Shown: in pieces, positions 1 through 64,000 of the stretch | Numbering within the stretch: the first letter of the stretch is position 1 | Layout of the letters: each line of letters begins with the position of its first letter | NCBI RefSeq assembly: GCF_001677475.2 | Contig: NZ_CP015229.1 | DNA from: Escherichia coli | GTDB lineage: Bacteria; Pseudomonadota; Gammaproteobacteria; Enterobacterales; Enterobacteriaceae | Reading direction: 5' to 3' (one strand) | Length of the DNA: 64,000 bases | Position numbers and translations under genes: made by a program | Notes under the pieces: model-generated | Database searches by the model: none | The model's input: the letters and a program-made list of their open reading frames with translations, nothing else | What the model was told of the DNA's origin: nothing

Positions 1-8482: not shown

Positions 8483-11400
8483 ATGGACGTCAGTCGCAGA
8501 CAATTTTTTAAAATCTGCGCGGGCGGTATGGCTGGAACAACGGTAGCGGCATTGGGCTTTGCCCCGAAGCAAGCACTGGCTCAGGCGCGAAACTACAAAT
8601 TATTACGCGCTAAAGAGATCCGTAACACCTGCACATACTGTTCCGTAGGTTGCGGGCTATTGATGTATAGCCTGGGTGATGGCGCGAAAAACGCCAGAGA
8701 AGCGATTTATCACATTGAAGGTGACCCGGATCATCCGGTAAGCCGTGGTGCGCTGTGCCCAAAAGGGGCAGGTTTGCTGGATTACGTCAACAGCGAAAAC
8801 CGTCTGCGCTACCCGGAATATCGTGCGCCAGGTTCTGACAAATGGCAGCGCATTAGCTGGGAAGAAGCATTCTCCCGTATTGCGAAGCTGATGAAAGCTG
8901 ACCGTGACGCTAACTTTATTGAAAAGAACGAGCAGGGCGTAACGGTAAACCGTTGGCTTTCTACCGGTATGCTGTGTGCTTCCGGTGCCAGCAACGAAAC
9001 CGGGATGCTGACCCAGAAATTTGCCCGCTCCCTCGGGATGCTGGCGGTAGACAACCAGGCGCGCGTCTGACACGGACCAACGGTAGCAAGTCTTGCTCCA
9101 ACATTTGGTCGCGGTGCGATGACCAACCACTGGGTGGATATCAAAAACGCTAATGTCGTAATGGTGATGGGCGGTAACGCTGCTGAAGCGCATCCCGTCG
9201 GTTTCCGCTGGGCGATGGAAGCGAAAAACAACAACGATGCAACCTTGATCGTTGTCGATCCCCGTTTTACGCGTACCGCTTCTGTGGCGGATATTTACGC
9301 ACCTATTCGTTCCGGTACGGACATTACGTTCCTGTCTGGCGTTTTGCGCTACCTGATCGAAAACAACAAAATCAACGCCGAATACGTTAAGCATTACACC
9401 AACGCCAGCCTGCTGGTGCGTGATGATTTTACTTTCGAAGACGGCCTGTTCAGCGGTTATGACGCTGAAAAACGCCAGTACGATAAGTCGTCCTGGAACT
9501 ATCAGTTCGATGAAAACGGCTATGCGAAACGCGATGACACGCTGACTCATCCGCGCTGTGTGTGGAACCTGCTGAAAGCGCACGTTTCCCGCTACACGCC
9601 AGACGTCGTTGAAAACATCTGCGGTACGCCAAAAGCCGACTTCCTGAAAGTGTGTGAAGTGCTGGCCTCCACCAGCGCACCGGATCGCACAACCACCTTC
9701 CTGTACGCGCTGGGCTGGACGCAGCACACCGTGGGTGCGCAGAACATCCGTACTATGGCGATGATCCAGTTACTGCTCGGTAACATGGGTATGGCCGGTG
9801 GTGGCGTGAACGCATTGCGTGGTCACTCCAATATTCAGGGCCTGACTGACTTAGGCCTGCTCTCTACCAGCCTGCCAGGTTATCTGACGCTGCCGTCAGA
9901 AAAACAGGTTGATTTGCAGTCGTATCTGGAAGCGAACACGCCGAAAGCGACGTTGGCTGATCAGGTGAACTACTGGAGCAACTATCCGAAGTTTTTCGTT
10001 AGCCTGATGAAATCTTTCTACGGCGATGCCGCGCAGAAAGAGAATAACTGGGGTTACGACTGGCTGCCGAAGTGGGACCAGACCTACGACGTCATCAAGT
10101 ATTTCAACATGATGGACGAAGGCAAAGTCACCGGTTATTTCTGCCAGGGCTTTAACCCGGTTGCGTCCTTCCCGGACAAAAACAAAGTGGTGAGCTGCCT
10201 GAGCAAGCTGAAGTACATGGTGGTTATCGATCCGCTGGTGACTGAAACCTCTACCTTCTGGCAGAACCACGGCGAGTCGAACGATGTCGATCCTGCGTCT
10301 ATTCAGACTGAAGTATTCCGTCTGCCTTCGACCTGCTTTGCTGAAGAAGATGGTTCTATCGCTAACTCCGGTCGCTGGTTGCAGTGGCACTGGAAAGGTC
10401 AGGATGCGCCGGGCGAAGCGCGTAACGACGGCGAAATTCTGGCGGGTATCTACCATCATCTGCGCGAGCTGTACCACGCCGAAGGTGGTAAAGGCGTAGA
10501 ACCGCTGATGAAGATGAGCTGGAACTACAAGCAGCCGCACGAACCGCAGTCTGACGAAGTGGCGAAAGAGAATAACGGCTATGCGCTGGAAGATCTCTAT
10601 GATGCTAATGGCGTGCTGATTGCGAAGAAAGGTCAGTTGCTGAGTAGCTTTGCGCATCTGCGTGATGACGGTACAACCGCATCGTCTTGCTGGATCTACA
10701 CCGGTAGCTGGACAGAGCAGGGCAACCAGATGGCTAACCGCGATAACTCCGACCCATCCGGTCTGGGGAATACGCTGGGATGGGCCTGGGCGTGGCCGCT
10801 CAACCGTCGCGTACTCTATAACCGTGCTTCGGCGGATATCAACGGTAAACCGTGGGATCCGAAACGGATGCTGATCCAGTGGAATGGCAGCAAGTGGACG
10901 GGTAACGATATTCCGGACTTCGGCAATGCCGCACCAGGTACGCTAACCGGGCCGTTTATCATGCAACCGGAAGGGATGGGACGCCTGTTTGCCATCAACA
11001 AAATGGCGGAAGGTCCGTTCCCGGAACACTACGAGCCAATTGAAACGCCGCTGGGCACTAACCCGCTGCATCCGAACGTGGTGTCTAACCCGGTGGTTCG
11101 TCTGTATGAACAAGACGCGCTGCGGATGGGTAAAAAAGAGCAGTTCCCGTATGTGGGTACGACCTATCGTCTGACCGAGCACTTCCACACCTGGACCAAG
11201 CACGCATTGCTCAACGCAATCGCCCAGCCGGAACAGTTTGTGGAGATCAGCGAAACGCTGGCGGCGGCGAAAGGCATTGCCAATGGTGACCGTGTCACTG
11301 TCTCCAGCAAGCGTGGCTTTATCCGCGCGGTGGCTGTGGTAACGCGCCGTCTGAAACCGCTGAATGTAAACGGTCAGCAGGTTGAAACGGTGGGTATTCC

Positions 11401-11530
11401 AATCCACTGGGGCTTTGAGGGTGTCGCGCGTAAAGGTTATATCGCTAACACTCTGACGCCAAATGTCGGTGATGCAAACTCGCAAACGCCGGAATATAAA
11501 GCGTTCTTAGTAAACATCGAGAAGGCGTAA
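8483..11530 (+). CDS. fdnG: formate dehydrogenase-N alpha subunit (selenoprotein, Tat signal); in-frame UGA selenocysteine codon at 9068..9070
   Basis: ORF-track entries 8483..9070 and 9119..11530 are in the same frame, separated only by a TGA. The junction reads ...LAVDNQARV-U-HGPTVASLAPTFGRGAMTNHW..., the FdnG selenocysteine context. N-terminal RRQFFK twin-arginine motif. Merged length 1015 aa. Confidence 0.93.
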
Positions 11531-11542
11531 GGGGGCGAACAG

Positions 11543-12427
11543 ATGGCTATGGAAACGCAGGACATTATCAAAAGGTCCGCAACTAACTCCATCACGCCGC
11601 CTTCTCAGGTGCGTGATTACAAAGCAGAAGTCGCGAAACTTATCGACGTTTCCACCTGTATCGGCTGTAAAGCCTGTCAGGTGGCGTGTTCGGAGTGGAA
11701 CGACATCCGTGATGAAGTGGGGCACTGCGTCGGGGTTTATGATAACCCCGCCGATCTGAGCGCCAAGTCCTGGACGGTGATGCGCTTTAGCGAAACCGAA
11801 CAGAACGGCAAACTGGAGTGGCTGATCCGTAAAGATGGCTGTATGCACTGTGAAGATCCGGGCTGCCTGAAGGCGTGCCCGTCTGCTGGTGCAATCATTC
11901 AGTACGCTAACGGGATTGTCGATTTCCAGTCGGAAAACTGCATCGGCTGTGGTTACTGCATTGCCGGGTGTCCGTTTAATATTCCGCGCCTCAACAAAGA
12001 GGATAACCGGGTATATAAATGCACGCTCTGCGTCGATCGCGTCAGCGTCGGCCAGGAACCGGCTTGTGTGAAAACCTGTCCGACCGGGGCTATCCACTTC
12101 GGCACCAAGAAGGAGATGCTGGAGCTGGCGGAACAGCGCGTGGCGAAACTGAAAGCGCGTGGTTACGAACATGCTGGCGTCTACAACCCGGAAGGGGTCG
12201 GTGGTACGCACGTTATGTACGTGCTGCATCACGCCGATCAGCCGGAGCTGTATCATGGTCTGCCGAAAGATCCGAAGATCGATACCTCTGTAAGCCTGTG
12301 GAAAGGCGCGTTGAAACCGCTGGCAGCGGCTGGCTTTATTGCCACTTTTGCCGGGTTGATTTTCCACTACATCGGTATTGGCCCGAATAAGGAAGTGGAC
12401 GATGACGAGGAGGATCATCATGAGTAA
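11543..12427 (+). CDS. fdnH: formate dehydrogenase-N beta subunit (4Fe-4S ferredoxin-type)
   Basis: 294 aa with several CxxCxxCxxxCP clusters ([44 protein letters not shown]...CVKTCP); RBS-spaced start 12 bp after the fdnG stop. Confidence 0.93.
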
Positions 12428-13073
12428 GTCGAAAATGATTGTGCGCACCAAATTTATTGATCGCGCCTGTCACTGGACCGTGGTGATTTGCTTCTTCCTG
12501 GTGGCGCTGTCCGGGATTTCGTTCTTCTTCCCGACGCTGCAATGGCTGACGCAAACCTTCGGTACGCCGCAGATGGGACGCATTTTGCACCCGTTCTTCG
12601 GCATTGCGATTTTCGTCGCGCTGATGTTTATGTTTGTGCGTTTTGTGCATCACAACATCCCGGATAAGAAAGATATTCCGTGGCTGTTGAACATTGTCGA
12701 AGTATTAAAAGGCAATGAGCACAAAGTGGCGGATGTTGGTAAGTACAACGCCGGGCAAAAGATGATGTTCTGGTCGATCATGAGCATGATTTTCGTGCTG
12801 CTGGTGACCGGGGTGATTATCTGGCGTCCGTACTTTGCGCAGTACTTCCCGATGCAGGTTGTTCGCTACAGCCTGCTGATCCACGCGGCTGCCGGTATCA
12901 TCCTGATCCACGCCATCCTGATCCATATGTATATGGCATTTTGGGTGAAAGGATCGATTAAAGGGATGATCGAAGGGAAGGTGAGCCGTCGCTGGGCGAA
13001 GAAACACCATCCGCGCTGGTATCGTGAAATCGAGAAGGCAGAAGCGAAAAAAGAGAGTGAAGAAGGGATATAA
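12420..13073 (+). CDS. fdnI: formate dehydrogenase-N gamma subunit (cytochrome b556)
   Basis: ORF 12378..13073 trimmed to ATG 12420 ([19 protein letters not shown]...), 217 aa. Start overlaps the fdnH stop by 8 nt. Four-helix membrane profile with conserved His residues. Confidence 0.9.
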
Positions 13074-13093
13074 TCTCTTTTGAACTTTAAGCT

Positions 13094-13124
13094 GAAAATG
13101 GCGCTGTAAAAGGCGTCATTTTCA
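13094..13124 (+). terminator. terminator-like hairpin after fdnI
   Basis: aaaatggcgc / gcgtcatttt arms (one G-U pair) around a tgtaaaag loop, about 20 bp after the fdnI stop, followed by a T-rich run. Confidence 0.45.
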
Positions 13125-13127
13125 TAT

Positions 13128-13250
13128 TGTAGACAACGTAGGCTTTGTTCATGCCGGATGCGGCGTGAACGCCTTATCCGGCCTACAAACCCTTCAAATC
13201 CAATAGATTGCAGTGAACTTGTAGACCTGATAAGCGTAGCGCATCAGGCA
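13128..13250. repeat. REP/BIME-type palindromic repeat cluster
   Basis: gccggatgcggcgtgaacgccttatccggcctaca (13153-13187) and tgtagacctgataagcgtagcgcatcaggca (13220-13250) are canonical E. coli REP palindromic units in opposite orientation, lying between convergent fdnI and yddM. Confidence 0.75.
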
Positions 13251-13301
13251 ATGTTGCGTTTGTCATCAGTTTCAAATGGCTCTTTATAAGGTGCCATTTT
13301 T

Positions 13302-13586
13302 TTATTGCGTAACCTGACGGCGTAATCGCGACACATCCACCGTTTTTTCAGCCTCTGCCAGACTCCAGGCGTTTTGCAGATTCAGCCACATTTGCGGCGA
13401 ACTGCCGATCACCACGGAAAGTTTAATTGCCATTTCTGGCGTCAAAGCTGCTTTTCCGGTCAGCAATCGGCTTGCCGTTGAGGGAGCAATTTCCATTGCT
13501 CTGGCAAACTCGCGCAGGCTGACATTAAGTTCGTCCAGTGATTCCTGAATAATGCCCCCCGGACGGGGATGATTGGCCATTTTCAT
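13302..13586 (-). CDS. yddM: XRE/HigA-like helix-turn-helix DNA-binding protein (antitoxin-like)
   Basis: ORF 13302..13664 trimmed to ATG 13586 ([57 protein letters not shown]...), 94 aa; HTH_XRE pattern. Confidence 0.8.
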
Positions 13587-13730
13587 CAGTGTCTTTACTC
13601 TCAGTAGTGTTCCTTCACTGGGAACACCATCATTGTTGTTCCTTCTTGCGCAACAATAATCCATTTAGCCATTTCATGTTGGAGAGAGTGCGATGCTGCG
13701 ACCCGATCATGGCAGTCGCAGCAAAGCCTC

Positions 13731-14741
13731 TTAGCGGCGGAAATCAATCACCATACGGCCACGGATTTTGCCTTCTTCCATCTCGGTAAAGATGGTGTTG
13801 ATGTCCGCTAACGGACGCAGGGCGACTTTCGGCACCACTTTACCTTCGGCGGCAAACTGGAAGGCTTCAGTTAAATCCTGGCGCGTGCCGACCAGCGAAC
13901 CGACCACTTCAATACCATCCAGCACAAGGCGTGGGATATCCAGGCTCATAGACTCCGGCGGCAGACCGACTGCCACAACACGCCCGCCTGCACGGACAGC
14001 ATCAACTGCCGAGTTAAACGCAGCTTTAGCTACCGCTGTCACCACCGCAGCGTGAGCGCCACCGGTTTTTTCCTGCACAATTTTGGCGGCGTCTTCAGTG
14101 CGTGAGTTAATCGCTAAATCAGCGCCCATTTCGGTTGCCAGTTTTAACTGCTCATCGTTGACATCAATGGCGATCACTTTGGCGTTAAAGACATTCTTCG
14201 CGTATTGCAGGGCGAGGTTACCCAGACCGCCAAGACCGTAGATAGCAATCCACTGCCCTGGACGAATTTTTGACAGCTTAACGGCTTTGTAGGTGGTGAC
14301 CCCCGCACAGGTAATGCTGCTGGCCGCCGCCGAGTCCAGACCATCTGGCACTTTTACCGCGTAATCGGCGACCACGATGCACTCTTCCGCCATCCCGCCA
14401 TCAACGCTGTATCCGGCATTTTTAACTGAACGGCAGAGCGTTTCGTTACCACTGTTACAGTATTCGCAATGACCGCATCCTTCGTAAAACCACGCCACGC
14501 TGGCACGATCGCCTGGTTTTAATGAGGTGACACCTGGGCCAACTTCTGCCACCACACCGATGCCTTCATGGCCCAGAATTACGCCGGTTTTGTCACCAAA
14601 ATCGCCATTCTTAACATGAAGATCGGTATGACATACACCACAACACTCCATTTTCAGCAGGGCTTCGCCATGTTTCAGTGAGCGCAGTGTTTTATCCGTA
14701 ACGTCAACATGATGATCCTTCGTAACAACTGCAGCCTTCAT
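13731..14741 (-). CDS. adhP: zinc-dependent alcohol dehydrogenase, propanol-preferring
   Basis: ORF trimmed to ATG 14741 ([14 protein letters not shown]...), 336 aa. AGGAGG RBS immediately upstream. Zn-ADH motifs GHEGIGVV and CGHCEYC. Confidence 0.93.
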
Positions 14742-14825
14742 AGTTCCTCCTTTTCGGATGATGTTCTGCATAGCAGGTGAGGCAAATGAGATTTATTCGC
14801 CACTACCCAGTATGGATGAGATCTG

Positions 14826-14868
14826 AAAAAGGAAGAGGAAAATTGCCCGGTAGCCTTCACTACCGGGC
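14826..14868 (-). terminator. rho-independent terminator after maeA
   Basis: gcccggtag (14845-14853) / ctaccgggc (14860-14868) stem, followed on the minus strand by a U-rich tract (plus-strand aaaaaggaagaggaaaatt). Confidence 0.55.
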
Positions 14869-14874
14869 GCAGGC

Positions 14875-16572
14875 TTAGATGGAGGTACGGCGGTAGTCGC
14901 GGTATTCGGCTTGCCAGAAATTATCGTCAATGGCTTGTTGCAAAGCTTCGGCAGACGTTTTCACCGCCACGCCTTGCTGCTGCGCCATTTTGCCAACCGC
15001 AAACGCAATTGCGCGGGAGACTTTCTGAATATCTTTTAGTTCCGGTAGTACCAGACCTTCGCCGTTCAGGACCAGCGGCGAATACTGGGCAAGCGTTTCA
15101 CTTGCCGACATCAGCATCTCATCGGTGATACGTGACGCGCCGGAAGCAATAACACCCAGCCCAATGCCCGGGAAAATAAAGGCGTTGTTACACTGGGCGA
15201 TAGGGTAGATTTTATCTTTCCATACCACTGGATTAAACGGACTGCCAGTGGCGACCAGCGCGTTACCTTCAGTCCAGGCGATAATGTCCTGAGGTGTGGC
15301 TTCCACGCGTGAAGTCGGGTTAGACAGCGGCATCACGATCGGACGCGGACAGTGTTTGTGCATCTCACGGATGATCTCTTCCGTAAACAGCCCGGTCTGT
15401 CCTGAGACGCCAATCAGAATATCTGGTTTTACATTGCGCACCACGTCCAGCAGTGACAGCACATCGCTGTCGGTATCCCAGTCACTGAGATTTTCGCGTT
15501 TCTGCACCAGTTTGGTCTGGAAAGGCAGCAGGTTCGGCATCTTGTCGGTCAGCAGGCCAAAGCGATCGACCATAAAGACTTTCTGCCGCGCCGTTTCCTC
15601 GCTTAATCCTTCACGCTGAGTCTGGGCAATGATCATTTCGGCAATGCCGCATCCCGCTGAACCTGCGCCAAGGAAGACGATTTTTTTCTCGCTTAACTGA
15701 CCACCTGCCGCGCGGCTGGCTGCGATCAGTGTGCCGACCGTTACCGCCGCGGTGCCCTGAATGTCATCGTTAAAAGAACAAATTTCATTGCGATAGCGGT
15801 TAAGTAACGGCATCGCATTTTTTTGTGCGAAGTCTTCAAACTGCAACAGCACGTCCGGCCAGCGTTGTTTCACAGCCTGGATAAATTCATCAACGAATTC
15901 ATAGTATTCGTCGTCAGTGATACGCGGATTACGCCAGCCCATATACAGCGGATCGTTAAGCAGCTGTTGGTTGTTCGTCCCGACATCCAGCACCACCGGA
16001 AGGGTATACGCCGGGCTGATGCCGCCACAGGCGGTATAGAGTGACAGTTTACCGATCGGAATGCCCATCCCGCCGATGCCCTGGTCACCAAGCCCCAGAA
16101 TACGTTCACCGTCAGTCACCACAATCACTTTAATATTATGGTTCGGCACGTTTTGCAGAATATCGTCCATATTGTGGCGGTTCTGGTAAGAGATAAACAC
16201 GCCGCGTGAACGGCGGTAGATCTCAGAAAAACGCTCACAGGCTGCGCCGACGGTTGGGGTATAAATAACAGGCATCATCTCATCAAGATGATTGTTTACC
16301 AGACGGTAGAAGAGGGTTTCGTTAGTGTCCTGGATGTTACGCAGGTAGATGTGTTTGTCGATTTCGGTTTTGAATCCCTGATACTGGATCCATGCTCGTT
16401 CCGCTTGTTCTTCGATGGTTTCGACCACTTCCGGCAGTAACCCCAGCAGGTTGAAGTTACGGCGTTCTTCCATGCTGAAGGCACTGCCTTTATTCAACAA
16501 CGGAAATTCCAGCAGTACAGGGCCAGCGTAAGGGATATAAAGCGAACGCTGTTTTTTTGTTTTTGGTTCCAT
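14875..16572 (-). CDS. maeA: NAD-dependent malic enzyme
   Basis: ORF 14875..16608 trimmed to the [23 protein letters not shown]... start at 16572 (565 aa). Upstream in-frame ATGs at 16608 and 16599 are alternative starts. Confidence 0.9.
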
Positions 16573-16660
16573 GTCACTCACTCTTTTTTGAATATCCATC
16601 CCTGGCACGCTTTTATCGTCTTTGCTTTACCGCCAGGGCGTCGGCCCCAAGTATAAAGCA

Positions 16661-16698
16661 GATAAAAACAAAAACACCATTGCGCAGGCAATGGTGTT
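16661..16698 (-). terminator. rho-independent terminator after sra
   Basis: 10-bp stem aacaccattg / caatggtgtt with loop cgcagg, followed on the minus strand by UUUUGUUUUUAUC. Confidence 0.6.
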
Positions 16699-16728
16699 TA
16701 ATCGTCATTGAGGACTGATGGTTATGAA

Positions 16729-16866
16729 TTACTTTTCAGCGGGGCGTTTTCTGCCGGTTGGGTTATTTACCACGCTGGATTTGTCACCTTCGGTAACTAT
16801 TTTGCGCTGGTTAGAAATTTTATGGTCCAGTCCAAGAATATGACGTGCCTGACGGTTCGATTTCAT
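16729..16866 (-). CDS. sra: stationary-phase-induced ribosome-associated protein (45 aa)
   Basis: Below the ORF-track length cutoff; found by manual translation: [45 protein letters not shown], with GAGGAG RBS upstream. Confidence 0.88.
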
Positions 16867-16967
16867 TTTAACTCCTCAATCCTGTTGCTAGTTTTAAGGA
16901 CAACATCGCCGTAGCGAAGAAACACGTGCTAAACCCCTAAATTAGGTTGCCGATCAAGCATAGCACC

Positions 16968-17183
16968 TTAAAGCGTAGGGTGCTGGCCACTGACCACATA
17001 ATTGATCGTTTGCTGGTAGATATCACTGAGGATGTCGTTATCAGAAGCTTCCACCCATTTGGTCAGCTCCATGAGAATGTCATCTTCAGTGACAACACCG
17101 TGCTCTGCCCGAAGGCCTTGCTCAATGGCATTAACCAGAGCGGGTTCTGCTGTTGAATTTTCTGCCTGATAATAAGTAAACAT
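16968..17183 (-). CDS. bdm: biofilm-dependent modulation protein (71 aa)
   Basis: ORF 16968..17246 trimmed to ATG 17183 (MFTYYQAENSTAEPALVNAIEQG...). Confidence 0.88.
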   Translation of the reverse strand: MFTYYQAENSTAEPALVNAIEQGLRAEHGVVTEDDILMELTKWVEASDNDILSDIYQQTINYVVSGQHPTL

Positions 17184-17277
17184 AGTGATTCTCCGTGTCT
17201 GTGTATTTATGGTGTCTGCTACGGATCGCAGATTTATAAAGCACATTCAGCATGGCAAATATTTGCCGCTTCGTTGT

Positions 17278-17291
17278 TAAGATTAGTCCTG
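17278..17291. promoter_or_regulatory. RcsB-box-like motif (TAAGATTAGTCCTG) in the bdm/osmC divergent region
   Basis: 11 of 14 positions match the RcsB box consensus TAAGAATAATCCTA as I recall it; osmC and bdm are known Rcs targets. Confidence 0.35.
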
Positions 17292-17527
17292 GTTGATGAG
17301 TTTTATATTTTAACACTATGATATTGATAGGGATTGTTATTGGTGTGAATCGATTAATATTGATACAATATCTTTTGAGTCATATATTTCCTGTTATCTA
17401 TTGTGGGAATTTAATTTAAGTACAGAGATAATGTTTTCGCCGGATTTCATTCGGAATATCCTGCTTATCCTCGTGCTGTTTCTCACGTAGTCTATAATTT
17501 CCTTTTTAAGCCCACAGGAGAGCAACA

Positions 17528-17956
17528 ATGACAATCCATAAGAAAGGTCAGGCACACTGGGAAGGCGATATCAAACGCGGGAAGGGAACAGTATCCACCG
17601 AGAGCGGCGTGCTGAACCAACAGCCGTATGGATTTAACACGCGTTTTGAAGGCGAAAAAGGAACCAACCCTGAAGAACTGATTGGCGCAGCGCATGCCGC
17701 ATGTTTCTCAATGGCGCTTTCATTAATGCTGGGGGAAGCGGGATTCACGCCAACATCGATTGATACCACCGCCGATGTGTCGCTGGATAAAGTGGATGCC
17801 GGTTTTGCGATTACGAAAATCGCACTGAAGAGTGAAGTTGCGGTGCCGGGTATTGATGCCTCTACCTTTGACGGCATCATCCAGAAAGCAAAAGCAGGAT
17901 GTCCGGTTTCACAGGTACTGAAAGCGGAAATTACGCTGGTATTAGACGTCAACTAG
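17528..17956 (+). CDS. osmC: osmotically inducible peroxiredoxin OsmC, with its last residues replaced by IS-derived codons
   Basis: MTIHKKGQAHWEGDIKRGKGTV... through ...VLKAEITL, then VLDVN-stop read from the IS end. The expected native C-terminus DYQLKS-stop is found intact at 20355..20375, on the far side of the IS. Confidence 0.85.
   Translation: MTIHKKGQAHWEGDIKRGKGTVSTESGVLNQQPYGFNTRFEGEKGTNPEELIGAAHAACFSMALSLMLGEAGFTPTSIDTTADVSLDKVDAGFAITKIALKSEVAVPGIDASTFDGIIQKAKAGCPVSQVLKAEITLVLDVN
17932..17938. repeat. target-site duplication (TACGCTG), left copy
   Basis: The same 7-mer is found at 20348..20354 directly flanking the other IS end. Confidence 0.55.
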
Positions 17957-18004
17957 TTTTGCCGACTCGCGCCAACTATACTGGCCGCACCCTTCAGGGC
18001 GACA

Positions 18005-18760
18005 TCAAGTCGCGCTTGTTACTGCCTTCGCTGTCTTTTTCCTGTAGCTTTCCCCTTTCAGTTCGAACATATATCCGTGATGGATCAGCCTGTCTGCCGC
18101 AGCCACCGCCATAGTCTCATCCACGAAGATGCTGCCCCACATGCTGAACGGATGGTTACTGGTTATCACCAGGCTCCCACGTTCATAGCGATGCGCTATT
18201 AACTCGAACAGCACACCCGTTTCGGCACTATCGCGTTTGACATAGCCAAGATCATCCACCACTATCACCCGGTAGCGATCCAGTTTCAGTAGCAGCTCAT
18301 TCAGTTTCAACTGAGCTCTGGCTTTACGTAGTTCCTGCAACAGCTCTCCTGCGCTGTAGAACCGGGCCCGGTAGCCCTGACCTACTACGCCATCCACGAT
18401 CGCTGCCGCCAGATGGCTTTTCCCCAACCCGCTGGCTCCGAACAGCAGAACGTTTTCTCCTGCATCAACCCAGTCTGTCGTTTCACAGAGTTGCCGGAAC
18501 TGAGCTCCATTCAGTTCCGGCACCTGACTGAAGTCGTATTCGCTCAGCGTTTTGGCAACTGGCAACCGGGCCTCCTTTTTATAACGACGCAGTTTTTCAC
18601 TCTCGCGCCACAGGAGTTCTTCATTGCATAGCGTCAGAAGATAGCGCGATGGTGTCCAGCCTTCTGCCAGCGCTCGTTTTTCCAGAGCGTGCCATTCAGC
18701 TCCAACTCGTGTCAGGCGTAGTTTACGCAGGCTATGTTCAAGGTGATGGATATTGCTCAC
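18005..18760 (-). CDS. istB: IS21-family helper ATPase IstB
   Basis: 251 aa with Walker A GASGLGKSHLA and Walker B VIVVDDLG; start overlaps the istA stop (ATGA), typical for IS21. Confidence 0.88.
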   Translation of the reverse strand: MSNIHHLEHSLRKLRLTRVGAEWHALEKRALAEGWTPSRYLLTLCNEELLWRESEKLRRYKKEARLPVAKTLSEYDFSQVPELNGAQFRQLCETTDWVDAGENVLLFGASGLGKSHLAAAIVDGVVGQGYRARFYSAGELLQELRKARAQLKLNELLLKLDRYRVIVVDDLGYVKRDSAETGVLFELIAHRYERGSLVITSNHPFSMWGSIFVDETMAVAAADRLIHHGYMFELKGESYRKKTAKAVTSAT

Positions 18761-20256
18761 TGCGAACCTCCCTTGCCACGCAGTAGTTGCTCATAACTGC
18801 TCAGGTTATGCTGTATCACATTGACTACCGGCAACGCCTTTTCTTTTATACCCAGGAAGCGCATCAGCCGGTGCAGATCCACGTTTCCCGGGGTATTCAG
18901 CATCTGCTCCATACCTTTTGCCACGACTGAGATATCGTCGTATCCTGCAGCCAGTTTCAGGGCATGTACCATCAGCCTTCCTGCCATATCGGGCTCCAGA
19001 TGATTACATAAGCGACGCCACAGCCTCCGCCATTCATCGTCCGGCAGGATGTCATTTCTCAGCGTTGCATGGCAGAACGCACCGGGCTTTTTTGCCAGAC
19101 TGTCGATCACATGTCGGAAGTCGATACGACGGGCCCGCGTCTTCCCTTTTTCTGGTCTGACGCGAGGGCAGCTCATGACCTCGCTGCTGCCAACGTAACA
19201 GCTCAGACGATCGTCCCATAACCTGACCCGTAACAGTTGACCTACAAGCCGGGAAGGTACGCTGTAGACGACGTGCTTCACATTGATGGTACTGCTGCGA
19301 CTAACCCTCACAGTCAGCTCATCATAGTCAGCACTGCGACGAAGCGGCAGCGGTTTCAGATGAAGACGTTCTTCCTTGACCAGATCCTGATTGTTACGGT
19401 TGTGCCGCATAACCTGCTGAGTGATGAAGGCCTGATATTCTTCTATGGTGCTGAAGTCGTTACTGCCCCGCAGTATCAGCGCCTGACAGATACGCCTTTT
19501 CAGATGTCCGTGGGCACTTTCAACCGAGCCATTTTCGTGGCCCCGACCGGCATTATTGTGTACGCCCTGCATTCCGTAGTGCTGACAGAGAGTAGCATAA
19601 CGCTCAGTCAGCTCGCGGCGTCCATCTTCGCCCTGTTGTTTCCATGCTGCCCTCAGGCTGTCCGTTTTATGTTCTACCGGCACTCCGCCCAGTTGTCCGA
19701 GGGCTTCCTGCAGGCCTTCAGCCAGAGCAGAGAAGCTCTCACCACCCAGAACAACCCGCATCCAGCTCCAGTGGCTCCATTCCAGACGGAAGTGATACAA
19801 CTTATGCGCCAACAACTTACCGGCGATGGTGACAACTACACCTTTCAGTTCAGTAAAGTCCGACAGGCCTCGCAGGCCGGGCTGATGTTGCTGGCGGAAC
19901 ATGACCTCCTGCTCTGTACCATACTGTAGTTTCCATTCGCGAACCCGCCGTTGCATTGTTCTTCGAAGGCTGTTGGGGTACTGGCCGGGATATTTATCCT
20001 GTAGCATCTCCAGTAGAGTTGTTGGTGTCAGAGCCGGCCTCTCTTTCAACAGAGGAACAAGCATGCTGTCCCACACAGCTTCCAGAGGATCTTTGCGTGT
20101 GCGCCAGTGCCGAACACTGTTTTTTGCCCACTCTCCTTTTTCGATCCGACGACCAGAACGGACTGAGATACCAGCCTTCATGGCCGAGATATGCTGAGTT
20201 ATACCTTTCTTACGCTGAGTCATATAGTAACTGACCTGAGAAGTATTGAGCGTCAC
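18757..20256 (-). CDS. istA: IS21-family transposase IstA
   Basis: 499-aa ORF with N-terminal HTH and a DDE-type integrase core (HTDSLRAAW...GHENGSVESAHGHLKR); an alternative start is the internal Met at MTQRKKG. Confidence 0.85.
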   Translation of the reverse strand: MTLNTSQVSYYMTQRKKGITQHISAMKAGISVRSGRRIEKGEWAKNSVRHWRTRKDPLEAVWDSMLVPLLKERPALTPTTLLEMLQDKYPGQYPNSLRRTMQRRVREWKLQYGTEQEVMFRQQHQPGLRGLSDFTELKGVVVTIAGKLLAHKLYHFRLEWSHWSWMRVVLGGESFSALAEGLQEALGQLGGVPVEHKTDSLRAAWKQQGEDGRRELTERYATLCQHYGMQGVHNNAGRGHENGSVESAHGHLKRRICQALILRGSNDFSTIEEYQAFITQQVMRHNRNNQDLVKEERLHLKPLPLRRSADYDELTVRVSRSSTINVKHVVYSVPSRLVGQLLRVRLWDDRLSCYVGSSEVMSCPRVRPEKGKTRARRIDFRHVIDSLAKKPGAFCHATLRNDILPDDEWRRLWRRLCNHLEPDMAGRLMVHALKLAAGYDDISVVAKGMEQMLNTPGNVDLHRLMRFLGIKEKALPVVNVIQHNLSSYEQLLRGKGGSQ

Positions 20257-20347
20257 GCCATTTCCTGTTGGATCATGTAAATGACACTCAGGTTACAAAA
20301 CCGGCCAGAATAATCGGCGCCAGGCGGACTGAGTTATTGTCGTCTCA

Positions 20348-20354
20348 TACGCTG
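20348..20354. repeat. target-site duplication (TACGCTG), right copy
   Basis: See left copy; followed by the displaced native osmC 3' end gattaccagttgaaatcgtaa (DYQLKS-stop). Confidence 0.55.
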
Positions 20355-20381
20355 GATTACCAGTTGAAATCGTAAAGCGTT

Positions 20382-20403
20382 GCCGGATGACGCGTCATCC
20401 GGC
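20382..20403. terminator. perfect 22-bp palindrome (gccggatgacg/cgtcatccggc), likely bidirectional terminator
   Basis: Exact inverted repeat between the native osmC stop and the convergent dehydrogenase gene stop (20410). Confidence 0.5.
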
Positions 20404-20409
20404 GAACAC

Positions 20410-21180
20410 TTACTGCGCTACCCAACCGCCATCCATATTCCACGCCACCCCACGCACTTGTGCTGCCGCATCCGAACAGAGAAACAGCGCCAGTTCACCC
20501 AGTTGTTGCGGAGTCACAAATTCACGAGAAGGCTGTTTTTCTGCCAGTAAGGCGTCACGCGCGCTTTCCGCATCTTCGCCTTGCGCAATGCGCTTATCAA
20601 TCTGCTGTTGTACCAGCGGCGTCAGCACCCAGCCAGGGCAGAGCGCGTTGCAGGTAATACCCGTCTGCGCAGTTTCCAGAGCAATGGTCTTTGTGAGTCC
20701 CACCACGCCATGTTTTGCCGCAACATAAGCTGATTTGTCTTTCGACGCTACCAGCCCATGCACAGAGGCAATGTTAATGATCCGACCCCAGTTACGAGTG
20801 CGCATTTCTGGCAGTGCCAGACGCGTGGTGTGAAAGACAGAAGAGAGATTGATGGCGATAATGGCGTTCCATTTTTCTACAGGGAAAGATTCAACCGGGG
20901 AGACATACTGGATCCCGGCGTTATTCACCAGAATGTCCACACCGCCAAATTCCCGCCGTGCGTAGGCCATCATGTTGATAATTTGCGATTCATCGCTGAG
21001 GTCTGCCTCATGATAGCCAGGCGTTTTACCCATACGAGAAACCGCATTGATTGCCGCGTCAACATCACCGAAGCCGTTGAGGATCACTTGCGCGCCAGCG
21101 TTTGCCAGTGTCTGAGCAATACCGAGTCCGATACCGCTGGTGGACCCCGTCACCAGCGCAGTTTTACCTTGTAAATTCAT
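20410..21180 (-). CDS. short-chain dehydrogenase/reductase, 3-hydroxybutyrate dehydrogenase-like
   Basis: 256 aa; TGSTSGIGLGIA cofactor motif, NNAG, and the SxnYxxxK catalytic pattern (SAYVAAKHG). Overall resemblance to BdhA-type D-3-hydroxybutyrate dehydrogenases. Confidence 0.8.
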   Translation of the reverse strand: MNLQGKTALVTGSTSGIGLGIAQTLANAGAQVILNGFGDVDAAINAVSRMGKTPGYHEADLSDESQIINMMAYARREFGGVDILVNNAGIQYVSPVESFPVEKWNAIIAINLSSVFHTTRLALPEMRTRNWGRIINIASVHGLVASKDKSAYVAAKHGVVGLTKTIALETAQTGITCNALCPGWVLTPLVQQQIDKRIAQGEDAESARDALLAEKQPSREFVTPQQLGELALFLCSDAAAQVRGVAWNMDGGWVAQ

Positions 21181-21191
21181 GATGATTTTCC

Positions 21192-22583
21192 TTAGACAAT
21201 GCCGGTGGTGTAGTACACGCCGATGATAAACAGCACGGCCAGACTTTTAATGATCGTAATTGCGAAGATGCCGCCGTAAGCCTGACGGTGACTCAGCCCA
21301 GTAATTGCCAGCAGGGTGATCACAGCGCCGTTATGGGGCAATGTATCCATGCCGCCACTGGCCATAGATGCCACGCGGTGAAAAACTTCCAGTGGAATAT
21401 TGGCAGCGTGCGCAGCGGCAATAAAAGTGTCGGACATAGCCGCAAGAGCAATACTCATCCCGCCGGACGCTGAACCGGTAATTCCGGCAAGTGTGGTGAT
21501 GCTGATGGCTTCGTTGAGTAATGGATCAGGAATGGCGGCCAGCGCCTTTGAGAGCACCAGAAAACCGGGTAGGGCGGCGATAACCGCACCGAAGCCATAT
21601 TCTGAGGCGGTGTTCATCGCAGCCAGAATTGCGCCGCCTACCGCTGTACGGCTTCCTTCTGCCAGTCTTCCATGAATATTGCGATATCCAAAAATCACTA
21701 CCAGCAAAATTCCGGCAATGAGCGCAGCTTCGACGGCCCAGATTGCGGTGATTTTGGCGACATCTGTGGTAATCGGGGCGGTAAGTCCCGGCAACTCCAG
21801 TTGGTGGCTCGCACCGTACCAAACAGGGATCCACCAGGTAAACAACAAGTTCAACAGCCCCACCAGAATCAATGGTGAAATCGCAATGAGTGGGTTCGGT
21901 AAATTGATGTTATCTGGTGTTTCAGGTTCATTAAGTAACTCTGTGCCGTAACCTTCATTTTTTGCCTGCGCTTTACGACGCTGCCGCTCCAGATAGATAA
22001 GCCCGACGGCAATGATAAACAGTGAACCAATAAGCCCCAGCCACGGCGCGGCCCAGGCGTTGGTGCCAAAGAAACTGGTAGGAATAATGTTCTGAATTTG
22101 TGGCGTGCCGGGCAGAGCGTCCATAGTAAAAGAGAATGCTCCCAGGGCCACCGTTGCCGGTATAAGTCGTTTTGGGATGTTACTCTGGCGGAACAGTTCA
22201 GCCGCGAACGGATAAACGGCAAATGCCACCACAAACAGCGACACTCCGCCATAGGTGAGTAATGCACATACCAGCACAATCACCGGAATCGCATGCCGCC
22301 GGCCGAGAATGTTGATTGCAGCAGCGACAATCGAACGAGAAAATCCTGAAAGTTCAATCAGTTTTCCGAACACGGCCCCGAGCAGAAACACCGGGAAGTA
22401 CAATTTCACGAAGCCGACCATTTTTTCCATGAACAGGCCGGTAAATGCTGGGCCAACGGCCCCCGGATCGGTGACAAGAACAGCGCCTAATGCTGCGATG
22501 GGGGCAAAAAGGATAACGCTGTATCCGCGATAGGCTGCCAGCATTAGCAGCCCAAGCGCGGCAAGGGCGATTAATACACTCAT
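21192..22583 (-). CDS. GntP-family hydroxy-acid/H+ permease
   Basis: 463 aa, highly hydrophobic with GntP-like organisation; gene order resembles Bacillus yxjC-scoAB-bdh. Confidence 0.8.
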   Translation of the reverse strand: MSVLIALAALGLLMLAAYRGYSVILFAPIAALGAVLVTDPGAVGPAFTGLFMEKMVGFVKLYFPVFLLGAVFGKLIELSGFSRSIVAAAINILGRRHAIPVIVLVCALLTYGGVSLFVVAFAVYPFAAELFRQSNIPKRLIPATVALGAFSFTMDALPGTPQIQNIIPTSFFGTNAWAAPWLGLIGSLFIIAVGLIYLERQRRKAQAKNEGYGTELLNEPETPDNINLPNPLIAISPLILVGLLNLLFTWWIPVWYGASHQLELPGLTAPITTDVAKITAIWAVEAALIAGILLVVIFGYRNIHGRLAEGSRTAVGGAILAAMNTASEYGFGAVIAALPGFLVLSKALAAIPDPLLNEAISITTLAGITGSASGGMSIALAAMSDTFIAAAHAANIPLEVFHRVASMASGGMDTLPHNGAVITLLAITGLSHRQAYGGIFAITIIKSLAVLFIIGVYYTTGIV

Positions 22584-22628
22584 CGGGACTCCTCAATATC
22601 GTTGTTATAGTGGGTACAGCGAGAGAAG

Positions 22629-23552
22629 TTATGGTTTAAGGGCGAAGCGAAGTTGATGTTCCCGACGCTGCTGGATGTACTGCTTCCGCGATTCATCCCA
22701 GCAGTAAAATCCCTGACCGCTACGTACGCCGATGTCTCCACGTTCCACTTTTTCGGCAACTAATGACATCATGTCGCTGCCAGTCGCTAGTTCAGGGAGC
22801 AGATGGCGACAAATATCCTGCACCGTCGAAAGTCCGGTCATGTCGGCGGCCTCCAGCGGGCCGACCATGGCATAACGTCGCCCAAGCGAGGCGCGCATCA
22901 CCTGATCCACCACTTCTGCACTGGCGATGCCGCTTTTTACGATATGCAGGGCTTCACGCAACAGTGCAAATTGCAGACGGTTGCCGACAAATCCTGGCGC
23001 AGCGCGATCCAGCAACACTGCTTCCAGTTGCAGTGACACAAGCAAGTGTTGCAGCCAGTGCAAATGCTTTGGCTCGGTAACGCTGCCGGGGATAATCTCC
23101 ACAAGTGGAATGAAGTGCGGCGGATGCCAGAAATGGGCGATCAGCAGTCGTTGCGGGTAGCGCATCTTCGCGGCCAGATCATCGGGCGGCAGACCGCTGG
23201 TATTGCTGGCGACAATGGCCTCAGGAGAAATAAGCGTTTCAAGCTCGGTATATAATGCGTGTTTTAGTTCAAGTCGCTCCGGGATCGCCTCAATCAGTAG
23301 TTGCGAGTCGGCGATGTCTGCAAGAGAAGTCGTGCCGTGCAGACGTTTAAGCACATTCTCTTTTTCCGGGGCAGTAAACTGTTCGCAGCTAATCAGCTCA
23401 TCAAGAATTCCGCCTGCAACTACGTGGATTTCTGCAATCCGGCTCTGCTCGGTATCGTACAGCCAGATATCATGACCAAAGCGGGCGAAATGAGTGGCAA
23501 TCCCCACGCCCATCAATCCGGCGCCCAGTACCGCAAATTGTTCAGTTTGCAT
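22629..23552 (-). CDS. 3-hydroxyacyl-CoA dehydrogenase-family NAD-dependent dehydrogenase (subfamily with the HPP..IPLVE motif)
   Basis: 307 aa; N-terminal Rossmann fold ([12 protein letters not shown]) and [14 protein letters not shown]. That motif is the variant I associate with family members acting on free 3-hydroxy acids (L-carnitine or L-gulonate 3-dehydrogenase type) rather than classic Hbd. Confidence 0.75.
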
Positions 23553-24746
23553 GGTGTTCTCCTGTGGTTCTTTCCAGTGTCAGCGCCACGCCCTGACCGC
23601 CACCGACGCACAGCGTCGCCAGCCCTTTTTGCGCATTACGTCGCGCCATTTCATAAATGAGAGTGACCAGAATGCGGCAACCGGAAGCGCCAATAGGATG
23701 CCCAAGTGCGATTGCGCCGCCGTTAACATTCACTTTGTCGCAATCCCAGTTCAGTTCGTCGCCAACGGCCAGCGCCTGCGCTGCGAAAGCCTCGTTGGCT
23801 TCAATAAGATCAATATCTTCCAGCGTCCATCCGCAACGCTTAAGACATTCGCGGGAGCGGCGACCGGACCAATGCCCATAAAGGCAGGATCGACGCCAGA
23901 AACGGCATAACCAGCCACCCGAGCCAGCACAGGGAGACCAAGTTCGGCAGCTTTGCTGGCGCGCATTAACATGACTGCGGCGGCACCATCATTGATGGAA
24001 GAAGCATTTCCTGCGGTGACGCTTCCCGCCCCCGGAAGAAAGGCCGGTTTCAGTTGTGCTAGTTTTTCCAGTTGCGTCCCGGAACGTGGTTGTTCGTCGG
24101 TATTTACCCTGCGTGGTGGTTTTTTACCTTGTGGTACGCTGACCGGAGTAATTTCGTCTGCAAAGCGCCCGGCTTCCATTGCGGCAGCGGCTTTTTGCTG
24201 AGAACGTAGCGCGAATGTGTCCTGTCGCTCGCGACTGATGGCATATTTTTGCGCCAGGTTTTCTGCAGTAATGCCCATGTGGTAATCATTGAAAGCGTCC
24301 CATAGTCCGTCATGCACCACGCTGTCTTTCATGCTGGTATGCCCGAGGCGTAAACCTGCCCGTGCGCCATCAATAAAATAGGGCGCGTTACTCATGCTTT
24401 CCTGGCCACCTGCGATAATTATCTGTGCATCACCGCAACGGATCGCCTGTACGGCCTGGTGTACTGCTTTCAGACCGGAACCACATACCAGGTTGATGGT
24501 AACGGCGGGTGTATCGTGGCTTAACCCGGCTTTGAGCGCCGATTGCCGTGCCGGATTTTGTCCGCTTCCGGCAGTCAGGACCTGACCAAAAATCACTTCG
24601 TCGATCTGTTCTGCTGCAAGTGCTGTTTTCTCCAGCAATGAACGGATGGTGGCAGCGCCGAGATCAACCGCAGAAAGTGGGGCGAGAGCGCCATGAAAAC
24701 AGCCAATCGGTGTGCGCGTAGCGGCAACAATAACAACGTCCTGCAT
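23542..24746 (-). pseudogene. acetyl-CoA acetyltransferase (thiolase) gene interrupted by a 1-nt frameshift
   Basis: The N-terminal ORF (23751..24746; MQDVVIVAATRTPIG...GIGPV) and the C-terminal ORF (23542..23733; ...[25 protein letters not shown]...) are both thiolase but in different frames. Manual translation shows the thiolase frame resumes ([29 protein letters not shown]...) just after GIGPV, so the shift lies near plus-strand 23850-23862. Confidence 0.75.
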
Positions 24747-24755
24747 GGTGATTCC

Positions 24756-25412
24756 TCAGTTGAATTGCATTTCCGGGACATGTTCCGGCACAAACAACTT
24801 ACCGGCGGTTTTGGCGATGATTTCCGCAACGCTGATTCCCGGCGCGCGCTCGCGCAGAATGAAAGCTCCGTCAGCAATTTCCAGCAGAGCAAGGTCGGTT
24901 AAGACGCGTTTGATGCATCCGGCGCCGGTCAACGGAAGGGTACAGTCAGGAAGCAGTTTGGATTCGCCGGATTTGGAGGCGTGGGTCATTACCACAATAA
25001 TATTCTCGGCACCGGCAACCAGATCCATGGCACCGCCCATGCCTTTAACCATCTTGCCGGGGATCATCCATGAGGCAATGTTGCCATTCACATCCACTTC
25101 AAATACGCCAAGTACAGTCAGATCCACATGACCGCCACGGATCATGGCGAATGATTGCGCCGAATCGAAAATTGCCGCGCCTTTCCGCGCGGTAACGGTT
25201 TGTTTACCGGCATTAATCATGTCGGCGTCCAGTTCGTCTTCCGTAGGAAATGCGCCCATTCCCAGCAAACCGTTTTCTGACTGCAACATCACATCCATCC
25301 CGTCAGGAATGTAGTTTGCCACCAGGGTCGGGATACCAATGCCGAGATTGACGTAATAGCCATCGCGCAATTCGCGGGCGACTCGCATCGCCATTTGTTC
25401 ACGGGTTAACAT
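24756..25412 (-). CDS. 3-oxoacid CoA-transferase subunit B (ScoB/AtoA/DhcB-like)
   Basis: 218 aa; conserved ...SENGLLGMGAFP... region with the catalytic Glu of family I CoA-transferase beta subunits. Confidence 0.85.
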   Translation of the reverse strand: MLTREQMAMRVARELRDGYYVNLGIGIPTLVANYIPDGMDVMLQSENGLLGMGAFPTEDELDADMINAGKQTVTARKGAAIFDSAQSFAMIRGGHVDLTVLGVFEVDVNGNIASWMIPGKMVKGMGGAMDLVAGAENIIVVMTHASKSGESKLLPDCTLPLTGAGCIKRVLTDLALLEIADGAFILRERAPGISVAEIIAKTAGKLFVPEHVPEMQFN

Positions 25413-25414
25413 GG

Positions 25415-26122
25415 TCAGGCTCCTTTGCGGCTAAGGGTGCGTTGTTCAATGCGTTTTTCAAATTGCCCCTGAATGACGCGATTAACAAAAATCCCCGGGG
25501 TATGGATAGCGGCAGGATCAAGTTCACCAGGTGGCACTATTTCTTCCACTTCCACCACGGTGATTTTTCCGGCAGCCGCCATCAGTGGGTTGAAGTTTTG
25601 CGCGGTATGACGATAAATCACGTTGCCGTACCAGTCGGCTTTCCAGCCTTTGACCAGGGCAAAATCACCGGTGATAGCCTGTTCCATGATGTACGGGCGA
25701 CCGTTGAATTCGCGGACTTCTTTCCCTTCGGCAACGGGAGTACCGTAACCGGTGGCAGTAAAGAACGCCGGGATACCCGCGCCGCCTGCGCGCAGTTGTT
25801 CTGCCAGGGTTCCTTGTGGTGTGAGAATCGCCTCCAGTTCGCCGTTAAGCACCTGTTTTTCAAACAAAGCATTCTCGCCAACATAAGAAGCGACGACTTT
25901 ACGGATCTGTCGGCTTTCCAGTAGTACATCCAGTCCAAAACCATCTACGCCACAGTTATTGGAAACCACCGTTAATCCGGTTACTCCACGGTGGCGAACT
26001 TCAGCAATCAGATTCTCCGGGATGCCGCACAGGCCAAAACCTCCTGCCAGAATCGTCATCTCATTGGTAAGTCCTTCAAGCGCCTCGTGATACGTAGCGA
26101 CCCGTTTATCCAACCCAGCCAT
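25415..26122 (-). CDS. 3-oxoacid CoA-transferase subunit A (ScoA/AtoD/DhcA-like)
   Basis: 235 aa; MAGLDKRV... and the [10 protein letters not shown] motif typical of alpha subunits; 2-bp spacing to subunit B. Confidence 0.85.
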
Positions 26123-26263
26123 ACAGTTGCCCTCCAGTTGTCCTTTTCAACATCATTAAGGGCAAAAAATGATTTGTTAATTTTAAATTTGTGACTCATT
26201 CATTTGTATTATTTATCAATACAATGTTAATTAAATGTATTCAGTAGGTTAACGGGGTGCCAG

Positions 26264-27154
26264 ATGAAAATGAGCATCAAACAGTTACGCGCGTTTTTAG
26301 CGGTAGCTCACACTCTGAACTTTGCCCATGCCAGTGAACGGCTGAATATGTCGCAGCCTGCGCTAAGTCTTGCCATTAAAGGACTGGAAGATGCCTTAGG
26401 GGGCGCTTTACTGCTGCGTACTACGCGAAAAGTGACATTAACCCAGGAGGGGGAAACGCTATTGTCGATGGCACGGCCTTTGCTGGCTGACTGGGATAAC
26501 ACTGAGGAGGCCATGCGTCAGCGATTCACGCTCAGGCGGGGCAAAGTCTCGGTGGCAGCGATGCCGTCATTTGCAGCCAACGTTCTGCCTCCGGTGCTGA
26601 AAACCTTCCGCGATTGTTATTCAGGGATTAATGTCACCGTGCACGATGTGGTGAATGAGCAGGTGATCGAAATGGTGAGCGAAGGGCGTGTGGAGATGGG
26701 TATTGCCTTTGAACCTGACTATTGCGGCCATGTGCATTTTACCCCACTGGGCGTGGATCGGTTTGTCGCTATTGTTCCAGCCGATTCACGACTGGCAAAT
26801 CGGCAACGCGTGAGTTGGCGGGATTTGCTGACGCTCGATTTTATCACCCTCCAGCGACCGTCAGCCGTCAGGTTGATGCTGGAGGAGCAGTTGGCACAAA
26901 GTGGAACGCAACTGGAAGTGTCGCTGGAAAGCCATCAACTGGTTACGGTTGGGCGGCTGGTGGCAAACGGTTTGGGAGGAAGCGCTGTGCCTGCGCTGTG
27001 CCGCAGGCAGATGAGCGAACTGGGCGCAGTGTGTCTGGAACTGGATAATCCAGTGATTGAGCGACGAGTAGGCGTACTGCGTTCGTCACACCATAAGCTT
27101 TCTACTGCGGCGCAGGCGTTGATGGAAACGTTAAAAAAAACCTATGACGCATAA
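26264..27154 (+). CDS. LysR-family transcriptional regulator, divergent from the CoA-transferase operon
   Basis: 296 aa; N-terminal HTH (IKQLRAFLAVAHTLNFAHASERLNMSQPALSLAIKGLEDALG) plus a LysR substrate-binding domain; the start may be the ATG at 26270. Confidence 0.85.
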   Translation: MKMSIKQLRAFLAVAHTLNFAHASERLNMSQPALSLAIKGLEDALGGALLLRTTRKVTLTQEGETLLSMARPLLADWDNTEEAMRQRFTLRRGKVSVAAMPSFAANVLPPVLKTFRDCYSGINVTVHDVVNEQVIEMVSEGRVEMGIAFEPDYCGHVHFTPLGVDRFVAIVPADSRLANRQRVSWRDLLTLDFITLQRPSAVRLMLEEQLAQSGTQLEVSLESHQLVTVGRLVANGLGGSAVPALCRRQMSELGAVCLELDNPVIERRVGVLRSSHHKLSTAAQALMETLKKTYDA

Positions 27155-27190
27155 CGTTTCCGCAGACATGCAATAGCCGGATGCCGCGTC

Positions 27191-28117
27191 CTACAGCGCC
27201 CGCCAGCAACGGATCTCACGTCCGTCAGCCCGCGTCGTTAATGATTGCCGGACTTCGCATCCGCTGGTTGCAAGGGGGCAACGTTCGCGGAAAAAACAGC
27301 CTTGTGGCAACGTGCGGTTTCCTGGTAGATCCGTTTTACGTAATGCCCATTCTTCCTCCAGCGGTTTATCAATGGCGGGGAGGGAATCCAGCAATAATCG
27401 GGTGTAGGGATGTGCCGGAGCTGTCAGCACCTGTTGCGCGTCTCCTAGTTCCACAATCTGTCCGAGATACATCACCGCCACCCGATCGCTCATATGACGT
27501 ATCACCGAGACATTGTGTGAAATCAGCACATAAGTCAGCTCGCGATTTTCCTGTAGCGTTACCAGTAAATTGAGGATCTGCGCCTGCACGGAGATATCCA
27601 GCGCCGAGGTTGGTTCATCAAGCACAATCACGTCAGGCTGCGAAGAGAGTGCTCTGGCAATGGCGATACGTTGCCGCTGCCCGCCTGAGAACGCATGAGG
27701 CAAGCGGTCGAGATACTCCGGACGAATACCCACCTGCACAGCCAGCTCCTCTGCCAACGCTCGCCGCTGTTGTTCACTACTACGCTTAGCAATCCAGAGC
27801 GGTTCCGTGATGATGCGCCACACCGGTAAGCGCGGATTAAGCGAAGAGAGCGGGTCCTGAAACACCATCTGCATAATGCGTTGTGATCCTGAACGGATGT
27901 ACTGCCCGTGGCTTGGTTGCAGCATACCCATTAAAAGCTGTGCGAGGGTGCTTTTGCCGCAGCCTGACTCACCTACGATCCCTAAGGTTTCACCACGACG
28001 GATCTGTAAATCAATACCATTGATGGCATGAACATGTTCCGTAGTTTTACCAAGCCAGTTTTTTCGGGCCGGGAAATTGATATGGACGTCGCGTAACGTT
28101 AATAACGTGTCAGACAC
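27191..28117 (-). CDS. ddpF: D,D-dipeptide ABC transporter ATP-binding protein
   Basis: ORF trimmed to the GTG at 28117 (V/MSDTLLTLRDVHINF...), preceded by AGGAGG; 308 aa; Walker A GESGCGKST. Confidence 0.88.
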   Translation of the reverse strand: MSDTLLTLRDVHINFPARKNWLGKTTEHVHAINGIDLQIRRGETLGIVGESGCGKSTLAQLLMGMLQPSHGQYIRSGSQRIMQMVFQDPLSSLNPRLPVWRIITEPLWIAKRSSEQQRRALAEELAVQVGIRPEYLDRLPHAFSGGQRQRIAIARALSSQPDVIVLDEPTSALDISVQAQILNLLVTLQENRELTYVLISHNVSVIRHMSDRVAVMYLGQIVELGDAQQVLTAPAHPYTRLLLDSLPAIDKPLEEEWALRKTDLPGNRTLPQGCFFRERCPLATSGCEVRQSLTTRADGREIRCWRAL

Positions 28118-29096
28118 TAATGACCTCCTGCTGAGGATACCAACAGGCGCAGCTGTGGTTGTTGTCACCACACGCTGTCAGCGCCGGGACGTTTTCACAC
28201 TGTGCACCTGCCGCATAGCAACGATCGCGAAAAGCGCAGCCGTCAGGCAAATGGGTGAGGTTTGGTACCGTCCCTGGAATGGCGGGTAATGGCTGGCGCG
28301 GTATTCCATGTTCCGGTGCGCATTGCAGCAAACCAATGGTATACGGATGCCGGGGATGATGGATAACGTCTGCCGTCACGCCGCTCTCAATCACGCTTCC
28401 GGCATACATCACGTAAACGCTATCGCACAGTTGCGACACCACGGCCATATCATGGCTGATGAACAGTACCGCAGTTCCACTGGCGCGGGCTTTATGTTTA
28501 AGCAGACGCAGTACCTGCAACTGTACCGTGACGTCCAGCGCCGTAGTCGGTTCGTCGGCAATAATCAATTGCGGCTCGCAGGAGAATGCCAGCGCAATCA
28601 TTACCCGCTGTCGCATACCACCTGAAAGCTCAAACGGATAGCGCGACATAACTTCCACGGCATCCGGGATTTGCATTTCTTCCAGCAGGGCAATCGCTTT
28701 AGCTCTGGCTTCCCGACGACTTATTGGTTGATGATGGCGGATCACGTCCATCATCTGAAGACCTATTCGACGTGTCGGATTAAGGGCGGTCATCGGTTCC
28801 TGAAAGATCATCGCCACTCGTGCGCCGCGCCACTGACGAAGCTGCTTTTCCCGAGCGTTAAGAGCATCTTCTCCCAGCAGTGAAATATGTCCCCGATCTA
28901 CGCAATAACTGCCCGTCGGTAGCAGACGCATAATCAACATTGCAGTGACTGATTTACCCGAGCCGGATTCTCCCACCAGACCGACAATTTCACCGCGGTT
29001 GATTTTCAATGACACATTGTTGAGCGCGTGAACGTCGCCGTTAAAACCGGGGAAACTCAAATGCAGCTGTTGAATGTCCAGAACGGGTTGGGTCAT
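28110..29096 (-). CDS. ddpD: D,D-dipeptide ABC transporter ATP-binding protein
   Basis: 328 aa; MTQPVLDIQQLHLSF...; Walker A GESGSGKS; overlaps the ddpF start. Confidence 0.9.
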   Translation of the reverse strand: MTQPVLDIQQLHLSFPGFNGDVHALNNVSLKINRGEIVGLVGESGSGKSVTAMLIMRLLPTGSYCVDRGHISLLGEDALNAREKQLRQWRGARVAMIFQEPMTALNPTRRIGLQMMDVIRHHQPISRREARAKAIALLEEMQIPDAVEVMSRYPFELSGGMRQRVMIALAFSCEPQLIIADEPTTALDVTVQLQVLRLLKHKARASGTAVLFISHDMAVVSQLCDSVYVMYAGSVIESGVTADVIHHPRHPYTIGLLQCAPEHGIPRQPLPAIPGTVPNLTHLPDGCAFRDRCYAAGAQCENVPALTACGDNNHSCACWYPQQEVISV

Positions 29097-29989
29097 GACT
29101 GCTTTCCTCCTGCTTTCGGGTCAAGCAGATCGCGAATACCATCGCCAAAGAGATTAAACCCGACGGCGGTAAGCAAAATCGCTGCCCCCGGAAATGCGCA
29201 ATACCACCATTGATCGAGCACATAGTTGCGACCATTCGCCACCATCGCCCCCCATTCAGCACTCGGTTGTTGAGCACCCAGGCCAATAAATCCCAACGTG
29301 GCGGCCATTAAAATCGCGCTACCGATATCCAGCGATGCCTGCACAATCAGTGGCGGCAGGGAGTTACGTAAAATATGCCAGTTGATCAGATGCCAACGCG
29401 ACGCACCAAAGGTTTTCGCCGCCTGAACATAGGTATACTGGCGAACAACTAATGTTTGCCCCCGCGCCAGGCGCACATAAAAGGGAATTCGCACAATAGC
29501 AATCGCCAGCATGGCGTTAAACAAACTCGGCCCGAGAGCGGCTGCCAGTGCCATTGTCAGCACCAGCGAAGGAATCGACAGCATAATGTCCATGATGCGC
29601 ATGATAATCGCGTCTGCGCGTCCGCCAAGCACACCGGATAGACACCCGAGTAGCGAACCCATCATACCTGCAATGGCGACCACCACTAATCCGGCGAGAA
29701 TTGATTGCTGACTGCCGACCAGTACGCGGCTAAACAGATCGCGTCCCACTTCATCGGTGCCAAACCAGTGCGCCGCAGAAGGCGGCAAAAGGCGGGCGGT
29801 TAAATCAATGGCGTTGGGATCATGCGTCGCCAGCCACGGTGAAAAAATCATCATCAGTAGCATTAATACAATGATGACTGAGCCGGTCACGGTAAGCGGG
29901 CTGCCTTTCAGCATCCATACCAGTTTTGCACCGTTAAATCGCGTTTGTTTTGGTGGGCGCACGGCTGACGTTTCCTCGCTTAGCATCAT
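29093..29989 (-). CDS. ddpC: D,D-dipeptide ABC transporter permease
   Basis: 298 aa membrane protein; 4-bp overlaps with neighbours (operon). Confidence 0.9.
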   Translation of the reverse strand: MMLSEETSAVRPPKQTRFNGAKLVWMLKGSPLTVTGSVIIVLMLLMMIFSPWLATHDPNAIDLTARLLPPSAAHWFGTDEVGRDLFSRVLVGSQQSILAGLVVVAIAGMMGSLLGCLSGVLGGRADAIIMRIMDIMLSIPSLVLTMALAAALGPSLFNAMLAIAIVRIPFYVRLARGQTLVVRQYTYVQAAKTFGASRWHLINWHILRNSLPPLIVQASLDIGSAILMAATLGFIGLGAQQPSAEWGAMVANGRNYVLDQWWYCAFPGAAILLTAVGFNLFGDGIRDLLDPKAGGKQS

Positions 29990-31008
29990 TCACCACCTCC
30001 ACGTCCGATACGCGGATCAATCCACAAATAGAGCAAATCCACCACCAGGTTCACCAGCACATAAGCAAACGAAACCACGACGGCAAAGCCCATCACTGCC
30101 GGGAAGTCGAGCGCCTGTATTGATGTTACTACCCATGCACCCATTCCGGGCCAGGCAAAAACGGTTTCGGTGAGCACTGCGCCATACAACAAATCGCCCA
30201 GCGCCAGACCCAATACGGTAATCGATGGGATCAACGCATTGGGTAGCGCATAACATAAAACGATATACCAGCCGGGCAAGCCGCTGGCCCGGGCGGTACG
30301 AATGTAGTCTTCACTCAATTGTTCCAGCATCGCTGAGCGGATCTGGCGAGCGACAATTCCCAGGTGAACGAACGCCAGCGTTAATGCCGGTAAGATGAGA
30401 TGTTGTAGCGCATTGAAGAAGACTTCACCGTTACCTTCAAGCAGCGCATCGAGCAGATAAAAGCCGGTAACGTGCATTGGTGGATCCAGCCAGTCATCAA
30501 GCCTTCCGCCGCCGGGAAGAATTTGCAGATGACCATAAAACAGCACAATGACGCCCAGCCCAAGCCAGAACGCAGGTGTGGAGATTCCGGTAATGGCCAT
30601 TATTCGCACCAGATGATCCAGCCAGCGATTTCGCCAGACTGCAGAGAGTATGCCCAGCGGGATGCCAATCAAGAGTGCCAGCAGCAGGGCACAAAAAGCC
30701 AGTTCCAGCGTCGCCGGGAAAAATATACGCAACTCTTCCAGCACCGGACGTCCGGTACGAATGGATGTTCCCAGGTCACCATGAAACAGGTCGCTGACGT
30801 AGCGGTAAAACTGTACATACAGTGGCTGGTCCAGTCCCAGTTGCTGGCGAATATTTTCCACGATAGCATCGCTGGCGCGGTCACCCGCCAGTAACCGCGC
30901 CGGATCACCAGGGATCAGATGCGAGATAATAAACGTAATCACACAGACGCCCACCACCACGAGCACCAGCCCCCAGCAGCGTTGGCGTAAAATACTCCAG
31001 AAGGTCAC
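29986..31008 (-). CDS. ddpB: D,D-dipeptide ABC transporter permease
   Basis: 340 aa membrane protein, DppB-like. Confidence 0.9.
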   Translation of the reverse strand: MTFWSILRQRCWGLVLVVVGVCVITFIISHLIPGDPARLLAGDRASDAIVENIRQQLGLDQPLYVQFYRYVSDLFHGDLGTSIRTGRPVLEELRIFFPATLELAFCALLLALLIGIPLGILSAVWRNRWLDHLVRIMAITGISTPAFWLGLGVIVLFYGHLQILPGGGRLDDWLDPPMHVTGFYLLDALLEGNGEVFFNALQHLILPALTLAFVHLGIVARQIRSAMLEQLSEDYIRTARASGLPGWYIVLCYALPNALIPSITVLGLALGDLLYGAVLTETVFAWPGMGAWVVTSIQALDFPAVMGFAVVVSFAYVLVNLVVDLLYLWIDPRIGRGGGE

Positions 31009-31009
31009 G

Positions 31010-32560
31010 TTATTTACTCATGGTATTGATATTGAAGACCTGTTCCAGCATGGGATTGAACACAAAGCCTTTCACCTCTTTGTTCATCGCCAGTTGGTAG
31101 TTTTTCTGGAACAGGTACACATAAGCAGCGTCATCAATGACGATTTTCTGTGCCTGCTGGTAGTCCCGGGTACGCTGCGTCTGGTCGGTGGTCGCTAGCG
31201 CATTGCGCAGTAGCTTATCGACCTCACTGTTTTCATAGAACGAGCGGTTACCCGGCAGACCTTTTTTGTCTGACTCAAACCAGTAATTCATAAACATATA
31301 CGGGTCGGCAAAATCCGGACTCCAGTTGCCAATCGCGATGTCGTAATCACCTTTACCCACTCTGTCGCGCATGGTGGCGTTCGCCAGCTTTTCCAGCTTC
31401 ACATTGATGCCCAGCTTGTTGAGACTGGATTGTGTCGCCAGAGCAATAGGCTCCCAGTTCGGATCATTATCAGAATAGAGAAACGTCAGGCTGGTGGGTT
31501 TGCTCGTCACTTTATCCCATTCGGCTTTGGCTTTCGTTTCGTCATGGTTGTATTGCATTGCCGTCGCATCGTATCCCCACATGCCTTCCGGAATCGGGCC
31601 GCGCATTTGTTTTCCGTTACCACTCAGAATGCCGTTAACCATGCCCTGATAATCGGTAGACCAGGAAATGGCCCGACGCAGATCCGCCTGATTAAGTGGC
31701 GCTTTGCTGTTATTCAGATACAGATAGGTGACGCGCAGTGACGGATACTCTGCCACATTGACTTTATTTTCCTGCTTCAGGGCGTTGAGTTGATCCACCG
31801 GCAGCGCATCGGCAATGTCAATGTCGCCACGGGAGAGCTGCAGGCGACGGGAGGCACTTTCACCGATAATTTTTACCGATACTCGCTTAAAGTTCGGTTT
31901 ATTGCTAGGGTAATGCGGATTTGGCACCAGAACTAATTGCTGACCTTTTTGCCAGCTTTTCAGCATAAACGGTCCGGAGCCAGCGGTATTTTGCGCGAGG
32001 AAGCCACGGGCGTCATCCGCCGCATGTTCCTTTAAGACCGCCGGATTGATAATGGATGCACCGTCATTCGCCAGCGTGTAGAGGAACGGTGCGAATGGTT
32101 GGCTAAGGGTAAACTTCACCGTATGTTCGTCGGGAGCATCAATCTTTAAATCTTTGGGAAATGCTTCTGCTGGCCCCTGGCCGATTTTTAGTAGCCGCTC
32201 AAAAGAGAGTTTTACTGCTTCGGCAGTGACCGGTGTGCCATCGGCAAATTTAGCATTATCCTTCAGGGTAAACGTCCACTCTTTTTGATCGTCAGACGCT
32301 TTCCAGCTACTTGCCAGATCGCCTTCAACGTCGGTTGAGCCTTTATCACCGTCCGTTTTGTACTGAACCAGTCGCTGATAAGACGGGTAGGTCACTGTCC
32401 AGTCGTTATTATCAATTGTCACCGCTGGGTCGAGGGTTTGTGGGTCGGCAGCTTTACCGATCACCAGCATATCTTTCGGTACGGCGGCGTGCGCAACCGG
32501 CATTGTTGTGGCAAGGACGATCGCGAGCAATGTAGGACGAAACAAAATCGATCTCTTCAT
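31010..32560 (-). CDS. ddpA: D,D-dipeptide periplasmic binding protein
   Basis: ORF 31010..32695 trimmed to ATG 32560 (MKRSILFRPTLLAIVLATTMPVAHA signal peptide), 516 aa. Confidence 0.9.
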   Translation of the reverse strand: MKRSILFRPTLLAIVLATTMPVAHAAVPKDMLVIGKAADPQTLDPAVTIDNNDWTVTYPSYQRLVQYKTDGDKGSTDVEGDLASSWKASDDQKEWTFTLKDNAKFADGTPVTAEAVKLSFERLLKIGQGPAEAFPKDLKIDAPDEHTVKFTLSQPFAPFLYTLANDGASIINPAVLKEHAADDARGFLAQNTAGSGPFMLKSWQKGQQLVLVPNPHYPSNKPNFKRVSVKIIGESASRRLQLSRGDIDIADALPVDQLNALKQENKVNVAEYPSLRVTYLYLNNSKAPLNQADLRRAISWSTDYQGMVNGILSGNGKQMRGPIPEGMWGYDATAMQYNHDETKAKAEWDKVTSKPTSLTFLYSDNDPNWEPIALATQSSLNKLGINVKLEKLANATMRDRVGKGDYDIAIGNWSPDFADPYMFMNYWFESDKKGLPGNRSFYENSEVDKLLRNALATTDQTQRTRDYQQAQKIVIDDAAYVYLFQKNYQLAMNKEVKGFVFNPMLEQVFNINTMSK

Positions 32561-32573
32561 GACAGTTTCCTGA

Positions 32574-33155
32574 TTAACTGGCGTGCTGTGTGCCAGGGGA
32601 TATAAAACAGGTGAATTGATCAGCGAGTAGTGGGTAACTCGCTGCCTGGGGTAATTCGAAGTGCCACCATTCGCTCGGGATACCGACAAAGCCACCGCCA
32701 GTCATAATCGCATTCAGCAACAGCCGATTGCGCTGAGCGGCTGGCGGGACGGAAGGGTGATAAGCATGGGAACGTTCGTGCATTTCATCGAACTCTGCAC
32801 CCATATCCAGTATGTTCCCGTGCTCATCACGAAGCGTCAGGTCGATCGCCGTGCCACGGCTGTGATTAGAACCGACCGCCACATCAACAACATATTGCGG
32901 GTCTGGGCAGGCTTGCCACAACATCGCCTGTGCTTGTTGTGGGCGATACGCATCGTAAATCACCAGTTGTAAGCCTGACAGCTGGGCGATACTGATACTT
33001 TTCGCCAGCGCAGTAATCGCATCCTTGTGTAACAGACAACGCGCTTGCTGGTAAATAGCTTTACCTGTGATGTTATCAGCGCAGGCATATTTCAATTCGA
33101 TCTCCAGATCAGGGAAGATCACGGCTAAATCAACCAGTTCGGTGGTATCCGACAT
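32574..33155 (-). CDS. ddpX: D-Ala-D-Ala dipeptidase (VanX homolog)
   Basis: 193 aa MSDTTELVDLAVIFPDLEIELKYA...; zinc-binding His/Asp pattern of VanX-type dipeptidases. Confidence 0.9.
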   Translation of the reverse strand: MSDTTELVDLAVIFPDLEIELKYACADNITGKAIYQQARCLLHKDAITALAKSISIAQLSGLQLVIYDAYRPQQAQAMLWQACPDPQYVVDVAVGSNHSRGTAIDLTLRDEHGNILDMGAEFDEMHERSHAYHPSVPPAAQRNRLLLNAIMTGGGFVGIPSEWWHFELPQAASYPLLADQFTCFISPGTQHAS

Positions 33156-33412
33156 AAACGGTTCCTGTATAAGACAAAAATTGCTGCGCTTTCCGCTTAT
33201 GCAGATCTCATGCCATGCCGGGATAAGCGCCAGAATGCTGGCTTAAAGTTATATTTTTTAACTTTTGATCAACATTTGTGCAGCGTAGTGCAGTTTTGGT
33301 GCAAGAGGGGAAGTTAAGGAAGGAATCTCCCGGAATCGTAGCTGAAATCACAGTATTTAAGTGACAGTGTCACGTTAAATGAAAACCCGCGAGTGCGGGC
33401 GAGAGGAATTTG

Positions 33413-35812
33413 TCAGATGTTCAGCGGTAACACGCTGCTCATCCAGCCTGGAATTTCTTCGGCGGGCAGGGGGCGGGAAAAGAAATATCCCTGAATAACG
33501 CGACAGTGGATCTTGCGTAGCATCTCAAATTGCTCTTTGGTTTCGACGCCTTCCGCTACGACGGTTAAATTGAGGCTTTGCCCAATGCTGGTAATGGCTT
33601 CGAGTAAGGCAAGGATGCGTTTTTCGGTCAGACAACGATCGACAAAACTTTTGTCAATTTTGATTTCCGTTACCGGAAGACTGACTAAGCGGGATAACCC
33701 GGAAAAGCCCGTGCCAAAATCATCTACCGATAAACCCACGCCCATATCACGCAGGATCTGAATGCGCTTAAAGATTTCGGTATCGTGTTCCATCATCATG
33801 CTTTCTGTGATTTCCACCGTCAGCTGGTGGCCGTCAATACCCCAGGCGTGCATTGCATCAGATACCTGATTAGGCAGCTGATTACTGCGAAAGTGCAGCG
33901 CCGACAAGTTAACGGATAACGCCGGGATATGAATATTCTGGCTACGCCATTCTGCTAACTGACGGCAAGCTTCCGCGATGACCCAGCGCCCAATATTTTC
34001 GATTTCACCAATCTCTTCTGCGAGAGGAATAAATCGTGAAGGGGGCACATGACCATGCAGGGGATCGTGCCAGCGAGCAAGGGCTTCGATGCCGTACAGT
34101 TCACCCGTTTCTGCGAAGATTTGTGGCTGGTAAACCAGTTTCAGTTGGTTATTGCTAATCGCTTCTTTCAGCGCTGCGCCTAAAACCAAACGCTCTTTTA
34201 CCATTTCGTTCATCGCCGGGCTGAAGAACTGCCAGCCGTTACCGCCATTCTTGCGAATATAATCCATTGCATTGTGAGCAGTGGAGAGCAGGTAATCGCG
34301 GTTTTTACCCACGTCGTAGCTGATGCCAATACTCAAGGTAAGCGGGAAGGGTTTATCGTCAATCATTATCGGCTTGCTGACCACATTCCGTAGCTCATCG
34401 GCGATTTGGGTAATGTTACTGACGTCGTTTTCCAGGCTCACGAGGACAAACTGCGTACCTTCGATACGACAGAGATACTGATCCGGTTTGAGTTTTTCAC
34501 GAAAGCGATTGACCACTTCCAGCAATGCCTGATCGGCCCACGCATAGCCAAGGCTATCAATCACATCCTGAATATGGTCAACACCGATGAGATACACCAC
34601 CGGAGAGACGGCTTTGTCGACAAGGTCATCGAGGTAATTGTGCAGGTTATTGCGATTTGGCAGACCGGTCATCGGATCAAATTGGATGAGTTGTTCAATA
34701 TGCTGACGGCTTTTTTCCTGTTCCAGCGCCAGCGCGGCCATATGCTGGCTGATATCTGCCACGCGTTCGATAAAGGCGCTGGTTTCTGCTCCTGACGAGG
34801 TTTTAATTTGCAGGATCCCCGCAGGCGCGCCATCACGCTGACGAATGGTCGCTGACCAGCTTTGCGCATTTTGAACTTCTGCACCGTGCGAAGATGACGC
34901 CCAGTGTATCGGCATCCCGTTGCGCAGTGCGAACAGCGAAACATGCGATTCGTTGAGAACAGATTCGATGTTACGACAAATGATTTCCCCCATTTCATGA
35001 AATGGCGGGCTGCTGCACATGGCGGCGAGAATATTGCCTTCAAGCTGGCGTATTTGTCGTTCTTCGGTGATATCCGAGAAGGTCATTACCAGGTTCTGCA
35101 GATGCGCGAGCACGTCATAAACCGGGCTGATAGAGGCTTTAATCCAGATTTTTTCACCGGTGCGCGTCAACAGCAGAAATTCGTCCTGATCGCGGGCGGT
35201 TTTCCATAGCAACTGTTGTAAACGAATGCGGTTATCGGCAGGGAATTCAGGAATGTTCAGGAGTGTATCGGGCTGCATACCGCTGGCTTCGCTAATGCAG
35301 TAACCAAACATTTCGGTAAATGCGCGATTGCACTGCACAATATGACGTTCCGGATCGAGGACAATCACCGGTCGGTCGAGATGGTCAACGGCAATAATCA
35401 ATTGTCGGGTCTGTTCTTTTTGCGCCATTTCTACGCTGGCATCCCGTACCAGCGCCAGGTAATAAACTTTCCCCTCGGCGCTCACTTTCGATAGCGCAAA
35501 ACGGGTCCAGATTTTACTGCCGTCTTTTTTCTCCAGCTGCAGCTCCCGACTCATCCCCTCAACGCGCGCTTTACCGCCTTCACGGTTATGACGAATGTAT
35601 TCAGGATGCGCGGGACGCAAATCCTGCGGAATCAGCATATCAATGTTATTGCCAATGACTTCTTCACGTTTGTATCCCCAGAGCTTCTCTGCGGCGGGGT
35701 TGAAAAACATCACTTCATCATTTTCGTTAATTAACACCGCACCCATCATATTTTGCTCAAGGGCGGGGAAAAAAATGCCATCGGCGGCATTATCCGCATC
35801 GGTTAGCTTCAT
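33413..35812 (-). CDS. dosP: oxygen-sensing c-di-GMP phosphodiesterase (heme PAS-GGDEF-EAL)
   Basis: ORF trimmed to ATG 35812 (MKLTDADNAADGIFFPALEQNMMGAVLINEND...), 799 aa; matches DosP as recalled. Confidence 0.9.
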   Translation of the reverse strand: MKLTDADNAADGIFFPALEQNMMGAVLINENDEVMFFNPAAEKLWGYKREEVIGNNIDMLIPQDLRPAHPEYIRHNREGGKARVEGMSRELQLEKKDGSKIWTRFALSKVSAEGKVYYLALVRDASVEMAQKEQTRQLIIAVDHLDRPVIVLDPERHIVQCNRAFTEMFGYCISEASGMQPDTLLNIPEFPADNRIRLQQLLWKTARDQDEFLLLTRTGEKIWIKASISPVYDVLAHLQNLVMTFSDITEERQIRQLEGNILAAMCSSPPFHEMGEIICRNIESVLNESHVSLFALRNGMPIHWASSSHGAEVQNAQSWSATIRQRDGAPAGILQIKTSSGAETSAFIERVADISQHMAALALEQEKSRQHIEQLIQFDPMTGLPNRNNLHNYLDDLVDKAVSPVVYLIGVDHIQDVIDSLGYAWADQALLEVVNRFREKLKPDQYLCRIEGTQFVLVSLENDVSNITQIADELRNVVSKPIMIDDKPFPLTLSIGISYDVGKNRDYLLSTAHNAMDYIRKNGGNGWQFFSPAMNEMVKERLVLGAALKEAISNNQLKLVYQPQIFAETGELYGIEALARWHDPLHGHVPPSRFIPLAEEIGEIENIGRWVIAEACRQLAEWRSQNIHIPALSVNLSALHFRSNQLPNQVSDAMHAWGIDGHQLTVEITESMMMEHDTEIFKRIQILRDMGVGLSVDDFGTGFSGLSRLVSLPVTEIKIDKSFVDRCLTEKRILALLEAITSIGQSLNLTVVAEGVETKEQFEMLRKIHCRVIQGYFFSRPLPAEEIPGWMSSVLPLNI

Positions 35813-35836
35813 GATTACCTCTGCATCCTGGCGCAT

Positions 35837-37219
35837 CTAAAGACTGGCTTTCCAGAGTTCAACACGGTTTCTACCTCGTCTTTTGGCGATATACAGAGCT
35901 TCATCGGCTATTTGAATGAGGCGCTCATAGTCAGGATGACCATTAAACATGGCGGCACCGATGGAAAGTGAGAGGGCAATATCCTCGCCGTTTGCGGCTT
36001 TCAGTTTGGTTTTCTCCACCCGACTGCGAATACGTTCTGCGGTACGTAACGTTTCGTTTTCCGAAGCTTCAGTCAAAACAATGATAAATTCATCGCCCCC
36101 GTAGCGGAAAACATAATCACTACTGCGGACGTTGTCATAAAAGGCCTGAGAGACTTTACGCAGAATTTCATCGCCAGTGTTATGGCCCCACGTATCGTTG
36201 ATCTCTTTGAATTTATCAACGTCAATAATCAGCACTGACAGCGGTGTACCGGTCCGGTTGGCATGGGCAATTTCGCGTTTGAAAATAGTCGGCAGGAAAC
36301 GGCGGTTAAGTAATTTCGTCAGTACATCCATACCGACTTCGTGGCGCGATACTTCTTCAAACAATTCACGCAGCAAGGTAATAATTTGCGATACGGTATT
36401 TCTTATCTGTAATAAAAATTTCACCCGCAGACTTCTGTTATTCAAATTCCTGGTGTTACGCATGGTTTGATTGAAAATACCGTCGAAATCCTGAATCAGA
36501 CGGGAGATATGGCCCACTTCGGCAATGCCGCTAAAATAATGTCGACCTTTATGGTTAAACCACAGGCCAAAATCAGCCTGGCTTAAAGGCAAACTACTGC
36601 CTAAATCAGAATCCAGCAGGACTTTATAGATAATATCTATTTCCCATGAAAGTAATGAGGCTATTTGCCGTTCTTTTTCTTCTTCGGCATTTTCCAGTAA
36701 CGAGAAGATACGATAGTTTTCATCTTCTTTTGAGGCACTACTGTCACTAAAGGTAAACGCGCGGGTCATCACTTCCATAGCGATATCAATACTGTTAATA
36801 GAGAAATGGTAGACCTGAAGTTTTTCTGCGGCGGAATAATCCGAAGAGAAGATGACCGGATAGAGGATTTTTTTCAGCACCCGAAACCCCATCTCGACAA
36901 TTTCTACCGGAATTCCTATGCGGGCATGCACTTCCGCGACGGTATGCTGGATTTGTATTAGCCTTTCGACATCGTCAACCTGGGCAGAAAGCACGTTAAT
37001 AATCCAGCGTTCCATCGCACTTTTCAACTGCCGCTCAACTTGTTCATTACTCAAGAATTCTTCGGCATGCGGGTCGATACGGACAATTCGGTAAAACTCA
37101 ATACTCAGATAATGGGCATGCGCAACGGCAATTTCCGCGGCTTTAGCACGAATGAGCGGATCTGCTTGTTCGACAAGCCCGGTCCACTCATCTTTCATTC
37201 TTTTAAAATACATCTCCAT
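35837..37219 (-). CDS. dosC: oxygen-sensing diguanylate cyclase (globin-coupled sensor)
   Basis: 460 aa; GGDEF active site (RYGGDEF) in the C-terminal half; 24 bp upstream of dosP. Confidence 0.9.
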   Translation of the reverse strand: MEMYFKRMKDEWTGLVEQADPLIRAKAAEIAVAHAHYLSIEFYRIVRIDPHAEEFLSNEQVERQLKSAMERWIINVLSAQVDDVERLIQIQHTVAEVHARIGIPVEIVEMGFRVLKKILYPVIFSSDYSAAEKLQVYHFSINSIDIAMEVMTRAFTFSDSSASKEDENYRIFSLLENAEEEKERQIASLLSWEIDIIYKVLLDSDLGSSLPLSQADFGLWFNHKGRHYFSGIAEVGHISRLIQDFDGIFNQTMRNTRNLNNRSLRVKFLLQIRNTVSQIITLLRELFEEVSRHEVGMDVLTKLLNRRFLPTIFKREIAHANRTGTPLSVLIIDVDKFKEINDTWGHNTGDEILRKVSQAFYDNVRSSDYVFRYGGDEFIIVLTEASENETLRTAERIRSRVEKTKLKAANGEDIALSLSIGAAMFNGHPDYERLIQIADEALYIAKRRGRNRVELWKASL

Positions 37220-37595
37220 AATTCACACCCTTATAAGGCTGGGAAAGCAGACGGAATCAAAACGAAACGCAACGTGCGAGATCGACTAACTGCACCATAT
37301 TCTCCTGAAATATGAAGATATACTGAAAACAAATAAGCGACTTAGGACAGTTTCAATCTACGCTACTGTTCTTCAGAAGAGTATAGCCCATCGTAATTAT
37401 TTTTCGGTGACAGCGAATATCGTATGTTTTTTCATATTCATACATTTTTATTAGGGGATTTATGGCTATTTAACTAAGTGTGGTTAATTGCGTGGTGAAT
37501 TTGACTTAAGTAAGCATGATTACTAGTGGGATATTTCAAGAGGGTAGCAAGCCGGTGGGTAAACCACCGGCTTGTCACAAAGTATGAATGGGAGT

Positions 37596-38915
37596 TTAAC
37601 TGCCCCAACGACTTTGCAGATAGCTGACCGCTTGTTGAGTCTGCGGTTTATTCAGATAGTCCTCACGGAACAAGATGGTGCCGCTAATTTCTGGTACCGC
37701 ATCGTTAAGATCGAGCTGCTTTTTCAGTTCCGGTACGCCGCCGTTAATCATCCAGTCTGGCTCTATCTTTGAAGGTTCACCCACTTTATAGAAGGCGATA
37801 CCGATATACAGGCGGGTCCTGGTCGGTTTAACGACATCCGCCCACCATTTTGCCAACACGTCATAACGCGCGGCACTCCGTGAGAACGGCCAGTAAATTT
37901 GGGGAGCAATGTAATCCAGCAATCCTTGTTCCACCCATCGACGGGTGTCAGCGTAGGATTCGTCATAGGCTGCCGCGCCTCGGGTATCGGAACCGAGCGG
38001 ATCGTGTGATCGGTTACGCCACACGCCTGCCGGGCTAACACCAAATTCGACTCCCGGCTTAATGCTTTTAATGGTGTGCGATACCTTTGCAATTAACTGC
38101 TGAGTATTGTTGCGCCGCCAGTCTGCTTTTGACGCAAATGCGCCTCCGTATTTACGGTACGTTTCGTTATCATTTAGCCGTGAACCCGGTGATTCAGTAT
38201 AGAAATAGTCGTCAAACTGCACGCCATCTACCGGATAGCGGGAAACCACTTCCGCGACTATTGATGTGATCCAGTCCTGAACCTCAGGGATGCCCGGGTC
38301 GAGGACAAAGCGATCGCCGGACGTTCTGATCCAGTCGCGGTGTTGCACATAGACGCTCGCCGGTTGTTGAGACAGAGTGCTATTCAGTTCCCTGATAGTA
38401 CCGGGCTTCGTATTAACCGATACGCGATAGGGGTTAAACCAGGCGTGTACTTTCATCCCACGCTTGTGAGCTTCGTCGAGAATAAATTGCAGCGGATCGT
38501 AACCTGGATTTTCACCAATCTTTCCGGTCATAAGATCGGACCACGGCAAAATTTTCGATGGCCACAGGGCGGTACCGTCCGGCTTGACCTGGAAAAAGAC
38601 CGTGTTTATGCCGAGACGTTGCAGATGATCCAGTTTGTCGATCATCGCCTGTTGTTGTACACGTGCCCGGCTGGTGGGGTTACTAATGTTAACCGAGGAA
38701 ACCGGTGGCCAGTCGAGGCGAGACACCGTGGCCAGCCAGATGCCACGCATCGGTTGTGACGATTGTTGCGTCGTGGCTGGTGGCTTCGAACCTGTTGGTG
38801 GTGTCACCATTGACTCTGGGGGCGTGCTTTTGCAACTACACAGTAAAAGTGCCAGTGCAACCAGTACCGCGGGTCTTCTAATCGCTAATTTCTCGTTTCG
38901 GGAGCAGATATCCAT
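37596..38915 (-). CDS. yddW: outer-membrane-anchored lipoprotein glycoside hydrolase (GH10-like)
   Basis: 439 aa; lipoprotein signal with LLLCSC lipobox region. Confidence 0.85.
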   Translation of the reverse strand: MDICSRNEKLAIRRPAVLVALALLLCSCKSTPPESMVTPPTGSKPPATTQQSSQPMRGIWLATVSRLDWPPVSSVNISNPTSRARVQQQAMIDKLDHLQRLGINTVFFQVKPDGTALWPSKILPWSDLMTGKIGENPGYDPLQFILDEAHKRGMKVHAWFNPYRVSVNTKPGTIRELNSTLSQQPASVYVQHRDWIRTSGDRFVLDPGIPEVQDWITSIVAEVVSRYPVDGVQFDDYFYTESPGSRLNDNETYRKYGGAFASKADWRRNNTQQLIAKVSHTIKSIKPGVEFGVSPAGVWRNRSHDPLGSDTRGAAAYDESYADTRRWVEQGLLDYIAPQIYWPFSRSAARYDVLAKWWADVVKPTRTRLYIGIAFYKVGEPSKIEPDWMINGGVPELKKQLDLNDAVPEISGTILFREDYLNKPQTQQAVSYLQSRWGS

Positions 38916-39045
38916 ATATGCTGGTTTCCGGTAAACAGATGTGCGCTCATTCTCGTACTTATCCCGGTTAAGTCAATACGACAGCGAGCACGAAAAAGGG
39001 AGCGATTAATTATCGCTCCCTTGTCTTATAACCATTCAGACATGG

Positions 39046-40581
39046 TTAGTGTTTCTTGTCATTCATCACAATATAGTGTGGTGAACGTGCACGCGGGTGC
39101 AGGAAGAAGTGACCTTTTGGTGCGTTCTGACTGTTGATTGGCTCCAGAGTGACGCCGGTATTCGCTTTGCCTTTACGATCATGAACAGCATAGAGAATAA
39201 AGGGCAGGGCAAGTACCACCAGGAAACTAACGACCAGTAATTCAACATACATATCGGTAGAGTCACCCTGGATGTTATCCGGCGGCAGGAAGGAAACAAT
39301 AAACGCCATAATTGAAGTCAGCAGACCGACAATAGCCACGACCAGTTTCACCCCTTTACCACCAGGGATATTAAATGTGCGTTTTAAGTCAGGATGTTTA
39401 AGAACCAACACAATGTAGCCAATAAACAGCATGAAATAAGCACACAGATAAATCACCACCGTCAGCGCCAGTGCGATCAGGAAGGACATGTTGTTACCGC
39501 CACCGGTATTGGTGAGGATGATCAACGCGATAGAAGTAATCACCAGCTGCGAAATGACCAGCGTTACCGGTACGCCATTTTTGTTCATTTTAGCGAATGC
39601 CGCTGGCAGCAGGTTTTTCTGCGCTGTGACATACATCCCGCGAGAAGGACCAACAATCCAGGAGGCGATTTCCGCCAAAACACCCAGCAACAACAGTGCG
39701 GAGATCACGCGAACCGTCCACTCAATTTCCGGTGCCACATGGGACATCAGAACGGTAAAGGTTTGCATTACCCCTGCGGAGAGGTTGATTTCATTACCCG
39801 GAATGACCATCGCAATAGACAAACCGCCAACAGAGCTTAAGCAGATTGCCGCCACCATCAGCAGTAACATAGCCAGTGGATAGTCGCGCCCGGGGTTGCT
39901 CATTTCATTGACGTGAGTTGCGGAAGCTTCTACGCCCATATAACTCAAAATGAAGGCAACAAATACAACCAGGGTGCCCACTTTAGAGAAGTCAGGGAAG
40001 AAGGTCTTCGAATCCATTTCGATAGCAACGGGGGCACCGGAGTGCAGATAAATAGCCGCTAATGCGATCAAAATAAATGCAGGTAACAGGATACCGGCGA
40101 AGAAGCCAACTTTAGCAATTCGTGCCGTGTATTTCGTGCCACCAAACTGCGTTAATGCCAGCGCCCAAAGAATGATGAGTGCTGCAATAGTTTTGGTAAT
40201 GGGGTCTTCATTCAGCGCTGGCCATTTCAGGATGTAGGAGAGTGCCCCTAACACGAAATAGAGCATCGGAATAAAACCAATGGCGATTTGCAGATAGCCA
40301 AATGAGATCGCTGCAAATCCCCATCTCGGCCCCAGAGTATTTGATACCCAGGCGAAGACACCACCTTCTTCCCAGCCGTCGACGGTGGCCATTTCCGCAG
40401 CACAAAGTCCCACGGGAATAAACCATAAAATCCCGCCTAATAGCAGGAAGAAGACTAATGAAAAGCCCGATGTTGCGAAGGTAGGGTATTCATAAACAGC
40501 CATTACCATCGATGCCGTTATGGCAAAAAAGCCGAGTAATGTGAGCTGCTTAGCTTTACCTGTCTGTACTGATGTAGCCAT
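39046..40581 (-). CDS. gadC: glutamate:GABA antiporter
   Basis: 511 aa APC-family transporter, [33 protein letters not shown]... Confidence 0.92.
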
Positions 40582-40736
40582 ATTATCCCCCTAAAACGGT
40601 ATTCCTGTCGGAACCGCACCTGTTTTGTTCTGAAGCGTATTCAGAACAATATTTTCCGTTGCTAATGCCAGTGAACAGACTTTGGAGATTGTCCCGAAAC
40701 GGGTTCGTTTCGGGACACCGTTACCGTTAAACGTTA

Positions 40737-42137
40737 TCAGGTATGTTTAAAGCTGTTCTGCTGGGCAATACCCTGCAGTTTCGGGTGATCGCTGAGATAT
40801 TTCAGGGAGGCTTTGTAGTCTTCCAGCAACAGTTCAGCAAAGTCCATTTCGAAGCCACGACGACACATAATGCGCATCACCACGATGTCAGTGGCTTCAC
40901 CGCCGAGAGTGAAGGCCGGAACCTGCCAGCCGCGCAGACGCAGACGTTCAGAGAGGTCGTAGAGGGTGTATCCCGGATCTTCACCATCTTTCAGTTTGAA
41001 GCAGACCGCCGGGATGCCTTCGTCCGGACGACCGGTACAGATGAACTCATACGGCCCCAGTTTGGCGATCTCATCCGCCAGATAGGTAGCGACCTGATAA
41101 GAGGCGTTCTGTACTTTGGTATAGCCTTCACGACCGAGGCGCAGGAATTCATAGTACTGTGCAATTACCTGACCCGCCGGGCGGGAGAAGTTGATGGCGA
41201 AAGTACCAATCTGACCACCGAGGTAGTCAACGTTGAACACCAGTTCCTGCGGCAGCGCTTCTTCGTCACGCCAGATAACCCAGCCGCAGCCCAGCGGAGC
41301 CAGACCGAATTTATGGCCTGAAGCACTGATCGATTTCACCCGCGGCAGGCGGAAGTCCCAGACGATATCCGGGGCAACGAACGGCGCCAGGAAGCCACCG
41401 CTGGCAGCGTCGATGTGCATGTCGATGTCGATACCGGTGTCGGCCTGGAATTTATCCAGCGCATCGTGCAGCGGTTGCGGGAACTCATAGTTACCGGTGT
41501 AGGTCACGCCGAAAGTCGGCACCACGCCGATGGTGTTTTCGTCGCAGGCTTCAATCATGCGTTTCGGGTCCATAAACAACTGACCGGGGCGCATAGGGAT
41601 CTCACGCAGCTCCACATCCCAGTAGCGGGCGAATTTATGCCAGCAGATTTGTACCGGACCGCACACCAGGTTTGGTTTATCCGTTGGTTTGCCTGCAGCT
41701 TCCATACGCTTGCGCCAACGCCATTTCATCGCCATCCCGCCGAGCATACAGGCCTCGGAAGAACCAATGGTGTTGGTGCCAACGGCCTGACCATTTTTCG
41801 GCGCAGGCGCATGCCACAGATCGGCAACCATATTTACGCAACGCAGGTCAATGGCTGCGGATTGCGGATATTCTTCTTTGTCGATCCAGTTTTTGTTAAT
41901 GGATAAATCCATCAATTTGTGGACATTTTCGTCGTCCCAGGTCTGGCAGAAAGTGGCCAGGTTCTGACGAGCGTTGCCATCAAGATATAATTCGTCATTG
42001 ATAATCTGGAATGCGACATCGTCGCGCATTTCGTGCAGCGGAAAACGTTTTGATTCTGCGATAGTGGAAATAGACTTCGCACCAAAACGTGAATCGAGTA
42101 GTTCCGACCTTAAATCCGTTACTTGCTTCTTATCCAT
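40737..42137 (-). CDS. gadB: glutamate decarboxylase beta
   Basis: ORF trimmed to ATG 42137 ([24 protein letters not shown]...), 466 aa; AGGAG RBS; PLP-lysine motif [10 protein letters not shown]. Confidence 0.92.
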
Positions 42138-42216
42138 TTTAAACTCCTTAAAATGATTGGATCGCATTAAAAAAGTAGGATTTATCGATAAAGTAAGCAA
42201 GTGCAAAGGACTCGTG

Positions 42217-42236
42217 TTTAAATAACAAAATCCTAA
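42217..42236 (-). promoter_or_regulatory. GAD box (GadE/RcsB site), exact 20-mer TTAGGATTTTGTTATTTAAA
   Basis: The reverse complement of 42217-42236 is exactly the GAD box sequence, 80-100 bp upstream of the gadB ATG. Confidence 0.65.
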
Positions 42237-42454
42237 TGTTATTTATCGTGAGATATTACACGAATAATATTTTTTCATTGAAAAACAATATAATATGGAA
42301 TTCCTGGGTGGTGGTAAGGTGTTTTATGCTGTTATTTTTATGCGCATTATGTGCCTCCTGAATTATCACGTAAAAATCAGACCTTAAAATATCACTATTA
42401 GTACTTGGTTATTATTTTGAACGCATTTATAAAATTATTACATAAAAATAGCGA

Positions 42455-42493
42455 ATATTGATAAAATCCCCGCCAACGATGTGTTGACGGGGC
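42455..42493 (-). terminator. terminator-like hairpin immediately after the pqqL stop
   Basis: ccccg...cgggg imperfect stem (42468-42493), followed on the minus strand by AUUUUAUCAAUAUU. Confidence 0.4.
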
Positions 42494-42498
42494 TGTTA

Positions 42499-45294
42499 TT
42501 ATTTTGGCAATAATATTCCAGTATAAGTATTTACCGGATGAGAAAGATATTGTTTAACGGCAGTGTTAACATTCTCTACCGTCATTTGTTTCAACAATTG
42601 CTCCTGCTCAGTCCATGCTGCAGGATCGTCATATTGAATAAGACTATTTACAATAGTGTTCGCTAATTGTTGAACGCTACGCTGTTGGATATCGAGGCTG
42701 CGCTGAACGTTTTGCTGGTATTCATTCAGTTCTTGCTCACTGATCCCTTTAGCCAGACGCTTAACCATCACTTCATTCGCTAACGTTAACAGTTCATCAT
42801 GTCGTTCTGGTTGACAAGTAAAAGCCAGCAAATGACTGATATCTTTGGCCTCAGGATCAACCGAGAGGCGAGAAGAAACGCTGTATGCTCCAGATGCCTG
42901 TTCACGAATATTAACGCGTAGATCTTTTGCCAGTGCGACGTTAAAAGCATCGAGCGCCATACGCGTCTCCAGATTTACAGGTGTCCGGGAATCATAACGT
43001 TTCCACTGTGAAACCTGTGCCACAGGTTCATTTTGTTCTTTTACAGTAACCGATGCGTTGTCCGTCGCGCGAGTTAATGGTTTACCTGCGGCTAATGGCG
43101 AATCAGAGTGTTTGATTGATCCTAAGTAACGCGTAATTAACGCCACGAGTTTGTCTTCTGCGACATTACCGACAATGACAAACGTGATATCCGCTGGAGA
43201 TGAAAACAACTGGCGATCGGCAGCCAGCGCATCTGCGGCAGTAAACTGTGCAATCTGATTTTCTTGCAGTAATTTCGTGCGGTCATCAGCATAGCGCGTC
43301 TCATACATCTGCTGGGCGAATTTCTCCGCTGGACGCTGGTCGAGCGTTTTCAACGCCTGAATTTGAGCATTTTGTAGCGATGCCCAAATATTATCGTTAA
43401 TCGTGCTGTGGGTGATTCGCTGGTTAATCAACTGGAAACCAGGTTCAGGGTTATTAGTCCGCGTGCTAACAGAGAGCAATGTATTCATGCCACTGACTTT
43501 ACTGCTCATGGTTACCGAGTTTTCCGCACTCCAGCGTTTCAGGCTGGAAGAGGAGAGTTCACCAACGCCGCTTCCGCTTACTGCTTTATTTGCCAGCGCG
43601 ATAAGTGATTTTTGCTGCGCAGGGAAACTTAAATCGCCTTTATTAGATACGGCAGTAATTTGTAGCTTTTGCTCTTCACCCGCGGATTTTGCCAGAATAA
43701 CCCTGGCACCATTGGAAAGTGTTAATGATGTCAGATTCTCAGCCAGCGTTTCTTTGCTGCTAATTTCCGCCAGTGGGTCAGCGTCTACTGTTAACGATAA
43801 ATTTCTGCCTGGGAAGATGTAAGCCGCCAGCTTTTTGTTGGCGTACTCTTTTTCCAGCGCCAGGATAGCCGCAGGAGACAATGCTTTTTTGGCAGCAACC
43901 TCATTGTTTACCATTTGCTCCCAAAATGCATCCTGGTTCTTTCTTAACTGCTGCCATTTTTCCGCCAGACTTTGCACGGTAATTTGCTGCCACAGACGTT
44001 TCGAAAGTTGATATGTCTCTTCCGGCGACAAGAACGGCGTATTATTTAATGAGCTGGATGCCAGGCGACTGGTCAGCATACGTAAATCACGTTCAGCTTG
44101 CTGATCAACCGCATTTTTCAGCCAGGTGAGGCGGGTAGATTTGACATCATCGAGTTCTTCAGCAGAAAAACCATGCTGATCAATGGTTGCCAACTCTGCC
44201 ATTAATGCATTCGCAGCATCCTGCATATTATCGTCTCGTGCATTTACACGGAAAAACAGCGACTGATAATCGGGTGCAATTTTAACGCTGCGCGCAGTGC
44301 CGCCAGAAATAGTCTTCAACTCGCCCGACTGTATGCGTTCCTGCAGACGTTGATTGAACAGCTGAACTAACATGCTCCATTCCGCTTGTTCGATAAAGCT
44401 TTGCTCATCGTTCACTTGTACCATTGGCAGGCGATAATAGAGTGCGATGCCGTTCACCCGGTTTTCTTTATCATTAATGATATTAAAGCGCAGGTGATTT
44501 TCGGCTTTTGTCGGCCAGACGCGATTTTCAGCTGCTTTGTTAGCCGGAAGCTTACTTAAATTATCCTTTATCAGCGCCAGCGCTTCTTTACTGTCGATAT
44601 CGCCGACCACGATAAAGGTCATATTATTTGGTTGATACCAGCGTTGATAAAATTGGCGCAATTGTGCCGGTGTGACCGTGGCGACAGTATCCATCAGGCC
44701 GATAGGTTCACGGTCTAAATTACGGGTATTAGCCAGCAGGAAAGGGCGGCGCGCCTGAGAGGTGCGCCATTTCGCATCCTGATGGGCACGCCATTCCTCA
44801 GTAATTACGCCACGTTCAGCGTCAACTTCGAGTTTTTCAAAGGTTGCGGCATTACTCCATTCACTGAAGATTGCCATCACTTGTTGCAGATTTTGTTTCT
44901 GCGTAGTCGGCAAACTCACCTGATACACCGTTTCGTCATAGCTGGTATAGGCATTAACATCGCGACCAAAACGCAGGCCCATTGACTCAAATGTTTCGAT
45001 GACTTTATTACCCGGCCATGTTTTTGTGCCGTTAAACATCATATGTTCTACAAAATGAGCCACGCCGCGCTCATTGTCTTCTTCCTGCAATGAACCGGTA
45101 TGAATTTGCAGCCATAAATTTATCTGATCCTTTGGATGAGCATGCGGATAAATCATATATCGCAAGCCATTGTCCAGTTGCCCGGTAATTAACTTTTCAT
45201 CCTGCGGTAAGGCGGCGGCAATCAGCCGCCCGGGGAGCAACAGAGTTGCCACTAACGTCAGTAAGAAACAGAGGTTTCTCATAATTATCTCCAT
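42499..45294 (-). CDS. pqqL: periplasmic M16-family zinc metalloprotease
   Basis: 931 aa; HxxEH inverted zinc motif (HFVEHMMFNGT); signal peptide; alternative start at the internal MRNLCFLL. Confidence 0.88.
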   Translation of the reverse strand: MEIIMRNLCFLLTLVATLLLPGRLIAAALPQDEKLITGQLDNGLRYMIYPHAHPKDQINLWLQIHTGSLQEEDNERGVAHFVEHMMFNGTKTWPGNKVIETFESMGLRFGRDVNAYTSYDETVYQVSLPTTQKQNLQQVMAIFSEWSNAATFEKLEVDAERGVITEEWRAHQDAKWRTSQARRPFLLANTRNLDREPIGLMDTVATVTPAQLRQFYQRWYQPNNMTFIVVGDIDSKEALALIKDNLSKLPANKAAENRVWPTKAENHLRFNIINDKENRVNGIALYYRLPMVQVNDEQSFIEQAEWSMLVQLFNQRLQERIQSGELKTISGGTARSVKIAPDYQSLFFRVNARDDNMQDAANALMAELATIDQHGFSAEELDDVKSTRLTWLKNAVDQQAERDLRMLTSRLASSSLNNTPFLSPEETYQLSKRLWQQITVQSLAEKWQQLRKNQDAFWEQMVNNEVAAKKALSPAAILALEKEYANKKLAAYIFPGRNLSLTVDADPLAEISSKETLAENLTSLTLSNGARVILAKSAGEEQKLQITAVSNKGDLSFPAQQKSLIALANKAVSGSGVGELSSSSLKRWSAENSVTMSSKVSGMNTLLSVSTRTNNPEPGFQLINQRITHSTINDNIWASLQNAQIQALKTLDQRPAEKFAQQMYETRYADDRTKLLQENQIAQFTAADALAADRQLFSSPADITFVIVGNVAEDKLVALITRYLGSIKHSDSPLAAGKPLTRATDNASVTVKEQNEPVAQVSQWKRYDSRTPVNLETRMALDAFNVALAKDLRVNIREQASGAYSVSSRLSVDPEAKDISHLLAFTCQPERHDELLTLANEVMVKRLAKGISEQELNEYQQNVQRSLDIQQRSVQQLANTIVNSLIQYDDPAAWTEQEQLLKQMTVENVNTAVKQYLSHPVNTYTGILLPK

Positions 45295-45338
45295 GCGAAA
45301 ACCGGGCGAATTTACCCGGTTAAGTAAAATCCGAACTA

Positions 45339-47711
45339 TTAAAATTTCATGCTGACATCAAGCCAGAAAGTACGGCCACTGGCGTAGGTCGCCACACCGG
45401 TATTCGTTGTATCAACAGCGGTTTTGCTATCCAGTACATTGAGAATATCGGCACTGATCGTCAGGTTTTGTTGTTTCAGAAATTGTGGCGTCCAGGACAA
45501 GCGGGTGTCCCAGGTCAGGCTGCTATCCAGTTTTTCGTCAACATACTGCTTGTAATCTGAATATTCGCTGTTGTATTGCGCATTCGTCTTACCCAGGATA
45601 ATGCGAGCTTTACGCGCTTCTTGCCAGGCCAGCGTATTCGCCCACACCAACCCGCTCGGTTGATGCGTGAAATCCATGTTTAAGGAGATCTTTAATGGGT
45701 TATTAAAATCCGCCACTGGAACGCTATCGTAAGAAACCAGATTACCGTTATAAACCACCTGGTTATCACCGGTATTGCTCTCCTCATAACCATTGTTTAA
45801 CGACAAGTTGCCCTTGCTCTTGATATAGCTAAAGACAATTTGCGGGTTAATATCTACCTGGCTGATATGCAGGGGTTCGGCCAGTTCAAGACTGAGGTTA
45901 AACGAATGCGTTTTGGTTTTGCCGTCGTTGTTATATTCAGTAATGGTGGTTTTAGTCGCGCTGTCGGTACGACTGCTTTTGCTGATTTGATCATGCGCTT
46001 CACGGTAAACATAGTTTGCGCGCGCAATAACGTTCTTACCGAATTTTTGCTGCAATCCCATTGCCAGTTCATCGTTATAAGGCGTTTTCAAATCCTGATA
46101 ACGCGTCAGGGTTTTATTGCCTGATACAGATTCCGTCCAGCTATTGCGGATATCACGTAATCCCATATCAAGAATATTCCCGCCATAGTAACGGTTATAA
46201 CCTGCGGTAATCATTGAGGTTTGATCAGCAAAAATATCCCATTCCGTCATAAAGCGTGGGGAAATATTGTGGTTTGACAGATAGTTGTCATAGTCATACC
46301 GCACGCCGGGCATTAACGACACATTACGCCAGCTAATGCGATCCGCCATATACAGCGTGTAGTTGTCAATTCCCAGGCTGCCTTTACCTTTATGGTAAAT
46401 GGTATGGTTAGTTTTCTTTCCGGCAGCATTAATCACATAGGATTCAGACTGGTTATGGCGTTCGGTCCATGCATCGGAATAGATGTATTCCGCGCCGAAG
46501 TAGGGTTGATGAGAAACATTACCCACGGTGAATTTTTGCCAGTCCAGGCGTGTTTTGAAGGTGTAATTATCTACAGCCTGGGAAATGTGTCCTAATCCGC
46601 CACGGGTGCAACGCCCTGTAATATCACCATATGTACATGAAAGTTCGGTGTACCAGATGTCATGATCGTGACGGGTATAATCACTAATATGATCCCAACC
46701 AACGGTGGTACGTAGTTTGGCCCATGCGAGATGCGTATCCATATCCCATGCCAGACCGTAGGATTTATTACCCATTTCGCGATCAGACTGCGGGAAGGTG
46801 CTGGTATTATAATCACGGCTGGAGCCGGTATATTTTAAGGTTAAATCGTGGGTAAAGCGGTCGCTGGCAAACCAGGTAAATTTGCTCACTGCGGTATCGA
46901 TAACGTTTTTGTACTGTGCCCGACCGGCGACAATGCCGTCATTCGAAACATAATCCGCGCGGGTGATATCAGACTGGCGGCGCGATAAACCGGCGGTAAC
47001 GCCGAAGTTATGAGCGAGTTCCTGATTAAATGACAAAGTATAAAAGTTCTTTTTAAAATCTGGAGAGTAATAAGTACTTCCTGAAGAACCTTGATTAAAT
47101 GCGCTCTTGTTATTCTCATCGATATGCGATGTTAACCAGTCCGAACGCGTAGTGCGGTAACCCAGTTTCACGCTGCTATCATCAGCGTTGAAGCGTTTGA
47201 TCTTTGCATCAATTACCCCGCCATTGAAGCGACCAAATTCAACCGGCACAAAACTGTCATAAAGCGTCACATTGTCCAGTAAGCTGACATCAAGATAATA
47301 CCCCTGTGACATCCCGCTAATATTGGTTGCACTACTGGCATCGGACTCATTCGCTGGGTTCAGGTTATTAGTTGCACTAATACCGTCAATCAAATAGGCA
47401 TTCTGGTAGGGCGACGCACCGTGAATAGAGATTTTCTCCGGGCGAATATCTCCCTGGTTCAACGAGGTACTTTGCGTTGAATCCATGCGTACCGCAGGGT
47501 TGGTTCTCAGCAGATCGCTGATATTGCCATTCCCGGTCGGTAAACGCTCGATGCTTTCACTGGTGTAATGCGTGTTGCCGTTTACGGGTACAGGGACAGG
47601 AGCATAGACCGTCATCTCTTCAAAAAAATGCATGTACATGTTTTTGTCATCGACGGCCTGCGCCACATCAGCGCCACATAAAATGACGCCAGGAATAAGA
47701 ACTCGCTTCAT
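45339..47711 (-). CDS. yddB: TonB-dependent outer-membrane receptor
   Basis: 790 aa; signal peptide, plug-domain and beta-barrel features, C-terminal ...WLDVSMKF. Confidence 0.88.
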   Translation of the reverse strand: MKRVLIPGVILCGADVAQAVDDKNMYMHFFEEMTVYAPVPVPVNGNTHYTSESIERLPTGNGNISDLLRTNPAVRMDSTQSTSLNQGDIRPEKISIHGASPYQNAYLIDGISATNNLNPANESDASSATNISGMSQGYYLDVSLLDNVTLYDSFVPVEFGRFNGGVIDAKIKRFNADDSSVKLGYRTTRSDWLTSHIDENNKSAFNQGSSGSTYYSPDFKKNFYTLSFNQELAHNFGVTAGLSRRQSDITRADYVSNDGIVAGRAQYKNVIDTAVSKFTWFASDRFTHDLTLKYTGSSRDYNTSTFPQSDREMGNKSYGLAWDMDTHLAWAKLRTTVGWDHISDYTRHDHDIWYTELSCTYGDITGRCTRGGLGHISQAVDNYTFKTRLDWQKFTVGNVSHQPYFGAEYIYSDAWTERHNQSESYVINAAGKKTNHTIYHKGKGSLGIDNYTLYMADRISWRNVSLMPGVRYDYDNYLSNHNISPRFMTEWDIFADQTSMITAGYNRYYGGNILDMGLRDIRNSWTESVSGNKTLTRYQDLKTPYNDELAMGLQQKFGKNVIARANYVYREAHDQISKSSRTDSATKTTITEYNNDGKTKTHSFNLSLELAEPLHISQVDINPQIVFSYIKSKGNLSLNNGYEESNTGDNQVVYNGNLVSYDSVPVADFNNPLKISLNMDFTHQPSGLVWANTLAWQEARKARIILGKTNAQYNSEYSDYKQYVDEKLDSSLTWDTRLSWTPQFLKQQNLTISADILNVLDSKTAVDTTNTGVATYASGRTFWLDVSMKF

Positions 47712-47748
47712 TTATTTATATCTCCGTACAGCAGGGCTTTTATTGTTT

Positions 47749-49434
47749 TTATAAAACCGCGCTAATGTCACAAATATCATCAGCCAGGTTCCAGACACCG
47801 GGTTGATGTGTAACCATAATGACGCCGCTTGTGGGTAGTTTTTCACGCACTAAACGCAGTAAGCGGATAGCCTCTTGTTCCTCAAGATGAGAGGTAGTTT
47901 CGTCAAGAAATATCCATTTCGGACGTCGTAAAATTAATCGTGCCAGGGCGATACGTTGTTTTTCGCCGCTGGAAAGAATATCTCCCCAGCGATCGTGGTC
48001 ATGAATACGCGCAGCCAATTTCCCCAGACCAACCTGATGCAGTACTTCGCTCAACGATTTATCGTCTACGGGCAGGGGAAGTGCTTTACAAATAATCTCT
48101 TTCAGTAAGCCGGTTTTGATTAACGGTGTTTGTGACACATACCAACTGTCAGCAGGAGAAGAAATATAACCTTTAAACCACGGCCAGCAGTGAGATAATG
48201 TTTTAAGCAGTGTGGTTTTTCCCGCACCAGAGTAACCTTTCAGTAATAGCCATTTGCCTGGCGGAACATGAAAGTTCAGGTTCTCTAATATGATCTTATT
48301 ATCAGGGGTACGAATACTCGCGTCAGCCACTTGTACCGCATGTTGGCAATTTTTAGGCTTATTCGTAGGGCGCTGTTCGGTGAGTTGATGGAACTCATAC
48401 AAGCGATCGATAACCGCAGCCAGTTCAGCAATTTCATCATATTTATAAATAAACCAGCTTAAATTGTTCGATACCAGCATAAATGCCTGGCGCGATTTCA
48501 TAAGTCCGCCCAGATTGATCTGTCCGCTAATAAACTGCGGCAATAACAGAAAGTAGGGAAGAACGCTAAGCGAACGCGAATAAATATTCTGCCAGTAATC
48601 AAGCCACCGCTGACGATTCATTAAACGATGCCAGTTCTCTTTAATGGTATGAAAATTGTCGCTCAACTCCTGGCGTTGTAGAGACTCAGCATTGCTTAGC
48701 GCAATCAGTTCTGCCTGTTTATTATGCTGCACAAGATTAGTTCGAAATGTCGCTTCGCTACGTTGTTTTTCCACATTAAGCGGACGAATACGTTTACCCA
48801 CCTTATGGGTAAATAAAGTTCCACCGATCACAATGAGCACGACGGTATAGACCATATACCCCTGGATATTCCATTCTGTTCCACCAACAGTGAATGAGAG
48901 CGTACCCGCACTTTGCCAAAGAATAACGGTAAAGGTGATCAGCATGCTAAGCGACTGGATGAAGCCAAATGAAAGGCTGAGCGTTTTACTGATCAGTAAG
49001 AGAATGTCCTCAGCGATACGTTGGTCAGGGTTATCTGTATTTTTATGCTCGCCGTAGATTTGCGTGAAGTAGTAGTTTTTATCTGCAAACCAGCGATTAA
49101 GATAGTAATCTGTTAACCATTCGCGCCAGCGAATAGTCAGTAGTTTAATTAACCATGTTTTGTTTACGGATATTAATACAAAGATCCCCAGCAGGGCAGG
49201 GAACCAAAGAACAAGCTGCCAAAGCTTATCGGTTTCTTTCTGGCTTAGCGCATTGAAAAAATCATTATTCCAGTCGTTTAACCAGACCTGAATTTTAACA
49301 ACGCCAAGGATCATGGCGAGGATAATAATGATTAACAGCACTGAAGTTTTATTATTCTTACGCAGCCAAAAGGGCTTCAGCAGACAGAGATACTTTGCTA
49401 TCAACATACAAAACGTAATGGGAATGGTTATCAT
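47749..49434 (-). CDS. yddA: ABC transporter, fused permease/ATPase
   Basis: 561 aa; N-terminal TM domain, then Walker A GYSGAGKTT, ABC signature LSSGEKQR and Walker B. Confidence 0.88.
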   Translation of the reverse strand: MITIPITFCMLIAKYLCLLKPFWLRKNNKTSVLLIIIILAMILGVVKIQVWLNDWNNDFFNALSQKETDKLWQLVLWFPALLGIFVLISVNKTWLIKLLTIRWREWLTDYYLNRWFADKNYYFTQIYGEHKNTDNPDQRIAEDILLLISKTLSLSFGFIQSLSMLITFTVILWQSAGTLSFTVGGTEWNIQGYMVYTVVLIVIGGTLFTHKVGKRIRPLNVEKQRSEATFRTNLVQHNKQAELIALSNAESLQRQELSDNFHTIKENWHRLMNRQRWLDYWQNIYSRSLSVLPYFLLLPQFISGQINLGGLMKSRQAFMLVSNNLSWFIYKYDEIAELAAVIDRLYEFHQLTEQRPTNKPKNCQHAVQVADASIRTPDNKIILENLNFHVPPGKWLLLKGYSGAGKTTLLKTLSHCWPWFKGYISSPADSWYVSQTPLIKTGLLKEIICKALPLPVDDKSLSEVLHQVGLGKLAARIHDHDRWGDILSSGEKQRIALARLILRRPKWIFLDETTSHLEEQEAIRLLRLVREKLPTSGVIMVTHQPGVWNLADDICDISAVL

Positions 49435-49639
49435 TAGCGAAAATTGATTGTGCCATCCAATGATTGTCTATGGCAATGATTTACTGATGAAATTTATTTA
49501 AGTGTCATTTAACAATATGAAATATAAAGGAATATTTCATTTTCAGTGGTTATGGTTATGCTATTGATAATCAAGGATATTGCTAATGCTAATGCCCTGA
49601 CGCATACCACGTAAGCCAGGATTTTCGCAAGGGAAGATG

Positions 49640-49677
49640 ATGATGACGAAACACCCGACAGGAATATGTGTCGGGTG
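49640..49677 (-). terminator. terminator-like hairpin after ydeM
   Basis: Perfect 9-bp stem cacccgaca / tgtcgggtg with an 8-nt loop, then on the minus strand UUUCGUCAUCAUC. Confidence 0.45.
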
Positions 49678-49730
49678 CATTGTTAAGGTCATAAGAAGGA
49701 GGCTAAGACTGGAGCTAAGAGGGAGCGTTA

Positions 49731-50888
49731 TTAATTATTCTCCATTTGTCTTGCAACATCCATGATGTGGTAAAGCGGTACTCTGTTCTTAGCTAACTCC
49801 ACCATGGCGTTCAAATAAGGCACCATGGTTGAAAAAAGGATTTTATAACCTTCACAAAAATAGGAAACAGTCTCATTGTTTACTTTAGTAATACGATGCT
49901 TAGGACAACCGCCATTGCAGATAGGTTTATATGCACATTGCTGACATTTCGCTGAAATCCGTTTTTTTTGCGCTGTCAGTTGAACACTGTTCATCGTTTT
50001 GAGTTCAGATTTATTAATGTTTCCAATTTTGTACTGTGGATAGACAAAATGGTCGCATTCGTAAATGTCTCCATTACTTTCAACAACCAGATTATCCTTG
50101 CAGGACTCCTGGAAAATACAACTGGTATGCCCATTCCCCAAAAAACGGCTGACAAAGCTTTCAAACTGACGGATGAAAATTTCACCCACATCGTTTTTAA
50201 CCCATTGCATAAAAATGGTCGACATAAACTTGCCATAAGCCGTAGGAGGCACAGAAAAATCAATGATACGGAATGTGTTCTCACTATGACCACTGAAATC
50301 AATATTCGGCGTCCCGGTTTCGAGCAATTCGATAAATTGCATATGTTTACTGCCGATAGATTTTAAAAAATGATAAACCTCAAGAGGGTAATGGACATTA
50401 ACGTTATTAATGACGGTTAACGTATTAAACTCTACTTGATATGATTTCAGACGCTCGATGGCTGCTATCACTTTTGTAAAAGTACCGTTACCTGAATTAC
50501 TGCGTCTGTAACGGTCATGTAGCTCCTGGGGTCCATCGATCGAGATACCAACCAGAAACTCATGTTCTTTGAGAAAGGCACACCATTCATTATTCAATAA
50601 AATGCCATTCGTTTGTAATGCATTAAAAATACGTTTTTGGCCTGCATAGCGTTGTTGATAGTGAATAACTTTACGGAAAAAATCCAGGCCAGCCAGAGTG
50701 GGTTCACCGCCTTGCCAGGTAAAATAGACCTGATTGCCAGACGCTGCGATATATTGTTTGATGAACTCTTTCAGAGTGCTGTCATCCATCCATTTTTCAT
50801 GAGTAAACTGCGACTCTTTTTCAAGGTAAAAACAGTAATCACATTTGAGATTACATTGAAAACTGGAGGGCTTGGCTGTAACGTGCAT
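49731..50888 (-). CDS. ydeM: radical-SAM anaerobic sulfatase-maturating enzyme homolog
   Basis: ORF trimmed to ATG 50888 ([24 protein letters not shown]...), 385 aa; CxxxCxxC radical SAM motif and C-terminal Cys clusters ([18 protein letters not shown]). Confidence 0.85.
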
Positions 50889-50939
50889 CGCTATCTCGCT
50901 CAATAAGGCGGCGGAAAATTCCGCCGCATGAAGGTTTAG

Positions 50940-52622
50940 TTATTTCGCTTCGCTTAGTGCTTTCTTGATATTGTTAAACTTCTCCTGATTTACCTCGCTA
51001 AGCGGTGGCTGGCTGCTGTCGATAAACTCTCTTACCACGCCTTGCATCTCTTTAACGACCTGCGGATTGGCGGCGGCAAGGTTATCTTTTTGCTGTAGAT
51101 CCGTCAGTTTGTATAGACCTAACTGATTGTTTTCTACTGTATAGACAAGCGAATAATCGTTATTTCTCACCGTATAAGAGAATTGGCTTAAGTCCTCAGT
51201 GTTGGGGTTATGCGGGTAATCGTCTGACTGATGACGGACAAATTTGTGGTAATTATCCCAGAATGGAATATTTTCCTCGTCAAACCAGTGAGAATAAGAG
51301 GTTATCCAGGTCAGATTTTTATGTGGCTCGCCTTGTTTCTTATCTTGCAACCAGGGCAGCAAGGAAACGCCATCCAGCTTAAGGTCTTTTGGAATGCTGA
51401 TATCGGCTGCATCAAGAGCTGTCGGGTAGAAATCCATTGCGGAAATCAGCTTGTCATAATTACCGGGTTGAAGTTTTCCTTTCCACCACATAAACATTGG
51501 GGTGTGAGTACCGCCAGGATAGGTCTGACTCTTATAGCCTTTTTGCGCCCCGTTCAGCGGCAGAGGACCATCGATAACCGCACCATTATCGGAGGTAAAG
51601 AGAATAATTGTATTGTCATACTGTCCGTTTTTCTTCAGTTGTTCGAGAATGCGTTTTACACCCTGATCAACAGAATAAACGGAAGCGTAGTAGTTATCTG
51701 CCGTTTGACTACCGGTATTAAATTGCTTCTGATATTGCTCCGGTGCAGGATTATCATTTGGCAGGTGCGGAGCATTATAAGCCAGGTAAAGCATAAAAGG
51801 CTGGTCAAGTGTTTTGGCACGATCAACAACGCCAATTGCCTCATCGGTTAACTGATCGCTGATATAACCTTTTGCGGGGACGCGTTCACGATTTTTGAAC
51901 AGTGAAGGGGAGTTGTAATATGCCGTTCCTGCAGCGTGGAATCCCATAAAGTAATCAAAGCCACGGTTTTGCGGTTGCCATTCTTCCGCAGAAAATGTGG
52001 TGAAGTTGTCATGATAGTCACGCGTTTGTTTATCTTCCGGTACCGGCACATTACTGATTTTTGACAAGTGCCATTTACCTACTGCTGCAGTGTAATAACC
52101 ATGATTCTGGAATAATTCAGGCAAGAAAGTTTCTGTTAGCGGAATACCATCCTGAGCATCAGTATTGGAATAGACACCAAAGCGGGCGGGTGCTCGACCG
52201 GTCATTATTGCGGCGCGGGAGGGGCCGGAAACACCGTGCGCCACATAGCCGTTAGTAAAACGTACGCCTTCATCCATTAATGAAAGGAGCGTCGGCGTTG
52301 ATTTTTGCGCAGCTTCAATGGCTTTATCTATCCCTATTTTGTAGGTATCGACAACTTCACGATTTTCCATTGTTTTTGGGTCAAAAGATCCCTTATCAAA
52401 AGGAAGTTGTCCATAACCAAGATCATCCATGGTCAGTACGATAATATTTGGCTTTCCTTTGGTACTGTATTCAGTCGGCGTAAAGTCTGAGAAAGCAACG
52501 TTTGTTTTGGTTGCTTTCAGCTTTACATCATCTGCCGCATGAGCAGCAAATGCAGTCATACCAGATGCCAGTATCAAAGATATCGAGGTACTTACGACAC
52601 TTTTCTTTAATGCAGACTTCAT
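50940..52622 (-). CDS. ydeN: sulfatase (Ser-type active-site motif)
   Basis: ORF trimmed to ATG 52622 (MKSALKKSVVSTSISLILASGMTAFAAHA signal peptide), 560 aa; sulfatase signature S-G-P-S-R in HGVSGPSRAAIMTGR. Confidence 0.85.
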   Translation of the reverse strand: MKSALKKSVVSTSISLILASGMTAFAAHAADDVKLKATKTNVAFSDFTPTEYSTKGKPNIIVLTMDDLGYGQLPFDKGSFDPKTMENREVVDTYKIGIDKAIEAAQKSTPTLLSLMDEGVRFTNGYVAHGVSGPSRAAIMTGRAPARFGVYSNTDAQDGIPLTETFLPELFQNHGYYTAAVGKWHLSKISNVPVPEDKQTRDYHDNFTTFSAEEWQPQNRGFDYFMGFHAAGTAYYNSPSLFKNRERVPAKGYISDQLTDEAIGVVDRAKTLDQPFMLYLAYNAPHLPNDNPAPEQYQKQFNTGSQTADNYYASVYSVDQGVKRILEQLKKNGQYDNTIILFTSDNGAVIDGPLPLNGAQKGYKSQTYPGGTHTPMFMWWKGKLQPGNYDKLISAMDFYPTALDAADISIPKDLKLDGVSLLPWLQDKKQGEPHKNLTWITSYSHWFDEENIPFWDNYHKFVRHQSDDYPHNPNTEDLSQFSYTVRNNDYSLVYTVENNQLGLYKLTDLQQKDNLAAANPQVVKEMQGVVREFIDSSQPPLSEVNQEKFNNIKKALSEAK

Positions 52623-53023
52623 AAATGTTCCTCTTCTTATTGTACTTAATTCCAAAGTAATTTTACGAAGAGAAATAAGTGGATGTAAGTGAAGTTAGTC
52701 ACATAAAGAGATAGCAGATTTAGCTAAAAAAAGGGAAATAACAGTCCATAAAGCGTTGACATTACTTTTTGTTCTACTAAGTAATTTCTCGACGATAAAC
52801 AACTAATCTATTGATATTTAATAAATTATTGTATTTTACTGACAAAATGCCGAATTAAGATCATAAATAATCATGCAACAGGTTATGCAAATGCATAAAT
52901 ATGTGATGAATGTCACTTATTTATTTCAATAAATATATCGCCTAAAAACAACGCGGGGCAGGAAATGGCTGCCCCATTTAATTCTTACGTAGCGTGTGTG
53001 GTTGACTACTCGTTAGCAAATAA

Positions 53024-53785
53024 TCAAATAGCTAAAGCATTCATCGTGTTGCCCTTATTCATACCCGTGTGCCTTTGACAACGGTACTCCTTAGAAACTC
53101 TCTTTGGACTGTTGCCAAAATGTTTGCGGAACGCATAAATAAAATAAGATGTACTGGCATAACCACATTGTTCGGCAATTTTATTGACTGAACCTTCTAC
53201 GCGTATCAAATTTTTTGCGTGCTGCATTCTGGCATCTAAAAGAATCTGTGAGAATGTCGTTTGCTCTTGCTTAAGTTTTTTCTTCAACAGGCTTTCACTG
53301 ATGTACAGGCAGTCACAAATATCTTTCAGCTTCCATGGGTGCGCCAGCTTCATGTTGACAATATTTCTCACTTTCCCGGAAACGGATAGCACACCGTTAG
53401 TTAATAGTGTAATGAAACCTTTGCATGCGGCAAAAATAGACAGGCAAGAAAAAAGCAAAAGTTCTGAAAAATTATGATGATTGCGTTCTTCCGAGTTGAG
53501 ATAAGCAATCATTTCATTAAGCAATCCAGTCGGTACATTTGAAGCACGTAAAAACTTCGCAGGAACAGGCACCGTCACTGTCTGGATGTTAGTGCATTGT
53601 AGATATTTTTTAATGGTATTTTCATTAAATCCGATTTCTTTAAAATGCCGCTCATAAGGTTCAAAATGCGTACGAACAGCGTTATCTACCATCAAGATCT
53701 CGCCGTCAGAGAAGGCGTAATCTTTATCTAAAATGTTAGCGTTGAAGGCATGATGAATAAATATAACAGAACAAACGAGCGACAT
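53024..53785 (-). CDS. ydeO: AraC-family acid-resistance regulator
   Basis: 253 aa; C-terminal AraC HTH; matches YdeO as recalled. Confidence 0.88.
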   Translation of the reverse strand: MSLVCSVIFIHHAFNANILDKDYAFSDGEILMVDNAVRTHFEPYERHFKEIGFNENTIKKYLQCTNIQTVTVPVPAKFLRASNVPTGLLNEMIAYLNSEERNHHNFSELLLFSCLSIFAACKGFITLLTNGVLSVSGKVRNIVNMKLAHPWKLKDICDCLYISESLLKKKLKQEQTTFSQILLDARMQHAKNLIRVEGSVNKIAEQCGYASTSYFIYAFRKHFGNSPKRVSKEYRCQRHTGMNKGNTMNALAI

Positions 53786-53859
53786 TTTATCTCCTTAAAA
53801 CAATAAAGTTTTTATCGATACTTTTTTAACATTTCATATTTATAATTTGCTGTTTATTT

Positions 53860-54057
53860 TCAGTCTTGCAAACTATTGATAATGAAATGTGTAATATCTC
53901 TTGCAATGCGACCCATTTCTGAAATACCCAGCTGATCAATTGCCGAAAAAATGGCTATCAACGTAAGTGTCAGTAATAAGACAACCACAATTACAGACAT
54001 GATTTCTTTATAGTTGTCTCTTTGCGTGATTTTGTTTTTCACTGTGGTCGCATGCAT
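53860..54057 (-). CDS. safA: two-component connector membrane protein SafA
   Basis: 65 aa MHATTVKNKITQRDNYKEIMSVIVVVLLLTLTLIAIFSAIDQ...; single TM helix; directly upstream of ydeO. Confidence 0.85.
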   Translation of the reverse strand: MHATTVKNKITQRDNYKEIMSVIVVVLLLTLTLIAIFSAIDQLGISEMGRIARDITHFIINSLQD

Positions 54058-54168
54058 TTCAAATATGTTTATTTAGCGGATAACGTTAAAAATCGTTAAT
54101 CAGTATGCTTAATATAACAGGCTGGAGAAAAGAGGAAATAGGACTGGTGCTTCAGTACTGAGCGGAGT

Positions 54169-54186
54169 TTCTTACAGCTGTAGGCA
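54169..54186. promoter_or_regulatory. EvgA-box-like motif TTCTTACAGCTGTAGGCA upstream of safA-ydeO
   Basis: About 112 bp upstream of the safA ATG; nearly identical to a second copy at 56825..56842 upstream of ydeP. Both operons are known EvgA targets. Confidence 0.45.
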
Positions 54187-54304
54187 GAAGTTTATATCTT
54201 ATAGTATGTAGTTTAATTTAATCCATGTGAGCAAATTGCGCGATAATAGTCAATGAGGAATTCTTCTGCTGTGCGGATGACAGCAGAAGAAATGAGAAGA
54301 GGCA

Positions 54305-56584
54305 TTAATTTGATGGTTCTAATTCAACCGGAATACTTTTATAGCCAGGAATGCCACTTAATGGATCGTGGTTATCAAGTGTTAGCATGTGATTCGATTC
54401 TGGAAAATAGGTCACCAGTGAGCGGTCAGCCATAGGGTAAATGACCACTTTTAATCTATCCATGCGGCGTGAGCTGCGCTTACCGTCTGGCGTAAGCGCA
54501 ATAAGATTAACTCTTTCGCCGTTTTTTACACGGCAAATTTTAGCTTGTTTAGCACTCATAAAGACCACATCTCGTTGACCGAATACCCCTCGATAGCGAT
54601 CATCCATACCATAAATCGTCGTGTTGTACTGATCGTGGCTGCGTACTGTCGCCATGACCAGCTTACTATTAAACGCTGAAGAGGGATCTTCTAACAGCCC
54701 TTTGCTGGTAATGAAATTAGCCTTACCTGACGGCGTCATCCAGCGCCTTTCAGCAGCTGCATTTATCAGGTGAAAACCACCGGGATGACGGATGCGCTGG
54801 TTATAGTCGGCGAACTCTGGCAGCACAGCTTCAATGTCATTGCGAATGCGATCATAATCTTCCACCAGATACTCCCAGGCTACCACGCTCTGAGGTAGTG
54901 CTGCCTGCGCGATTCCCGCGACCACTGCACACTCTGATTTCAGCATTACACCGGCGGGTTTTAACACGCCACGCGAGGCATGAATCATCGACATTGAATC
55001 CTCAACGGTTACCGCCTGCGCACCGCTTTTTTGCATATCAATCTCGCTACGTCCCAGAACCGGCAGAATATAGCTATGCCGTGCGGTCAGCAGATGAGAG
55101 CGGTTAAGCTTAGTGGCTACGTGTACCGTCAGATCTAATTGCGTTAACGGTACAGCGCTCGCTTCCCGATCTGGCATTGCAAGTGCAAAGTTGCCCCCCA
55201 TGCAGATCAATGCTCGAGCTTGCCCCGTACATATAGCTTGCATGCTGGCAATTGCAGCATGTCCAGGTGCATGAGGTGGGGTGAAGCCATAGCGCTCACC
55301 AAGGCGAGCCAGAAACTCTGCAGACGGTTTCTCGGTGATACCGACGGTTCGGTCGCCCTGTACATTAGAGTGACCTCGTAGTGGGCAGATACCCGCACCA
55401 GGCTTGCCAATGTTACCTTTCATCAACAGCAGATTGACCAGTTGCTGTACATTCTGGGTACCATGTTCGTGCTGAGTGATCCCCATTCCGTAACAGATAA
55501 TGGTGCGTTCGGCAGCGACATATGCATCAGCCAGTTCGGCGATTTGAGTCTGACTTAATCCAGAAATACGTTCGATATCTTTCCACTCGGAATTGAGAAC
55601 GTCACGGCGTAGCTCGTCAAAGCCGACGGTATGCGTTTGAATAAATTCGTCATCCAGCAATGAGGGCCGACCTGCGGCGCTTGCAGCATCATCGCGCTCA
55701 ATTAACAGGCGCATCATCCCCTTGAGCAACGCCATATCGCCACCAATGCGCACGTTATAGTAGGCACTAGCCAACTGAGTCTCAGAGTTCGTCAGCATTT
55801 CAAACGGGTTTTGCGGTGCGGTAAATCGCTCCAGGCCACGTTCCTGTAGAGGATTGATGGCGATCATTTTCGCTCCCCGTTTCACTAAAGCGCGCAACGA
55901 AGTCAACATGCGAGGGTGGTTTGTACCAGGGTTATGCCCAATGCAAATGACTAAATCGCACTTCTCAAAGTCTTCCAGCAACACGGTCCCTTTACCCACA
56001 CCGATACTCGCTGCCAAACCCACACTGGTCGGTTCATGGCACATGTTGGAGCAGTCGGGAAAGTTATTGCTCCCGTATTCACGGGCAAAAAGCTGATAAA
56101 GAAAGGCAGCTTCATTGGAAGTGCGCCCCGAAGTATAGAATTCAACCTGATTGGGATCACTATAGCTTTGAAGGCGAGCGCCAATTTCGTCGAAAGCTTG
56201 TTGCCAGCTTAATGGCTTGTAACAGTCGCTGACGGCATCATATTTCAAAGGCTGAGTGAGACGCCCGGCAGCCTCAAGCTCGTGGTCTCCCCAGGTAAGT
56301 AATGATTGAACCGTATTCTCAGCAAAGAAAGAGGCGTTTACCTGCTTATCCGTGACTTCCCAGGCGATTGCTTTTGCGCCGTTTTCACAAATGTCGAATG
56401 ACGCACTGTGCTTAGGATCTGGCCATGCACAACCCGGACAGTCAAAGCCCTCTGGCTTATTCATGTCAAACATGGCAATAACATCCTGGCGTATATCCAT
56501 CTGCTTACGTACTGCATTCGCTACGGATTTAACAGCACCCCAACCACCGGCAGCTCCCTGGTAGGATTCAATTTTTTTCTTCAT
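54305..56584 (-). CDS. ydeP: molybdopterin oxidoreductase (formate dehydrogenase-like) required for acid resistance
   Basis: 759 aa; N-terminal Cys cluster ([11 protein letters not shown]...) and molybdopterin-binding domains. Confidence 0.88.
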
Positions 56585-56824
56585 CTGCTTATCCTGTGTG
56601 GAAATGAATTATTAGGATTTGTAATAGCGATGATGCACAGTATATACAAAGGGATTATCGTCAACATGGATATAAGAGTAGGGGACTACTCTCTTTCTAT
56701 TTTAATCTATTATCGTTAAACAAAAGATTAAATACGATAAATTAAGCATCATCTCTCGTAGTGTTTAAATTAACATATTTTTCAATATAAAAAATAAGAC
56801 TCTGGCGTTAATTGTGCGCGGATT

Positions 56825-56842
56825 TTCTTACAGGTGTAGGAT
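56825..56842. promoter_or_regulatory. EvgA-box-like motif TTCTTACAGGTGTAGGAT upstream of ydeP
   Basis: 15 of 18 positions identical to the safA-upstream copy; about 240 bp upstream of the ydeP ATG. Confidence 0.45.
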
Positions 56843-56914
56843 AATAGCCTTCACAAAATAATTATCCGCGCAATTTTCGCGAATGGAGCGCATAGACTAA
56901 GGTCAAAATCACAA

Positions 56915-57829
56915 TTATTCATAGATAAAAGTGACACCAATGACTGACTGGACGGTTCCGGCTGAAACTTTGTTTCCTGTTTGTCCATAGGTTGCGCTTA
57001 AACCCAGAGGTACTTTGCTTTTATTTACTGTCCCCAGGGAGACGTTTTCTCCCGTAGCCAGTATTTTTCCATTACGCATCAGAGAGACACCCACTCCCGA
57101 TGCTTTTGTTGCATCTGGTGCTGTGTTAGCAAACACTTGTCGGGCACTGTCAGTGGTGGCACCCGAAAGATAAAATGAGAGCTTTTGTTCACTTGAGCAA
57201 TATACGCCAAGTGGTATTTCTGCGCTTCCAGGAAAGTCCGGGAGATTCACGTTGACATTACGACTATCAACGGTGCAGCCGCCTGTTGGCATAACAACAC
57301 TGTTATTTGAAATAATATTCCACGTAAAATTACGCGGATTTCCGCTTCCTAACGTGGCAATTTTATACATATGAATACGGGCAATAACTTCCCCGGCTTT
57401 TATGACAACTCCACCGGCCGCACCGACTGGGGTAATATAGAGTTTTAACGGTAATGGCATCGGTGTCTTATCACCAATATCTAATACATTAGTATTTGTC
57501 GTCAACGGGAAGGGGTAGGTCACACTATTCCAGTACAGCGATCCTTTATATGACTGTAGGGAGCCTGCGAAAGCTGAGCCTTGTACCAGGTTTATATGAT
57601 CAGTATCGTACCAGCCGCCGTAATCATTCCAGCAACTTATATGCTGAGACAAGTCTACAACCAGATTCTGTCCCGGTTGTATTACAGGGTCGAGATTAAC
57701 ATAAACAGAGGTTGTACCTGCTCCAATACTTGCCCCGCCATCGACATTACAACTGAAGGCAAAAACTTTGCCTGCCATTAATAGAAGATAAATACCGAAC
57801 AGGACCTTTATACTGATTGTTTTACCCAT
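56915..57829 (-). CDS. ydeQ: fimbrial tip adhesin, FimH-like two-domain protein (F9/Fml adhesin type)
   Basis: ORF trimmed to ATG 57829 ([32 protein letters not shown]...), 304 aa; signal peptide then lectin-like domain plus pilin domain. Confidence 0.85.
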
Positions 57830-57889
57830 GATATATCCTAAGGTTAAAAAATTGATTAAAAAAGGAGGCAAAAAAAAATCGAATCGACG

Positions 57890-58393
57890 TTATTGCCAGG
57901 TGTAGATCACATTGATTAGCGCCTCGATCGTTCCCTGGCTTGCGTTTCCATTCACCGTGATAGCTCTTGCCTTAAGTGGAAACTGTGCATTACGAGTGAT
58001 CTCATCAACAATAACCGTTTTGCTATCGCCATTTTTTAACGTCGCATCCTGGTCATCCCTTAGCTCTATCTGAATATTTTCGGCAGTACCTTCATTTTTG
58101 TAATAACCCGTATTGTCAGTTGAACCTGTCACGATTGCCGTCACTGCACTTGTTTCAACCGGACAATCGGTTAATGACAAAGTAATATTGTGCCAGCCTG
58201 ATGCAGAACCAGGTTGTTGCAGATTGCGCGTATAAAGATCCCCGAGATTAACGTTAGCTTCTTTGGTTTGAATAGTGCAGGGTTTAGCGACTACCCGACC
58301 ATTAACAGTGATAGTGACATCGGCGGCCTGGAGAGTTGCTGTGAATAACGCGCAAAACGTAGCTAACAGGAACCTCTTGTGAAGTCTTTTCAT
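57890..58393 (-). CDS. ydeR: fimbrial minor subunit (FimG-like)
   Basis: 167 aa with signal peptide; pilin-fold sequence. Confidence 0.85.
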   Translation of the reverse strand: MKRLHKRFLLATFCALFTATLQAADVTITVNGRVVAKPCTIQTKEANVNLGDLYTRNLQQPGSASGWHNITLSLTDCPVETSAVTAIVTGSTDNTGYYKNEGTAENIQIELRDDQDATLKNGDSKTVIVDEITRNAQFPLKARAITVNGNASQGTIEALINVIYTWQ

Positions 58394-58405
58394 ATCTGAC
58401 TCTGA

Positions 58406-58936
58406 TTATTGAAATTCAAGGGTAAAGGTTGCCGAAGCCCTCACCAGTCCCGGATTGACGGAATTCTGCGTTGACTTCAAACGAGCGGAATAAGGCAAAA
58501 TATTGTTCTGTTCTGGTACCAGTGGGATCCACTGCATCCCGGCATGAAGGTCATTCAATTTCACCGGACGCATATTTCCGTCCAGTATTTCTATACCCAA
58601 ACCGGAGGCCGTATTGCTTCCTTCATCCAGTTTCAACAGAGTATTATTTTCTGCATCCTCAATCCCGTTAAATGCAACCCGAACCCCCGTTGTTCCTTTA
58701 CTGCATTCACTTAACGTAATCTGAAAAGGGACGGCTGGACCTGTGCTACCGGTCGTTGGAAATTGTCTGGCACTGTTTTTTTGGAGATCTACGGTAAAAT
58801 TAAGCGAATCCGATGAGACTGTGCAGCCATAATCGAGGACGCGCCCGCTAATTTTAATAACGCTATCTGCGGATAAAGCAGAATAGGTGGTTAACCCCAG
58901 ACATAAACCGAGGAAAATAATGTTATTGTATTTCAT
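58406..58936 (-). CDS. ydeS: fimbrial minor subunit (FimF-like)
   Basis: 176 aa with signal peptide. Confidence 0.85.
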   Translation of the reverse strand: MKYNNIIFLGLCLGLTTYSALSADSVIKISGRVLDYGCTVSSDSLNFTVDLQKNSARQFPTTGSTGPAVPFQITLSECSKGTTGVRVAFNGIEDAENNTLLKLDEGSNTASGLGIEILDGNMRPVKLNDLHAGMQWIPLVPEQNNILPYSARLKSTQNSVNPGLVRASATFTLEFQ

Positions 58937-58949
58937 AATCTATTGTTCC

Positions 58950-64000: not shown

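Follow-up and report, generated by a model that had tools for sequence, protein, structure and literature searches.

Selenocysteine codon and SECIS_3 hairpin in the formate dehydrogenase-N gene fdnG of an Escherichia coli strain

Results

The fdnGHI locus

The window analyzed in this study, that is, the whole 64-kb stretch of Escherichia coli DNA, contains the genes of formate dehydrogenase-N (Fdh-N), fdnGHI, with yddG upstream and yddM/adhP downstream, as in E. coli. The features of the operon and of the internal UGA codon of its first gene are the following.

8483 to 11530, plus strand: fdnG, catalytic (alpha) subunit of formate dehydrogenase-N, 1015 residues and a stop, with selenocysteine codon 196 (reading frame, TIGR01553, 1kqf_A, RefSeq)
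8483 to 8581, plus strand: presumed Tat signal peptide region, MDVSRRQFFK...ALA, placed by the RRQFFK motif in the translation of FdnG
9068 to 9070, plus strand: UGA codon 196, almost certainly decoded as selenocysteine (alignment with X196 of 1kqf_A; literature)
11543 to 12427, plus strand: fdnH, iron-sulfur (beta) subunit of formate dehydrogenase-N (NCBIfam TIGR01582, 482 bits, cut-off 335; position fits the E. coli annotation)
12420 to 13073, plus strand: fdnI, cytochrome b (gamma) subunit of formate dehydrogenase-N (NCBIfam NF007558, 487 bits, cut-off 339; position fits the E. coli annotation)

Translation of 8483-11530 gives a single frame of 1016 codons, in which the only stops are codon 196 (TGA 9068-9070) and the terminal codon. 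The ORF lister reports this frame as two pieces, 8483..9070 (195 aa) and 9119..11530 (803 aa), and the junction across the TGA reads ...QARV*HGPTVASLAPTFGRGAM... The claim of an earlier, sequence-only reading that the ORF track breaks fdnG at this TGA, with both pieces in one frame, is thus borne out by the translation. The same reading had named the gene fdnG and the UGA a selenocysteine codon, and three lines of evidence agree with it. The product scores 1617 bits against the NCBIfam equivalog TIGR01553 (cut-off 814). It aligns over residues 1-1015 with PDB 1kqf_A, the major subunit of Fdh-N (2385 bits), which carries a non-standard residue, X, at position 196; several substitutions separate the product from the 1KQF sequence, and the PDB matches that follow 1kqf_A are formate dehydrogenase alpha subunits named 'selenocysteine-containing'. 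Finally, fdnG stands in RefSeq records as one 3048-nt CDS, free of a pseudogene flag.

The paralog fdoG, encoding formate dehydrogenase-O, lies at another locus, and synteny identifies the gene in the window as the fdnG copy. For the gamma subunit encoded in the window, the Fdh-N model gives 487 bits and the model of the Fdh-O-type cytochrome b556 gives 268 bits. The RRQFFK stretch at the N-terminus of FdnG is one that we take, from what is established for Fdh-N, to be the twin-arginine (Tat) signal. The active site of Fdh-N is periplasmic (PMC3160892).

Expression of fdnG is activated by FNR. An FNR-box-like sequence, TTGATTTCGCGCAA, was found upstream of the gene at 8405-8418, with 51 such matches in the whole window against 42 expected, which is not above chance. 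Scanning 8200-13400 for promoter and terminator consensus sequences yielded no sigma-70-like promoter upstream of fdnG; the counts were at or below shuffle expectation, and the scan is uninformative. Gene decay is seen elsewhere in the window: there is an IS21-like insertion, and a thiolase gene is disrupted. The interrupted thiolase gene (23541-24746) was considered as a second recoding site and rejected: its frame is disrupted and it has no SECIS match, which makes it a pseudogene.

Selenocysteine codon or stop

The internal TGA of fdnG is documented in E. coli. Berg et al. 1991 (PMID 1834669, cited in PMC3160892) state in their title that an opal UGA in fdnG encodes selenocysteine, and PMC11903333 counts three E. 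coli genes in which an internal TGA stands for selenocysteine, fdnG being one of them. Among homologs, the V-UGA-HGPTV context was retrieved from 104 loci, this context being itself part of the search pattern.

If the TGA were a true stop, fdnG would be a pseudogene or two genes (195 and 803 aa), as might follow, for instance, from the loss of the selenocysteine machinery. Such a reading could appeal to the mechanical ORF call, which splits fdnG, to the decay elsewhere in the window and to a window in which no sel genes are visible: the 64 kb contain no tRNA genes, hence no selC, and the annotations listed for the corresponding, syntenic regions of E. coli include no sel gene. At the level of the species, however, the machinery is nearly universal, as out of 5426 complete E. 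coli genomes 5425 carry selAB, 5425 selD and 5424 selC. The same holds for the gene, which was found in 5425/5426 of these genomes, with the same TGA in essentially all E. coli and an annotation as one CDS. The best nucleotide identity of fdnG among them is 98.3%, and regions across the window have best identities of 97.9-98.6% throughout, which places the genome of the window outside these 5426.

A true stop is also at odds with the divergence of the gene. Compared with E. coli 536, fdnG differs at 56 nucleotides, of which 52 are third positions, but at only 3 amino acids over its whole length, and this excess of mostly third-position changes indicates that purifying selection acts on the entire reading frame. 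Moreover, ATG 9119, with which the second ORF piece starts, is the internal Met codon of a conserved GRGAM motif, and the SECIS element described below is identical to that of E. coli and of other genera. A true stop at codon 196 is therefore very improbable.

The automated mis-annotation of which the sequence-only reading had warned applies to naive ORF callers, which do split fdnG, but not to the RefSeq/NCBI pipeline, which gives one CDS.

The SECIS hairpin

The sequence directly downstream of the UGA matches a selenocysteine insertion element over its full length, with the following parts.

9065 to 9123, plus strand: Rfam RF01989 (SECIS_3), matched along all 59 positions of the model (1-59) with 84.3 bits (gathering score 63)
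9071 to 9113, plus strand: SECIS hairpin, composed of a lower helix, an internal loop or bulges, and an upper helix (Rfam consensus structure and ViennaRNA MFE structure, with the same upper helix)
9082 to 9099, plus strand: upper stem-loop at nt 15-32, with the U of the UGA as nt 1, presumably the minihelix bound by SelB (MFE and Rfam structures)

The SECIS_3 match has E = 1.4e-18 for the whole window and is the sole Rfam match on either strand of the 64 kb. E. coli-type SECIS elements are defined by an 11-nt spacing and by the nucleotides that contact SelB, namely U17 as a bulge and G23 and U24 within the apical loop (PMC8659212). All of these are found in the window: the upper stem-loop begins 11 nt past the UGA (9071-9081), U17 (9084) is unpaired between G16 and A18, and G23 and U24 of the loop are at 9090 and 9091. 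The claim of a downstream SECIS hairpin made in the sequence-only reading stands, on the SECIS_3 match and the covariation given below, though the span it assigned, 9068-9118, is slightly loose against a match of 9065-9123 and a hairpin of 9071-9113; the 41 nt that it quoted, cacggaccaacggtagcaagtcttgctccaacatttggtcg, are 9071-9111.

The element does not reach the threshold of the fdhF-type family, Rfam RF01988 SECIS_2, against which it scores 28.8 bits (gathering score 70), whereas true fdhF-type loci score 87.6 bits. The same division was seen in other genomes, where fdnG/fdoG-type loci match SECIS_3 and fdhF-type loci match SECIS_2. The element in the window is expected to work like the fdhF SECIS, yet its family is SECIS_3.

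Folding energy proved to be a poor guide. For 9071-9120, the region suggested for folding in the sequence-only reading, a hairpin is indeed predicted, with an MFE of -13.8 kcal/mol, but at z = -0.90 against shuffles this is weak when taken alone. The z-scores for the 59 nt of 9065-9123 and for a 46-nt segment are -0.77 and -1.37, respectively, and the 18-nt upper hairpin (9082-9099) has -4.5 kcal/mol and z = -2.06. The experimentally established fdhF-type SECIS reaches only z = -0.18, no better than the fdnG element. Folding energy was therefore rejected as a discriminating criterion, as neither the fdnG region nor the fdhF-type SECIS can be distinguished from shuffles by it; for the same reason, the lack of a stable predicted hairpin would not be a valid argument against a SECIS at this site. 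The case for the element is carried by the covariance model, covariation and synonymous-site conservation.

Conservation of the element among homologs

A homolog scan with a pattern that left the hairpin unconstrained yielded 69 distinct 59-mers. When the Rfam structure is placed on them, 90.2% of the cells are paired, versus 27-50% in slid controls, and the covariation score was reached by none of 500 shuffles. The two helices contribute differently. In the upper helix, 97.7% of the cells are paired and both-sided (compensatory) changes occur at four of the seven pairs. In the lower helix, 84.4% are paired (16% of cells unpaired) and compensatory changes are absent, so that this part is supported by conservation only. 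Covariation inside a coding region is partly entangled with amino acid changes. The defining nucleotides are strongly retained: U17 and U24 (columns T20 and T27) are invariant and G23 (column G26) is present in 67 of the 69 distinct sequences. U24 occupies a synonymous third position, and it is nevertheless unchanged in 69/69.

Synonymous codons were compared in fdnG/fdoG genes of Enterobacterales, 19 in all. Their identity is 0.95 over the first 16 codons past the UGA versus 0.555 over 350 codons, and the profile has one peak only, of approximately 50-70 nt from the UGA onward. Codons +2 to +12 are invariant in the 19 genes, which represent many genera, and yet the codons used there are infrequent elsewhere in the gene (GGA 4%, AGT 4%, CTT 1%, ACA 8%). 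Synonymous conservation reaches codon +21 (9133), past the hairpin. A longer functional RNA 3' of the hairpin was considered on this account and rejected, because at +13 to +21 the gene uses its most frequent codons, and these positions vary in the wider set of homologs.

These data bear on the possibility that the UGA is read by a near-cognate tRNA (Trp or Cys) independently of SelB, the downstream conservation being due to the protein or to codon usage only. Two observations lend it some color, namely a folding energy no better than that of shuffles and the common codons at +13 to +21, where codon bias explains part of the conservation. Neither accounts for the invariant rare codons at +2 to +12, for a synonymous U24 fixed in every distinct homolog, for upper-helix pairing kept by compensatory changes, or for a covariance-model score far over the curated threshold. 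Further, Fdh-N is a selenoprotein, and its activity in E. coli depends on selC, being lost in a selC mutant (PMC3160892). We regard near-cognate read-through as having next to no probability. Equally negligible is the proposal that the conserved nucleotides serve some other overlapping element, such as an antisense or small RNA or the 356-aa minus-strand ORF (8657..9727) that does span the site, as the one conservation peak begins at the UGA and covers about 50-70 nt rather than 1 kb, the plus-strand structure and its defining nucleotides fit the SECIS model, and no other Rfam family is matched on either strand.

The 59-nt SECIS region is the same as in E. coli 536 and in 17 loci of other Enterobacterales genera, with loci of Providencia, Photorhabdus, Yersinia, Citrobacter, Enterobacter, and Klebsiella identical to it base for base. 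Within Enterobacterales all 46-59 nt are invariant, and this applies also to the lower stem and to the unpaired CCAACAUUU stretch. Genomes with multiple formate dehydrogenases hold two 59-mers near to that of the window: 59/59 and 58/59 matching positions in Citrobacter werkmanii (L019 and L021, respectively) and 59/59 at each of two loci in Enterobacter cloacae (L070 and L071), these loci being taken together as fdnG or fdoG.

Such invariance of the whole element would not seem to be needed for a SelB-binding minihelix alone. For this reason we considered that the fdnG/fdoG SECIS might make additional sequence-specific contacts, for instance with the ribosome, in competition with release factor 2 (RF2), or with a regulator, or that gene conversion homogenizes the paralogs. 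Either is unlikely, though less so than the alternatives to selenocysteine decoding discussed above, and simple strong purifying selection on a composite of RNA and protein constraint could equally account for the observation.

Discussion

The closest known counterpart of the gene is fdnG of E. coli K-12 (PDB 1KQF/1KQG), with which it shares its identity, the fdnGHI operon, the neighbors, and the UGA at codon 196. The divergence from known E. coli fdnG is at the strain level only, and the recoding signal shows no difference, the 59 nt having been compared with those of E. coli 536. As a member of SECIS_3 (RF01989, the fdnG/fdoG type), the element is typical, full-length, and in agreement with the predicted helices of the family; SECIS_3 is also matched by homologs from Pseudomonas, Rhodospirillales, an Actinomycetota MAG, Citrobacter, and E. 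albertii.

The SECIS of E. coli fdhF, the experimentally dissected target of SelB, shares with the window element the position of the hairpin directly 3' of the UGA, the start of the minihelix at nt 15, the bulged U17, and G23/U24 in the loop. The minihelix itself differs, being 18 nt long in fdnG, where there is either one more pair (A22-U26) or a loop of 5 nt, and 17 nt long in fdhF, with a GGUC loop. The host gene and the sequence differ too, as is seen from the encoded peptides, HGPTVASLAPTFGRGAM in the fdnG of the window and HGPSVAGLHQSVGNGAM in fdhF.

These observations leave little doubt that the ribosome recodes the UGA at codon 196 of fdnG as selenocysteine. For the steps involved, we extrapolate from the established E. 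coli system, by analogy with which selenocysteine insertion in this organism, binding by SelB, and the occurrence of selA, selB, selC and selD in its genome are presumed. The mRNA directly 3' of the UGA would fold into the SECIS hairpin (9071-9113), whose apical minihelix (9082-9099), with the bulged U17 and the loop G23/U24, is expected to be bound by the elongation factor SelB carrying Sec-tRNA(Sec). SelB would then bring Sec-tRNA(Sec) to the UGA in the A site, competing with release factor 2. The selenocysteine so inserted would coordinate the molybdenum of the bis-MGD active site in FdnGHI, a periplasmic enzyme inducible by nitrate.

The selenocysteine codon and the SECIS of fdnG are real, ordinary, and already known, and they make no addition to the biology of selenocysteine recoding. 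Recoding in fdnG is said to have been established in 1991, and the residue is reportedly visible in the crystal structure of 2002. With respect to method, MFE z-scores perform poorly in detecting bacterial SECIS elements, and the comparative numbers show what an RNA signal inside a coding region looks like, namely a sharp peak of synonymous conservation on rare codons. The value for annotation is direct: 8483-9070 and 9119-11530 belong in a single fdnG CDS, annotated with a translation exception for selenocysteine at 9068-9070, and fdnG should not be called a pseudogene.

Reading frame and identity of fdnG

The gene and its internal stop codon are as follows.

8483-11530, +, fdnG, formate dehydrogenase-N alpha subunit
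9068-9070, +, in-frame TGA at codon 196

A mechanical ORF list breaks fdnG into two pieces, 8483..9070 (195 aa) and 9119..11530 (803 aa). Translated as one frame, 8483-11530 yields 1016 codons whose only stops are codon 196 and the final codon, which bears out the sequence-only reading that the TGA splits ORFs sharing a frame; the peptide across the junction is QARV*HGPTVASLAPTFGRGAM (* denotes TGA). The same reading warned of mis-annotation as two genes. This holds for the mechanical list but not for RefSeq, where E. coli has a single CDS labeled "fdnG: formate dehydrogenase-N subunit alpha", and the NCBI annotation pipeline treats the selenocysteine codon correctly.

With X at position 196, FdnG reaches 1617 bits with the NCBIfam equivalog model TIGR01553, whose cut-off is 814, and the two following ORFs are FdnH (TIGR01582) and FdnI (NF007558). 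In E. coli, fdnG is likewise followed by fdnH and fdnI, with yddG and yddM/adhP on the flanks. Residues 1-1015 align with the nitrate-inducible formate dehydrogenase major subunit (PDB 1kqf_A), which likewise carries X, a non-standard residue, at position 196, matching the UGA codon; the PDB matches ranking next are Desulfovibrio-type "selenocysteine-containing" formate dehydrogenase alpha subunits.

The fdnG region is present in 5425 of 5426 complete E. coli genomes (best identity 98.3%, megablast). Relative to E. coli 536, fdnG differs at 56 nucleotides, of which 52 are third codon positions, and at three amino acids; so few amino acid changes, with mostly third-position differences, indicate purifying selection on fdnG taken as a whole, both sides of the UGA pooled. 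The best identity of the whole window (1-64000) to any of the 5426 genomes is only 97.9-98.6%, so its source is a close relative or a divergent lineage from outside this collection. Positions 8300-11600 match 10,840 places in the E. coli collection, and eight of these are on plasmids instead of chromosomes.

Upstream of the gene, 65 nt before the start codon, lies an FNR-box-like sequence, TTGATTTCGCGCAA (8405-8418, +), with two mismatches to TTGATNNNNATCAA. This is presumably where an FNR site would be expected from fdnG regulation. The window-wide count of such matches is not above chance, and a scan around 8405-8418, upstream of fdnG, gave no sigma-70 consensus promoter.

The SECIS element

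At the gathering threshold, an Rfam scan of all 64 kb gave one match, the fdnG/fdoG-type family SECIS_3 (RF01989) at 9065-9123 (+), aligned over the full model length with 84.3 bits (gathering 63, E = 1.4e-18); no other Rfam family exceeded its threshold anywhere in the window. The fdhF-type model SECIS_2 gives the element 28.8 bits, below its threshold of 70. The ViennaRNA prediction of the upper helix agrees with the Rfam consensus.

Predicted fold of the upper stem-loop, 9082-9099 (U of the UGA, 9068, is nucleotide 1)
G15-G16 with C31-C32 and A18-A22 with U26-U30, upper-helix base pairs
9084, +, bulged U17
9090-9092, +, apical loop G23-U24-C25

In PMC8659212, the upper stem-loop of the E. 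coli SECIS is placed 11 nt beyond the UGA; U17 bulges out, the apical loop carries G23 and U24, and SelB contacts U17 and G23. The window element shares the 11-nt gap, the bulged U17 and the loop G23/U24. Thus a hairpin of the SelB-binding type is predicted within the 40-50 nt after the UGA, where the sequence-only reading had placed it, quoting 41 nt (9071-9111).

Folding energies were compared with dinucleotide shuffles.

Folding z-scores
9065-9123 (59 nt), z = -0.77
9068-9113 (46 nt), z = -1.37
9071-9120 (span proposed for folding by the sequence-only reading), z = -0.90
9082-9099 (18-nt minihelix), z = -2.06
fdhF-type SECIS of E. albertii, z = -0.18

Folding energy by itself does not set the SECIS region above chance; the support is comparative. 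Since the z-scores are weak even for an fdhF-type SECIS, the lack of a stable hairpin, offered earlier as a refutation, is a poor test for SECIS elements of this kind.

Conservation and covariation among homologues

Synonymous conservation was measured in 19 Enterobacterales fdnG/fdoG genes as the fraction of same-amino-acid codon pairs sharing the codon. It is 0.555 over 350 codons and rises to 0.95 across the 16 codons that follow the UGA, the sole peak of the profile, and per-codon counts are near-invariant from -1 to +21. The hairpin codons +2 to +12 are rare elsewhere in the gene (GGA 4%, AGT 4%, CTT 1%, ACA 8%, GCA 14%) yet conserved, and codons +13 to +21 are its commonest; the RNA-level constraint therefore maps to 9068-9113. 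In Enterobacterales, synonymous conservation runs about 20 nt past the 3' end of the hairpin (9114-9133, +; codons +15 to +21). RNA constraint on this tail was dropped as an explanation, as these common codons vary in more distant homologues and codon bias is sufficient.

Homologues were collected from GTDB (one genome per species) with the pattern GCNCGNGTNTGACAYGGNCC, in which A-R-V-UGA-H-G-P is the sole constrained context and the hairpin is free to vary. At least 120 loci matched; the matches listed comprise 104 of FDH-N/O type (V*HGPTV...), ten of fdhF type (V*HGPSV...) and six chance hits. The 59-mer of the window recurs unchanged in at least 17 loci, among the matches listed in Providencia, Photorhabdus, Yersinia, Citrobacter, Enterobacter, Klebsiella, Superficieibacter and E. 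albertii, with two such loci in several of these genomes.

On the 69 distinct 59-mers among the matches listed, the Rfam structure is 90.2% paired, versus 27-50% with the 3' partners slid by 1-3 columns, and none of 500 shuffles reached its covariation score. Pairing is 97.7% in the upper helix, where four of seven pairs have both-side changes (for instance, from A-U to C-G or G-C), and 84.4% in the lower helix, where no compensatory changes were found among these 59-mers. U17 and U24, the latter a synonymous third codon position, are invariant, and G23 occurs in 67 of the 69. Among sampled loci, those of fdnG/fdoG type, including Pseudomonas, a Rhodospirillales MAG and an Actinomycetota MAG, match SECIS_3, and those of fdhF type match SECIS_2.

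Selenocysteine machinery and published genetics

No tRNA gene was found in the 64-kb window, and no sel genes are among the annotated features listed for syntenic E. coli regions (including narZ, narU, LRR protein, porin, yddG, fdnGHI, yddM, adhP, maeA, sra, bdm, osmC, the 3-hydroxybutyrate/CoA-transferase cluster, ddpA, dosP, pqqL, yddA/B, ydeM/N/P/Q and a fimbrial usher). The K-12 annotation has selB with selA, selD and selC at known loci, and DNA of selB/selA, selD and selC occurs in 5425, 5425 and 5424 of the 5426 genomes, respectively. In the genome of the window itself, the intact SECIS and the apparent purifying selection on fdnG argue indirectly for this machinery.

Selenocysteine is present in all three E. 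coli formate dehydrogenases, and a selC mutant loses Fdh-N/O activity (PMC3160892). The three E. coli genes with an internal selenocysteine TGA are fdhF, fdoG and fdnG (PMC11903333), and the same three selenopolypeptides are given in PMC4009273. PMC3160892 cites Berg et al. 1991 (PMID 1834669) for "evidence that opal (UGA) encodes selenocysteine" in fdnGHI, and also the Fdh-N crystal structure.

A real stop or a pseudogene is contradicted by the pattern of conservation, the score of the covariance model and these genetics, and we consider it very improbable. The same evidence contradicts read-through of the UGA without SelB and an overlapping element of another kind, for example the antisense ORF 8657..9727; the chance of either is smaller still.

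Other features of the region

17940-20350, IS21-like element of the ISEc10 family, directly after osmC (17528-17956)
18005-18760, -, istB of this element
18757-20256, -, istA of this element
17939-17987 and 20302-20350, its imperfect terminal inverted repeats
23541-24746, -, disrupted thiolase (acetyl-CoA C-acetyltransferase) gene
3266-4519 and 4582-5847, -, tandem leucine-rich-repeat ORFs (417 and 421 aa)

E. coli TB06051 lacks the ISEc10-family element at the corresponding site; other E. coli chromosomes and plasmids carry copies with 99.9% identity, and 898 of 5426 genomes have a match. Positions 1-25000 match 28 places in the median E. coli genome. The element is excluded as their source, being in 898 genomes only, and the extra places are likely paralogues (narZ/narG, porins) or short repeats.

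The thiolase gene belongs to an accessory 3-hydroxybutyrate/CoA-transferase cluster; its frame is lost at about codon 300, and the ORF ends at 23751. A selenocysteine site was ruled out, as there is no SECIS match there; in TB06051 the orthologue carries an internal stop and is annotated as a pseudogene. The leucine-rich-repeat pair has narU on one side and an ompC-like porin gene (6011-7111) on the other. The second ORF is weakly similar to SlrP/internalin LRR regions, and TB06051 has one intact ORF only.

Function of the fdnG element

The whole element is base-for-base invariant across Enterobacterales genera, lower stem and unpaired nucleotides included, which would seem to exceed what the minihelix model alone requires; an additional function is nevertheless unlikely. 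Frame, gene identity, Rfam match and comparative evidence agree with the sequence-only proposal: 9068-9070 and the downstream element are the canonical, already known fdnG selenocysteine codon and SECIS. Based on established E. coli knowledge, SelB·GTP·Sec-tRNA(Sec) would bind the apical minihelix, the SelB-borne Sec-tRNA(Sec) would decode UGA196 in competition with RF2, and Sec196 would coordinate Mo in the bis-MGD site of the periplasmic Fdh-N.

Follow-up and report, generated by a model that had tools for sequence, protein, structure and literature searches.

What does an antitoxin gene do when there is no toxin gene beside it? The question is raised by yddM in a 64-kb stretch of Escherichia coli DNA (here, the window), for which an earlier note, made from the letters alone, had left two readings standing: an orphan antitoxin acting as a regulator, or what is left of a toxin-antitoxin pair that has decayed. 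Each of the two proves right, and they come to the same thing, with the partner gene found at this very position in 1331 of 5,426 complete E. coli genomes. We consider it very probable that the yddM locus is the remnant of a chromosomal higBA operon, from which higB has been deleted and in which YddM has been kept together with its own promoter. The orphan state as such is already known from annotation, structure and published strain comparison; the loss of this pair's toxin from K-12 and HS, which keep only the antitoxin, has been in print since 2020 (PMC7232551). What we add is incremental: operator architecture, population counts, polarity from outgroups, and micro-variants of the locus.

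The yddM gene and its upstream gap

In the window, fdnG, fdnH and fdnI lie in that order on the plus strand, followed by yddM, adhP and maeA on the minus strand (Table 1). Over 3 kb, none of the 5,415 matching complete E. coli records is more than 98.9% identical to the window, whose lineage is therefore absent from that complete-genome collection. The fdnG frame (8483-11530), which begins with a Tat signal (MDVSRRQFF), is split in the list of open reading frames by an in-frame TGA at about 9068-9070 (...DNQARV*HGPTV...), the known selenocysteine codon of formate dehydrogenase-N.

Profile searches uphold the initial description of YddM as a helix-turn-helix (HTH_XRE) protein of the type paired with HigB, and place it in the HigA family of antitoxins. 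The whole protein scores 91.3 bits against NCBIfam TIGR02607, 'HigA family addiction module antitoxin', well above the curated equivalog cut-off of 47.7 and over positions 1-80 of the 81 in the model, and residues 14-65 match Pfam HTH_3 at 39 bits; the N-terminal XRE/Cro-C1 helix-turn-helix fold expected of HigA proteins, which have about 95-105 residues, is likewise found in the 94 residues of YddM. The YddM of the window is identical at 92 of 94 residues to the 'antitoxin HigA' of PDB entries 2ICP and 2ICT, the source organism of which is E. coli CFT073 (PMC6987408). The 94-residue 2ICP protein is in turn identical to the common E. coli YddM (WP_000781370.1), from which the window protein departs by two private replacements, D11G and L91Q. 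Other matches in the PDB include HigA of Rts1 (4MCX_A, 68 bits), GraA (6F8S, 45 bits) and the Pseudomonas aeruginosa protein PaHigA (6JPI, 36 bits), and YbaQ (2EBY) is also a detectable homologue.

The gap between adhP and yddM spans 13587-13730. Its 144 bp had been judged to leave no room for a toxin; the length is confirmed, and none of the open reading frames in the gap matches a family in Pfam and NCBIfam profile searches. The PF05015 gene that stands immediately upstream of the antitoxin in a complete HigBA module is missing from the window, and tblastn with the cognate toxin returned chance matches only from the entire 64 kb (best E = 0.31), such that the toxin frame whose discovery in the region would, by the earlier note, have spoken against its reading is absent from the window. 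Relaxing tblastn down to E = 100 left no recognisable HigB peptide in the gap, and an Rfam search of 12900-14000 at a permissive threshold found nothing between yddM and adhP, its only matches being sub-threshold, REP-derived ones downstream of fdnI. The further assertion that the gap holds 'only' a hairpin and an in-frame leader was half right: both exist, but a predicted promoter and operator block at 13607-13656 is also there.

Table 1. Features of the adhP-yddM region, in coordinates of the window.
Feature	Position	Strand	Basis or remark
yddM coding sequence	13302-13586	minus	94 aa, starts MKMANHP; XRE helix-turn-helix, HigA-family antitoxin
In-frame upstream extension of the yddM frame	13587-13664	minus	26 codons; judged non-coding
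Weak Shine-Dalgarno-like GAGAG	13598-13602	minus	11 nt upstream of the yddM ATG; read from sequence
Operator O1, proximal (predicted)	13607-13627	minus	perfect palindrome GTGTTCC-N7-GGAACAC around the predicted transcription start
-10 hexamer GATGGT (predicted)	13626-13631	minus	position between the operators in all orthologous promoters; inference
Operator O2, distal (predicted)	13636-13656	minus	imperfect palindrome TTGTTGC-N7-GGAACAA; overlaps the predicted -35
-35 hexamer TTGCGC (predicted)	13648-13653	minus	inside O2
Stem-loop right after the adhP stop, putative stem of the adhP intrinsic terminator	13694-13723	minus	inverted repeat and folding
adhP, alcohol dehydrogenase	13731-14741	minus	upstream neighbour; stop codon 13731-13733 bounds the gap; annotated in homologous records

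The toxin gene in other genomes

A megablast of positions 13200-13900 against the 5,426 complete E. coli genomes separated two classes of locus, one co-linear with the window and the other carrying, between adhP and yddM, an additional gene annotated as 'type II toxin-antitoxin system RelE/ParE family toxin'. Strain F11 has it as an open reading frame for 92 aa, with a stop codon that overlaps the yddM ATG. Its product scores 63 bits against PF05015 (HigB-like_toxin) and 112 bits against Proteus vulgaris HigB (4MCT_B), a ribosome-dependent endoribonuclease that has been crystallised, and is 56.5% identical to the higB product of Rts1-type plasmids; the histidine of an LHPL motif and a C-terminal DYH, residues with a catalytic role in HigB, are aligned in the comparison with 4MCT_B. 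The toxin DNA is present as one copy in each of the 1331 genomes, 1330 of these copies being chromosomal, and in every row inspected its annotation adjoins or overlaps yddM. The toxin-less upstream segment (13587-13692) is present in 4032 of the 5426. A more sensitive blastn across the same genomes added 24 plasmid-borne relatives and, at the DNA level, no chromosomal paralogue in toxin-less genomes. Orthologous loci, where remnants of higB had been thought worth seeking, hold a PF05015 gene directly upstream of yddM in F11 and the other toxin-bearing E. coli, and in outgroups.

Two of the toxin-bearing strains have been described before. HigA of CFT073, known from 2ICP and 2ICT, is encoded by the same gene at the same locus as yddM, as is HigA-2 of the adherent-invasive strain NRG857c, where Bustamante and Vidal (2020) catalogued the pair as TA20, ParE-2/HigA-2, with genes of 279 and 285 nt (PMC7232551). 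CFT073 and NRG857c keep the 279-bp toxin gene, whereas the window and K-12 are without it. Other orphan HigA-type genes, in which the toxin was lost and the antitoxin kept, have been reported, namely ybaQ of K-12 and the higA at fadH-rlmG in CFT073 and NRG857c (PMC7232551), although these are other paralogues at other loci.

The direction of change was assessed by comparing YddM with one genome per species (GTDB), which gave 41 loci, followed by tblastn with the toxin, AdhP and FdnI. A toxin gene lies directly upstream of the YddM orthologue in E. albertii, in the representatives of three other Escherichia species and in about twelve Citrobacter species, as well as in Buttiauxella, Cedecea, Enterobacter, Pluralibacter, Chimaeribacter and Erwinia; it ends 2-3 nt before the antitoxin start or overlaps it. 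The pair stands beside fdnI in Escherichia, in Citrobacter and in three further genomes (Enterobacteriaceae bacterium 89, Pluralibacter and one Enterobacter). Where an outgroup species possesses a YddM orthologue, the toxin nearly always stands at the same position; it was lost in the lineage of the window rather than gained elsewhere, the toxin-bearing state thus being ancestral and the deletion in the window derived. One contig in the survey, 214 bp long and labelled Clostridium sp. CMCC3677 (L040), codes for residues 1-36 of YddM at 97% identity; stray E. coli DNA in that assembly is almost certainly its source.

Decay that strikes the toxin first is not confined to the K-12-type deletion. 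Among evenly spaced toxin rows, about 40% (an estimate, not a count) measure 278 rather than 279 nt; the shorter form carries a 1-nt deletion, and is flagged 'frameshifted' by PGAP in ST131. In ST131 (L002 1812-2089) the deletion shifts the higB frame at about codon 33 and leaves yddM intact, an inactivation that is independent of the K-12-type deletion. The toxin gene of E. coli strain A3 has lost 9 nt (three codons). Beyond the species, the toxin has suffered an internal deletion in Citrobacter sp. FP75 and frameshifts in C. portucalensis and Xenorhabdus lircayensis, and in X. khoisanae and Chimaeribacter californicus no more than its C-terminal stub is left.

Predicted operators, promoter and terminator

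The block at 13607-13656 contains two palindromes of 7-N7-7 layout which, at the level of sequence, overlap the putative operon promoter. O1 is 100% complementary (inverted repeat I5); O2 was recognised from a direct repeat with 29-bp spacing (D1) and from inverted repeats I1/I4, and is conserved across genera. The centres of the two are 29 bp apart and they share the form TGTTSC-N7-GSAACA. On the yddM strand the window reads TT-GTTGC-GCAAGAA-GGAAC-AACAATGATGGT-GTTCC-CAGTGAA-GGAAC. The composite pattern GGAAC-N12-GTTCC-N7-GGAAC has a single mismatch-free match in the window, at 13609-13642, against 0.01 expected by chance, and a second match with one mismatch overlaps it on the other strand, inside the same block. 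When toxin-bearing alleles are aligned, the 50 bp adjoining yddM prove homologous to sequence ahead of the higB gene instead of to its end. In 24 species-level loci the sequence leading into higB is laid out in the same way, with four pentamers conserved, spacers variable and the O1 half-sites at least 90% conserved. Eight toxin-less alleles were aligned. Across seven of these, all nine variable positions fall among the 26 spacer positions and none among the 20 half-site positions (p = 0.003), a count that leaves out two rearrangements, an inversion of O2 and a 29-bp deletion. Together these findings suggest that O1 and O2 are likely to be the operators of YddM.

Two hexamers are predicted to be the -10 and -35 of the higBA promoter, a TTGCGY lying 16 nt upstream of the candidate -10. 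The latter position reads GATAGT in K-12 and F11, TATACT or TATGAT in Chimaeribacter and Erwinia, and GATGGT in the window, which lacks an A that K-12 has (recorded as position 2). A consensus scan of 13200-13900 called no sigma-70 promoter. Genomic SELEX has mapped binding of sigma-70 RNA polymerase to the yddM-adhP interval (PMC3946193). The sole 'terminator' called by the scanner within 13200-13900 was O1 on the plus strand, which we judged to be a false positive of the pattern.

Two classes of toxin-less allele depart from this arrangement. The C11 class comprises 1056 genomes in the 80-90% identity band, the seven rows sampled all standing at 85.8%. In C11 (L051 580-600, equivalent to 13636-13656 of the window), O2 is the exact reverse complement of its K-12 counterpart, which corresponds to an inversion of roughly 11-17 bp within the palindrome and converts the predicted -35 from TTGCGT to TTCCTT; a template-switch mutation is its probable origin. 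The second class numbers about 183 genomes with query coverage below 80%, two sampled rows of which were alike. Its example, RIVM_C036569 (L053; equivalent to about 13609-13637 of the window), has a 29-bp deletion between two GAAGGAAC repeats. The deletion equals one operator repeat in length and removes the predicted -10 together with one operator, such that promoter function would be dispensable in at least some lineages. A third arrangement, in O157:H7 TR01 (L007 799-949), is a 151-bp adhP-yddM spacer of K-12-type length and mosaic sequence, in which 74 nt match toxin-bearing alleles and the next 29 nt match K-12, before the final 48 nt of higB; either genuine recombination or an artefact of assembly or polishing would account for it, and it is the sole such allele among the rows inspected.

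The position of the deletion junction depends on the allele that is aligned, as global alignment with long-gap penalties places the gap differently in the K-12 allele and in that of the window: the residual sequence of about 22 nt next to the yddM ATG may come from the 5' end of higB or from its 3' end. An origin in the 3' end, which would keep the ribosome-binding site of yddM, is slightly favoured. By comparison with F11, the GAGAG upstream of the start codon may be what is left of a GAGGA that toxin-bearing alleles have within the 3' end of higB.

The hairpin at the far end of the gap belongs, in our reading, to adhP. It had been reported at 13693-13720 and is real, albeit with those coordinates about 2 nt off; the arms TGCTGCGAC (13694-13702) and GTCGCAGCA (13715-13723) form 9 bp with 100% complementarity, and fold with their flanks at -25.5 kcal/mol (z = -3.6). 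The stem is common to toxin-less and toxin-bearing classes, and a T-tract, CTGTTTTGCG, comes next in E. albertii and in those E. coli that have the toxin. Citrobacter genomes with an adjacent adhP have another GC-rich stem in the same place, with the same TGTTTTGCG tail. Because the stem has been swapped in Citrobacter while the tail stays, the hairpin is best regarded as the stem of the adhP terminator. The suggestion in the earlier note that this palindrome is bound by YddM is accordingly withdrawn: it tracks adhP and not higBA, and the Citrobacter stem differs. The T-tract is missing from all toxin-less alleles, the window included (13694-13730 compared with L001 2300-2355); in the window the stem is stable, is not followed by a T-tract, and received no call from the terminator scanner. 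Given that the T-tract was lost with the deletion, adhP transcription may run on into yddM in toxin-less strains. The sites worth testing for binding of YddM are the GGAAC/GTTCC palindromes, not the adhP hairpin.

From these elements we propose that the ancestral order was adhP, its terminator, a promoter with two operators, higB, higA (now yddM) and then, on the opposite strand, fdnI. A deletion would have taken essentially the whole 279-bp higB along with some 50 bp of the spacer before it, in which the T-tract of the adhP terminator lay, thereby leaving no more than about 20 bp between the yddM start codon and the higBA promoter with its two operators. The retained promoter would still drive production of YddM, a dimeric XRE-type helix-turn-helix protein, which would bind the two TGTTSC-N7-GSAACA operators flanking the -10 and repress its own transcription. 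With no toxin to neutralise, it would persist as a small DNA-binding regulator that occupies other chromosomal sites too, and would keep a latent capacity to neutralise a HigB of this type. YddM is thus probably a minor DNA-binding regulator; we infer autorepression from the placing of the operators, and retained antitoxin activity from the annotation of an identical YddM in both toxin-bearing and toxin-less strains. Three features of the window itself count against this explanation, namely its GATGGT -10, the weak Shine-Dalgarno sequence 11 nt from the ATG, and the D11G and L91Q replacements.

Related systems share parts of this arrangement. HigB-HigA of Rts1 from Proteus vulgaris, the founding member, has the same reversed, toxin-first order and a fully folded XRE-HTH antitoxin, and its HigB is 56% identical to the toxin of E. 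coli strains retaining higB; the Rts1 promoter also carries two operators, as predicted for that of yddM. The Rts1 system is, however, plasmid-borne and complete, with another operator sequence, whereas the yddM locus is chromosomal and without a toxin. HigA of Pseudomonas (PA4674) and GraA of P. putida are homologues that bind palindromes in their own promoters, but these palindromes differ (TTAAC GTTAA, with two dimers on one compact site), and the toxin partners are present. P. aeruginosa HigA represses the unrelated gene mvfR besides its own operon (PMC6987408), a precedent for HigA as a general regulator. In the work of Gao et al. (2018), tagged YddM in K-12, binding DNA in vivo, yielded ChIP-exo peaks and a MEME motif and is listed as a validated transcription factor, and the motifs of six transcription factors analysed, YddM among them, are described as palindromic as a group (PMC6237786). 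Genetic interactions of YddM with stress regulators (PMC9283627) and new regulatory connections upon perturbation (bioRxiv 10.64898/2025.12.20.695731) have also been described in later screens, and a yddM knockout, uncomplemented, was hypersusceptible to epetraborole (PMC12457515). Literature searches for 'b1477' returned only noise, and most matches to 'yddM' concerned an unrelated gene of Bacillus subtilis.

Constraint on YddM and alternative readings

The common YddM sequence, WP_000781370.1, is identical in K-12, O157, F11, ST131, several isolates from wild animals, and E. albertii. Between the toxin-less K-12 and E. albertii, yddM has a dN of 0 and a dS of 0.22; between K-12 and C11, which are both toxin-less and share the same junction, dN is again 0 at a dS of 0.06, where about 13 replacements would be expected under neutrality (Poisson P about 3e-6). 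A comparison directed at relaxed selection gave replacement-to-silent ratios of 4:9 in toxin-less and 4:33 in toxin-bearing alleles, a difference that is not significant in these small samples (p = 0.18). In all alleles inspected the yddM reading frame is intact and annotated as a full gene. The YddM protein and the operator half-sites are under purifying selection.

A bolder proposal, which we hold only tentatively and think somewhat doubtful, is that YddM is actively kept in toxin-free E. coli for a job of its own, as a regulator of stress genes, as an 'anti-addiction' factor against HigB, or as both. In the anti-addiction role YddM would disarm HigB toxins brought in by plasmids or acquired from toxin-bearing strains through recombination. 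If true, the polymorphism across the species, with the toxin intact, frameshifted or deleted, the operator inverted and the promoter deleted, would constitute a natural series for the domestication of an antitoxin; the inverted operator, the 29-bp promoter deletion and the frameshifted toxin are in any case natural variants available in E. coli for work on YddM. The locus is a clean textbook case of toxin-antitoxin decay, in which loss of the toxin comes first while the constraint on antitoxin and operators continues. Beyond annotation hygiene its significance is small, as the gene is already correctly named by current pipelines.

The constraint on YddM bears most directly on the alternative that yddM is a functionless relic on its way out, which survives since the loss of the toxin is recent and the antitoxin cannot go first. 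The recurrent toxin-first decay seen in ST131, A3, FP75, C. portucalensis, Xenorhabdus and Chimaeribacter californicus does show an eroding module, and the promoter deletion in about 183 genomes, together with the weakened -10 and two private amino acid changes of the window, fits a gene being lost. A relic is nonetheless hard to reconcile with a dN of zero, both within the toxin-less pair and out to E. albertii, with half-sites that stay invariant as spacers vary, or with an intact frame in each allele inspected; moreover, the ChIP-exo peaks reported in PMC6237786 came from a chromosomally tagged copy, which shows that the protein is made in K-12. We therefore regard this alternative as weakened by dN/dS and half-site conservation and as unlikely overall, less so for the window genome with its weaker -10 and two private substitutions.

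The remnant of a higBA operon, with YddM retained, stays our preferred reading. Under another alternative YddM would be no true orphan, its toxin partner being supplied in trans from a different locus of the same genome. Cross-talk among homologous type II modules is a topic in the literature, and about 99 Escherichia plasmids carry HigB homologues of less than 60% identity. Against such pairing, the 64-kb window has no HigB-like sequence, and the toxin DNA occurs in at most one chromosomal copy per genome and only in 1330 of 5426, to which the sensitive blastn adds no more than the 24 plasmid matches; we rate it very unlikely.

Similarly improbable, and to a greater degree, is a true product of 120 residues. 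The minus-strand frame recorded in the list of open reading frames runs over 13302-13664, the annotated yddM being its final 94 codons, and an ATG at 13662-13664 would add an N-terminal extension of 26 residues, encoded by the in-frame leader to which the earlier note had correctly drawn attention. No stop codon interrupts it in the alleles of the window, K-12, FHI_NMBU_11 and C11. The extension would, however, overlap the predicted -35, -10 and both operators, its ATG has no preceding Shine-Dalgarno sequence, and the 29-bp deletion allele throws the leader out of frame and leaves yddM intact, with a YddM identical to the common sequence; because of this overlap and this frameshift, coding by the 26 codons seems very unlikely. 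In addition, the MKMANHP start overlaps the toxin stop in toxin-bearing genomes, and the crystallised protein has 94 residues.

Almost no credence can be given to the converse history, in which a stand-alone regulator was ancestral and certain E. coli lineages gained the toxin by insertion upstream: the two allele classes do differ beyond a clean deletion, with promoter regions about 70-75% alike as against about 97% identity in yddM, but all outgroups with the full locus carry the toxin in the same position with the same stop/start overlap, the operator block upstream of higB in those genomes is the block that abuts yddM here, and toxin identities of 98-99% between E. coli and E. albertii, versus 81-90% between either and Citrobacter, do not suggest recent import from Citrobacter.

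On its other side, yddM is separated from fdnI by a spacer built of REP-type palindromic units (13130-13260 of the window), the sub-threshold Rfam matches there being naRNA4 (13147-13183) and ES036 (13187-13228). The length of this spacer varies among strains, being about 180 bp longer in K-12, and in some strains it contains an IS200/IS605 tnpA.

Follow-up and report, generated by a model that had tools for sequence, protein, structure and literature searches.

The intergenic region between bdm and osmC of Escherichia coli contains a perfect 14-bp palindrome and, 10 bp from it, a motif that resembles an RcsB box. An earlier note on this DNA had suggested that the two elements lie in a divergent promoter region and may together form a composite operator. 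The locus thus raises the question of whether each element is a regulatory site, and of which gene is served. We addressed it in the window (the whole stretch of 64,000 nucleotides that was analysed) and in a set of related bdm loci.

Locus, elements and chance expectation

The locus consists of maeA-sra-bdm on the minus strand and osmC on the plus strand, at about 17,000-17,600, according to the ORFs and to the annotation of matching E. coli genomes and of K-12. The annotation confirms the identities that had been given to bdm and osmC. The genes and elements on the bdm side are as follows.

16729-16866, minus strand: sra (rpsV), from the ORF list and the K-12 annotation
16968-17183, minus strand: bdm coding sequence, 71 aa, from the ORF list and genome annotation
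17254-17267, no strand assigned: 14-bp perfect palindrome GGCAAATATTTGCC, an exact reverse complement with 7-bp arms and no further extension
17278-17291, minus strand: RcsB box of the bdm(-sra) promoter, CAGGACTAATCTTA on the bdm strand and TAAGATTAGTCCTG on the plus strand

Both the exact palindrome and the RcsB-like motif, with the 10 bp between them, were found in the sequence as the earlier note had described them, and its distances of about 70 bp to bdm and about 260 bp to osmC were also right. The palindrome begins 71 bp upstream of the bdm ATG (17183, minus strand) and is 261 bp from that of osmC (17528). Between the ATG of bdm and the far end of the RcsB-like motif (the bdm-proximal 150 bp), no difference from K-12 MG1655 was found. 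The middle of the intergenic region (17300-17445) shows many differences from K-12, both promoter-proximal ends being identical, and cannot be aligned between genera.

Neither the palindrome nor the RcsB-like motif exceeds chance as a string. The window contains eight perfect 14-bp palindromes, against 4.78 ± 2.25 expected from 200 dinucleotide-preserving shuffles. Matches to TNRGANNNNTCYNA with at most one mismatch numbered 42, against 65.6 ± 8.2 in the shuffles, and a match to the RcsB-box consensus is not statistically significant by itself. Since both elements occur at chance frequency, functional claims must rest on conservation and on published regulation.

For the comparison, species-representative genomes were scanned for Bdm, which yielded 40 loci from Escherichia, Salmonella, Citrobacter, Enterobacter, Lelliottia, Leclercia, Silvania and others. 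The alignment covered 230 bp upstream of each bdm gene, and its columns were tabulated for 34 non-Escherichia loci, with one very divergent locus left out. Sequence farther upstream is unalignable between genera, so the aligned blocks are under constraint. No indels were found in the spacing between the RcsB-like box and the conserved block downstream of it in the aligned bdm loci.

The RcsB box and the gene it serves

The consensus for the RcsB homodimer is the pseudo-palindromic TN(G/A)GAN4TC(T/C)NA (Huesa et al. 2021, PMC7913699). On the bdm strand, CAGGACTAATCTTA matches seven of the eight specified positions, with C instead of T at position 1. The A, the GA, the TCT and the final A of the box were each conserved in all of the 34 non-Escherichia loci (100%), while the central N4 varied. 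This is the pattern expected of a GA-N4-TC core. In eight loci of the Enterobacter group and its relatives, the box reads TAAGA(T/C)GA(A/G)TCT(G/T)A, a perfect match to the consensus. The box and the downstream conserved block lie about 100 bp upstream of bdm in every locus, whether osmC is adjacent or not.

Positive regulation of bdm by RcsB on osmotic shock is described in PMC3599342, which cites Francez-Charlot et al. 2005, and bdm is among the most salt-induced genes of E. coli (bioRxiv 10.1101/2025.05.13.653802). In Salmonella, yddX (the bdm orthologue) showed a log2 fold change of 2.96 between the RcsB wild type and the null mutant (PMC7913699). The conserved core, together with the reported activation of bdm by RcsB in E. 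coli and Salmonella, thus identifies the motif at 17278-17291 as the known RcsB box of bdm, to which RcsB is predicted to bind. It is an already published element of the Rcs envelope-stress regulon. An RcsB box has reportedly been defined at the bdm promoter, and the regulation of bdm is said to be independent of RcsA. The earlier reading of the motif as an RcsB box is therefore upheld, as it fits the published homodimer consensus, has a core that is invariant across genera, and precedes a gene that is RcsB-activated in the literature.

The C at position 1 has a practical consequence. The Salmonella study used a strict pattern search that required T at this position, and assigned to yddX a box 269 bp upstream (PMC7913699). 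With T demanded at position 1, the conserved bdm-proximal box would be skipped. In Salmonella subspecies arizonae and diarizonae, the bdm-proximal box is exactly as in E. coli. Strict RcsB patterns that demand T at position 1 miss the conserved bdm box, for example at Salmonella yddX.

In the non-Escherichia genera (L010-L041), a T-rich run, TTTTTATTT, is found directly upstream of the box (about 10 bp), with two T's that are 100% conserved. Its position is that where an UP-like element would lie. Escherichia has CTCATCAAC there.

The gene neighbourhood varied among the loci. Only 18 of the 40 loci have osmC within 1.5 kb upstream of bdm, and the other 22 (L010-L013, L019-L026, L028-L029, L031-L036, L039 and L041) do not; in Leclercia, Silvania and Pseudenterobacter it is about 800 bp away. 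As osmC is mostly non-adjacent, the divergent bdm/osmC arrangement is limited to Escherichia, Citrobacter, Salmonella and close relatives. By comparison, sra is found downstream of bdm in every locus whose sequence extends far enough, and besides its own promoter it uses the upstream promoter of bdm (PMC10746276). The box accompanies bdm even without osmC next to it. We therefore assign it to the promoter of bdm-sra, not to a control region that bdm would share with osmC.

The link that had been drawn between these elements and osmC does not hold up, since the box follows bdm without osmC and osmC has a putative RcsB box of its own.

17451-17464, plus strand: osmC-proximal RcsB-like box TCGGAATATCCTGC, with two mismatches to the consensus, followed by TTATCC, 17 nt and TAGTCT

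This box has its layout in the same register as that of rprA (see below), and a consensus TATAAT at 17493-17498 overlaps the arrangement (window 17451-17498). It had gone unmentioned in the earlier note. The osmCp1 promoter is a target of RcsB too (PMC7913699). The osmCp1 box shares the intergenic region with the bdm box and can be set in the same register, with TAGTCT as its hexamer, but it is a separate site 160 bp away, faces the opposite gene and is the weaker match with its two mismatches. osmC also has NhaR and sigma-S inputs.

We also considered a divergent RcsB-dependent promoter on the plus strand, TTGATG-N18-TATGAT (17293-17322), which starts one base after the bdm box, runs towards osmC and would set this box at about -44. 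It was rejected, as the site is unconserved: K-12 has CATGAT, and the sequences of other genera are unrelated. The promoter scan that gave this site returned a count of 2 against 1.5 expected, which is at chance level.

These results have little importance beyond annotation. The main gain is that the box is conserved across the Enterobacteriaceae and, on the evidence of gene neighbourhood, is better assigned to bdm-sra than to osmC.

At the other end of osmC, similarity to K-12 ends after codon 139 (window 17944), and the C-terminus reads ...EITLVLDVN instead of ...EITLDYQLKS. Directly downstream are genes for IstB (PF01695, E = 9e-62) and an IstA-like transposase, encoded by ORFs at 18005-18760 and 18757-20256 on the minus strand. 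The broken 3' end of osmC (window 17945-20260) and the adjoining IstB/IstA genes indicate that an IS21-family element inserted in the last osmC codons.

Conservation of the palindrome and the operator question

The two arms of the palindrome differ in conservation. In the 34 non-Escherichia loci, identity to E. coli in the bdm-proximal arm, from 17260 down to 17254, is 85, 100, 100, 100, 100, 79 and 94%, whereas the outer three positions of the distal arm show 35% (17267), 21% (17266) and 6% (17265). All the substitutions seen in Escherichia fall in the distal arm or in the centre of the palindrome. Three variants of the distal arm were recorded.

E. whittamii: GGTAAAT
A divergent E. coli: GGTAATT
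Strains S13, CMZE120 and GN04096: AGCAAAT

The only proximal-arm change within Escherichia is a 1-bp insertion in one strain. Among 5,399 complete E. coli genomes, a 62-bp core is exactly identical to that of the window and K-12 in 4,527 (84%). An allele at window position 17267 (C>T on the plus strand, G>A on the bdm strand) is the sole change to this core in a further 567 complete E. coli genomes (about 10.5%); it breaks the outermost pair, so that 12 bp of the palindrome are left. Strains S13, GN04096 and SK1144 are examples of carriers.

At this site, 7 of the 40 loci have an inverted repeat with arms of 6 bp or more, against 1.6% of shuffled 26-mers; the 40 loci, however, are not phylogenetically independent of one another, and symmetry is built into the AT core. 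In only 10 of the 40 loci do the arms reach 5 bp or more. The only widespread part of the palindrome is its centre, AAAT-ATTT.

A dimeric operator needs both arms and a fixed spacing, and neither holds here. The half-sites are not under comparable constraint (6-35% against 79-100% identity in the 34 non-Escherichia loci), and their spacing in orthologues is not fixed, being 0, 4 or 6 bp across the 40 loci. Nor are such palindromes more frequent than chance in the window (8 against 4.8 ± 2.3). We conclude from these patterns that the palindrome is best described as an accidental symmetry inside the bdm promoter, not a second operator. The proposal of an operator, alone or in composite with the RcsB box, thus fails on the conservation of one arm only, on the variable spacing, on a common E. 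coli allele that breaks the palindrome and on a frequency no higher than chance.

It could still be argued that the palindrome is an Escherichia-specific operator for a dimeric regulator, such as a repressor occluding the core promoter, in composite with the RcsB box. The perfect 14-bp symmetry is kept, across the 62-bp core, in the 84% of E. coli genomes mentioned above, and the palindrome overlaps the core promoter, which is a typical position for a repressor. Its inner 12 bp, GCAAATATTTGC, also resemble a LacI/PurR-type operator (GCAAACGTTTGC), except for the central CG. However, within E. coli the flanks reach the same high identity, which therefore does not single out the palindrome, and as a string the palindrome is no rarer than chance. 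The distal arm is unconserved outside Escherichia and is substituted in E. whittamii, in a divergent E. coli and in the 567 E. coli genomes, and the half-sites are 0, 4 or 6 bp apart where an inverted repeat exists at all. We therefore regard such an operator as very unlikely. The same applies to a lineage-specific composite switch, in which a dimeric regulator bound to a spacer palindrome found only in Escherichia would gate RcsB activation of bdm-sra; we consider this highly improbable. On present evidence, the palindrome is not worth pursuing as an operator.

Known motifs were compared with the palindrome and its surroundings by eye. LacI/PurR-type operators share the GCAAA...TTTGC arms, but their central CG step is TA here, conservation is confined to one arm, and bdm is not known to be under a regulator of this type; a PurR/LacI-type operator was rejected on the missing CG. 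A Fis site, with a 15-bp motif of odd length, does not fit a 14-bp palindrome of even length. A CpxR site (GTAAA-N5-GTAAA) has a poor second half. A sigma-E promoter was rejected because E. coli has GCTGA where other genera have TCTGA, and because the AAC of the -35 is unconserved.

A probable core promoter of bdm-sra

The conserved half of the palindrome may be accounted for by the core promoter. As a benchmark for the geometry we used rprA of K-12, a strictly RcsB-dependent promoter (PMC6298664), taking the annotated 5' end of the RNA as the start (box at positions 124-137 and +1 at 173 of L042). The centre of the rprA box is at -42.5, and the layout is box, TCGACG, 17 nt and TACTAT. Both bdm and osmC fit this register of box, 6 nt, 17 nt and hexamer, and the centre of the bdm box would be at about -42.5 if the extended -10 proposed here holds. 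RcsB homodimer sites usually lie immediately upstream of the -35 element (PMC5651002). The putative elements of the bdm promoter in this register (Model A) are as follows.

17272-17277, minus strand: weak -35-like hexamer ACAACG, abutting the box in the same placement as TCGACG in rprA (putative)
17256-17257, minus strand: TG of the proposed extended -10 (-15/-14), inside the bdm-proximal arm of the palindrome
17249-17254, minus strand: proposed -10 hexamer CATGCT, which is CATTCT in most other genera
17242, minus strand: predicted transcription start, G (K-12 NC_000913.3 position 1556339)
Register on the minus strand: box CAGGACTAATCTTA, ACAACG, 17-nt spacer AAGCGGCAAATATTTGC, CATGCT, then GAATGT and G

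In this register the last three bases of the spacer are TGC, and the palindrome takes up part of the 17-bp spacer and reaches as far as the opening base of the -10 hexamer. Outside Escherichia the -35-like hexamer reads nnCACA, with ACA at positions 4-6 100% conserved. The TG is kept in 39 of the 40 loci and is followed at -13 by C, T or A. Within the proposed hexamer, A-11 is kept in 39 and T-7 in 38 of the 40 loci, while -10 and -9 vary. The signature of an extended -10 promoter (TG at -15/-14 with A-11 and T-7 kept) is thus found across the 40 loci. At the predicted -1/+1, a pyrimidine followed by G occurs in 37 of 40 loci, and the G is present in 100% of the 34 non-Escherichia loci.

It is quite probable that 17242-17291 on the minus strand constitutes an RcsB-dependent bdm-sra promoter in which the palindrome is no separate site. 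The specific geometry of Model A, which derives from the alignment and from the comparison with rprA, we consider likely, with somewhat less assurance. In this model, an RcsB~P homodimer would bind the pseudo-palindromic box at 17278-17291, directly upstream of the weak -35 ACAACG, and would recruit RNA polymerase to an extended -10 promoter (TG at 17257/17256, CATGCT at 17254-17249), so that bdm-sra transcription would start near 17242. The proximal arm of the palindrome (ATTTGCC on the bdm strand) would be conserved because three parts of the promoter fall in it: the AT-rich spacer end, the TG and the base that opens the -10 hexamer. The distal arm would be unconstrained spacer, complementary by accident in most Escherichia. 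The bdm promoter is thus probably dependent on an extended -10 element.

E. coli strain E69 (L040) carries a single-base insertion, TTTGCACATG, between the proposed TG and the -10 hexamer. This could be a promoter-down allele or a sequencing error.

The rprA promoter, with class-II-like activation by an RcsB homodimer, is a close parallel. Its box, TGAGACGAATCTGA, is nearly identical to the bdm box of many Enterobacter loci, CAGGACGAATCTGA, and it abuts a weak -35, as the bdm box would in the same register. Unlike bdm, rprA has a better -10 (TACTAT) and no TG, whereas bdm, with its poor hexamer, would need an extended -10; E. coli bdm differs further by the C instead of T at position 1 of its box. 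RcsAB boxes usually lie farther upstream and need RcsA, while the activation of bdm is reportedly independent of RcsA. The RcsAB box of the RcsA-RcsB heterodimer, TaAGaatatTCctA, shares the GA-N4-TC core with the bdm box (PMC7913699).

On the bdm strand, a simple sigma-70 scan returned no promoter, which is what one would expect if the promoter depends on an activator. No usable row for the start site of bdm was present in the supplements of Cappable-seq, SMRT-Cappable-seq, Shigella dRNA-seq, Kim 2012 and Conway 2014, and the only 3' ends in the Term-seq rows were those that follow bdm and sra. As a -10, CATGCT is poor (3/6) and has a C in place of T at -12. The conservation of AATATTTG, upstream of the TG, exceeds the strict need of an extended -10. 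Boxes of RcsB-activated genes in Salmonella lie at -50/-36, -55/-41 and -73/-59 (PMC7913699), and in Yersinia an Rcs box is found 59 bp ahead of a start site. The geometry therefore does not force Model A, and an alternative -10 has to be weighed.

17233-17238, minus strand: alternative -10 TATAAA (Model B), whose -35 would fall in the palindrome (TATTTG/TTTGCC)

In Model B, transcription would start near 17226-17227 (K-12 about 1556323), and RcsB would act from about -58.5. TATAAA has five of six consensus positions and lies 16 bp downstream of CATGCT; its first two positions, T and A, are 100% conserved and its last T is found in 79% of the loci. Distances of -59 to -73 are on record for RcsB/Rcs boxes of activated genes, and the conservation of ATATTTGCC would be explained as that of a -35 region. 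Against this, TATTTG is a poor -35 at 17-bp spacing, and the good TTGCCA stands at an unusable spacing of 14 bp. The centre at -58.5 is 16 bp (1.5 helical turns) from the -42.5 of rprA, no TG precedes TATAAA, and the pattern of an invariant TG, a variable base and invariant A-11 and T-7 is left unexplained. Model B thus appears possible but rather improbable as the geometry, although both promoters may be present. The conserved half of the palindrome is core-promoter sequence under either model, and the palindrome is still incidental.

The conserved block AATATTTGCCAT might instead be the asymmetric site of a second factor that cooperates with RcsB or antagonises it. RcsB does work with auxiliary partners (RcsA, GadE, BglJ and others; PMC5651002), and AATATTTG is conserved at 82-100% across genera, above the usual level of spacer DNA. 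However, 11-12 variable bases separate the block from the RcsB box, whereas published boxes of RcsB-partner heterodimers are contiguous, and the variation within the block matches the information content of an extended -10. Regulation of bdm is also, as noted, reportedly RcsA-independent. Because of the extended -10 pattern in the block, a second factor is less economical than contacts with RNA polymerase, and we regard it as distinctly unlikely. A role of the palindrome as a nucleic-acid hairpin, either a weak plus-strand terminator or a cruciform, is hardly credible. A consensus scan does flag TGGCAAATATTTGCCG followed by CTTCGTTGTT as terminator-like on the plus strand, but folding yields only -6 to -9 kcal/mol (z-scores of -0.97 and -1.42 relative to shuffles), the tail CTTCGTTGTT is T-poor and one arm is unconserved. 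Among the Term-seq rows searched, there was no 3' end at the palindrome. Moreover, the palindrome is upstream of both candidate bdm starts and so not in the bdm mRNA. An intrinsic terminator or hairpin was therefore rejected on energy, tail, conservation and Term-seq. The reading that we prefer remains an RcsB-dependent promoter with the palindrome in its spacer.

In the 5' leader of bdm (17220-17233, minus strand), a further block, TTTTGCGAGCCGTA, which is ATCTGCGATCCGTA in E. coli, is 88-100% conserved across genera. The block lies downstream of both candidate starts in the window and at the equivalent positions of L006-L041. It could belong to a leader RNA element or to an alternative promoter.

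Follow-up and report, generated by a model that had tools for sequence, protein, structure and literature searches.

ISEc10 lies within codon 138 of osmC in a single Escherichia coli strain

An insertion sequence of the IS21 family, ISEc10, sits within codon 138 of osmC in Escherichia coli contig NZ_CP015229.1 (assembly GCF_001677475.2), where we analyzed a stretch of 64,000 nucleotides, hereafter the window. It is an ordinary insertion specific to a single strain and of low interest, and ISEc10 itself is a frequent and previously catalogued mobile element of E. coli. One transposition of this known element into osmC, taken together with the functional inferences drawn from it, is the best explanation of the locus, with a probability that we put at about 0.92, and nothing contradicts the insertion itself. 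The features of the interrupted gene and of the element are as follows.

17528..17956, plus strand: chimeric osmC coding sequence, 142 aa (TIGR03562 match; identity to PDB 1NYE; identical to ANO89077.1/WP_065226897.1)
17934..17939, no strand: left target-site duplication, CGCTGG (boundaries from other ISEc10 copies; single in the GF43 empty site)
17940..20349, minus strand: ISEc10, 2,410 bp, TATTAGACG...CGTCTCATA (other copies and annotation matches)
17940..17987, no strand: istB-proximal terminal inverted repeat, the source of the osmC codons (V)LDVN-stop
18005..18760, minus strand: istB, AAA+ helper ATPase, 251 aa, full length (NF038214, PF01695, PDB 8q3w)
18757..20256, minus strand: istA, IS21-type transposase, 499 aa, full length (NF033546, MuA-like beta-barrel)
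20302..20349, no strand: istA-proximal terminal inverted repeat, ending ...CTCATA
20350..20355, no strand: right target-site duplication, CGCTGG (boundaries from other ISEc10 copies; single in the GF43 empty site)
20355..20375, plus strand: displaced native osmC 3′ end, gattaccagttgaaatcgtaa, read as GAT TAC CAG TTG AAA TCG TAA (DYQLKS-stop)

Comparison with other copies identified the element as ISEc10. The nearest copy, on pOkiPb01695_1, differs at 3 nt (99.9% identity) and the copy in CFT073 at 36 nt (98.5% identity), both carrying the RefSeq label ISEc10 family, and ISEc10-annotated elements in 525 genomes cover 2,408 of 2,408 bases at 98.5-99.9%. Length, tips, istA and istB sizes and the 4-nt overlap of the two genes are the same in the annotated elements of CFT073, RM9088 and OkiPb01695, as in those of about 525 further complete genomes. 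The osmC copy, 3 nt from its nearest relative, differs from the catalogued ones solely in its insertion site. An Rfam scan of positions 12500-21500 returned no matches.

Both transposition genes are full length and lie on the minus strand, antisense to osmC (an orientation that the earlier note did not mention), in the IS21-family layout of consecutive istA and istB on one strand (PMC10122671), with the istA stop and the istB start overlapping by 4 nt. Each exceeds its NCBI curated cut-off, in agreement with the earlier note, which had read an intact istA/istB element of this family from the sequence. IstB scores 266.7 bits against NF038214 (cut-off 200) and 1e-61 against PF01695; it carries a Walker A motif, GASGLGKS, and a Walker B motif, VIVVDDLGY, and it matches the IS5376 IstB structures (PDB 8q3w) at 3.7e-45 with the GxxGxGKS and hhhhDD motifs aligned. 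IstA scores 226.4 bits against the NCBIfam equivalog NF033546 (cut-off 160), spanning profile positions 2-293 of 294, and its residues 311-366 form a MuA-like beta-barrel. Relative to annotated copies, IstA differs at 2-4 residues and IstB at 1. A search intended to place the catalytic D-D-E triad on the solved IstA structures gave no sequence match even at E<=10.

IS21 and IS5376 (PMC10122671, PMC11208146) share with ISEc10 the two-gene organization, an IstB of the AAA+ ATPase type and terminal repeats made of several parts, and in IstA a MuA-like beta-barrel follows the catalytic core. They differ in the size of IstA, about 400 aa compared with 499 aa in ISEc10, and in their ends, where the signature 3′-CA of IS21/IS5376 is replaced by TA at both ISEc10 tips. 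Ends of the 3′-CA type are usual for the IS21 family and have been termed a "signature" (PMC10122671). Across 12 ISEc10 copies, the tips end in ...CTCATA-3′ on one strand and in ...GTCTAATA-3′ on the opposite one; CA occurs only subterminally, 2 nt inside the istA-proximal end alone. The TA tips thus appear, from the copies aligned, to be a property of ISEc10 generally, common to all copies and not peculiar to the one in osmC.

The boundaries of the insertion are fixed independently of the osmC locus because 11 other ISEc10 copies lie in different contexts. All 12 copies, in these varied surroundings, have the tips TATTAG...CTCATA and a length of 2,410 bp (2,409 bp in one copy). The terminal inverted repeats are imperfect, as the earlier note had described them, with 49-nt arms that are 71% complementary and 11 matches among the first 13 bases.

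With the boundaries set in this way, the length of the target-site duplication could be determined precisely. An exact repeat of 8 nt, TACGCTGG, flanks the element and extends to 17939 and 20355; it contains the 7-mer TACGCTG (17932-17938 and 20348-20354) that had been proposed as a 7-bp duplication. The repeat is indeed present, but the proposed length does not hold: positions 20348-20349 (TA) belong to the element as its conserved tip, which makes the duplication 6 bp, CGCTGG, and the repeat reaches 8 bp because the IS-terminal TA happens to equal the target bases. Duplications of 7 bp or 8 bp are therefore ruled out, given that TA is present at both tips in 12 of 12 copies and only CGCTGG is duplicated. 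Target duplications in the IS21 family range from 4 to 8 bp. Among the 12 ISEc10 copies, 6 bp is found in seven (the osmC copy included), 5 bp in two, 7 bp in two and no duplication in one. A 6-nt match exactly abutting the fixed boundaries has a chance of about 1/4096, and the direct repeat is not due to chance.

When ISEc10 and one target copy were removed in silico, the resulting junction matched that of an existing empty-site allele exactly, which bears out the earlier view of a precisely reconstructable insertion that alters the OsmC C-terminus. Precise excision restores ...ACGCTGGATTAC..., and the excised sequence, spanning the junction of osmC and the 3-hydroxybutyrate dehydrogenase gene, is uninterrupted in 228 complete E. 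coli genomes. Strain GF43 is collinear with both flanks and holds the target in single copy at its empty site, an outcome in favour of the earlier note on its own test of the duplication.

The open reading frame at 17528-17956 follows the native osmC sequence through ...KAEITL and then ends VLDVN-stop, while the native DYQLKS-stop is encoded beyond the right repeat at 20355-20375, both as first read. Residues 1-137 are identical to K-12 OsmC (PDB 1NYE). Codon 138 joins the native G at 17939 to TA from the element and encodes valine (D138V), and LDVN together with the TAG stop (17954-17956) lies wholly within the IS end. The six-residue tail DYQLKS is thereby replaced by the five residues VLDVN, leaving a protein one residue shorter. 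The wild-type DYQLKS ending occurs on >1,000 contigs and VLDVN only once, which settles that VLDVN is not the wild-type terminus.

To what extent the new tail affects the protein can be gauged from family comparison and structure prediction. The chimera scores 202.8 bits against TIGR03562, the OsmC subfamily profile (cut-off 85.8), with the match stopping at residue 137 (profile position 135 of 137), and it keeps the catalytic Cys59 and Cys125, which are near-invariant in a 68-sequence alignment. The family C-terminus follows the pattern I135-x-L137-[DE]-A-x-L141, and the native strand reads I-[TS]-L-[DE]-A-x-L-x. The chimera stays hydrophobic at positions 139 and 141 (L139 and V141), and its V138 occupies a position where 53 of 82 relatives have D or E. 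Five-residue tails are found in 18 of the 82. AlphaFold2, which is insensitive to destabilising substitutions, predicted the same fold for both forms, with a last strand at 134-141 in the chimera and 134-142 in the wild type, a mean pLDDT of 96.4 versus 97.3, and a confidence over the last two or three residues of 84 versus 93. Compared with wild-type OsmC (PDB 1NYE, 1QWI), the chimera has the same predicted fold and is identical over residues 1-137 (to 1NYE), Cys59 and Cys125 included; the change affects the latter half of the last beta-strand. These predictions suggest that chimeric OsmC probably still folds with its active site kept; a difference in stability or activity is conceivable but unlikely.

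Two further features define the transcriptional surroundings on the far side of the element.

20382..20403, no strand: native hairpin, GCCGGATGACGCGTCATCCGGC, between the convergent osmC and hbd (folding energies)
20410..21180, minus strand: 3-hydroxybutyrate dehydrogenase gene (hbd), last gene of a convergent cluster (context, not part of the element)

The native hairpin folds at -20.8 kcal/mol (z -3.9) on the plus strand and -25 kcal/mol (z -4.7) on the minus strand, and the insertion has moved it 2.4 kb away from the osmC stop codon. Transcripts of osmC enter the element, where the initial 100 nt offer just one weak terminator-like stem of 5 bp. Less OsmC is probably produced, since the mRNA would lack its 3′ stem-loop and run into the convergent istAB genes, and lower osmC expression is the more likely consequence of the insertion. 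A related situation has been described in CFT073, where new ISEc10 insertions 3′ of lpp lowered lpp mRNA 6-10-fold (PMC7482066). The element is the same one, and there, too, it entered a strongly expressed gene at its 3′ side; those insertions were stable. However, the lpp insertions were antibiotic-selected and were reported to lie downstream of the coding region (PMC7482066), whereas the osmC insertion falls within the last codons, alters the protein and is not known to have been selected.

The neighbouring cluster on the minus strand comprises hbd, gntP, hadh, thiolase and the CoA-transferase B and A genes. Its transcription starts in a promoter region some 5.7 kb distant, beside a divergent LysR gene, proceeds in the direction of osmC and ends at the strong hairpin before the element. 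The thiolase gene carries a frameshift, and the cluster may already be decaying. An effect of the insertion on this cluster, which the earlier note had thought possible, is unlikely: a polar effect is rejected on gene orientation, the cluster being convergent with osmC and separated from the element by the strong hairpin. In addition, istA is transcribed away from hbd, and scanning for consensus promoters revealed none in the element directed outward at hbd.

These observations bear on whether the insertion was selected, either because weakening or modifying osmC was adaptive or because an IS-borne promoter altered the expression of neighbours including the hbd cluster. Precedents lend this some plausibility, as laboratory selection has yielded ISEc10 insertions that lower expression of an adjacent gene (PMC7482066) and one in the afa promoter region cut promoter activity (PMC8764528), and the frameshifted thiolase gene would fit a cluster on its way to loss. 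We nevertheless regard selection as improbable. A catalogue of about 15 billion proteins and a set of 5,426 complete genomes show the allele as a singleton, with neither recurrence nor spread seen, and the convergent arrangement, the distant promoter end, the intervening hairpin, the direction of istA and the promoter scan all speak against an effect on hbd.

Consistent with an insertion private to one strain, neither junction occurs in any of the 5,426 complete genomes. Chimeric OsmC is represented by one NCBI contig and one Logan (SRA) contig among the catalogued proteins, and, as far as sequence matches can tell, no other catalogued genome carries ISEc10 in osmC. The insertion is probably recent, a view based solely on the perfect duplication, the intact open reading frames and the singleton status. 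The complete-genome set includes no close lineage relatives (best flank identity 97.7% and 98.9%), so the insertion is not datable against sister strains.

A misplaced multicopy element in the assembly, with the real osmC intact, could in principle produce the same picture. ISEc10 is often multicopy, occupying up to 14 places per genome and about 1,100 across the complete genomes, and the short-read Logan contig (run SRR3929499), which is 100% identical to window positions 13528-17967, breaks 28 nt into the element, as it would at a repeat. However, this separate assembly contains the left junction and the chimeric open reading frame base for base, although its reads and the NCBI genome may share one source isolate and so may not be biologically independent. 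Moreover, misassembly would not yield a perfect 6-bp duplication at two independently set tips, and an artefact is accordingly very improbable. Least credible is a rearrangement, by recombination between two ISEc10 copies or at the end of a composite transposon, that brought together flanks not originally adjacent: copies lacking a duplication do exist (for example, copy L017 in Klebsiella spallanzanii), but the perfect duplication, the absence of a second ISEc10 end from the 64-kb window and the collinearity of the flanks with GF43 and 227 other genomes stand against it, and the contiguous empty site already refutes it.

The event is best explained as a single ISEc10 transposition. One copy of the element, which encodes the IstA DDE transposase and IstB, the AAA+ target-selecting ATPase, moved into osmC, and repair of staggered cuts flanking CGCTGG left the 6-bp duplication. 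The element interrupts codon 138 behind its first base, in antisense orientation, and osmC ends in IS codons (VLDVN-stop, not DYQLKS-stop), severed from its native 3′ hairpin. The neighbouring hbd cluster is probably unaffected.

Target choice by IstA/IstB may be sequence-guided in a cryptic manner rather than purely shape-guided, and the osmC site may reveal this, though we consider it unlikely. An alignment of 19 left flanks established no target consensus: no position exceeded 0.5 bit, and A/T was slightly favoured from -10 to -8; loci L021-L024 were left out of this count, having been picked for flank similarity. The 26 nt at the istB side agree at 20 of 26 positions with the sequence flanking an ISEc10-like insertion of independent origin that is fixed in ST131 (EC958) upstream of kpsF. 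The EC958 flank gave rise to the idea of pseudo-end targeting, that is, of sites resembling IS ends, which was rejected, as the best 20-mer matches of 20 target sites to the IS ends fall within the null distribution drawn from random pieces of the window. An unrelated insertion in a prophage glycoside-hydrolase gene of CH436 has the identical hexamer CGCTGG.

The insertion adds one more ISEc10 target, duplicated over 6 bp, to those located exactly. Its importance beyond annotation is small, and it opens no new testable question. WP_065226897.1 is listed at NCBI as "peroxiredoxin OsmC" with the IS origin of its last five residues and stop unflagged, a small example of how IS-chimeric open reading frames enter protein databases. 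For the strain itself, the prediction is that less OsmC would be made, and tolerance of organic hydroperoxides would be somewhat lower in stationary phase or under osmotic stress.

The osmC gene lies in an E. coli chromosomal segment with the gene order fdnGHI-yddM-adhP-maeA-sra-bdm-osmC, and its reading frame from 17528 runs through ...KAEITL into VLDVN-stop, as the earlier note had described. Residues 1-137 of this chimeric OsmC are identical to K-12 OsmC in PDB 1NYE. The displaced native C-terminus that had been proposed is likewise present beyond the inserted element.

Features of the osmC locus
17528 to stop TAG at 17954-17956: osmC open reading frame, 142 aa
17934-17939 and 20350-20355: target duplication CGCTGG, 6 bp
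17940-20349: ISEc10, bounded by the tips of 12 copies
18760-18005, minus: istB, 251 aa, full-length
20256-18757, minus: istA, 499 aa, full-length
20355-20375: displaced native osmC 3′ end, GATTACCAGTTGAAATCGTAA, translating to DYQLKS-stop
20382-20403: native hairpin, strong (-20.8 kcal/mol, z -3.9)
20410-26122, minus: hbd, GntP permease, 3-hydroxyacyl-CoA dehydrogenase, thiolase, CoA-transferase B and A

The 2.4-kb segment matches RefSeq "IS21-like element ISEc10 family" transposase and helper-ATPase elements from end to end (98.5-99.9%), and such matches occur on chromosomes and plasmids of 898 of 5,426 complete E. coli genomes, 525 of which carry a near-full-length copy. Both proteins, whose genes overlap by 4 nt, exceed the NCBI IS21 cut-offs (IstA, transposase equivalog, 226 bits versus 160; IstB, helper ATPase, 267 versus 200), bearing out the assignment of an intact IS21-family element. 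Further matches for IstB are Pfam IstB_IS21 (1e-61) and the solved structures of its IS5376 counterpart (3.7e-45), the latter alignment pairing the Walker A and B motifs. A sequence search of the PDB with IstA gave no match; its sole Pfam match is a MuA-like β-barrel (residues 311-366), a domain that published work on IstA places directly behind the DDE core (PMC10122671). Relative to annotated copies, IstA carries 2-4 amino acid changes and IstB one, and the whole element differs by 3 nt from the plasmid pOkiPb01695_1 copy and by 36 nt from a CFT073 copy. Two sequences resemble the istA-proximal terminal repeat (20325-20346), namely GACTGAGATATCGTCGTATC within istA (18925-18944; 85% identical) and CGGACTGAGATA near the istA start (20159-20170); judged by likeness, they may be additional IstA-binding repeats, or the resemblance may be due to chance.

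The element boundaries were set by comparing 12 copies with both ends in differing contexts, nine from E. coli (the window included) and three from other genera, the latter from one scan of species-representative genomes. All 12 share the tips TATTAGACG...CGTCTCATA, and copies measure 2,410 bp, or 2,409 bp in a degenerate ST131 copy. Direct repeats abutting the tips are 6 bp in seven copies, 5 bp in two, 7 bp in two and absent in one. These tips and repeats place the element at 17940-20349 and make its duplication CGCTGG. The TACGCTG repeat of the earlier note does occur at both positions, but as a substring of the exact 8-nt repeat TACGCTGG (17932-17939 and 20348-20355); the repeat looks 8 nt long because the IS-tip TA (20348-20349) by chance equals the TA preceding CGCTGG in osmC. 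In every copy examined, the tips lack the IS21 family's usual terminal 3′-CA, and a CA is found 2 nt inside at the istA-proximal end only.

Neither IS-osmC junction was found in the 5,426 complete genomes. Exact look-up among ~15 billion proteins placed wild-type OsmC on more than 1,000 contigs, and the chimera only on one 5,498,453-bp contig in NCBI (ANO89077.1/WP_065226897.1) and in one Logan assembly beyond it (run SRR3929499). The source lineage is poorly represented, since the flanks reach at most 97.7% and 98.9% identity to any complete genome. With no close relative in that set, the description of the insertion as recent rests on its perfect duplication, intact ORFs and singleton status. 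Selection of the osmC::ISEc10 allele is neither supported nor excluded, and there is no hint of recurrence. Misassembly is countered both by the target duplication and by the SRR3929499 contig, which is 100% identical to the window at 13528-17967 and confirms the left junction from reads; its break 28 nt within the IS suggests that the element is multicopy in that genome.

In-silico excision (17639-17939 joined to 20356-20655, 600 nt) yielded a sequence uninterrupted in 228 complete genomes at 99.3-99.7%, annotated there as osmC/3-hydroxybutyrate dehydrogenase, so the site is precisely reconstructable as proposed. The earlier note would have yielded to a native VLDVN ending or an unduplicated flank; instead, the rebuilt ORF is the canonical 143-aa OsmC and the empty junction is contiguous (...GAAATTACGCTGGATTACCAGTTGAAATCGTAA...) in strain GF43, which excludes an IS-mediated rearrangement in place of simple insertion. 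Collinearity between GF43 and the window extends to both sides of the osmC site, where the IS is the sole interruption. Elsewhere, ~145 bp between fdnI and yddM (13129-13274), holding a REP-type palindrome pair (GCCGGATGCGGCGTGAACGCCTTATCCGGCCTAC ... GTAGACCTGATAAGCGTAGCGCATCAGGC), is missing in GF43, an ordinary BIME/REP polymorphism.

No general target consensus emerged from 19 flanks, and targets resembling IS ends were tested and rejected. The same CGCTGG hexamer was used by another independent insertion, and the sequences would allow a possible weak preference for CTGG-containing targets. The istB-side flank (17914-17939) matches that of an ISEc10-like copy in ST131 strain EC958 (NZ_HG941718.1; locus L001, 3001-3027) at 20/26 positions, far above the second-best pair (14/26), a likeness that is unexplained; the EC958 copy lies upstream of kpsF and has an internal stop in istB. 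A full-length ISEc10 in Klebsiella spallanzanii (L017, NZ_CABGGS010000002.1) lacks a target duplication, which suggests IS-mediated deletion or recombination there. Exact ISEc10 termini in Martelella alba scaffolds (L007/L008; an alphaproteobacterium) and an actinobacterial Collinsella MAG contig (L016) probably stem from contamination or mis-binning and do not show a genuine host range.

The hbd cluster, which lies between osmC and the ddp/dos genes, adjoins osmC in only ~228-229 of 5,426 complete E. coli genomes. It is transcribed toward osmC from a start region adjoining a divergent LysR gene (~26.1-26.3 kb). Because the cluster is convergent, the IS lies past its last gene and hairpin, and istA is oriented away, a polar or promoter effect is unlikely, contrary to the earlier suggestion that its expression could be affected. 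Within it, the acetyl-CoA C-acetyltransferase (thiolase) gene (23540-24750, minus) has a 1-nt deletion near 23856, outside any homopolymer (CGGGTAGCGG in GF43, CGGGAGCGG in the window); this shifts the frame at ~codon 297 of 401 and probably makes the gene a pseudogene, unless the deletion is a sequencing error.

The chimeric OsmC keeps catalytic Cys59 and Cys125. The insertion point falls midway along the last β-strand, which the wild-type model places at residues 134-142 and whose pattern among 82 diverse relatives is I135-[TS]-L137-[DE]138-A139-x-L141-x; with V138, L139, D140, V141 and N142, the chimera retains the inward-facing hydrophobic positions and loses acidic 138. Tails of 5 residues occur naturally in 18 of the 82. 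AlphaFold2, run for both proteins on the same alignment, predicted one fold, with mean pLDDT 96.4 for the chimera and 97.3 for wild type, last strands at 134-141 and 134-142, and pLDDT of 84 and 93 over the last two or three residues. As such models are insensitive to stability loss, this is weak evidence that the chimera would still fold.

Collectively, the core interpretation of the earlier note is right, with the 6-bp duplication and the convergent cluster as corrections, and the finding is genuine yet ordinary, a strain-specific insertion of a catalogued IS. The native hairpin now lies 2.4 kb from the osmC stop codon, only a weak 5-bp stem occurs just within the IS end, and istAB are transcribed toward osmC. 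Laboratory work shows ISEc10 to be active: fresh insertions on the 3′ side of lpp in CFT073 lowered lpp expression 6-10-fold (PMC7482066). We infer that the predicted effect on osmC expression is clearer than that on the protein.

Follow-up and report, generated by a model that had tools for sequence, protein, structure and literature searches.

Closest Described Systems

In Pseudomonas aeruginosa, the genes PA1998-PA2005 correspond to dhcR, dhcAB, atoB, atoE, bdhA, the PA2004 permease and hbcR (gene order as described in the literature). There, the genes for a two-subunit family-I CoA-transferase and for a thiolase run divergently from a LysR regulator gene (PMC6235884), and bdhA lies beside a permease. 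Growth of P. aeruginosa on (R)-3-hydroxybutyrate needs bdhA and its sigma-54 regulator (cited in PMC13390443). Pseudomonas luteola and P. oryzihabitans carry permease-bdhA-transferase-thiolase, together with a sigma-54 activator. In Escherichia coli K-12, acetoacetate is handled by the atoDAEB genes under AtoSC control; a two-subunit CoA-transferase acts first and an acetoacetyl-CoA thiolase second. From Citrobacter freundii, only the enzyme CF3HBD (PDB 5YSS) was studied, as a promiscuous lactam cyclase, and the surrounding operon was not described; the enzyme was also assayed as a dehydrogenase, with activity on 3-hydroxybutyrate (PMC6265244).

The locus analyzed here lies in a window of 64,000 nucleotides from E. 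coli. Like the P. aeruginosa region, it has a LysR gene divergent from the transferase and thiolase genes and a bdhA beside a permease, but it forms one operon with the LysR protein as sole regulator, has neither an AtoE-type transporter nor a sigma-54 activator, and has an extra dehydrogenase of the HAD (3-hydroxyacyl-CoA dehydrogenase) family. Compared with atoDAEB, it has two dehydrogenases in addition, a different permease, a LysR protein in place of AtoSC, and a transferase of the succinyl-CoA:3-ketoacid (SCOT) type rather than the AtoDA type. We propose, with a probability of about 0.72, that its six catabolic genes (scoA-scoB-thiolase-HAD-permease-bdhA) form one operon under LysR control for the conversion of external 3-hydroxybutyrate and acetoacetate to acetyl-CoA, at a locus that is probably ancestral. 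The permease would import the ketone body 3-hydroxybutyrate, BdhA, a short-chain-type (SDR) enzyme, would oxidize the (R)-form with NAD+ to acetoacetate, and the HAD-family enzyme would produce acetoacetate from the (S)-form, most likely as the free acid. The two-subunit transferase would then make acetoacetyl-CoA, probably with succinyl-CoA as CoA donor, and the thiolase would yield two acetyl-CoA. Within this scheme we infer the transported substrate, the substrate and stereochemistry of the HAD enzyme, the CoA donor and the LysR effector. A literature search found no experiment on the cluster in E. coli.

Gene Content and Boundaries of the Locus

The seven open reading frames of the cluster were confirmed between osmC and ddpF. 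The earlier note had given their positions and the junction correctly, but it missed that the thiolase gene is broken and that an ISEc10 element separates osmC from the cluster. The features are as follows.

17528..17956, + strand: osmC, flanking gene outside the operon, 3' end replaced by IS sequence
17940..20349, - strand: ISEc10 (IS21 family) insertion, with istB at 18005-18760 and istA at 18757-20256
20382..20403, no strand: REP-like palindrome, read from the sequence
20410..21180, - strand: bdhA, NAD-dependent (R)-3-hydroxybutyrate dehydrogenase (SDR), 256 aa, from NCBIfam models and homology
21192..22583, - strand: multi-span permease, 463 aa, putative 3-hydroxybutyrate transporter, from the PGAP name and conserved neighborhood
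22629..23552, - strand: HAD-family NAD dehydrogenase, 307 aa, proposed (S)-3-hydroxybutyrate dehydrogenase, from Pfam domains of homologues
23542..24746, - strand: acetoacetyl-CoA thiolase gene, frameshifted (pseudogene or truncated 331-aa product), from comparison with intact alleles
24756..25412, - strand: 3-oxoacid CoA-transferase subunit B, from TIGR02428
25415..26122, - strand: 3-oxoacid CoA-transferase subunit A, from TIGR02429
26123..26263, no strand: divergent promoter/operator region between operon and LysR gene, from blocks conserved across genera
26264..27154, + strand: LysR-type transcriptional regulator, 296 aa, divergent from the operon, from a LysR-family match
27176..27190, no strand: right copy of a 15-nt direct repeat, read from the sequence

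Spacings between the genes from scoA to bdhA are short, at 2, 9, -11, 45, and 11 nt. The cluster had been reported as absent from K-12, and this holds, since MG1655 has only 55 bp from the osmC stop to the ddpF stop. Among 5426 complete E. coli genomes, 230 (~4%) carry the cluster when a genome is counted as cluster-bearing with at least 80% of it present.

The ISEc10 element, at about 17940-20349, sits within the last six codons of osmC, is 99.9% identical to annotated ISEc10 copies and is bordered by the target duplication CGCTGG at 17934-17939 and 20350-20355. The displaced 3' end of osmC is now found at 20350-20375; residues 1-137 of OsmC are 100% identical to the K-12 protein and are followed by VLDVN and a stop instead of DYQLKS and a stop. 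The convergent osmC and bdhA are separated by the palindrome GCCGGATGAC-GC-GTCATCCGGC (20382..20403), a possible bidirectional terminator, and a consensus scan listed no terminator-like site there. The palindrome begins with the left copy, 15 nt long, of the direct repeat flanking the cluster. The right copy, GCCGGATGCCGCGTC, is identical to it at 14/15 positions and abuts the ddpF stop codon, and one copy of the 15-mer is kept by K-12 at the empty site.

BdhA, the CoA-Transferase, and the Substrate

The SDR protein exceeds the cut-offs of the NCBIfam models PRK12429 (371 bits, cut-off 258) and TIGR01963 (343.5 bits, cut-off 307). Its identity is 87% with CF3HBD (across all 256 residues), 70% with the P. 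putida enzyme HBDH (2Q2Q) and 73% with BdhA of P. oryzihabitans. Subunit B of the transferase reaches 325 bits with TIGR02428 (cut-off 243.6) and holds the SENG motif with the catalytic Glu, and its top solved matches are the SCOT B subunits 3cdk and 3rrl. Subunit A reaches 244.5 bits with TIGR02429 (cut-off 128.5) and 195 bits with the AtoD model (cut-off 315); its top solved matches are the SCOT A subunits 3rrl and 3cdk (~1e-90), with AtoD at 1e-49. Overall, the subunits match H. pylori and B. subtilis SCOT at 1e-73 to 1e-91 and E. coli AtoDA at 1e-49 (A subunit) and 6e-64 (B subunit, against 6e-76 for SCOT). By homology, the transferase is of the SCOT type. The assignments of BdhA, the transferase and the thiolase are shown by their homology to assayed or solved enzymes. 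They support, as does the gene set that recurs across genera, the sequence of uptake, oxidation, CoA transfer and thiolysis for 3-hydroxybutyrate/acetoacetate that the earlier note had suggested, and no unrelated characterized pathway was found to claim the cluster proteins.

That note had also offered a dehydrocarnitine pathway, in which the cluster would degrade carnitine via 3-dehydrocarnitine, as originally proposed for P. aeruginosa dhcAB-atoB, with the HAD enzyme as L-carnitine dehydrogenase. The layout of a LysR gene, a divergent two-subunit CoA-transferase and a thiolase does resemble dhcR-dhcAB-atoB (PA1998-PA2001; PMC6235884), and carnitine dehydrogenases belong to the HAD family, to whose models the window's enzyme gives weak matches. 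However, of the L-carnitine dehydrogenase models one gives 112 bits (cut-off 414) and the other 142 bits (cut-off 592), both over the N-terminal 240 residues only. The cluster encodes no carnitine dehydrogenase-type enzyme, BKACE cleavage enzyme or carnitine/betaine transporter, its transporter is always accompanied by a bona fide 3-hydroxybutyrate dehydrogenase, and the carnitine-specific enzymes of Pseudomonas are in the separate caiX-cdhCAB operon (PMC5806209). We therefore consider a role in carnitine degradation very improbable.

The true substrates could also be other short 3-hydroxy or 3-oxo acids (3-hydroxyvalerate, 3-oxovalerate, other (S)-3-hydroxy acids), with 3-hydroxybutyrate as a side activity. 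SCOT and thiolases accept C5-C6 3-oxo acids, and the HAD enzyme and the permease have no characterized close relatives. This is unlikely, given that BdhA has close orthologues that were assayed on 3-hydroxybutyrate and that its product, acetoacetate, is the canonical SCOT substrate.

The HAD-Family Dehydrogenase

Homologues of the HAD enzyme have the Pfam domains 3HCDH_N and 3HCDH on record. The enzyme falls under every NCBIfam cut-off, with FHMPC_DH as best model (220 bits, cut-off 500). The best-scoring solved relative is FHMPC dehydrogenase (4OM8; 170 bits, ~31% identity), and clostridial Hbd scores 139 bits at ~32% identity. The enzyme is about equally distant from free-acid and CoA-ester enzymes, so homology alone cannot settle its substrate. 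With 4OM8 and CsTfD, an (S)-3-hydroxy-5-oxohexanoate dehydrogenase, it shares the fold, the catalytic Ser/His/Glu/Asn (here Ser119, His140, Glu152, and Asn191) and the NPPH..IP..E motif. It has none of Lys54, Lys56, and Asn221, the CoA contacts of clostridial Hbd, and CsTfD likewise has no Lys56 and Asn221 contacts (PMC10470551). Gly224-Arg225-Arg226 is invariant in the enzyme's own family; the Arg-Arg stands where Hbd has Asn221 and is absent from 4OM8. Its genomic context differs from that of the free-acid enzymes FHMPC dehydrogenase and CsTfD.

Among HAD homologues at least 60% identical, both CoA-transferase genes are present in 16/16 species loci, and the permease and bdhA in 15/16. In nine loci (in Paraburkholderia, a Burkholderiaceae MAG, Massilia, and Megasphaera), the HAD gene is beside the permease with no transferase within 9 kb, and five of the nine also have BdhA. 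On a metagenome contig, a 49%-identical HAD gene overlaps a 67%-identical permease gene, and in the Firmicute Kurthia the order is HAD, BdhA (365 bits), transferase A, transferase B. At 45-59% identity, 26 of 37 homologues have no cluster gene within 9 kb, so that the link to this pathway does not extend to the wider subfamily.

The two families differ in stereospecificity, which is (S) for HAD-family enzymes (PMC10470551) and (R) for SDR enzymes (PMC13390443, PMC6265244). CsTfD, a HAD-family enzyme of free (S)-3-hydroxy acids, favors the (S)-form of 3-hydroxybutyrate over the (R)-form (PMC10470551). Together with the recurrent pairing of both dehydrogenases around the same permease, these specificities fit the earlier suggestion that two dehydrogenases serve two stereoisomers; the HAD enzyme would most likely handle (S)-3-hydroxybutyrate, probably as the free acid.

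Alternatively, within the same pathway, it could be a true (S)-3-hydroxybutyryl-CoA dehydrogenase; the transferase would load CoA on (S)-3-hydroxybutyrate, and the thioester would be oxidized to acetoacetyl-CoA for the thiolase. The identity to clostridial Hbd equals that to any free-acid enzyme, several NCBIfam 3-hydroxyacyl/butyryl-CoA dehydrogenase models match strongly, the thiolase and HAD genes overlap at stop and start in E. coli and Citrobacter, and the HAD gene adjoins CoA-transferase genes in some Firmicutes. Yet all of these models stay under their cut-offs, the Lys54/Lys56 clamp and the Asn221 contact of Hbd structures are missing, the nine permease-paired loci have no transferase nearby, and the thiolase overlap is not kept in Klebsiella or Pseudomonas. 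SCOT-type transferases (EC 2.8.3.5) are, moreover, described for 3-oxo and not 3-hydroxy acids. A CoA-ester substrate is accordingly rather doubtful, and oxidation of the free acid is preferred.

The Permease and the LysR Regulator

The permease has no Pfam or NCBIfam match and no characterized relative in the libraries searched. Its earlier label, GntP-family permease, is the name given by PGAP; direct comparison with E. coli GntP gave E = 0.003 over 85 residues. One source names a Klebsiella homologue "D-beta-hydroxybutyrate permease." The protein is 81-95% identical across Enterobacterales and Pseudomonas (77-81% in P. luteola and P. oryzihabitans), and wherever the two genes were found, that of the permease lies directly upstream of bdhA. 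Its neighborhood suggests 3-hydroxybutyrate as the substrate.

The regulator is a full-length LysR-family protein that falls under all equivalog cut-offs, and its gene has the same position in Enterobacterales and Azomonas. The region 26123..26263 contains blocks common to E. coli, Citrobacter, Klebsiella, Phytobacter, Serratia, Pluralibacter, and Pantoea, including repeated TTAAC half-sites and AAATGA..GTCACAAA..AAAATTAACAAATCA. One weak sigma-70-like match was seen at 26180-26152 on the minus strand.

The Thiolase Frameshift

In strains PCN033 and O145 RM9154, the intact thiolase allele is 1206 nt long and encodes 401 aa. It matches acetyl-CoA acetyltransferases and acetoacetyl-CoA-type thiolases and is classed with the latter on this similarity. 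In the window, 1 nt is missing between 23855 and 23856, and translation from the start at 24746 (- strand) runs for 331 aa to a stop at 23751. With the GHP and CVGGGQG catalytic segments out of frame, the product lacks the C-terminal catalytic His and Cys, and NCBIfam models cover only residues 1-306. An 81-nt probe across the deletion site matched at 98.8% in 230/230 cluster-bearing genomes and at 100% in none, and the lesion is thus found in this strain alone. The site does not lie in a homopolymer run, and each of 27 other K-12 genes compared in the window was full-length in one tblastn piece, except the IS-cut osmC, which argues against general assembly noise.

The pathway as encoded in this strain is therefore incomplete. 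About 200 nt between the frameshift stop and the HAD start are untranslated. In the intact allele the thiolase stop and the HAD start overlap; here, the HAD gene may be less well expressed. E. coli has further acetoacetyl-CoA thiolases, and the last step would fall to one of them, such as AtoB, YqeF, or FadA.

It is possible, if somewhat questionable, that the operon in this strain is a decaying relic, in which the frameshift and its polarity on HAD-permease-bdhA abolish growth on 3-hydroxybutyrate. The loss of the catalytic His and Cys and the untranslated stretch before the HAD start are in keeping with decay, as is the loss of the cluster from ~96% of E. coli genomes; the thiolase of C. amalonaticus and the HAD gene of P. 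gergoviae also fall into separate tblastn pieces, suggesting frameshifts (in assemblies). Against decay, the other six genes are intact with few substitutions relative to the PCN033 allele, the other thiolases could substitute, and the frameshift might be a single-base sequencing error, although the lack of a homopolymer run at the site and the other genes compared speak against this.

Conservation and Ancestry of the Locus

The cluster genes recur together in Citrobacter, Klebsiella, Serratia, and Pseudomonas, and in part in Firmicutes. In Citrobacter, including members of the C. freundii complex, the same seven genes occupy the same osmC/ddpF junction, and in Klebsiella they adjoin budRABC. 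The genes are rearranged in P. luteola and P. oryzihabitans, and the Pantoea cluster is without the HAD gene. Between E. coli and Citrobacter, amino-acid identity is 82-96% for the cluster genes and 80-95% for the flanking OsmC, DdpB-F, and MaeA. The cluster has thus diverged as much as the core genes at the same site, which points to an ancestral locus rather than an imported island. The acquired accessory island that the earlier note implied is accordingly disfavored.

The pathway is of a well-known kind, of which the cluster is a so far uncharacterized member. Judging from these identities, its locus was probably present in the ancestor of Escherichia and Citrobacter and was lost from ~96% of sequenced E. 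coli.

Layout of the cluster

In the Escherichia coli contig NZ_CP015229.1, a six-gene set on the minus strand and a divergent LysR gene lie between osmC and ddpF. The open reading frames and the repeats that bracket them are as follows.

25415-26122, minus: CoA-transferase subunit A
24756-25412, minus: CoA-transferase subunit B (218 aa)
24746 (start) to 23751 (stop in the window), minus: thiolase, frameshifted
22629-23552, minus: 3-hydroxyacyl-CoA dehydrogenase (Hbd)-family dehydrogenase of 307 aa, called HAD here
21192-22583, minus: permease (463 aa)
20410-21180, minus: SDR dehydrogenase (BdhA)
26264-27154, plus: LysR regulator, divergent from the operon
20382-20396: REP-like 15-nt direct repeat, left copy, GCCGGATGACGCGTC
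27176-27190: REP-like 15-nt direct repeat, right copy, GCCGGATGCCGCGTC

The spacings within the six-gene set (2, 9, -11 in the intact allele, 45 and 11 nt) are those expected of a single operon, and the six genes are therefore read as one. An earlier note, made from the sequence alone, had described seven genes that are missing from K-12 at this junction. The absence was borne out in K-12 MG1655, where the stop codons of osmC and ddpF are 55 bp apart, and the seven genes are real; what that description missed is that the thiolase is frameshifted and that an ISEc10 element lies beside the cluster.

Enzymes of the predicted pathway

The BdhA protein passed the curated 3-hydroxybutyrate dehydrogenase models PRK12429 (371 bits, cut-off 258) and TIGR01963 (343.5 bits, cut-off 307), and it carries the Tyr-x3-Lys catalytic motif of the SDR enzymes in the segment SAYVAAKHG. 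It is 70% identical to the P. putida enzyme (2Q2Q) and, over its full length, 87% identical to the Citrobacter freundii enzyme CF3HBD (PDB 5YSS), whose 3-hydroxybutyrate activity has been measured (PMC6265244). BdhA is predicted to be an (R)-3-hydroxybutyrate dehydrogenase (SDR, EC 1.1.1.30), its stereospecificity being assigned by family, as SDR enzymes like it are specific for the (R)-form (PMC13390443).

Both transferase subunits passed 3-oxoacid CoA-transferase models, subunit A with 244.5 bits against TIGR02429 (cut-off 128.5) and subunit B with 325.4 bits against TIGR02428 (cut-off 243.6). The SENG motif with the catalytic glutamate is found in subunit B, in the segment MLQSENGLLGMG. The closest solved relatives of both subunits are the succinyl-CoA:3-ketoacid CoA-transferases (SCOTs) of H. 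pylori and B. subtilis (1e-73 to 1e-91), while E. coli AtoDA is farther away (1e-49 for the A subunit and 6e-64 for the B subunit), and subunit A scored 195.4 bits against the AtoD (acetate CoA-transferase alpha) equivalog model NF007394, under its cut-off of 315. The names of these nearest solved relatives suggest succinyl-CoA as the CoA donor. Together, these parts would give the conversion of acetoacetate to acetoacetyl-CoA and then to two acetyl-CoA by transferase and thiolase, fed by the oxidation of (R)-3-hydroxybutyrate. The main reading of the earlier note, a route from 3-hydroxybutyrate and acetoacetate to acetyl-CoA, is thus supported by the curated models that BdhA and the SCOT-type subunits pass and by the match of the intact thiolase allele.

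The same note had offered a dehydrocarnitine-style pathway as an option, and this was rejected. Against the L-carnitine dehydrogenase models, HAD scored far below the cut-offs and over residues 3-240 only (NF005471, 112 bits against 414; NF005716, 142 bits against 592), and the cluster encodes neither a BKACE enzyme nor a carnitine/betaine transporter. In Pseudomonas, the carnitine-specific steps are encoded in a separate operon (PMC5806209). A paper on carnitine in Citrobacter amalonaticus was set aside as support because other genes are concerned.

A frameshift in the thiolase gene

In E. coli PCN033 and O145 RM9154, the thiolase gene is 1206 nt long and encodes 401 aa. Relative to both, one A of the minus strand is absent between positions 23855 and 23856 of the window, so that the frame changes past codon 297 and the product ends after 331 aa at the stop at 23751. 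The GHP and CVGGGQG segments, with the catalytic His and Cys of thiolases, are out of frame in the window and readable in another frame. The window product therefore fails as a full-length acetoacetyl-CoA thiolase (thiolase II, with an N-terminal Cys and a C-terminal His/Cys), and the NCBIfam thiolase models cover its residues 1-306 only. The intact 401-aa allele of PCN033, O145 and IAI1 resembles acetoacetyl-CoA thiolases, matching acetyl-CoA acetyltransferase structures over its full length with the catalytic His/Cys segments in frame.

An 81-nt probe over the frameshift had a 98.8% match in every one of the 230 cluster-bearing complete genomes and a 100% match in none, and the frameshift is therefore private to the window strain. 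There is no homopolymer run at the site, and each of 27 other K-12 genes compared in the window gave one full-length tblastn alignment, the sole exception being osmC, which is cut by the insertion element. A general assembly error is accordingly judged unlikely; a genuine mutation is more likely than assembly noise, with a single sequencing error as the other possible source.

Some further variation was seen in these genes. The O145 RM9154 allele shows 41 differences from the window cluster, of which 24 lie at window 23913-24657, within the 1.2-kb thiolase gene, and this looks like a recombination patch inside the cluster; PCN033 differs from the window in this gene by two substitutions and the 1-nt indel. 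The thiolase gene of Citrobacter amalonaticus (L060, 7804-9008) and the HAD gene of Pluralibacter gergoviae (L075, 9001-9907) were each found only as two or three separate tblastn pieces, which suggests frameshifts, that is, gene decay or assembly errors.

The HAD-family dehydrogenase

The second dehydrogenase of the operon shows the HAD-family fold, and the Asp that closes its second beta-strand fits the use of NAD+. Its catalytic Ser119, His140, Glu152 and Asn191 are invariant in the alignment of its subfamily and align with Ser117, His138, Glu150 and Asn188 of 4KUG. The protein is under the cut-off of every curated NCBIfam model, including the Hbd models PRK05808 (181 bits, cut-off 408), PRK07819 (161, cut-off 319) and PRK07530 (151, cut-off 420) and the FHMPC dehydrogenase model NF042925 (220.5 bits, cut-off 500). 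By score, FHMPC dehydrogenase (170 bits), which acts on a free acid, comes first among the solved relatives. However, since identity to this enzyme and to clostridial Hbd is equally low (31-32%), homology alone leaves the substrate unfixed.

In Hbd structures, Lys54 and Lys56 of the clamp roof and Asn221 contact the CoA moiety (PMC10470551, PMC11476959); HAD has Cys56, Gln58 and Arg226 instead. The free-acid enzyme CsTfD, also of the HAD family, is without Lys56 and Asn221 and favours (S)-3-hydroxybutyrate over the (R)-form (PMC10470551). HAD has an invariant Arg-Arg pair whose second residue stands where Asn221 would be; the pair could contact a carboxylate. The structures 9JHE, 9JHY and 9JI0 were dropped as examples of an (S)-3-hydroxybutyrate dehydrogenase, because they represent the Faecalibacterium Hbd, a CoA-ester enzyme. 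An HAD-family (S)-3-hydroxybutyrate dehydrogenase is reportedly present in Desulfotomaculum ruminis, and it carries no weight as evidence here.

The genomic partner of HAD is the permease more than the thiolase. In nine species loci (Paraburkholderia, a Burkholderiaceae MAG, Massilia and Megasphaera), HAD lies beside the permease with no transferase within 9 kb, and BdhA is also present in five of the nine, all Paraburkholderia. On a metagenome contig, a 49%-identical HAD gene overlaps a 67%-identical permease gene. HAD is also linked to the pathway as a whole: among homologues of at least 60% identity, both transferase genes were found in all 16 species loci and the permease and bdhA in 15 of the 16. 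Kurthia, of the Firmicutes, has the order HAD (40% identical), BdhA (365 bits), transferase A, transferase B. Pantoea has the operon and the same conserved operator blocks with the HAD gene missing, and HAD is therefore an optional add-on to the core pathway.

At 45-59% identity, 26 of the 37 homologues stand alone with no cluster gene within 9 kb. The Paraburkholderia and Burkholderia loci, L042 plus about 25 more (HAD at 9001-9900), hold homologues of about 50% identity that keep the Gly-Arg-Arg-Tyr motif and have no cluster gene within 9 kb; at L042, the one locus of this kind with its neighbours examined, no evident metabolic partner lies beside the homologue. The wider subfamily may have another substrate.

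SCOT-type transferases are known to use 3-oxo acids and are not known to use 3-hydroxy acids. Because of this specificity, the missing CoA-contact residues, the Arg-Arg pair and the partnership with the permease, a free (S)-3-hydroxy acid is favoured as the substrate of HAD, most simply (S)-3-hydroxybutyrate. The fuller reading, to which we give slightly less than an even chance (about 0.45), is that HAD is a free-acid NAD-dependent (S)-3-hydroxybutyrate dehydrogenase of an uncharacterised subfamily with invariant Gly-Arg-Arg-Tyr and the counterpart of BdhA for the other stereoisomer. In that case the operon would use both enantiomers, and its carriage would determine ketone-body use at strain level in gut Enterobacteriaceae.

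Permease and regulation

The permease had been placed in the GntP family by the earlier note. A permease gene is indeed present, but the family label is weak: there was no Pfam match at E <= 0.001 (the sole entry at E <= 10 being DUF3169, 0.03) and no NCBIfam match, and similarity to K-12 GntP by BLASTP is marginal (E = 0.003 over 85 residues). The name is a PGAP annotation label only. The protein is 81-95% identical from E. coli to Pseudomonas, its gene lies directly upstream of bdhA at every locus where both were found, and one source names a Klebsiella homologue 'D-beta-hydroxybutyrate permease'. From its linkage to bdhA, we infer that it is a 3-hydroxybutyrate importer.

The cluster LysR protein aligns full-length to many LysR models, PF00126 and PF03466 are on record for its Citrobacter and Klebsiella orthologues, and it has the marks of a LysR-type regulator, HTH_1 and a substrate-binding domain encoded divergently from the operon. 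The divergent region between operon and LysR gene is 141 bp long and A+T-rich. Its blocks, including repeated TTAAC half-sites and a long A/T-rich block, are conserved in seven Enterobacterales genera, consistent with a LysR operator. An Rfam scan of window 17000-28000 returned no RNA family, and a consensus scan found promoter and terminator sites no more numerous than in shuffled sequence. The palindrome that lies between osmC and bdhA at 20382-20403 may serve as terminator for the two convergent transcripts. In PCN033 (L001, 9918-10829), one nucleotide is deleted close to the 3' end of the LysR gene, at the equivalent of window 27141. This extends the annotated frame to 303 aa, where the window, IAI1 and O145 have 296 aa.

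Distribution and origin

Of 5426 complete E. coli genomes, 230 (about 4%) carry at least 80% of the cluster, always on the chromosome and in a single copy per genome. The carriers include IAI1, O145:H28 outbreak strains, PCN033 and ECC-1470. In the Citrobacter freundii complex, all seven genes occur at this same ddpF/osmC junction.

Amino-acid identity between E. coli and Citrobacter for cluster and flanking proteins
LysR (cluster): 85%
CoA-transferase A (cluster): 93%
CoA-transferase B (cluster): 94%
Thiolase (cluster): 84%
HAD (cluster): 82%
Permease (cluster): 95%
BdhA (cluster): 88%
OsmC (flank): 94%
DdpF (flank): 80%
DdpD (flank): 80%
DdpC (flank): 86%
DdpB (flank): 94%
MaeA (flank): 95%

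Recent horizontal acquisition from Citrobacter was rejected, since the cluster genes and the flanking core genes have diverged alike at the shared site. This equal divergence favours an ancestral locus, probably kept by a minority of E. coli and lost by most. The two copies of the 15-nt repeat are identical at 14 of 15 positions and bracket the whole cluster, while the empty junction of K-12 has one copy and, after it, 34 nt that are absent from the window. The cluster could be deleted by recombination from one repeat to the other.

The osmC side of the junction carries a further change. ISEc10 (IS21 family) lies at about 17940-20349, is 99.9% identical to annotated copies and has a CGCTGG target duplication. 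It is inserted six codons before the stop of osmC (17528-17956), so that OsmC ends in VLDVN in place of DYQLKS, and the displaced 3' remnant of osmC is found at 20350-20375. None of the complete RefSeq E. coli genomes has ISEc10 at this site, the matches spanning the element alone.

The cluster is also found in Serratia, Phytobacter, Pluralibacter and Azomonas. In Klebsiella pneumoniae, all seven genes occur as well, but elsewhere in the genome, beside budRABC. At this locus (L010, 3434-14450), the cluster directly adjoins acetoin/2,3-butanediol genes (a LysR regulator, acetolactate decarboxylase, acetolactate synthase and an SDR), which places two C4 pathways side by side. In Citrobacter amalonaticus (L060), where BdhA is only 58% identical, the 9-kb flanks yielded no ddpF orthologue. 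Elsewhere, the window differs from K-12 at 3266-7111: where K-12 has the yddJ pseudogene, yddK and a short yddL, the window has genes for two leucine-rich-repeat proteins of full length (417 and 421 aa) and for an intact OmpC/F-like porin of 366 aa; 4329-4963 and 5290-6827 had no megablast match to the K-12 region.

Relation to known systems and significance

The nearest described system is PA1998-PA2005 of Pseudomonas aeruginosa PAO1, with dhcR, dhcAB, atoB, atoE, bdhA, a permease and hbcR (PMC6235884; citations in PMC13390443). The E. coli cluster has the same enzymes; unlike P. aeruginosa, it holds all genes in one LysR-controlled operon, is without the AtoE transporter and the sigma-54 activator, and has the extra HAD-family dehydrogenase. 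An intermediate form, with both the HAD gene and the sigma-54 activator, occurs in P. luteola and P. oryzihabitans. The K-12 atoDAEB operon is analogous for acetoacetate, but its transferase subfamily and regulator differ from those of the cluster.

Searches by function words and by RefSeq protein accessions found no literature on the cluster in E. coli or Enterobacteriaceae. It is an uncharacterised, ordinary example of a known pathway type and does not change how such pathways are understood; the partner dehydrogenase HAD, whose substrate is deduced, is the only element with some novelty. The assignment of the cluster fills an annotation gap. Furthermore, HAD is a cheap candidate for an (S)-specific free-acid dehydrogenase, and a biosensor that responds to 3-hydroxybutyrate or acetoacetate could be built on the conserved LysR/operator pair. 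In the host, 3-hydroxybutyrate occurs as a ketone body, and in bacteria it is the monomer of PHB; K-12 is not known to use it. The operon would be a simple genetic marker for 3-hydroxybutyrate use and, being strain-variable, would account for the different carbon-source ranges of E. coli lineages.

Follow-up and report, generated by a model that had tools for sequence, protein, structure and literature searches.

A one-base deletion in a thiolase gene from an accessory cluster on the Escherichia coli chromosome

The stretch of Escherichia coli DNA analysed in this study (64,000 nucleotides, hereafter the window) carries a thiolase gene that is broken in two, and it raises the question of whether one base has really been lost from the gene or was missed in the sequencing. 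A first-pass annotation had recognised the N- and C-terminal halves of the enzyme in different minus-strand frames, had placed the break within positions 23845-23865, and had left an early pseudogenization and a homopolymer sequencing error as the two possible explanations. The split of the gene is confirmed here, and the missing base could be assigned to the junction 23855/23856, inside that interval.

The thiolase gene and the site of the deletion

The gene, whose product we take to be an acetyl-CoA C-acetyltransferase (thiolase II), is 1205 nt in length, against 1206 nt in the intact gene. The intact reference was that of strain PCN033 (positions 1651198-1652403, 1206 nt, 401 aa, WP_001154415.1). 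The features of the gene in the window are the following:

23855..23856, minus strand: position of the missing base (alignment with PCN033 and 23-AB02114; plus strand read)
23542..24746, minus strand: whole thiolase pseudogene (alignment; TIGR01930; matches to PDB thiolases)
23751..24746, minus strand: truncated frame of 331 aa, made of native residues 1-297 (including the nucleophile Cys88), 34 out-of-frame residues and a stop (ORF list, alignment)
23542..23854, minus strand: C-terminal remnant in another frame, comprising codons 299-401 and the stop, with Asn318, His350 and Cys380 (translation, motif positions)
23542-23733, minus strand: 63-aa ORF with a GTG start, the sole callable ORF in the C-terminal remnant (ORF list; Pfam Thiolase_C)

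The alignment with the orthologues of PCN033 and 23-AB02114, which are intact at this site, revealed that a T is absent from the plus strand between 23855 and 23856. In the sense strand this is equivalent to the loss of the A in GCCGCT[A]CCCGCG, read as GCC GCT [A]CC CGC, which is gene position 892 and belongs to codon 298 (Thr, ACC). The plus strand at the deletion is GCGGG^AGCGG in the window and GCGGGTAGCGG in intact genomes, and the non-deleted allele at the site would read GCTACCCGC. When the missing base was restored, a protein of 401 aa was obtained that was 100% identical to WP_001154415.1. Beyond the deletion, the gene differed from that of PCN033 by two substitutions, both of them synonymous, and no further damage was found in it. 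It must be noted that the lost A stands alone between a T and CCC, and that its context, GCT[A]CCC, is neither a repeat nor a homopolymer.

With respect to the protein, the native residues end in ...GIGPVAA (297 aa) and are followed by 34 nonsense residues and by a stop at 23751-23753, while the C-terminal part (GHPIGASG...CVGGGQG...HHAN*) is readable as far as 23542 in a different frame of the minus strand. The frameshift and the truncation described in the first-pass annotation are thus maintained, and its figures are corrected: the native end is GIGPVAA instead of GIGPV, the nonsense codons are 34 instead of 35, and the restored protein has 401 aa instead of roughly 395. In precomputed Pfam results for identical gene calls, Thiolase_N (PF00108) matched the 331-aa product and Thiolase_C (PF02803) matched the 63-aa ORF. 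The intact protein scored 501 bits on TIGR01930, above the cut-off of 240.55, and 677 bits on NF004206, just below the cut-off of 688. It also aligned end to end with solved thiolases, among them PDB 8gqj ('Thiolase'), those of Zoogloea ramigera (1dlu/1qfl) and the E. coli AtoB-like 4wyr and 5f38, with E values from 5e-183, the best one, to 1e-127, and the type II (biosynthetic/degradative) thiolases with structures share with it the CxGGGQG motif. Compared with these enzymes, only the N-terminal three quarters are in frame in the window.

The catalytic motifs of the intact protein are those of Cys88 (VCGSG), Asn318 (NEAF), His350 (GHPIGASG) and Cys380 (CVGGGQG). Every thiolase of this class requires the equivalents of Asn318, His350 and Cys380. 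The ancestral or repaired gene is a thiolase, with Thiolase_N and Thiolase_C over about 390-400 aa, whereas the gene of the window does not encode a thiolase in one polypeptide, since Cys88 is kept while the frame of Asn318, His350 and Cys380 is lost, and the truncated product is also without most of the C-terminal domain. Given the loss of the three C-terminal residues, and despite the retention of Cys88, the truncated thiolase would be a null allele.

The gene cluster and its chromosomal setting

The thiolase is the fourth of seven genes of a cluster, whose other members are the following:

26264..27154, plus strand: LysR-family regulator, divergent, intact, 296 aa (ORF list, RefSeq context, NCBIfam search)
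25415..26122, minus strand: 3-oxoacid CoA-transferase subunit A, intact, 235 aa (TIGR02429)
24756..25412, minus strand: 3-oxoacid CoA-transferase subunit B, intact, 218 aa, with A103V at 25105 (sub-lineage) (TIGR02428)
22629..23552, minus strand: 3-hydroxyacyl-CoA dehydrogenase family, intact, its ATG overlapping the normal thiolase stop by 11 nt (ORF list, NCBIfam)
21192..22583, minus strand: GntP-family permease, intact, 463 aa, presumed substrate importer (RefSeq annotation name; no NCBIfam match at 1e-20)
20410..21180, minus strand: 3-hydroxybutyrate dehydrogenase, intact, 256 aa (NF009093 and TIGR01963 above cut-offs)

All six are full length and identical or nearly so to the products of PCN033. 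The models for the 3-hydroxybutyrate dehydrogenase (Bdh; NF009093, TIGR01963), for transferase subunits A and B (TIGR02429, TIGR02428) and for the thiolase (TIGR01930) were all above their cut-offs, as corresponds to a catabolic cluster. The cluster probably breaks down 3-hydroxybutyrate and acetoacetate. According to the family assignments, imported 3-hydroxybutyrate would be converted into acetoacetate, this into acetoacetyl-CoA and the latter into two acetyl-CoA, with the thiolase acting last. In a promoter and terminator scan of the cluster, the counts were at or below the shuffled expectation.

The atoDAEB operon of E. coli encodes a two-subunit CoA-transferase, an acetoacetyl-CoA thiolase and a transporter, which take acetoacetate to acetyl-CoA. 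The cluster of the window presents the same combination of CoA-transferase, thiolase and transporter, although it is located at another locus, it has a LysR regulator instead of AtoSC, and its permease is of the GntP and not of the AtoE type. The match of its CoA-transferase subunit A to an AtoD-type model was weak (195 bits, with a cut-off of 315), and the transferase subunits are of the ScoAB/PcaIJ type. In addition, the cluster goes beyond atoDAEB in having 3-hydroxybutyrate and 3-hydroxyacyl-CoA dehydrogenases.

A megablast search found the cluster in 231 of 5426 complete E. coli genomes (~4%), with 1502 subject bases per 1501 query bases. PCN033, as well as many other strains that share WP_001154415.1, has the same ddpF-osmC locus and gene order as the window, with an intact thiolase gene, in contrast to that of the window, where the absence of one base of codon 298 leaves 331 aa without the C-terminal catalytic residues. 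A plasmid or mobile location of the cluster was considered and rejected, given that all 232 matches were chromosomal and that the cluster is located between ddpF and osmC. In this regard, the first-pass annotation had suggested that 'chromosomal thiolases' might compensate for the loss, a wording which implies that the cluster is not chromosomal and which does not hold.

In K-12, the gap between osmC and ddpF is 55 bp, and it is there that the cluster is inserted in the 231 genomes. The island that contains the cluster in the window extends from 20398 to 27190 (~6.8 kb), has REP-like palindromes at both edges, and its GC content is 53.5%, compared with about 51% in the flanks. In the literature searched we found no study of this E. 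coli cluster, only unrelated papers on PHB engineering and other subjects; being seemingly unstudied, the cluster is of more interest than the mutation in it.

Origin of the missing base

The comparison with orthologous clusters of other E. coli genomes, proposed in the first-pass annotation, showed that the window had lost one base, which is kept by 230 complete genomes. Of the 5426 complete E. coli genomes searched, 230 have this segment and all of them lack the deletion, and the best identity of the deletion segment in them was 99.3%, corresponding to the one gap. This absence seemed at first to support an error, and it was overturned when the exact 331-aa product was looked up. The frameshift product is present, without any change, in a collection of 15 billion proteins, and the deletion (hereafter delta-A) is found on at least 18 other public contigs. 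Among its carriers are the NCBI draft GCA_018682815.1, the assemblies of runs SRR3929499 and SRR11608754 in Logan, and a contig of ERR10434813 that is common to 13 samples, so that the support for it comes from assemblies built from independent sequencing runs (SRR, ERR) plus the NCBI draft. Over 12-21 kb, the identity of the carrier loci to the window was 99.98-100%, with 0-2 SNPs. They constitute three haplotypes, which are distinguished by C or T at 25105, by A or T at 25649 and by the presence or absence of ISEc10:

Haplotype 1: window, SRR3929499 and ERR10434813; T at 25105 (CoA-transferase B A103V)
Haplotype 2: SRR11608754; T at 25649 (CoA-transferase A K158N)
Haplotype 3: GCA_018682815.1; neither change, and no ISEc10 beside the cluster

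As all three haplotypes carry the deletion, it must be older than their split and inherited. It must also be recent, because the gene shows no other damage, its neighbours are intact and the carriers are near-identical.

An indel with respect to 230 genomes that is reproduced in independent assemblies corresponds to a pseudogene by frameshift, and we are confident, from the sequence comparisons, that the deletion in the thiolase of this chromosomal accessory cluster is genuine and clonally inherited. It is an ordinary, young, lineage-specific frameshift pseudogene, with nothing new in kind. The early pseudogenization that had been proposed is therefore borne out by the identity of 100% between the repaired ORF and its orthologue, by the six intact neighbours and by the presence of the deletion in related isolates.

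The other proposal, that a homopolymer was miscalled in sequencing or assembly and that the strain has an intact thiolase of 401 aa, is very improbable. No assembly artefact is commoner than the absence of a single base, the genome of the window is outside the RefSeq complete genomes searched, and the same gene of strain 23-AB02114 (ACIJQ5_RS11700), placed in the same cluster with intact neighbours, is annotated as 'frameshifted' in RefSeq by a one-base deletion that could be such an artefact. That event is independent, since a G was lost from a run of five (G5, gene position 710-714) in a copy of the gene with about 98% identity, and it is compatible with a homopolymer error, unlike the deletion in the window, where the lost A is unique and outside any homopolymer. 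Moreover, the identical deletion was found on the contigs mentioned above, from independent assemblies and in three haplotypes, one of them without ISEc10, and the base is present in all 230 other genomes, which gives no sign of a systematic error at the site. A sequencing artefact is thus effectively excluded. Even less credit can be given to the possibility that a full-length thiolase is produced by ribosomal frameshifting or transcriptional slippage, or that the two fragments form an active enzyme. It is true that both halves are perfectly preserved and that a GTG could serve as the start of the 63-aa ORF downstream, but the recent origin of the deletion, as indicated by the 0-2 SNPs of its carriers over 12-21 kb, explains this preservation equally well. 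The ancestral gene was in frame, a state which is kept almost everywhere (230 of 230 complete genomes), and the -1 shift needed would have to occur at GCC GCU CCC GCG, where there is neither an X XXY YYZ heptamer nor a nucleotide run; with its orthologues in frame and without a slippery motif at the site, the gene does not correspond to a programmed frameshift or slippage. Against a split enzyme, the 63-aa ORF begins at residue 339, and residues 298-338, including Asn318 (NEAF), are missing from it. In attention to the sequence, a two-piece enzyme and recoding are not plausible.

A further reading, which is compatible with a genuine deletion, is that inactivation of the thiolase is advantageous in the carriers of the cluster, and that null alleles arise and spread repeatedly. 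Other null alleles were sought through the 63-aa C-terminal ORF, an ORF that is called only when the thiolase is broken. At least six independent ones exist elsewhere. Five of them came from this search, namely Q324* (CAG to TAG), G306* (GGA to TGA), delta-G1001 and two larger deletions, of 194 bp and 838 bp, with the thiolase region at about 1987-3192 of each compared locus. The sixth is the delta-G in the G5 run of the complete genome of 23-AB02114, with the thiolase at 3155-4359 of the compared locus. The neighbouring genes were intact in every one of these genomes, the delta-A allele is present in more than 13 sequenced samples, and two of the three haplotype SNPs alter an amino acid of the CoA-transferase subunits that the cluster encodes, all of which speaks for selection. 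Against it, the way in which the alleles were found biases their ascertainment, the tally covers the thiolase alone, and some alleles come from assemblies of single read sets and may be errors. In addition, the identical intact protein is present on at least 1000 contigs, with the nulls as a small minority, as for any accessory gene. We consider this reading unlikely. The stronger statement, that the thiolase is a repeated target of selected loss, with seven independent nulls, one of them clonally expanded, as convergent inactivation in a cluster that works better or differently without it, would be slightly less likely still. If it were true, acetoacetyl-CoA could, for example, be fed to other enzymes, or a futile or toxic flux could be avoided. 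The recurrent loss of the thiolase is consequently offered as a lead only.

Isolates of the delta-A clone differ by three SNPs over about 21 kb, two of which are missense (25105, A103V, and 25649, K158N). These changes could be a weak, post hoc hint of a relaxed selection on the pathway after the loss of the thiolase.

Consequences for the pathway and other features of the window

Returning to the deletion as a genuine frameshift, the loss of the A of the Thr298 codon shifts the frame after residue 297 and leads translation through the 34 wrong codons to the stop at 23751-23753. The cluster would then no longer encode its last step, from acetoacetyl-CoA to two acetyl-CoA. Ribosomes would terminate 199 nt ahead of the dehydrogenase gene that follows, and translational coupling would be lost, which could lower the expression of the three downstream genes, and some polarity would be possible. 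This effect may matter little, because the ATG of the downstream dehydrogenase gene is preceded, at about 7 nt, by an AGGAG of its own.

The housekeeping thiolases of E. coli are AtoB, YqeF, FadA and FadI. It is plausible that any of them could replace the lost activity, and such a replacement would explain why the loss is tolerated. If strains of the delta-A clone still employ the cluster for 3-hydroxybutyrate or acetoacetate, they would be expected to rely on other thiolases. With respect to annotation, the gene should be recorded as a genuine frameshifted pseudogene and not be "corrected", and one E. coli clone is cleanly marked by the delta-A allele.

The end of osmC next to the cluster is interrupted by an IS21-family element at 17932-20355, which is 99.9% identical to ISEc10 (ISEc10 at about 17940-20347), carries istB (18005-18760, minus strand) and istA (18757-20256, minus strand), and lies inside the 3' end of osmC, with an 8-bp direct repeat, TACGCTGG, on its two sides. 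As a result of the insertion, the last six residues of OsmC (DYQLKS) are replaced by VLDVN in the ORF at 17528-17956 (plus strand). The insertion of ISEc10 is more recent than the deletion in the thiolase, given that the sister isolate GCA_018682815.1 lacks the element.

None of the 5426 complete RefSeq E. coli genomes exceeded an identity of about 98.4% to the window over 25 kb of core genes (39001-64000; also 13000-33000), and consequently the source lineage is absent from them. Finally, fdnG (8483-11530, plus strand) is listed as two ORFs of 195 and 803 aa. A disruption of this gene was considered and rejected, since the in-frame TGA at 9068-9070 (ARV-U-HGPTV) encodes the selenocysteine that formate dehydrogenase-N normally contains.

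Follow-up and report, generated by a model that had tools for sequence, protein, structure and literature searches.

A stable hairpin just past gadB coincides with an intercistronic mRNA 3' end in the gadBC operon of Escherichia coli

In the gadBC operon of Escherichia coli, a stable 12-bp hairpin (hairpin A) lies shortly after the gadB stop codon, and a transcript 3' end mapped in strain MG1655 falls a few nucleotides past its stem. With moderate confidence, we propose that hairpin A acts as an intercistronic, 3'-end-defining and protective hairpin of the gadBC mRNA, most likely giving rise to a stable message for gadB alone in addition to the complete gadBC transcript. The main system by which E. 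coli resists extreme acid is built around this operon, which also serves in the production of GABA. The analysis was carried out on a stretch of 64,000 nucleotides of E. coli DNA (the window), whose coordinates are used throughout, and the features discussed are collected in Table 1.

The gadB-gadC spacer and its surroundings

Both genes are encoded on the minus strand of the window, with the gadB stop codon at positions 40737-40739 and the gadC ATG at positions 40581-40579, and pqqL is located upstream of gadB. The spacer comprises exactly the 155 nt between the two genes (40582-40736), and its mRNA corresponds to the minus strand. It is well known that gadB and gadC are co-transcribed, and the literature reports the same. 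Comparison of the 355 bases around the site with complete E. coli genomes gave matches over at least 80% of the length in 5405 of 5426 genomes, and the matched regions are annotated as gadB and gadC. The spacer itself was found in 5407 of the 5426 genomes, at 97-100% identity and in one place per genome, and the region downstream of gadA does not share it.

Some further observations were made in the neighborhood of the spacer. Five of its copies are carried by records typed as plasmids. Just after pqqL, upstream of the AT-rich gadB promoter region, a canonical terminator is present on the minus strand (CCCCGTCAAC-ACATC-GTTGGCGGGG followed by ATTTTAT, 42468-42492). Moreover, E. coli KC-Dl-1 (NZ_CP063046.1) has a natural deletion of approximately 125 bp, equivalent to window positions ~40650-40775, which fuses the 3' region of gadB (GGGTATT) to the 5' arm of the second spacer hairpin (hairpin B) at a TATTG microhomology; the gadB stop codon and hairpin A are removed, and gadB is annotated as frameshifted in this strain.

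Table 1. Features of the gadBC region discussed in the text, in window coordinates.
Feature	Position	Strand	Basis
gadB CDS, glutamate decarboxylase, 466 aa + stop	40737..42137	-	ORF list, translation starting MDKKQ; identical DNA annotated in RefSeq
gadB-gadC intercistronic spacer, 155 nt, without annotated feature	40582..40736	-	Genome matches; no Rfam match
Lower helix extending hairpin A in full-length mRNA, 5' strand CGGUAACGG (tentative)	40718..40726	-	RNAalifold, 10 Escherichia spacers
Hairpin A, UGUCCCGAAACG-AACC-CGUUUCGGGACA, 12 bp, GC-rich lower stem	40690..40717	-	Repeat search, folding, Escherichia covariation
Position homologous to MG1655 3' end 1570594	40686..40686	-	Adams 2021; mapped by 61-nt region string and alignment
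Lower helix, 3' strand CUGUUCACUG (tentative)	40669..40678	-	RNAalifold; downstream of the mapped 3' end, in Escherichia-invariant stretch
Hairpin B, UUGUUCUGAA-UACGC-UUCAGAACAA, 10 bp, A/U-rich	40625..40649	-	Repeat search, folding
Hairpin C, GCGGUUCC-GACA-GGAAUACCGU, weak, just 5' of the gadC ribosome-binding site	40596..40617	-	MFE fold and RNAalifold consensus, -8.5 kcal/mol
gadC Shine-Dalgarno GGGGGA, 4 nt 5' of the ATG	40586..40591	-	Read from the sequence; conserved across Escherichia
gadC CDS, glutamate/GABA antiporter, 511 aa + stop	39046..40581	-	ORF list and RefSeq annotation
Canonical operon terminator, GGGAGCGAU-AAUUA-AUCGCUCCC then UUUUU	38992..39020	-	Sequence; Term-seq 1568900 (-); score +18.7

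Structure of hairpin A and of the sequence that follows it

The two arms of hairpin A (40690-40701 and 40706-40717) are 12 nt long, 100% complementary and separated by a loop of 4 nt. The structure begins 20 nt past the gadB stop codon, which, considering the footprint of the ribosome, is far enough for the hairpin to form during ribosome termination, and it lies 107 nt before the gadC ATG. On the mRNA strand it was predicted to fold with -19.9 to -22.4 kcal/mol (z = -4.5 at -22.4), a stability that none of 200 dinucleotide shuffles reached, and the spacer as a whole gave a z of -5.5. A first-pass annotation of this DNA had described two inverted repeats between gadB and gadC, both of which were found there; the stem lengths given for them, 10 bp for hairpin A and 8 bp for hairpin B, did not hold, as the real stems are longer, with 12 pairs in hairpin A and 10 pairs in hairpin B. 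In the full-length mRNA, hairpin A may be extended by a lower helix (CGGUAACGG/CUGUUCACUG), an extension that is weakly supported because the ten Escherichia spacers compared hold one-sided changes only in it, and zero compensatory ones.

With regard to intrinsic termination, hairpin A has a suitable stem-loop (approximately 5-14 bp, GC-rich, with a short loop). The 8 nt that follow it are AUCUCCAA in the window, with 2 U, and AUUUCCAA in K-12, with 3 U, which is below the U-tract criterion of about 5 of 8, and the two positions adjoining the stem are A. This, together with the 8 nt after hairpin B (AACAGGUG, 1 U), bears out the earlier remark that, on the minus strand, a clear U-tract is missing behind both hairpins. 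A d'Aubenton-Carafa-type score (formula after d'Aubenton Carafa 1990) reached -21 for hairpin A in K-12 and -33 in the window, below the threshold and to be compared with +18.7 for the terminator behind gadC, and -76 for hairpin B. The terminator scan of the minus strand called neither hairpin A nor hairpin B.

A sequence variant is found directly after hairpin A: position 40687 is a C in the window (AAUCU), whereas a T is found there in K-12 and in almost every other E. coli (AAUUU). Among 5426 genomes, only the two assemblies of strain d1-58 carry this C, and it drops one of the three U adjoining the mapped 3' end that is described below.

A transcript 3' end at hairpin A and read-through into gadC

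A Term-seq map of 3' ends in E. coli MG1655 has been published by Adams et al. (2021; eLife 10:e62438). In Supplementary file 1 of that work, the sheet 'M63 0.4' (M63 glucose) contains, among its curated 3' ends, one at 1570594 (-) that averages 33,816.8 reads, and the same sheet gives the 3' end of the gadC terminator at 1568900 (-) with 70,553.1 reads. The region string of the former, TAACGTTTAACGGTAACGGTGTCCCGAAACGAACCCGTTTCGGGACAATTT followed by CCAAAGTCTG, consists of 50 nt upstream, the end nucleotide and 10 nt downstream; up to the cut it ends in CGUUUCGGGACAAUUU, and CC stands past it. The end maps to position 40686 of the window, the site of the final U of the K-12 sequence AAUUU (AAUCU in the window); it lies 4 nt beyond the stem of hairpin A and 51 nt downstream of the gadB stop codon. 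The gadC terminator end corresponds to position 38992, 6 nt past the stem of that terminator. Ends at hairpin A combined with a stronger end at the gadC terminator indicate that much of the transcription continues into gadC. In the work of Adams et al., an end is called 'primary' only within 50 bp of a gene; since 51 nt past the gadB stop codon exceeds this limit, the end at 1570594 was labelled 'orphan', with no gene name, and it stands in the supplement as an unlabelled row.

The two LB sheets list no end at 1570594, which is thus listed in one of three growth conditions of one study, and the tables list no 3' end at hairpin B. Supplementary file 2 of the same work, obtained in LB at OD 0.5, where gadBC expression is low, has no Rho region at 15704xx-15706xx. 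At the presumed coordinates of the region after gadA, no comparable 3' end was found. In addition, the examined supplements of SMRT-Cappable-seq, Cappable-seq, Romero 2014 and Clarke 2014 contain no gadB or gadC entries, and a full-text search of the literature yielded no description of the spacer hairpins or of the 3' end at hairpin A.

The first-pass annotation had proposed end mapping of the gadBC transcript as a check, and the published Term-seq data do place a 3' end 4 nt past the hairpin A stem. Its opinion that both hairpins are processing or attenuation structures and not a full terminator agrees with what is seen at hairpin A, where a 3' end and read-through occur together, and finds no support at hairpin B, where no 3' end is listed; attenuation in the sense of a regulated switch found no backing, as the one alternative pairing examined showed no covariation.

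The gadC terminator itself (GGGAGCGAT-AATTA-ATCGCTCCC followed by TTTTT) was absent from the consensus terminator scan despite its strong Term-seq end. The likely explanation is that two A-T pairs extend the stem outward and consume part of the T run.

Conservation and covariation within Escherichia

By exact-word search, three haplotypes of hairpin A, namely GAAC, GAAG and ACAC (3601, 1151 and 362 records), account for 5114 of 5408 E. coli records, and they differ only at the loop or the closing pair. Hairpin B occurs in two forms, TACGC and TACGT (5064 and 321 records, 5385 of 5408 together), which differ only in the loop. The stems of both hairpins are identical in all common E. coli forms. 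At the depth of E. coli, conservation alone is weak evidence, since the whole spacer is 97-100% identical. Furthermore, we observed that the frequent sequence variants of the spacer fall within the loop regions 40702-40706 (hairpin A) and 40635-40639 (hairpin B). Constraint may be lacking at the loops alone, or else the loops may be hot spots of mutation.

Covariation was evaluated in a set of ten Escherichia spacers, including those of E. albertii, E. whittamii and unnamed species. In hairpin A, 6 pairs are invariant and 4 of the 12 have changed on both sides, with 94% of the cells paired; the compensatory changes are found in E. albertii, with a double change from GUCCCGAAAC/GUUUCGGGAC to GCCCCGGG/CCCGGGGC, and in strain SCPM-O-B-8794. 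In hairpin B, 8 of 10 pairs are invariant, one further pair is broken in one sequence, and the fourth pair from the base has changed on both sides in one sequence and is unpaired in three lineages. Together, the hairpins contain 5 double-change pairs, compared to 1.9 ± 1.1 in column shuffles, of which 5 out of 500 reached 5, and to at most 1 in the slid controls. As judged from these alignments, hairpin A is a well-supported selected structure, and hairpin B a more weakly supported one.

Hairpins B and C and the gadC leader

The arms of hairpin B (40625-40634 and 40640-40649) are 10 nt long and 100% complementary, with a 5-nt loop, and the structure ends 43 nt 5' of the gadC ATG. Its predicted folding energy is -10.9 kcal/mol (z = -5.5), no dinucleotide shuffle out of 200 was as good, and only 3 of its pairs are G-C. 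It directly follows an A/U-rich single-stranded stretch, GGAAAAUAUUG, in the gadC leader. We regard hairpin B as part of that leader, with a structure kept within Escherichia; speculatively, it could protect the 5' end of an RNA left by a cut in the A/U-rich stretch that precedes it or, alternatively, insulate the ribosome-binding site of gadC. On the plus strand (40625-40659), TATTTTCC comes after hairpin B, and the terminator scan flags the hairpin there as terminator-like, with the tail UAUUUUCC. A plus-strand terminator was nevertheless discarded, as the MG1655 Term-seq tables contain no plus-strand 3' end at 15705xx.

Hairpin C carries no covariation evidence because it is invariant. In fact, the sequence from just past hairpin A to the gadC start (40596-40684) is invariant across Escherichia, including E. 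albertii. The stretch between hairpin A and the gadC ATG is better conserved than the hairpin A stem, which drifts by compensatory change, and its sequence indicates that it is constrained by something besides the hairpins.

Several candidate elements of the leader were considered and rejected. An alternative hairpin (B', AGCAAC/AUUGUU), which overlaps the 5' arm of hairpin B and is seemingly favored in E69 and in E. albertii, showed no double changes and did not rise above the controls. An anti-Shine-Dalgarno pairing of AUCUCC with GGGGAU is seen when one sequence is folded alone, and it does not appear in the consensus of the Escherichia spacers. Regarding an internal promoter, the sole hit of the scan, CCGACA-18-GATAAT, abuts the ATG, and a candidate found by eye, TTCACT-16-AATATT, matches at 8 of 12 positions, below the threshold.

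Equivalent hairpins in other gadBC operons

A scan for GadC, with one genome per species, gave 80 loci. At 65 of them, gadB immediately precedes gadC in the same orientation, and the spacers measure 19-307 nt. The 50 gadB-gadC spacers from outside Escherichia that are at least 60 nt long were then analyzed for hairpins. The best local hairpin starts at a median of 20 nt past the gadB stop codon and ends at a median of 48 nt before the ATG; it falls in the gadB-proximal half of the spacer in 82% of the loci and in 25 of 32 genus-level groups, and in 29 of the 50 spacers it was matched or beaten by at most one of 100 dinucleotide shuffles. These hairpins have no sequence in common with hairpin A of E. 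coli or between genera. In a Providencia/Proteus-like group of 8 spacers, the hairpin is the sole consensus structure, and 9 of its 13 pairs are compensatory.

As to the 8 nt that follow, 35 of the 50 hairpins have 3 U or fewer, and only 7 have 5 or more. Textbook terminators are found at the orthologous position in Yersinia rohdei (CUUUUUUU) and Comamonas (UUUUUUUA), and Citrobacter sp. also has a full U-tract terminator there. A gadB-proximal hairpin is not indispensable, since it could not fit into the 19-58 nt that separate the two genes in 11 of the 65 gadBC operons. The hairpins of GC-rich alphaproteobacterial spacers, moreover, do not outperform shuffled sequences; on both grounds, the feature is common but not universal. 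The recurrence across genera of a hairpin next to gadB is, in our opinion, a new point, albeit a modest one.

The same loci allowed two additional observations. At non-Escherichia loci (L014-L079), GadC is 70-80% identical to the E. coli protein and the adjacent GadB just 56-61%; it is unusual for an antiporter to be better conserved than a soluble PLP enzyme, and the Escherichia operon may therefore be a mosaic. Moreover, the gadB-gadC order is not universal, as the gadC relatives of Morganella (L048-L051, L054) and of Cetobacterium and Clostridium (L081, L083-L087) have no gadB directly upstream on the same strand.

Proposed role of hairpin A and alternative explanations

Under the role that we favor for hairpin A, RNA polymerase would mostly read through it into gadC, and a sizeable fraction of transcripts would end 4 nt past its stem. 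The GC-rich 12-bp stem would block 3'-to-5' exonucleases, leaving a stable gadB-only mRNA beside the gadBC mRNA, so that more decarboxylase than antiporter would be made from one promoter. The 3' OH could be generated by inefficient termination at hairpin A and the short AAUUU run, or else by an endonuclease that cuts at a more distal site, after which the RNA would be trimmed as far as the hairpin. A role as a barrier is favored as the common denominator, because the equivalent hairpins of other genera are mostly without U-tracts. A Rho loading site after hairpin A was also considered, and base composition speaks against it: no rut-like bias of C over G is seen, with C/G of 0.67-1.0 in 78-nt windows over the 120 nt downstream.

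It is also possible, and to us distinctly less probable than the protective role, that hairpin A is a genuine, weak and leaky Rho-independent terminator, at which RNA polymerase is released by the hairpin together with AAUUU. The 3' end is located exactly at the end of this short U run, 4-5 nt past the stem, a spacing close to the 6 nt of the gadC terminator, and the GC-rich stem equals a terminator stem in stability; the near fixation of T at 40687, replaced by C in 2 of 5426 genomes, and the full U-tract terminators at the orthologous position in Yersinia rohdei, Comamonas and Citrobacter sp. would fit as well. However, the 8-nt tail has just 3 U in K-12 and 2 U in the window, the two residues next to the stem are A, and the score is well under the threshold, and with 35 of 50 equivalent hairpins elsewhere having 3 U or fewer, the U-tract does not seem to be the conserved feature. 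We consider it improbable that the hairpins are functionless inverted repeats carried by a conserved spacer, and that the Term-seq peak reflects a short-lived product of decay without consequences for expression. The 97-100% identity of the spacer within E. coli, the broken fourth pair of hairpin B in three Escherichia lineages and the gadBC operons devoid of any spacer hairpin would be compatible with that idea, which is nevertheless hard to reconcile with the compensatory changes of hairpin A in E. albertii and SCPM-O-B-8794, with the limitation of common polymorphism to the loops, and with unrelated hairpins arising independently at the same position in many genera, accompanied by strong covariation in the Providencia/Proteus-like group.

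A regulatory switch of gadC, in which the hairpins would bind a protein or small RNA, or would belong to alternative folds that control translation or read-through on a signal, is in our view very improbable. In its favor, the stretch from hairpin A to the ATG does not vary within Escherichia, E. albertii included, and it holds GGA motifs as well as the pyrimidine-rich AUCUCC, the partner of the Shine-Dalgarno sequence when a single sequence is folded; CsrA, moreover, is known from the literature to act on other gad genes. Against this, Rfam gave no match, the alternative hairpin examined is without covariation, the anti-Shine-Dalgarno pairing is missing from the RNAalifold consensus, the CsrA paper reports nothing for the gadB-gadC spacer, and a literature search gave nothing on this spacer either. 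A bolder extension of the protective role, which we regard as doubtful, would be that a gadB-proximal hairpin has evolved convergently and is near-standard in proteobacterial gadBC operons, where it sets the ratio of decarboxylase to antiporter through the RNA, and that the invariant leader of Escherichia (the lower helix, hairpins B and C and the GGA motifs) makes gadC responsive to a signal independently of gadB, its translation or stability responding to a signal or factor.

If hairpin A does uncouple the mRNA levels of gadB and gadC, a single promoter could supply a very abundant soluble enzyme together with a much scarcer membrane antiporter, and the hairpin would then offer a simple handle to engineer the GadB:GadC ratio. 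Likewise, an unrelated hairpin recurring at the same position across genera would make a small, testable case of convergent tuning of operon stoichiometry.

Comparison with known systems

A search of Rfam gave no match at E ≤ 1 on either strand of window positions 36000-46000. Mutually exclusive pairings with covariation, by which a transcription attenuator is recognized, were not found, B' being the one competing hairpin seen. Compared to an intrinsic terminator, hairpin A has the stem-loop and the 3' end a few nucleotides past the stem, and it does not have the U-tract. Dar and Sorek (2018; NAR 46:6797) reported that many steady-state 3' ends of E. coli lie just past stable stem-loops without U-tracts, which protect against PNPase and RNase II, and the class they described shows a downstream enrichment of C over G (rut) and sensitivity to bicyclomycin. 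Hairpin A resembles this class in its stable stem-loop, energetically comparable to a terminator hairpin, in the few U that follow and in the precise 3' end immediately downstream; unlike it, hairpin A has a downstream C/G of at most 1, with no rut-like bias, and is situated inside an operon, ahead of a translated gene, and not at the end of a transcript. A repeat family of the REP type could be set aside, since the spacer and the 30-nt queries of hairpins A and B each match one place per genome.

Leaky Rho-independent terminators are also known from the interior of operons, such as the rplL-rpoB attenuator and the internal terminator of rpsU-dnaG-rpoD. Hairpin A shares with them a GC-rich intercistronic hairpin, a discrete 3' end and substantial read-through, but it lacks the U-tract that defines them (2-3 U of 8) and its score is sub-threshold. 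Intercistronic stabilizers of mRNA have reportedly been found in the REP elements of malE-malF (Newbury et al., in 1987) and in the intercistronic stem-loop of the puf operon of Rhodobacter capsulatus (Chen, Beatty, Cohen and Belasco, in 1988). Overall, hairpin A is an unnamed addition to a well-known class, most likely a case of ordinary operon fine-tuning, that leaves the understanding of the acid resistance system unchanged. Like the REP and puf stabilizers, it directly follows an upstream cistron whose product is needed in larger amounts than that of the cistron co-transcribed behind it and, by analogy with them, it would act by blocking 3' exonucleases, so that the upstream segment of the message would outlive the downstream one.
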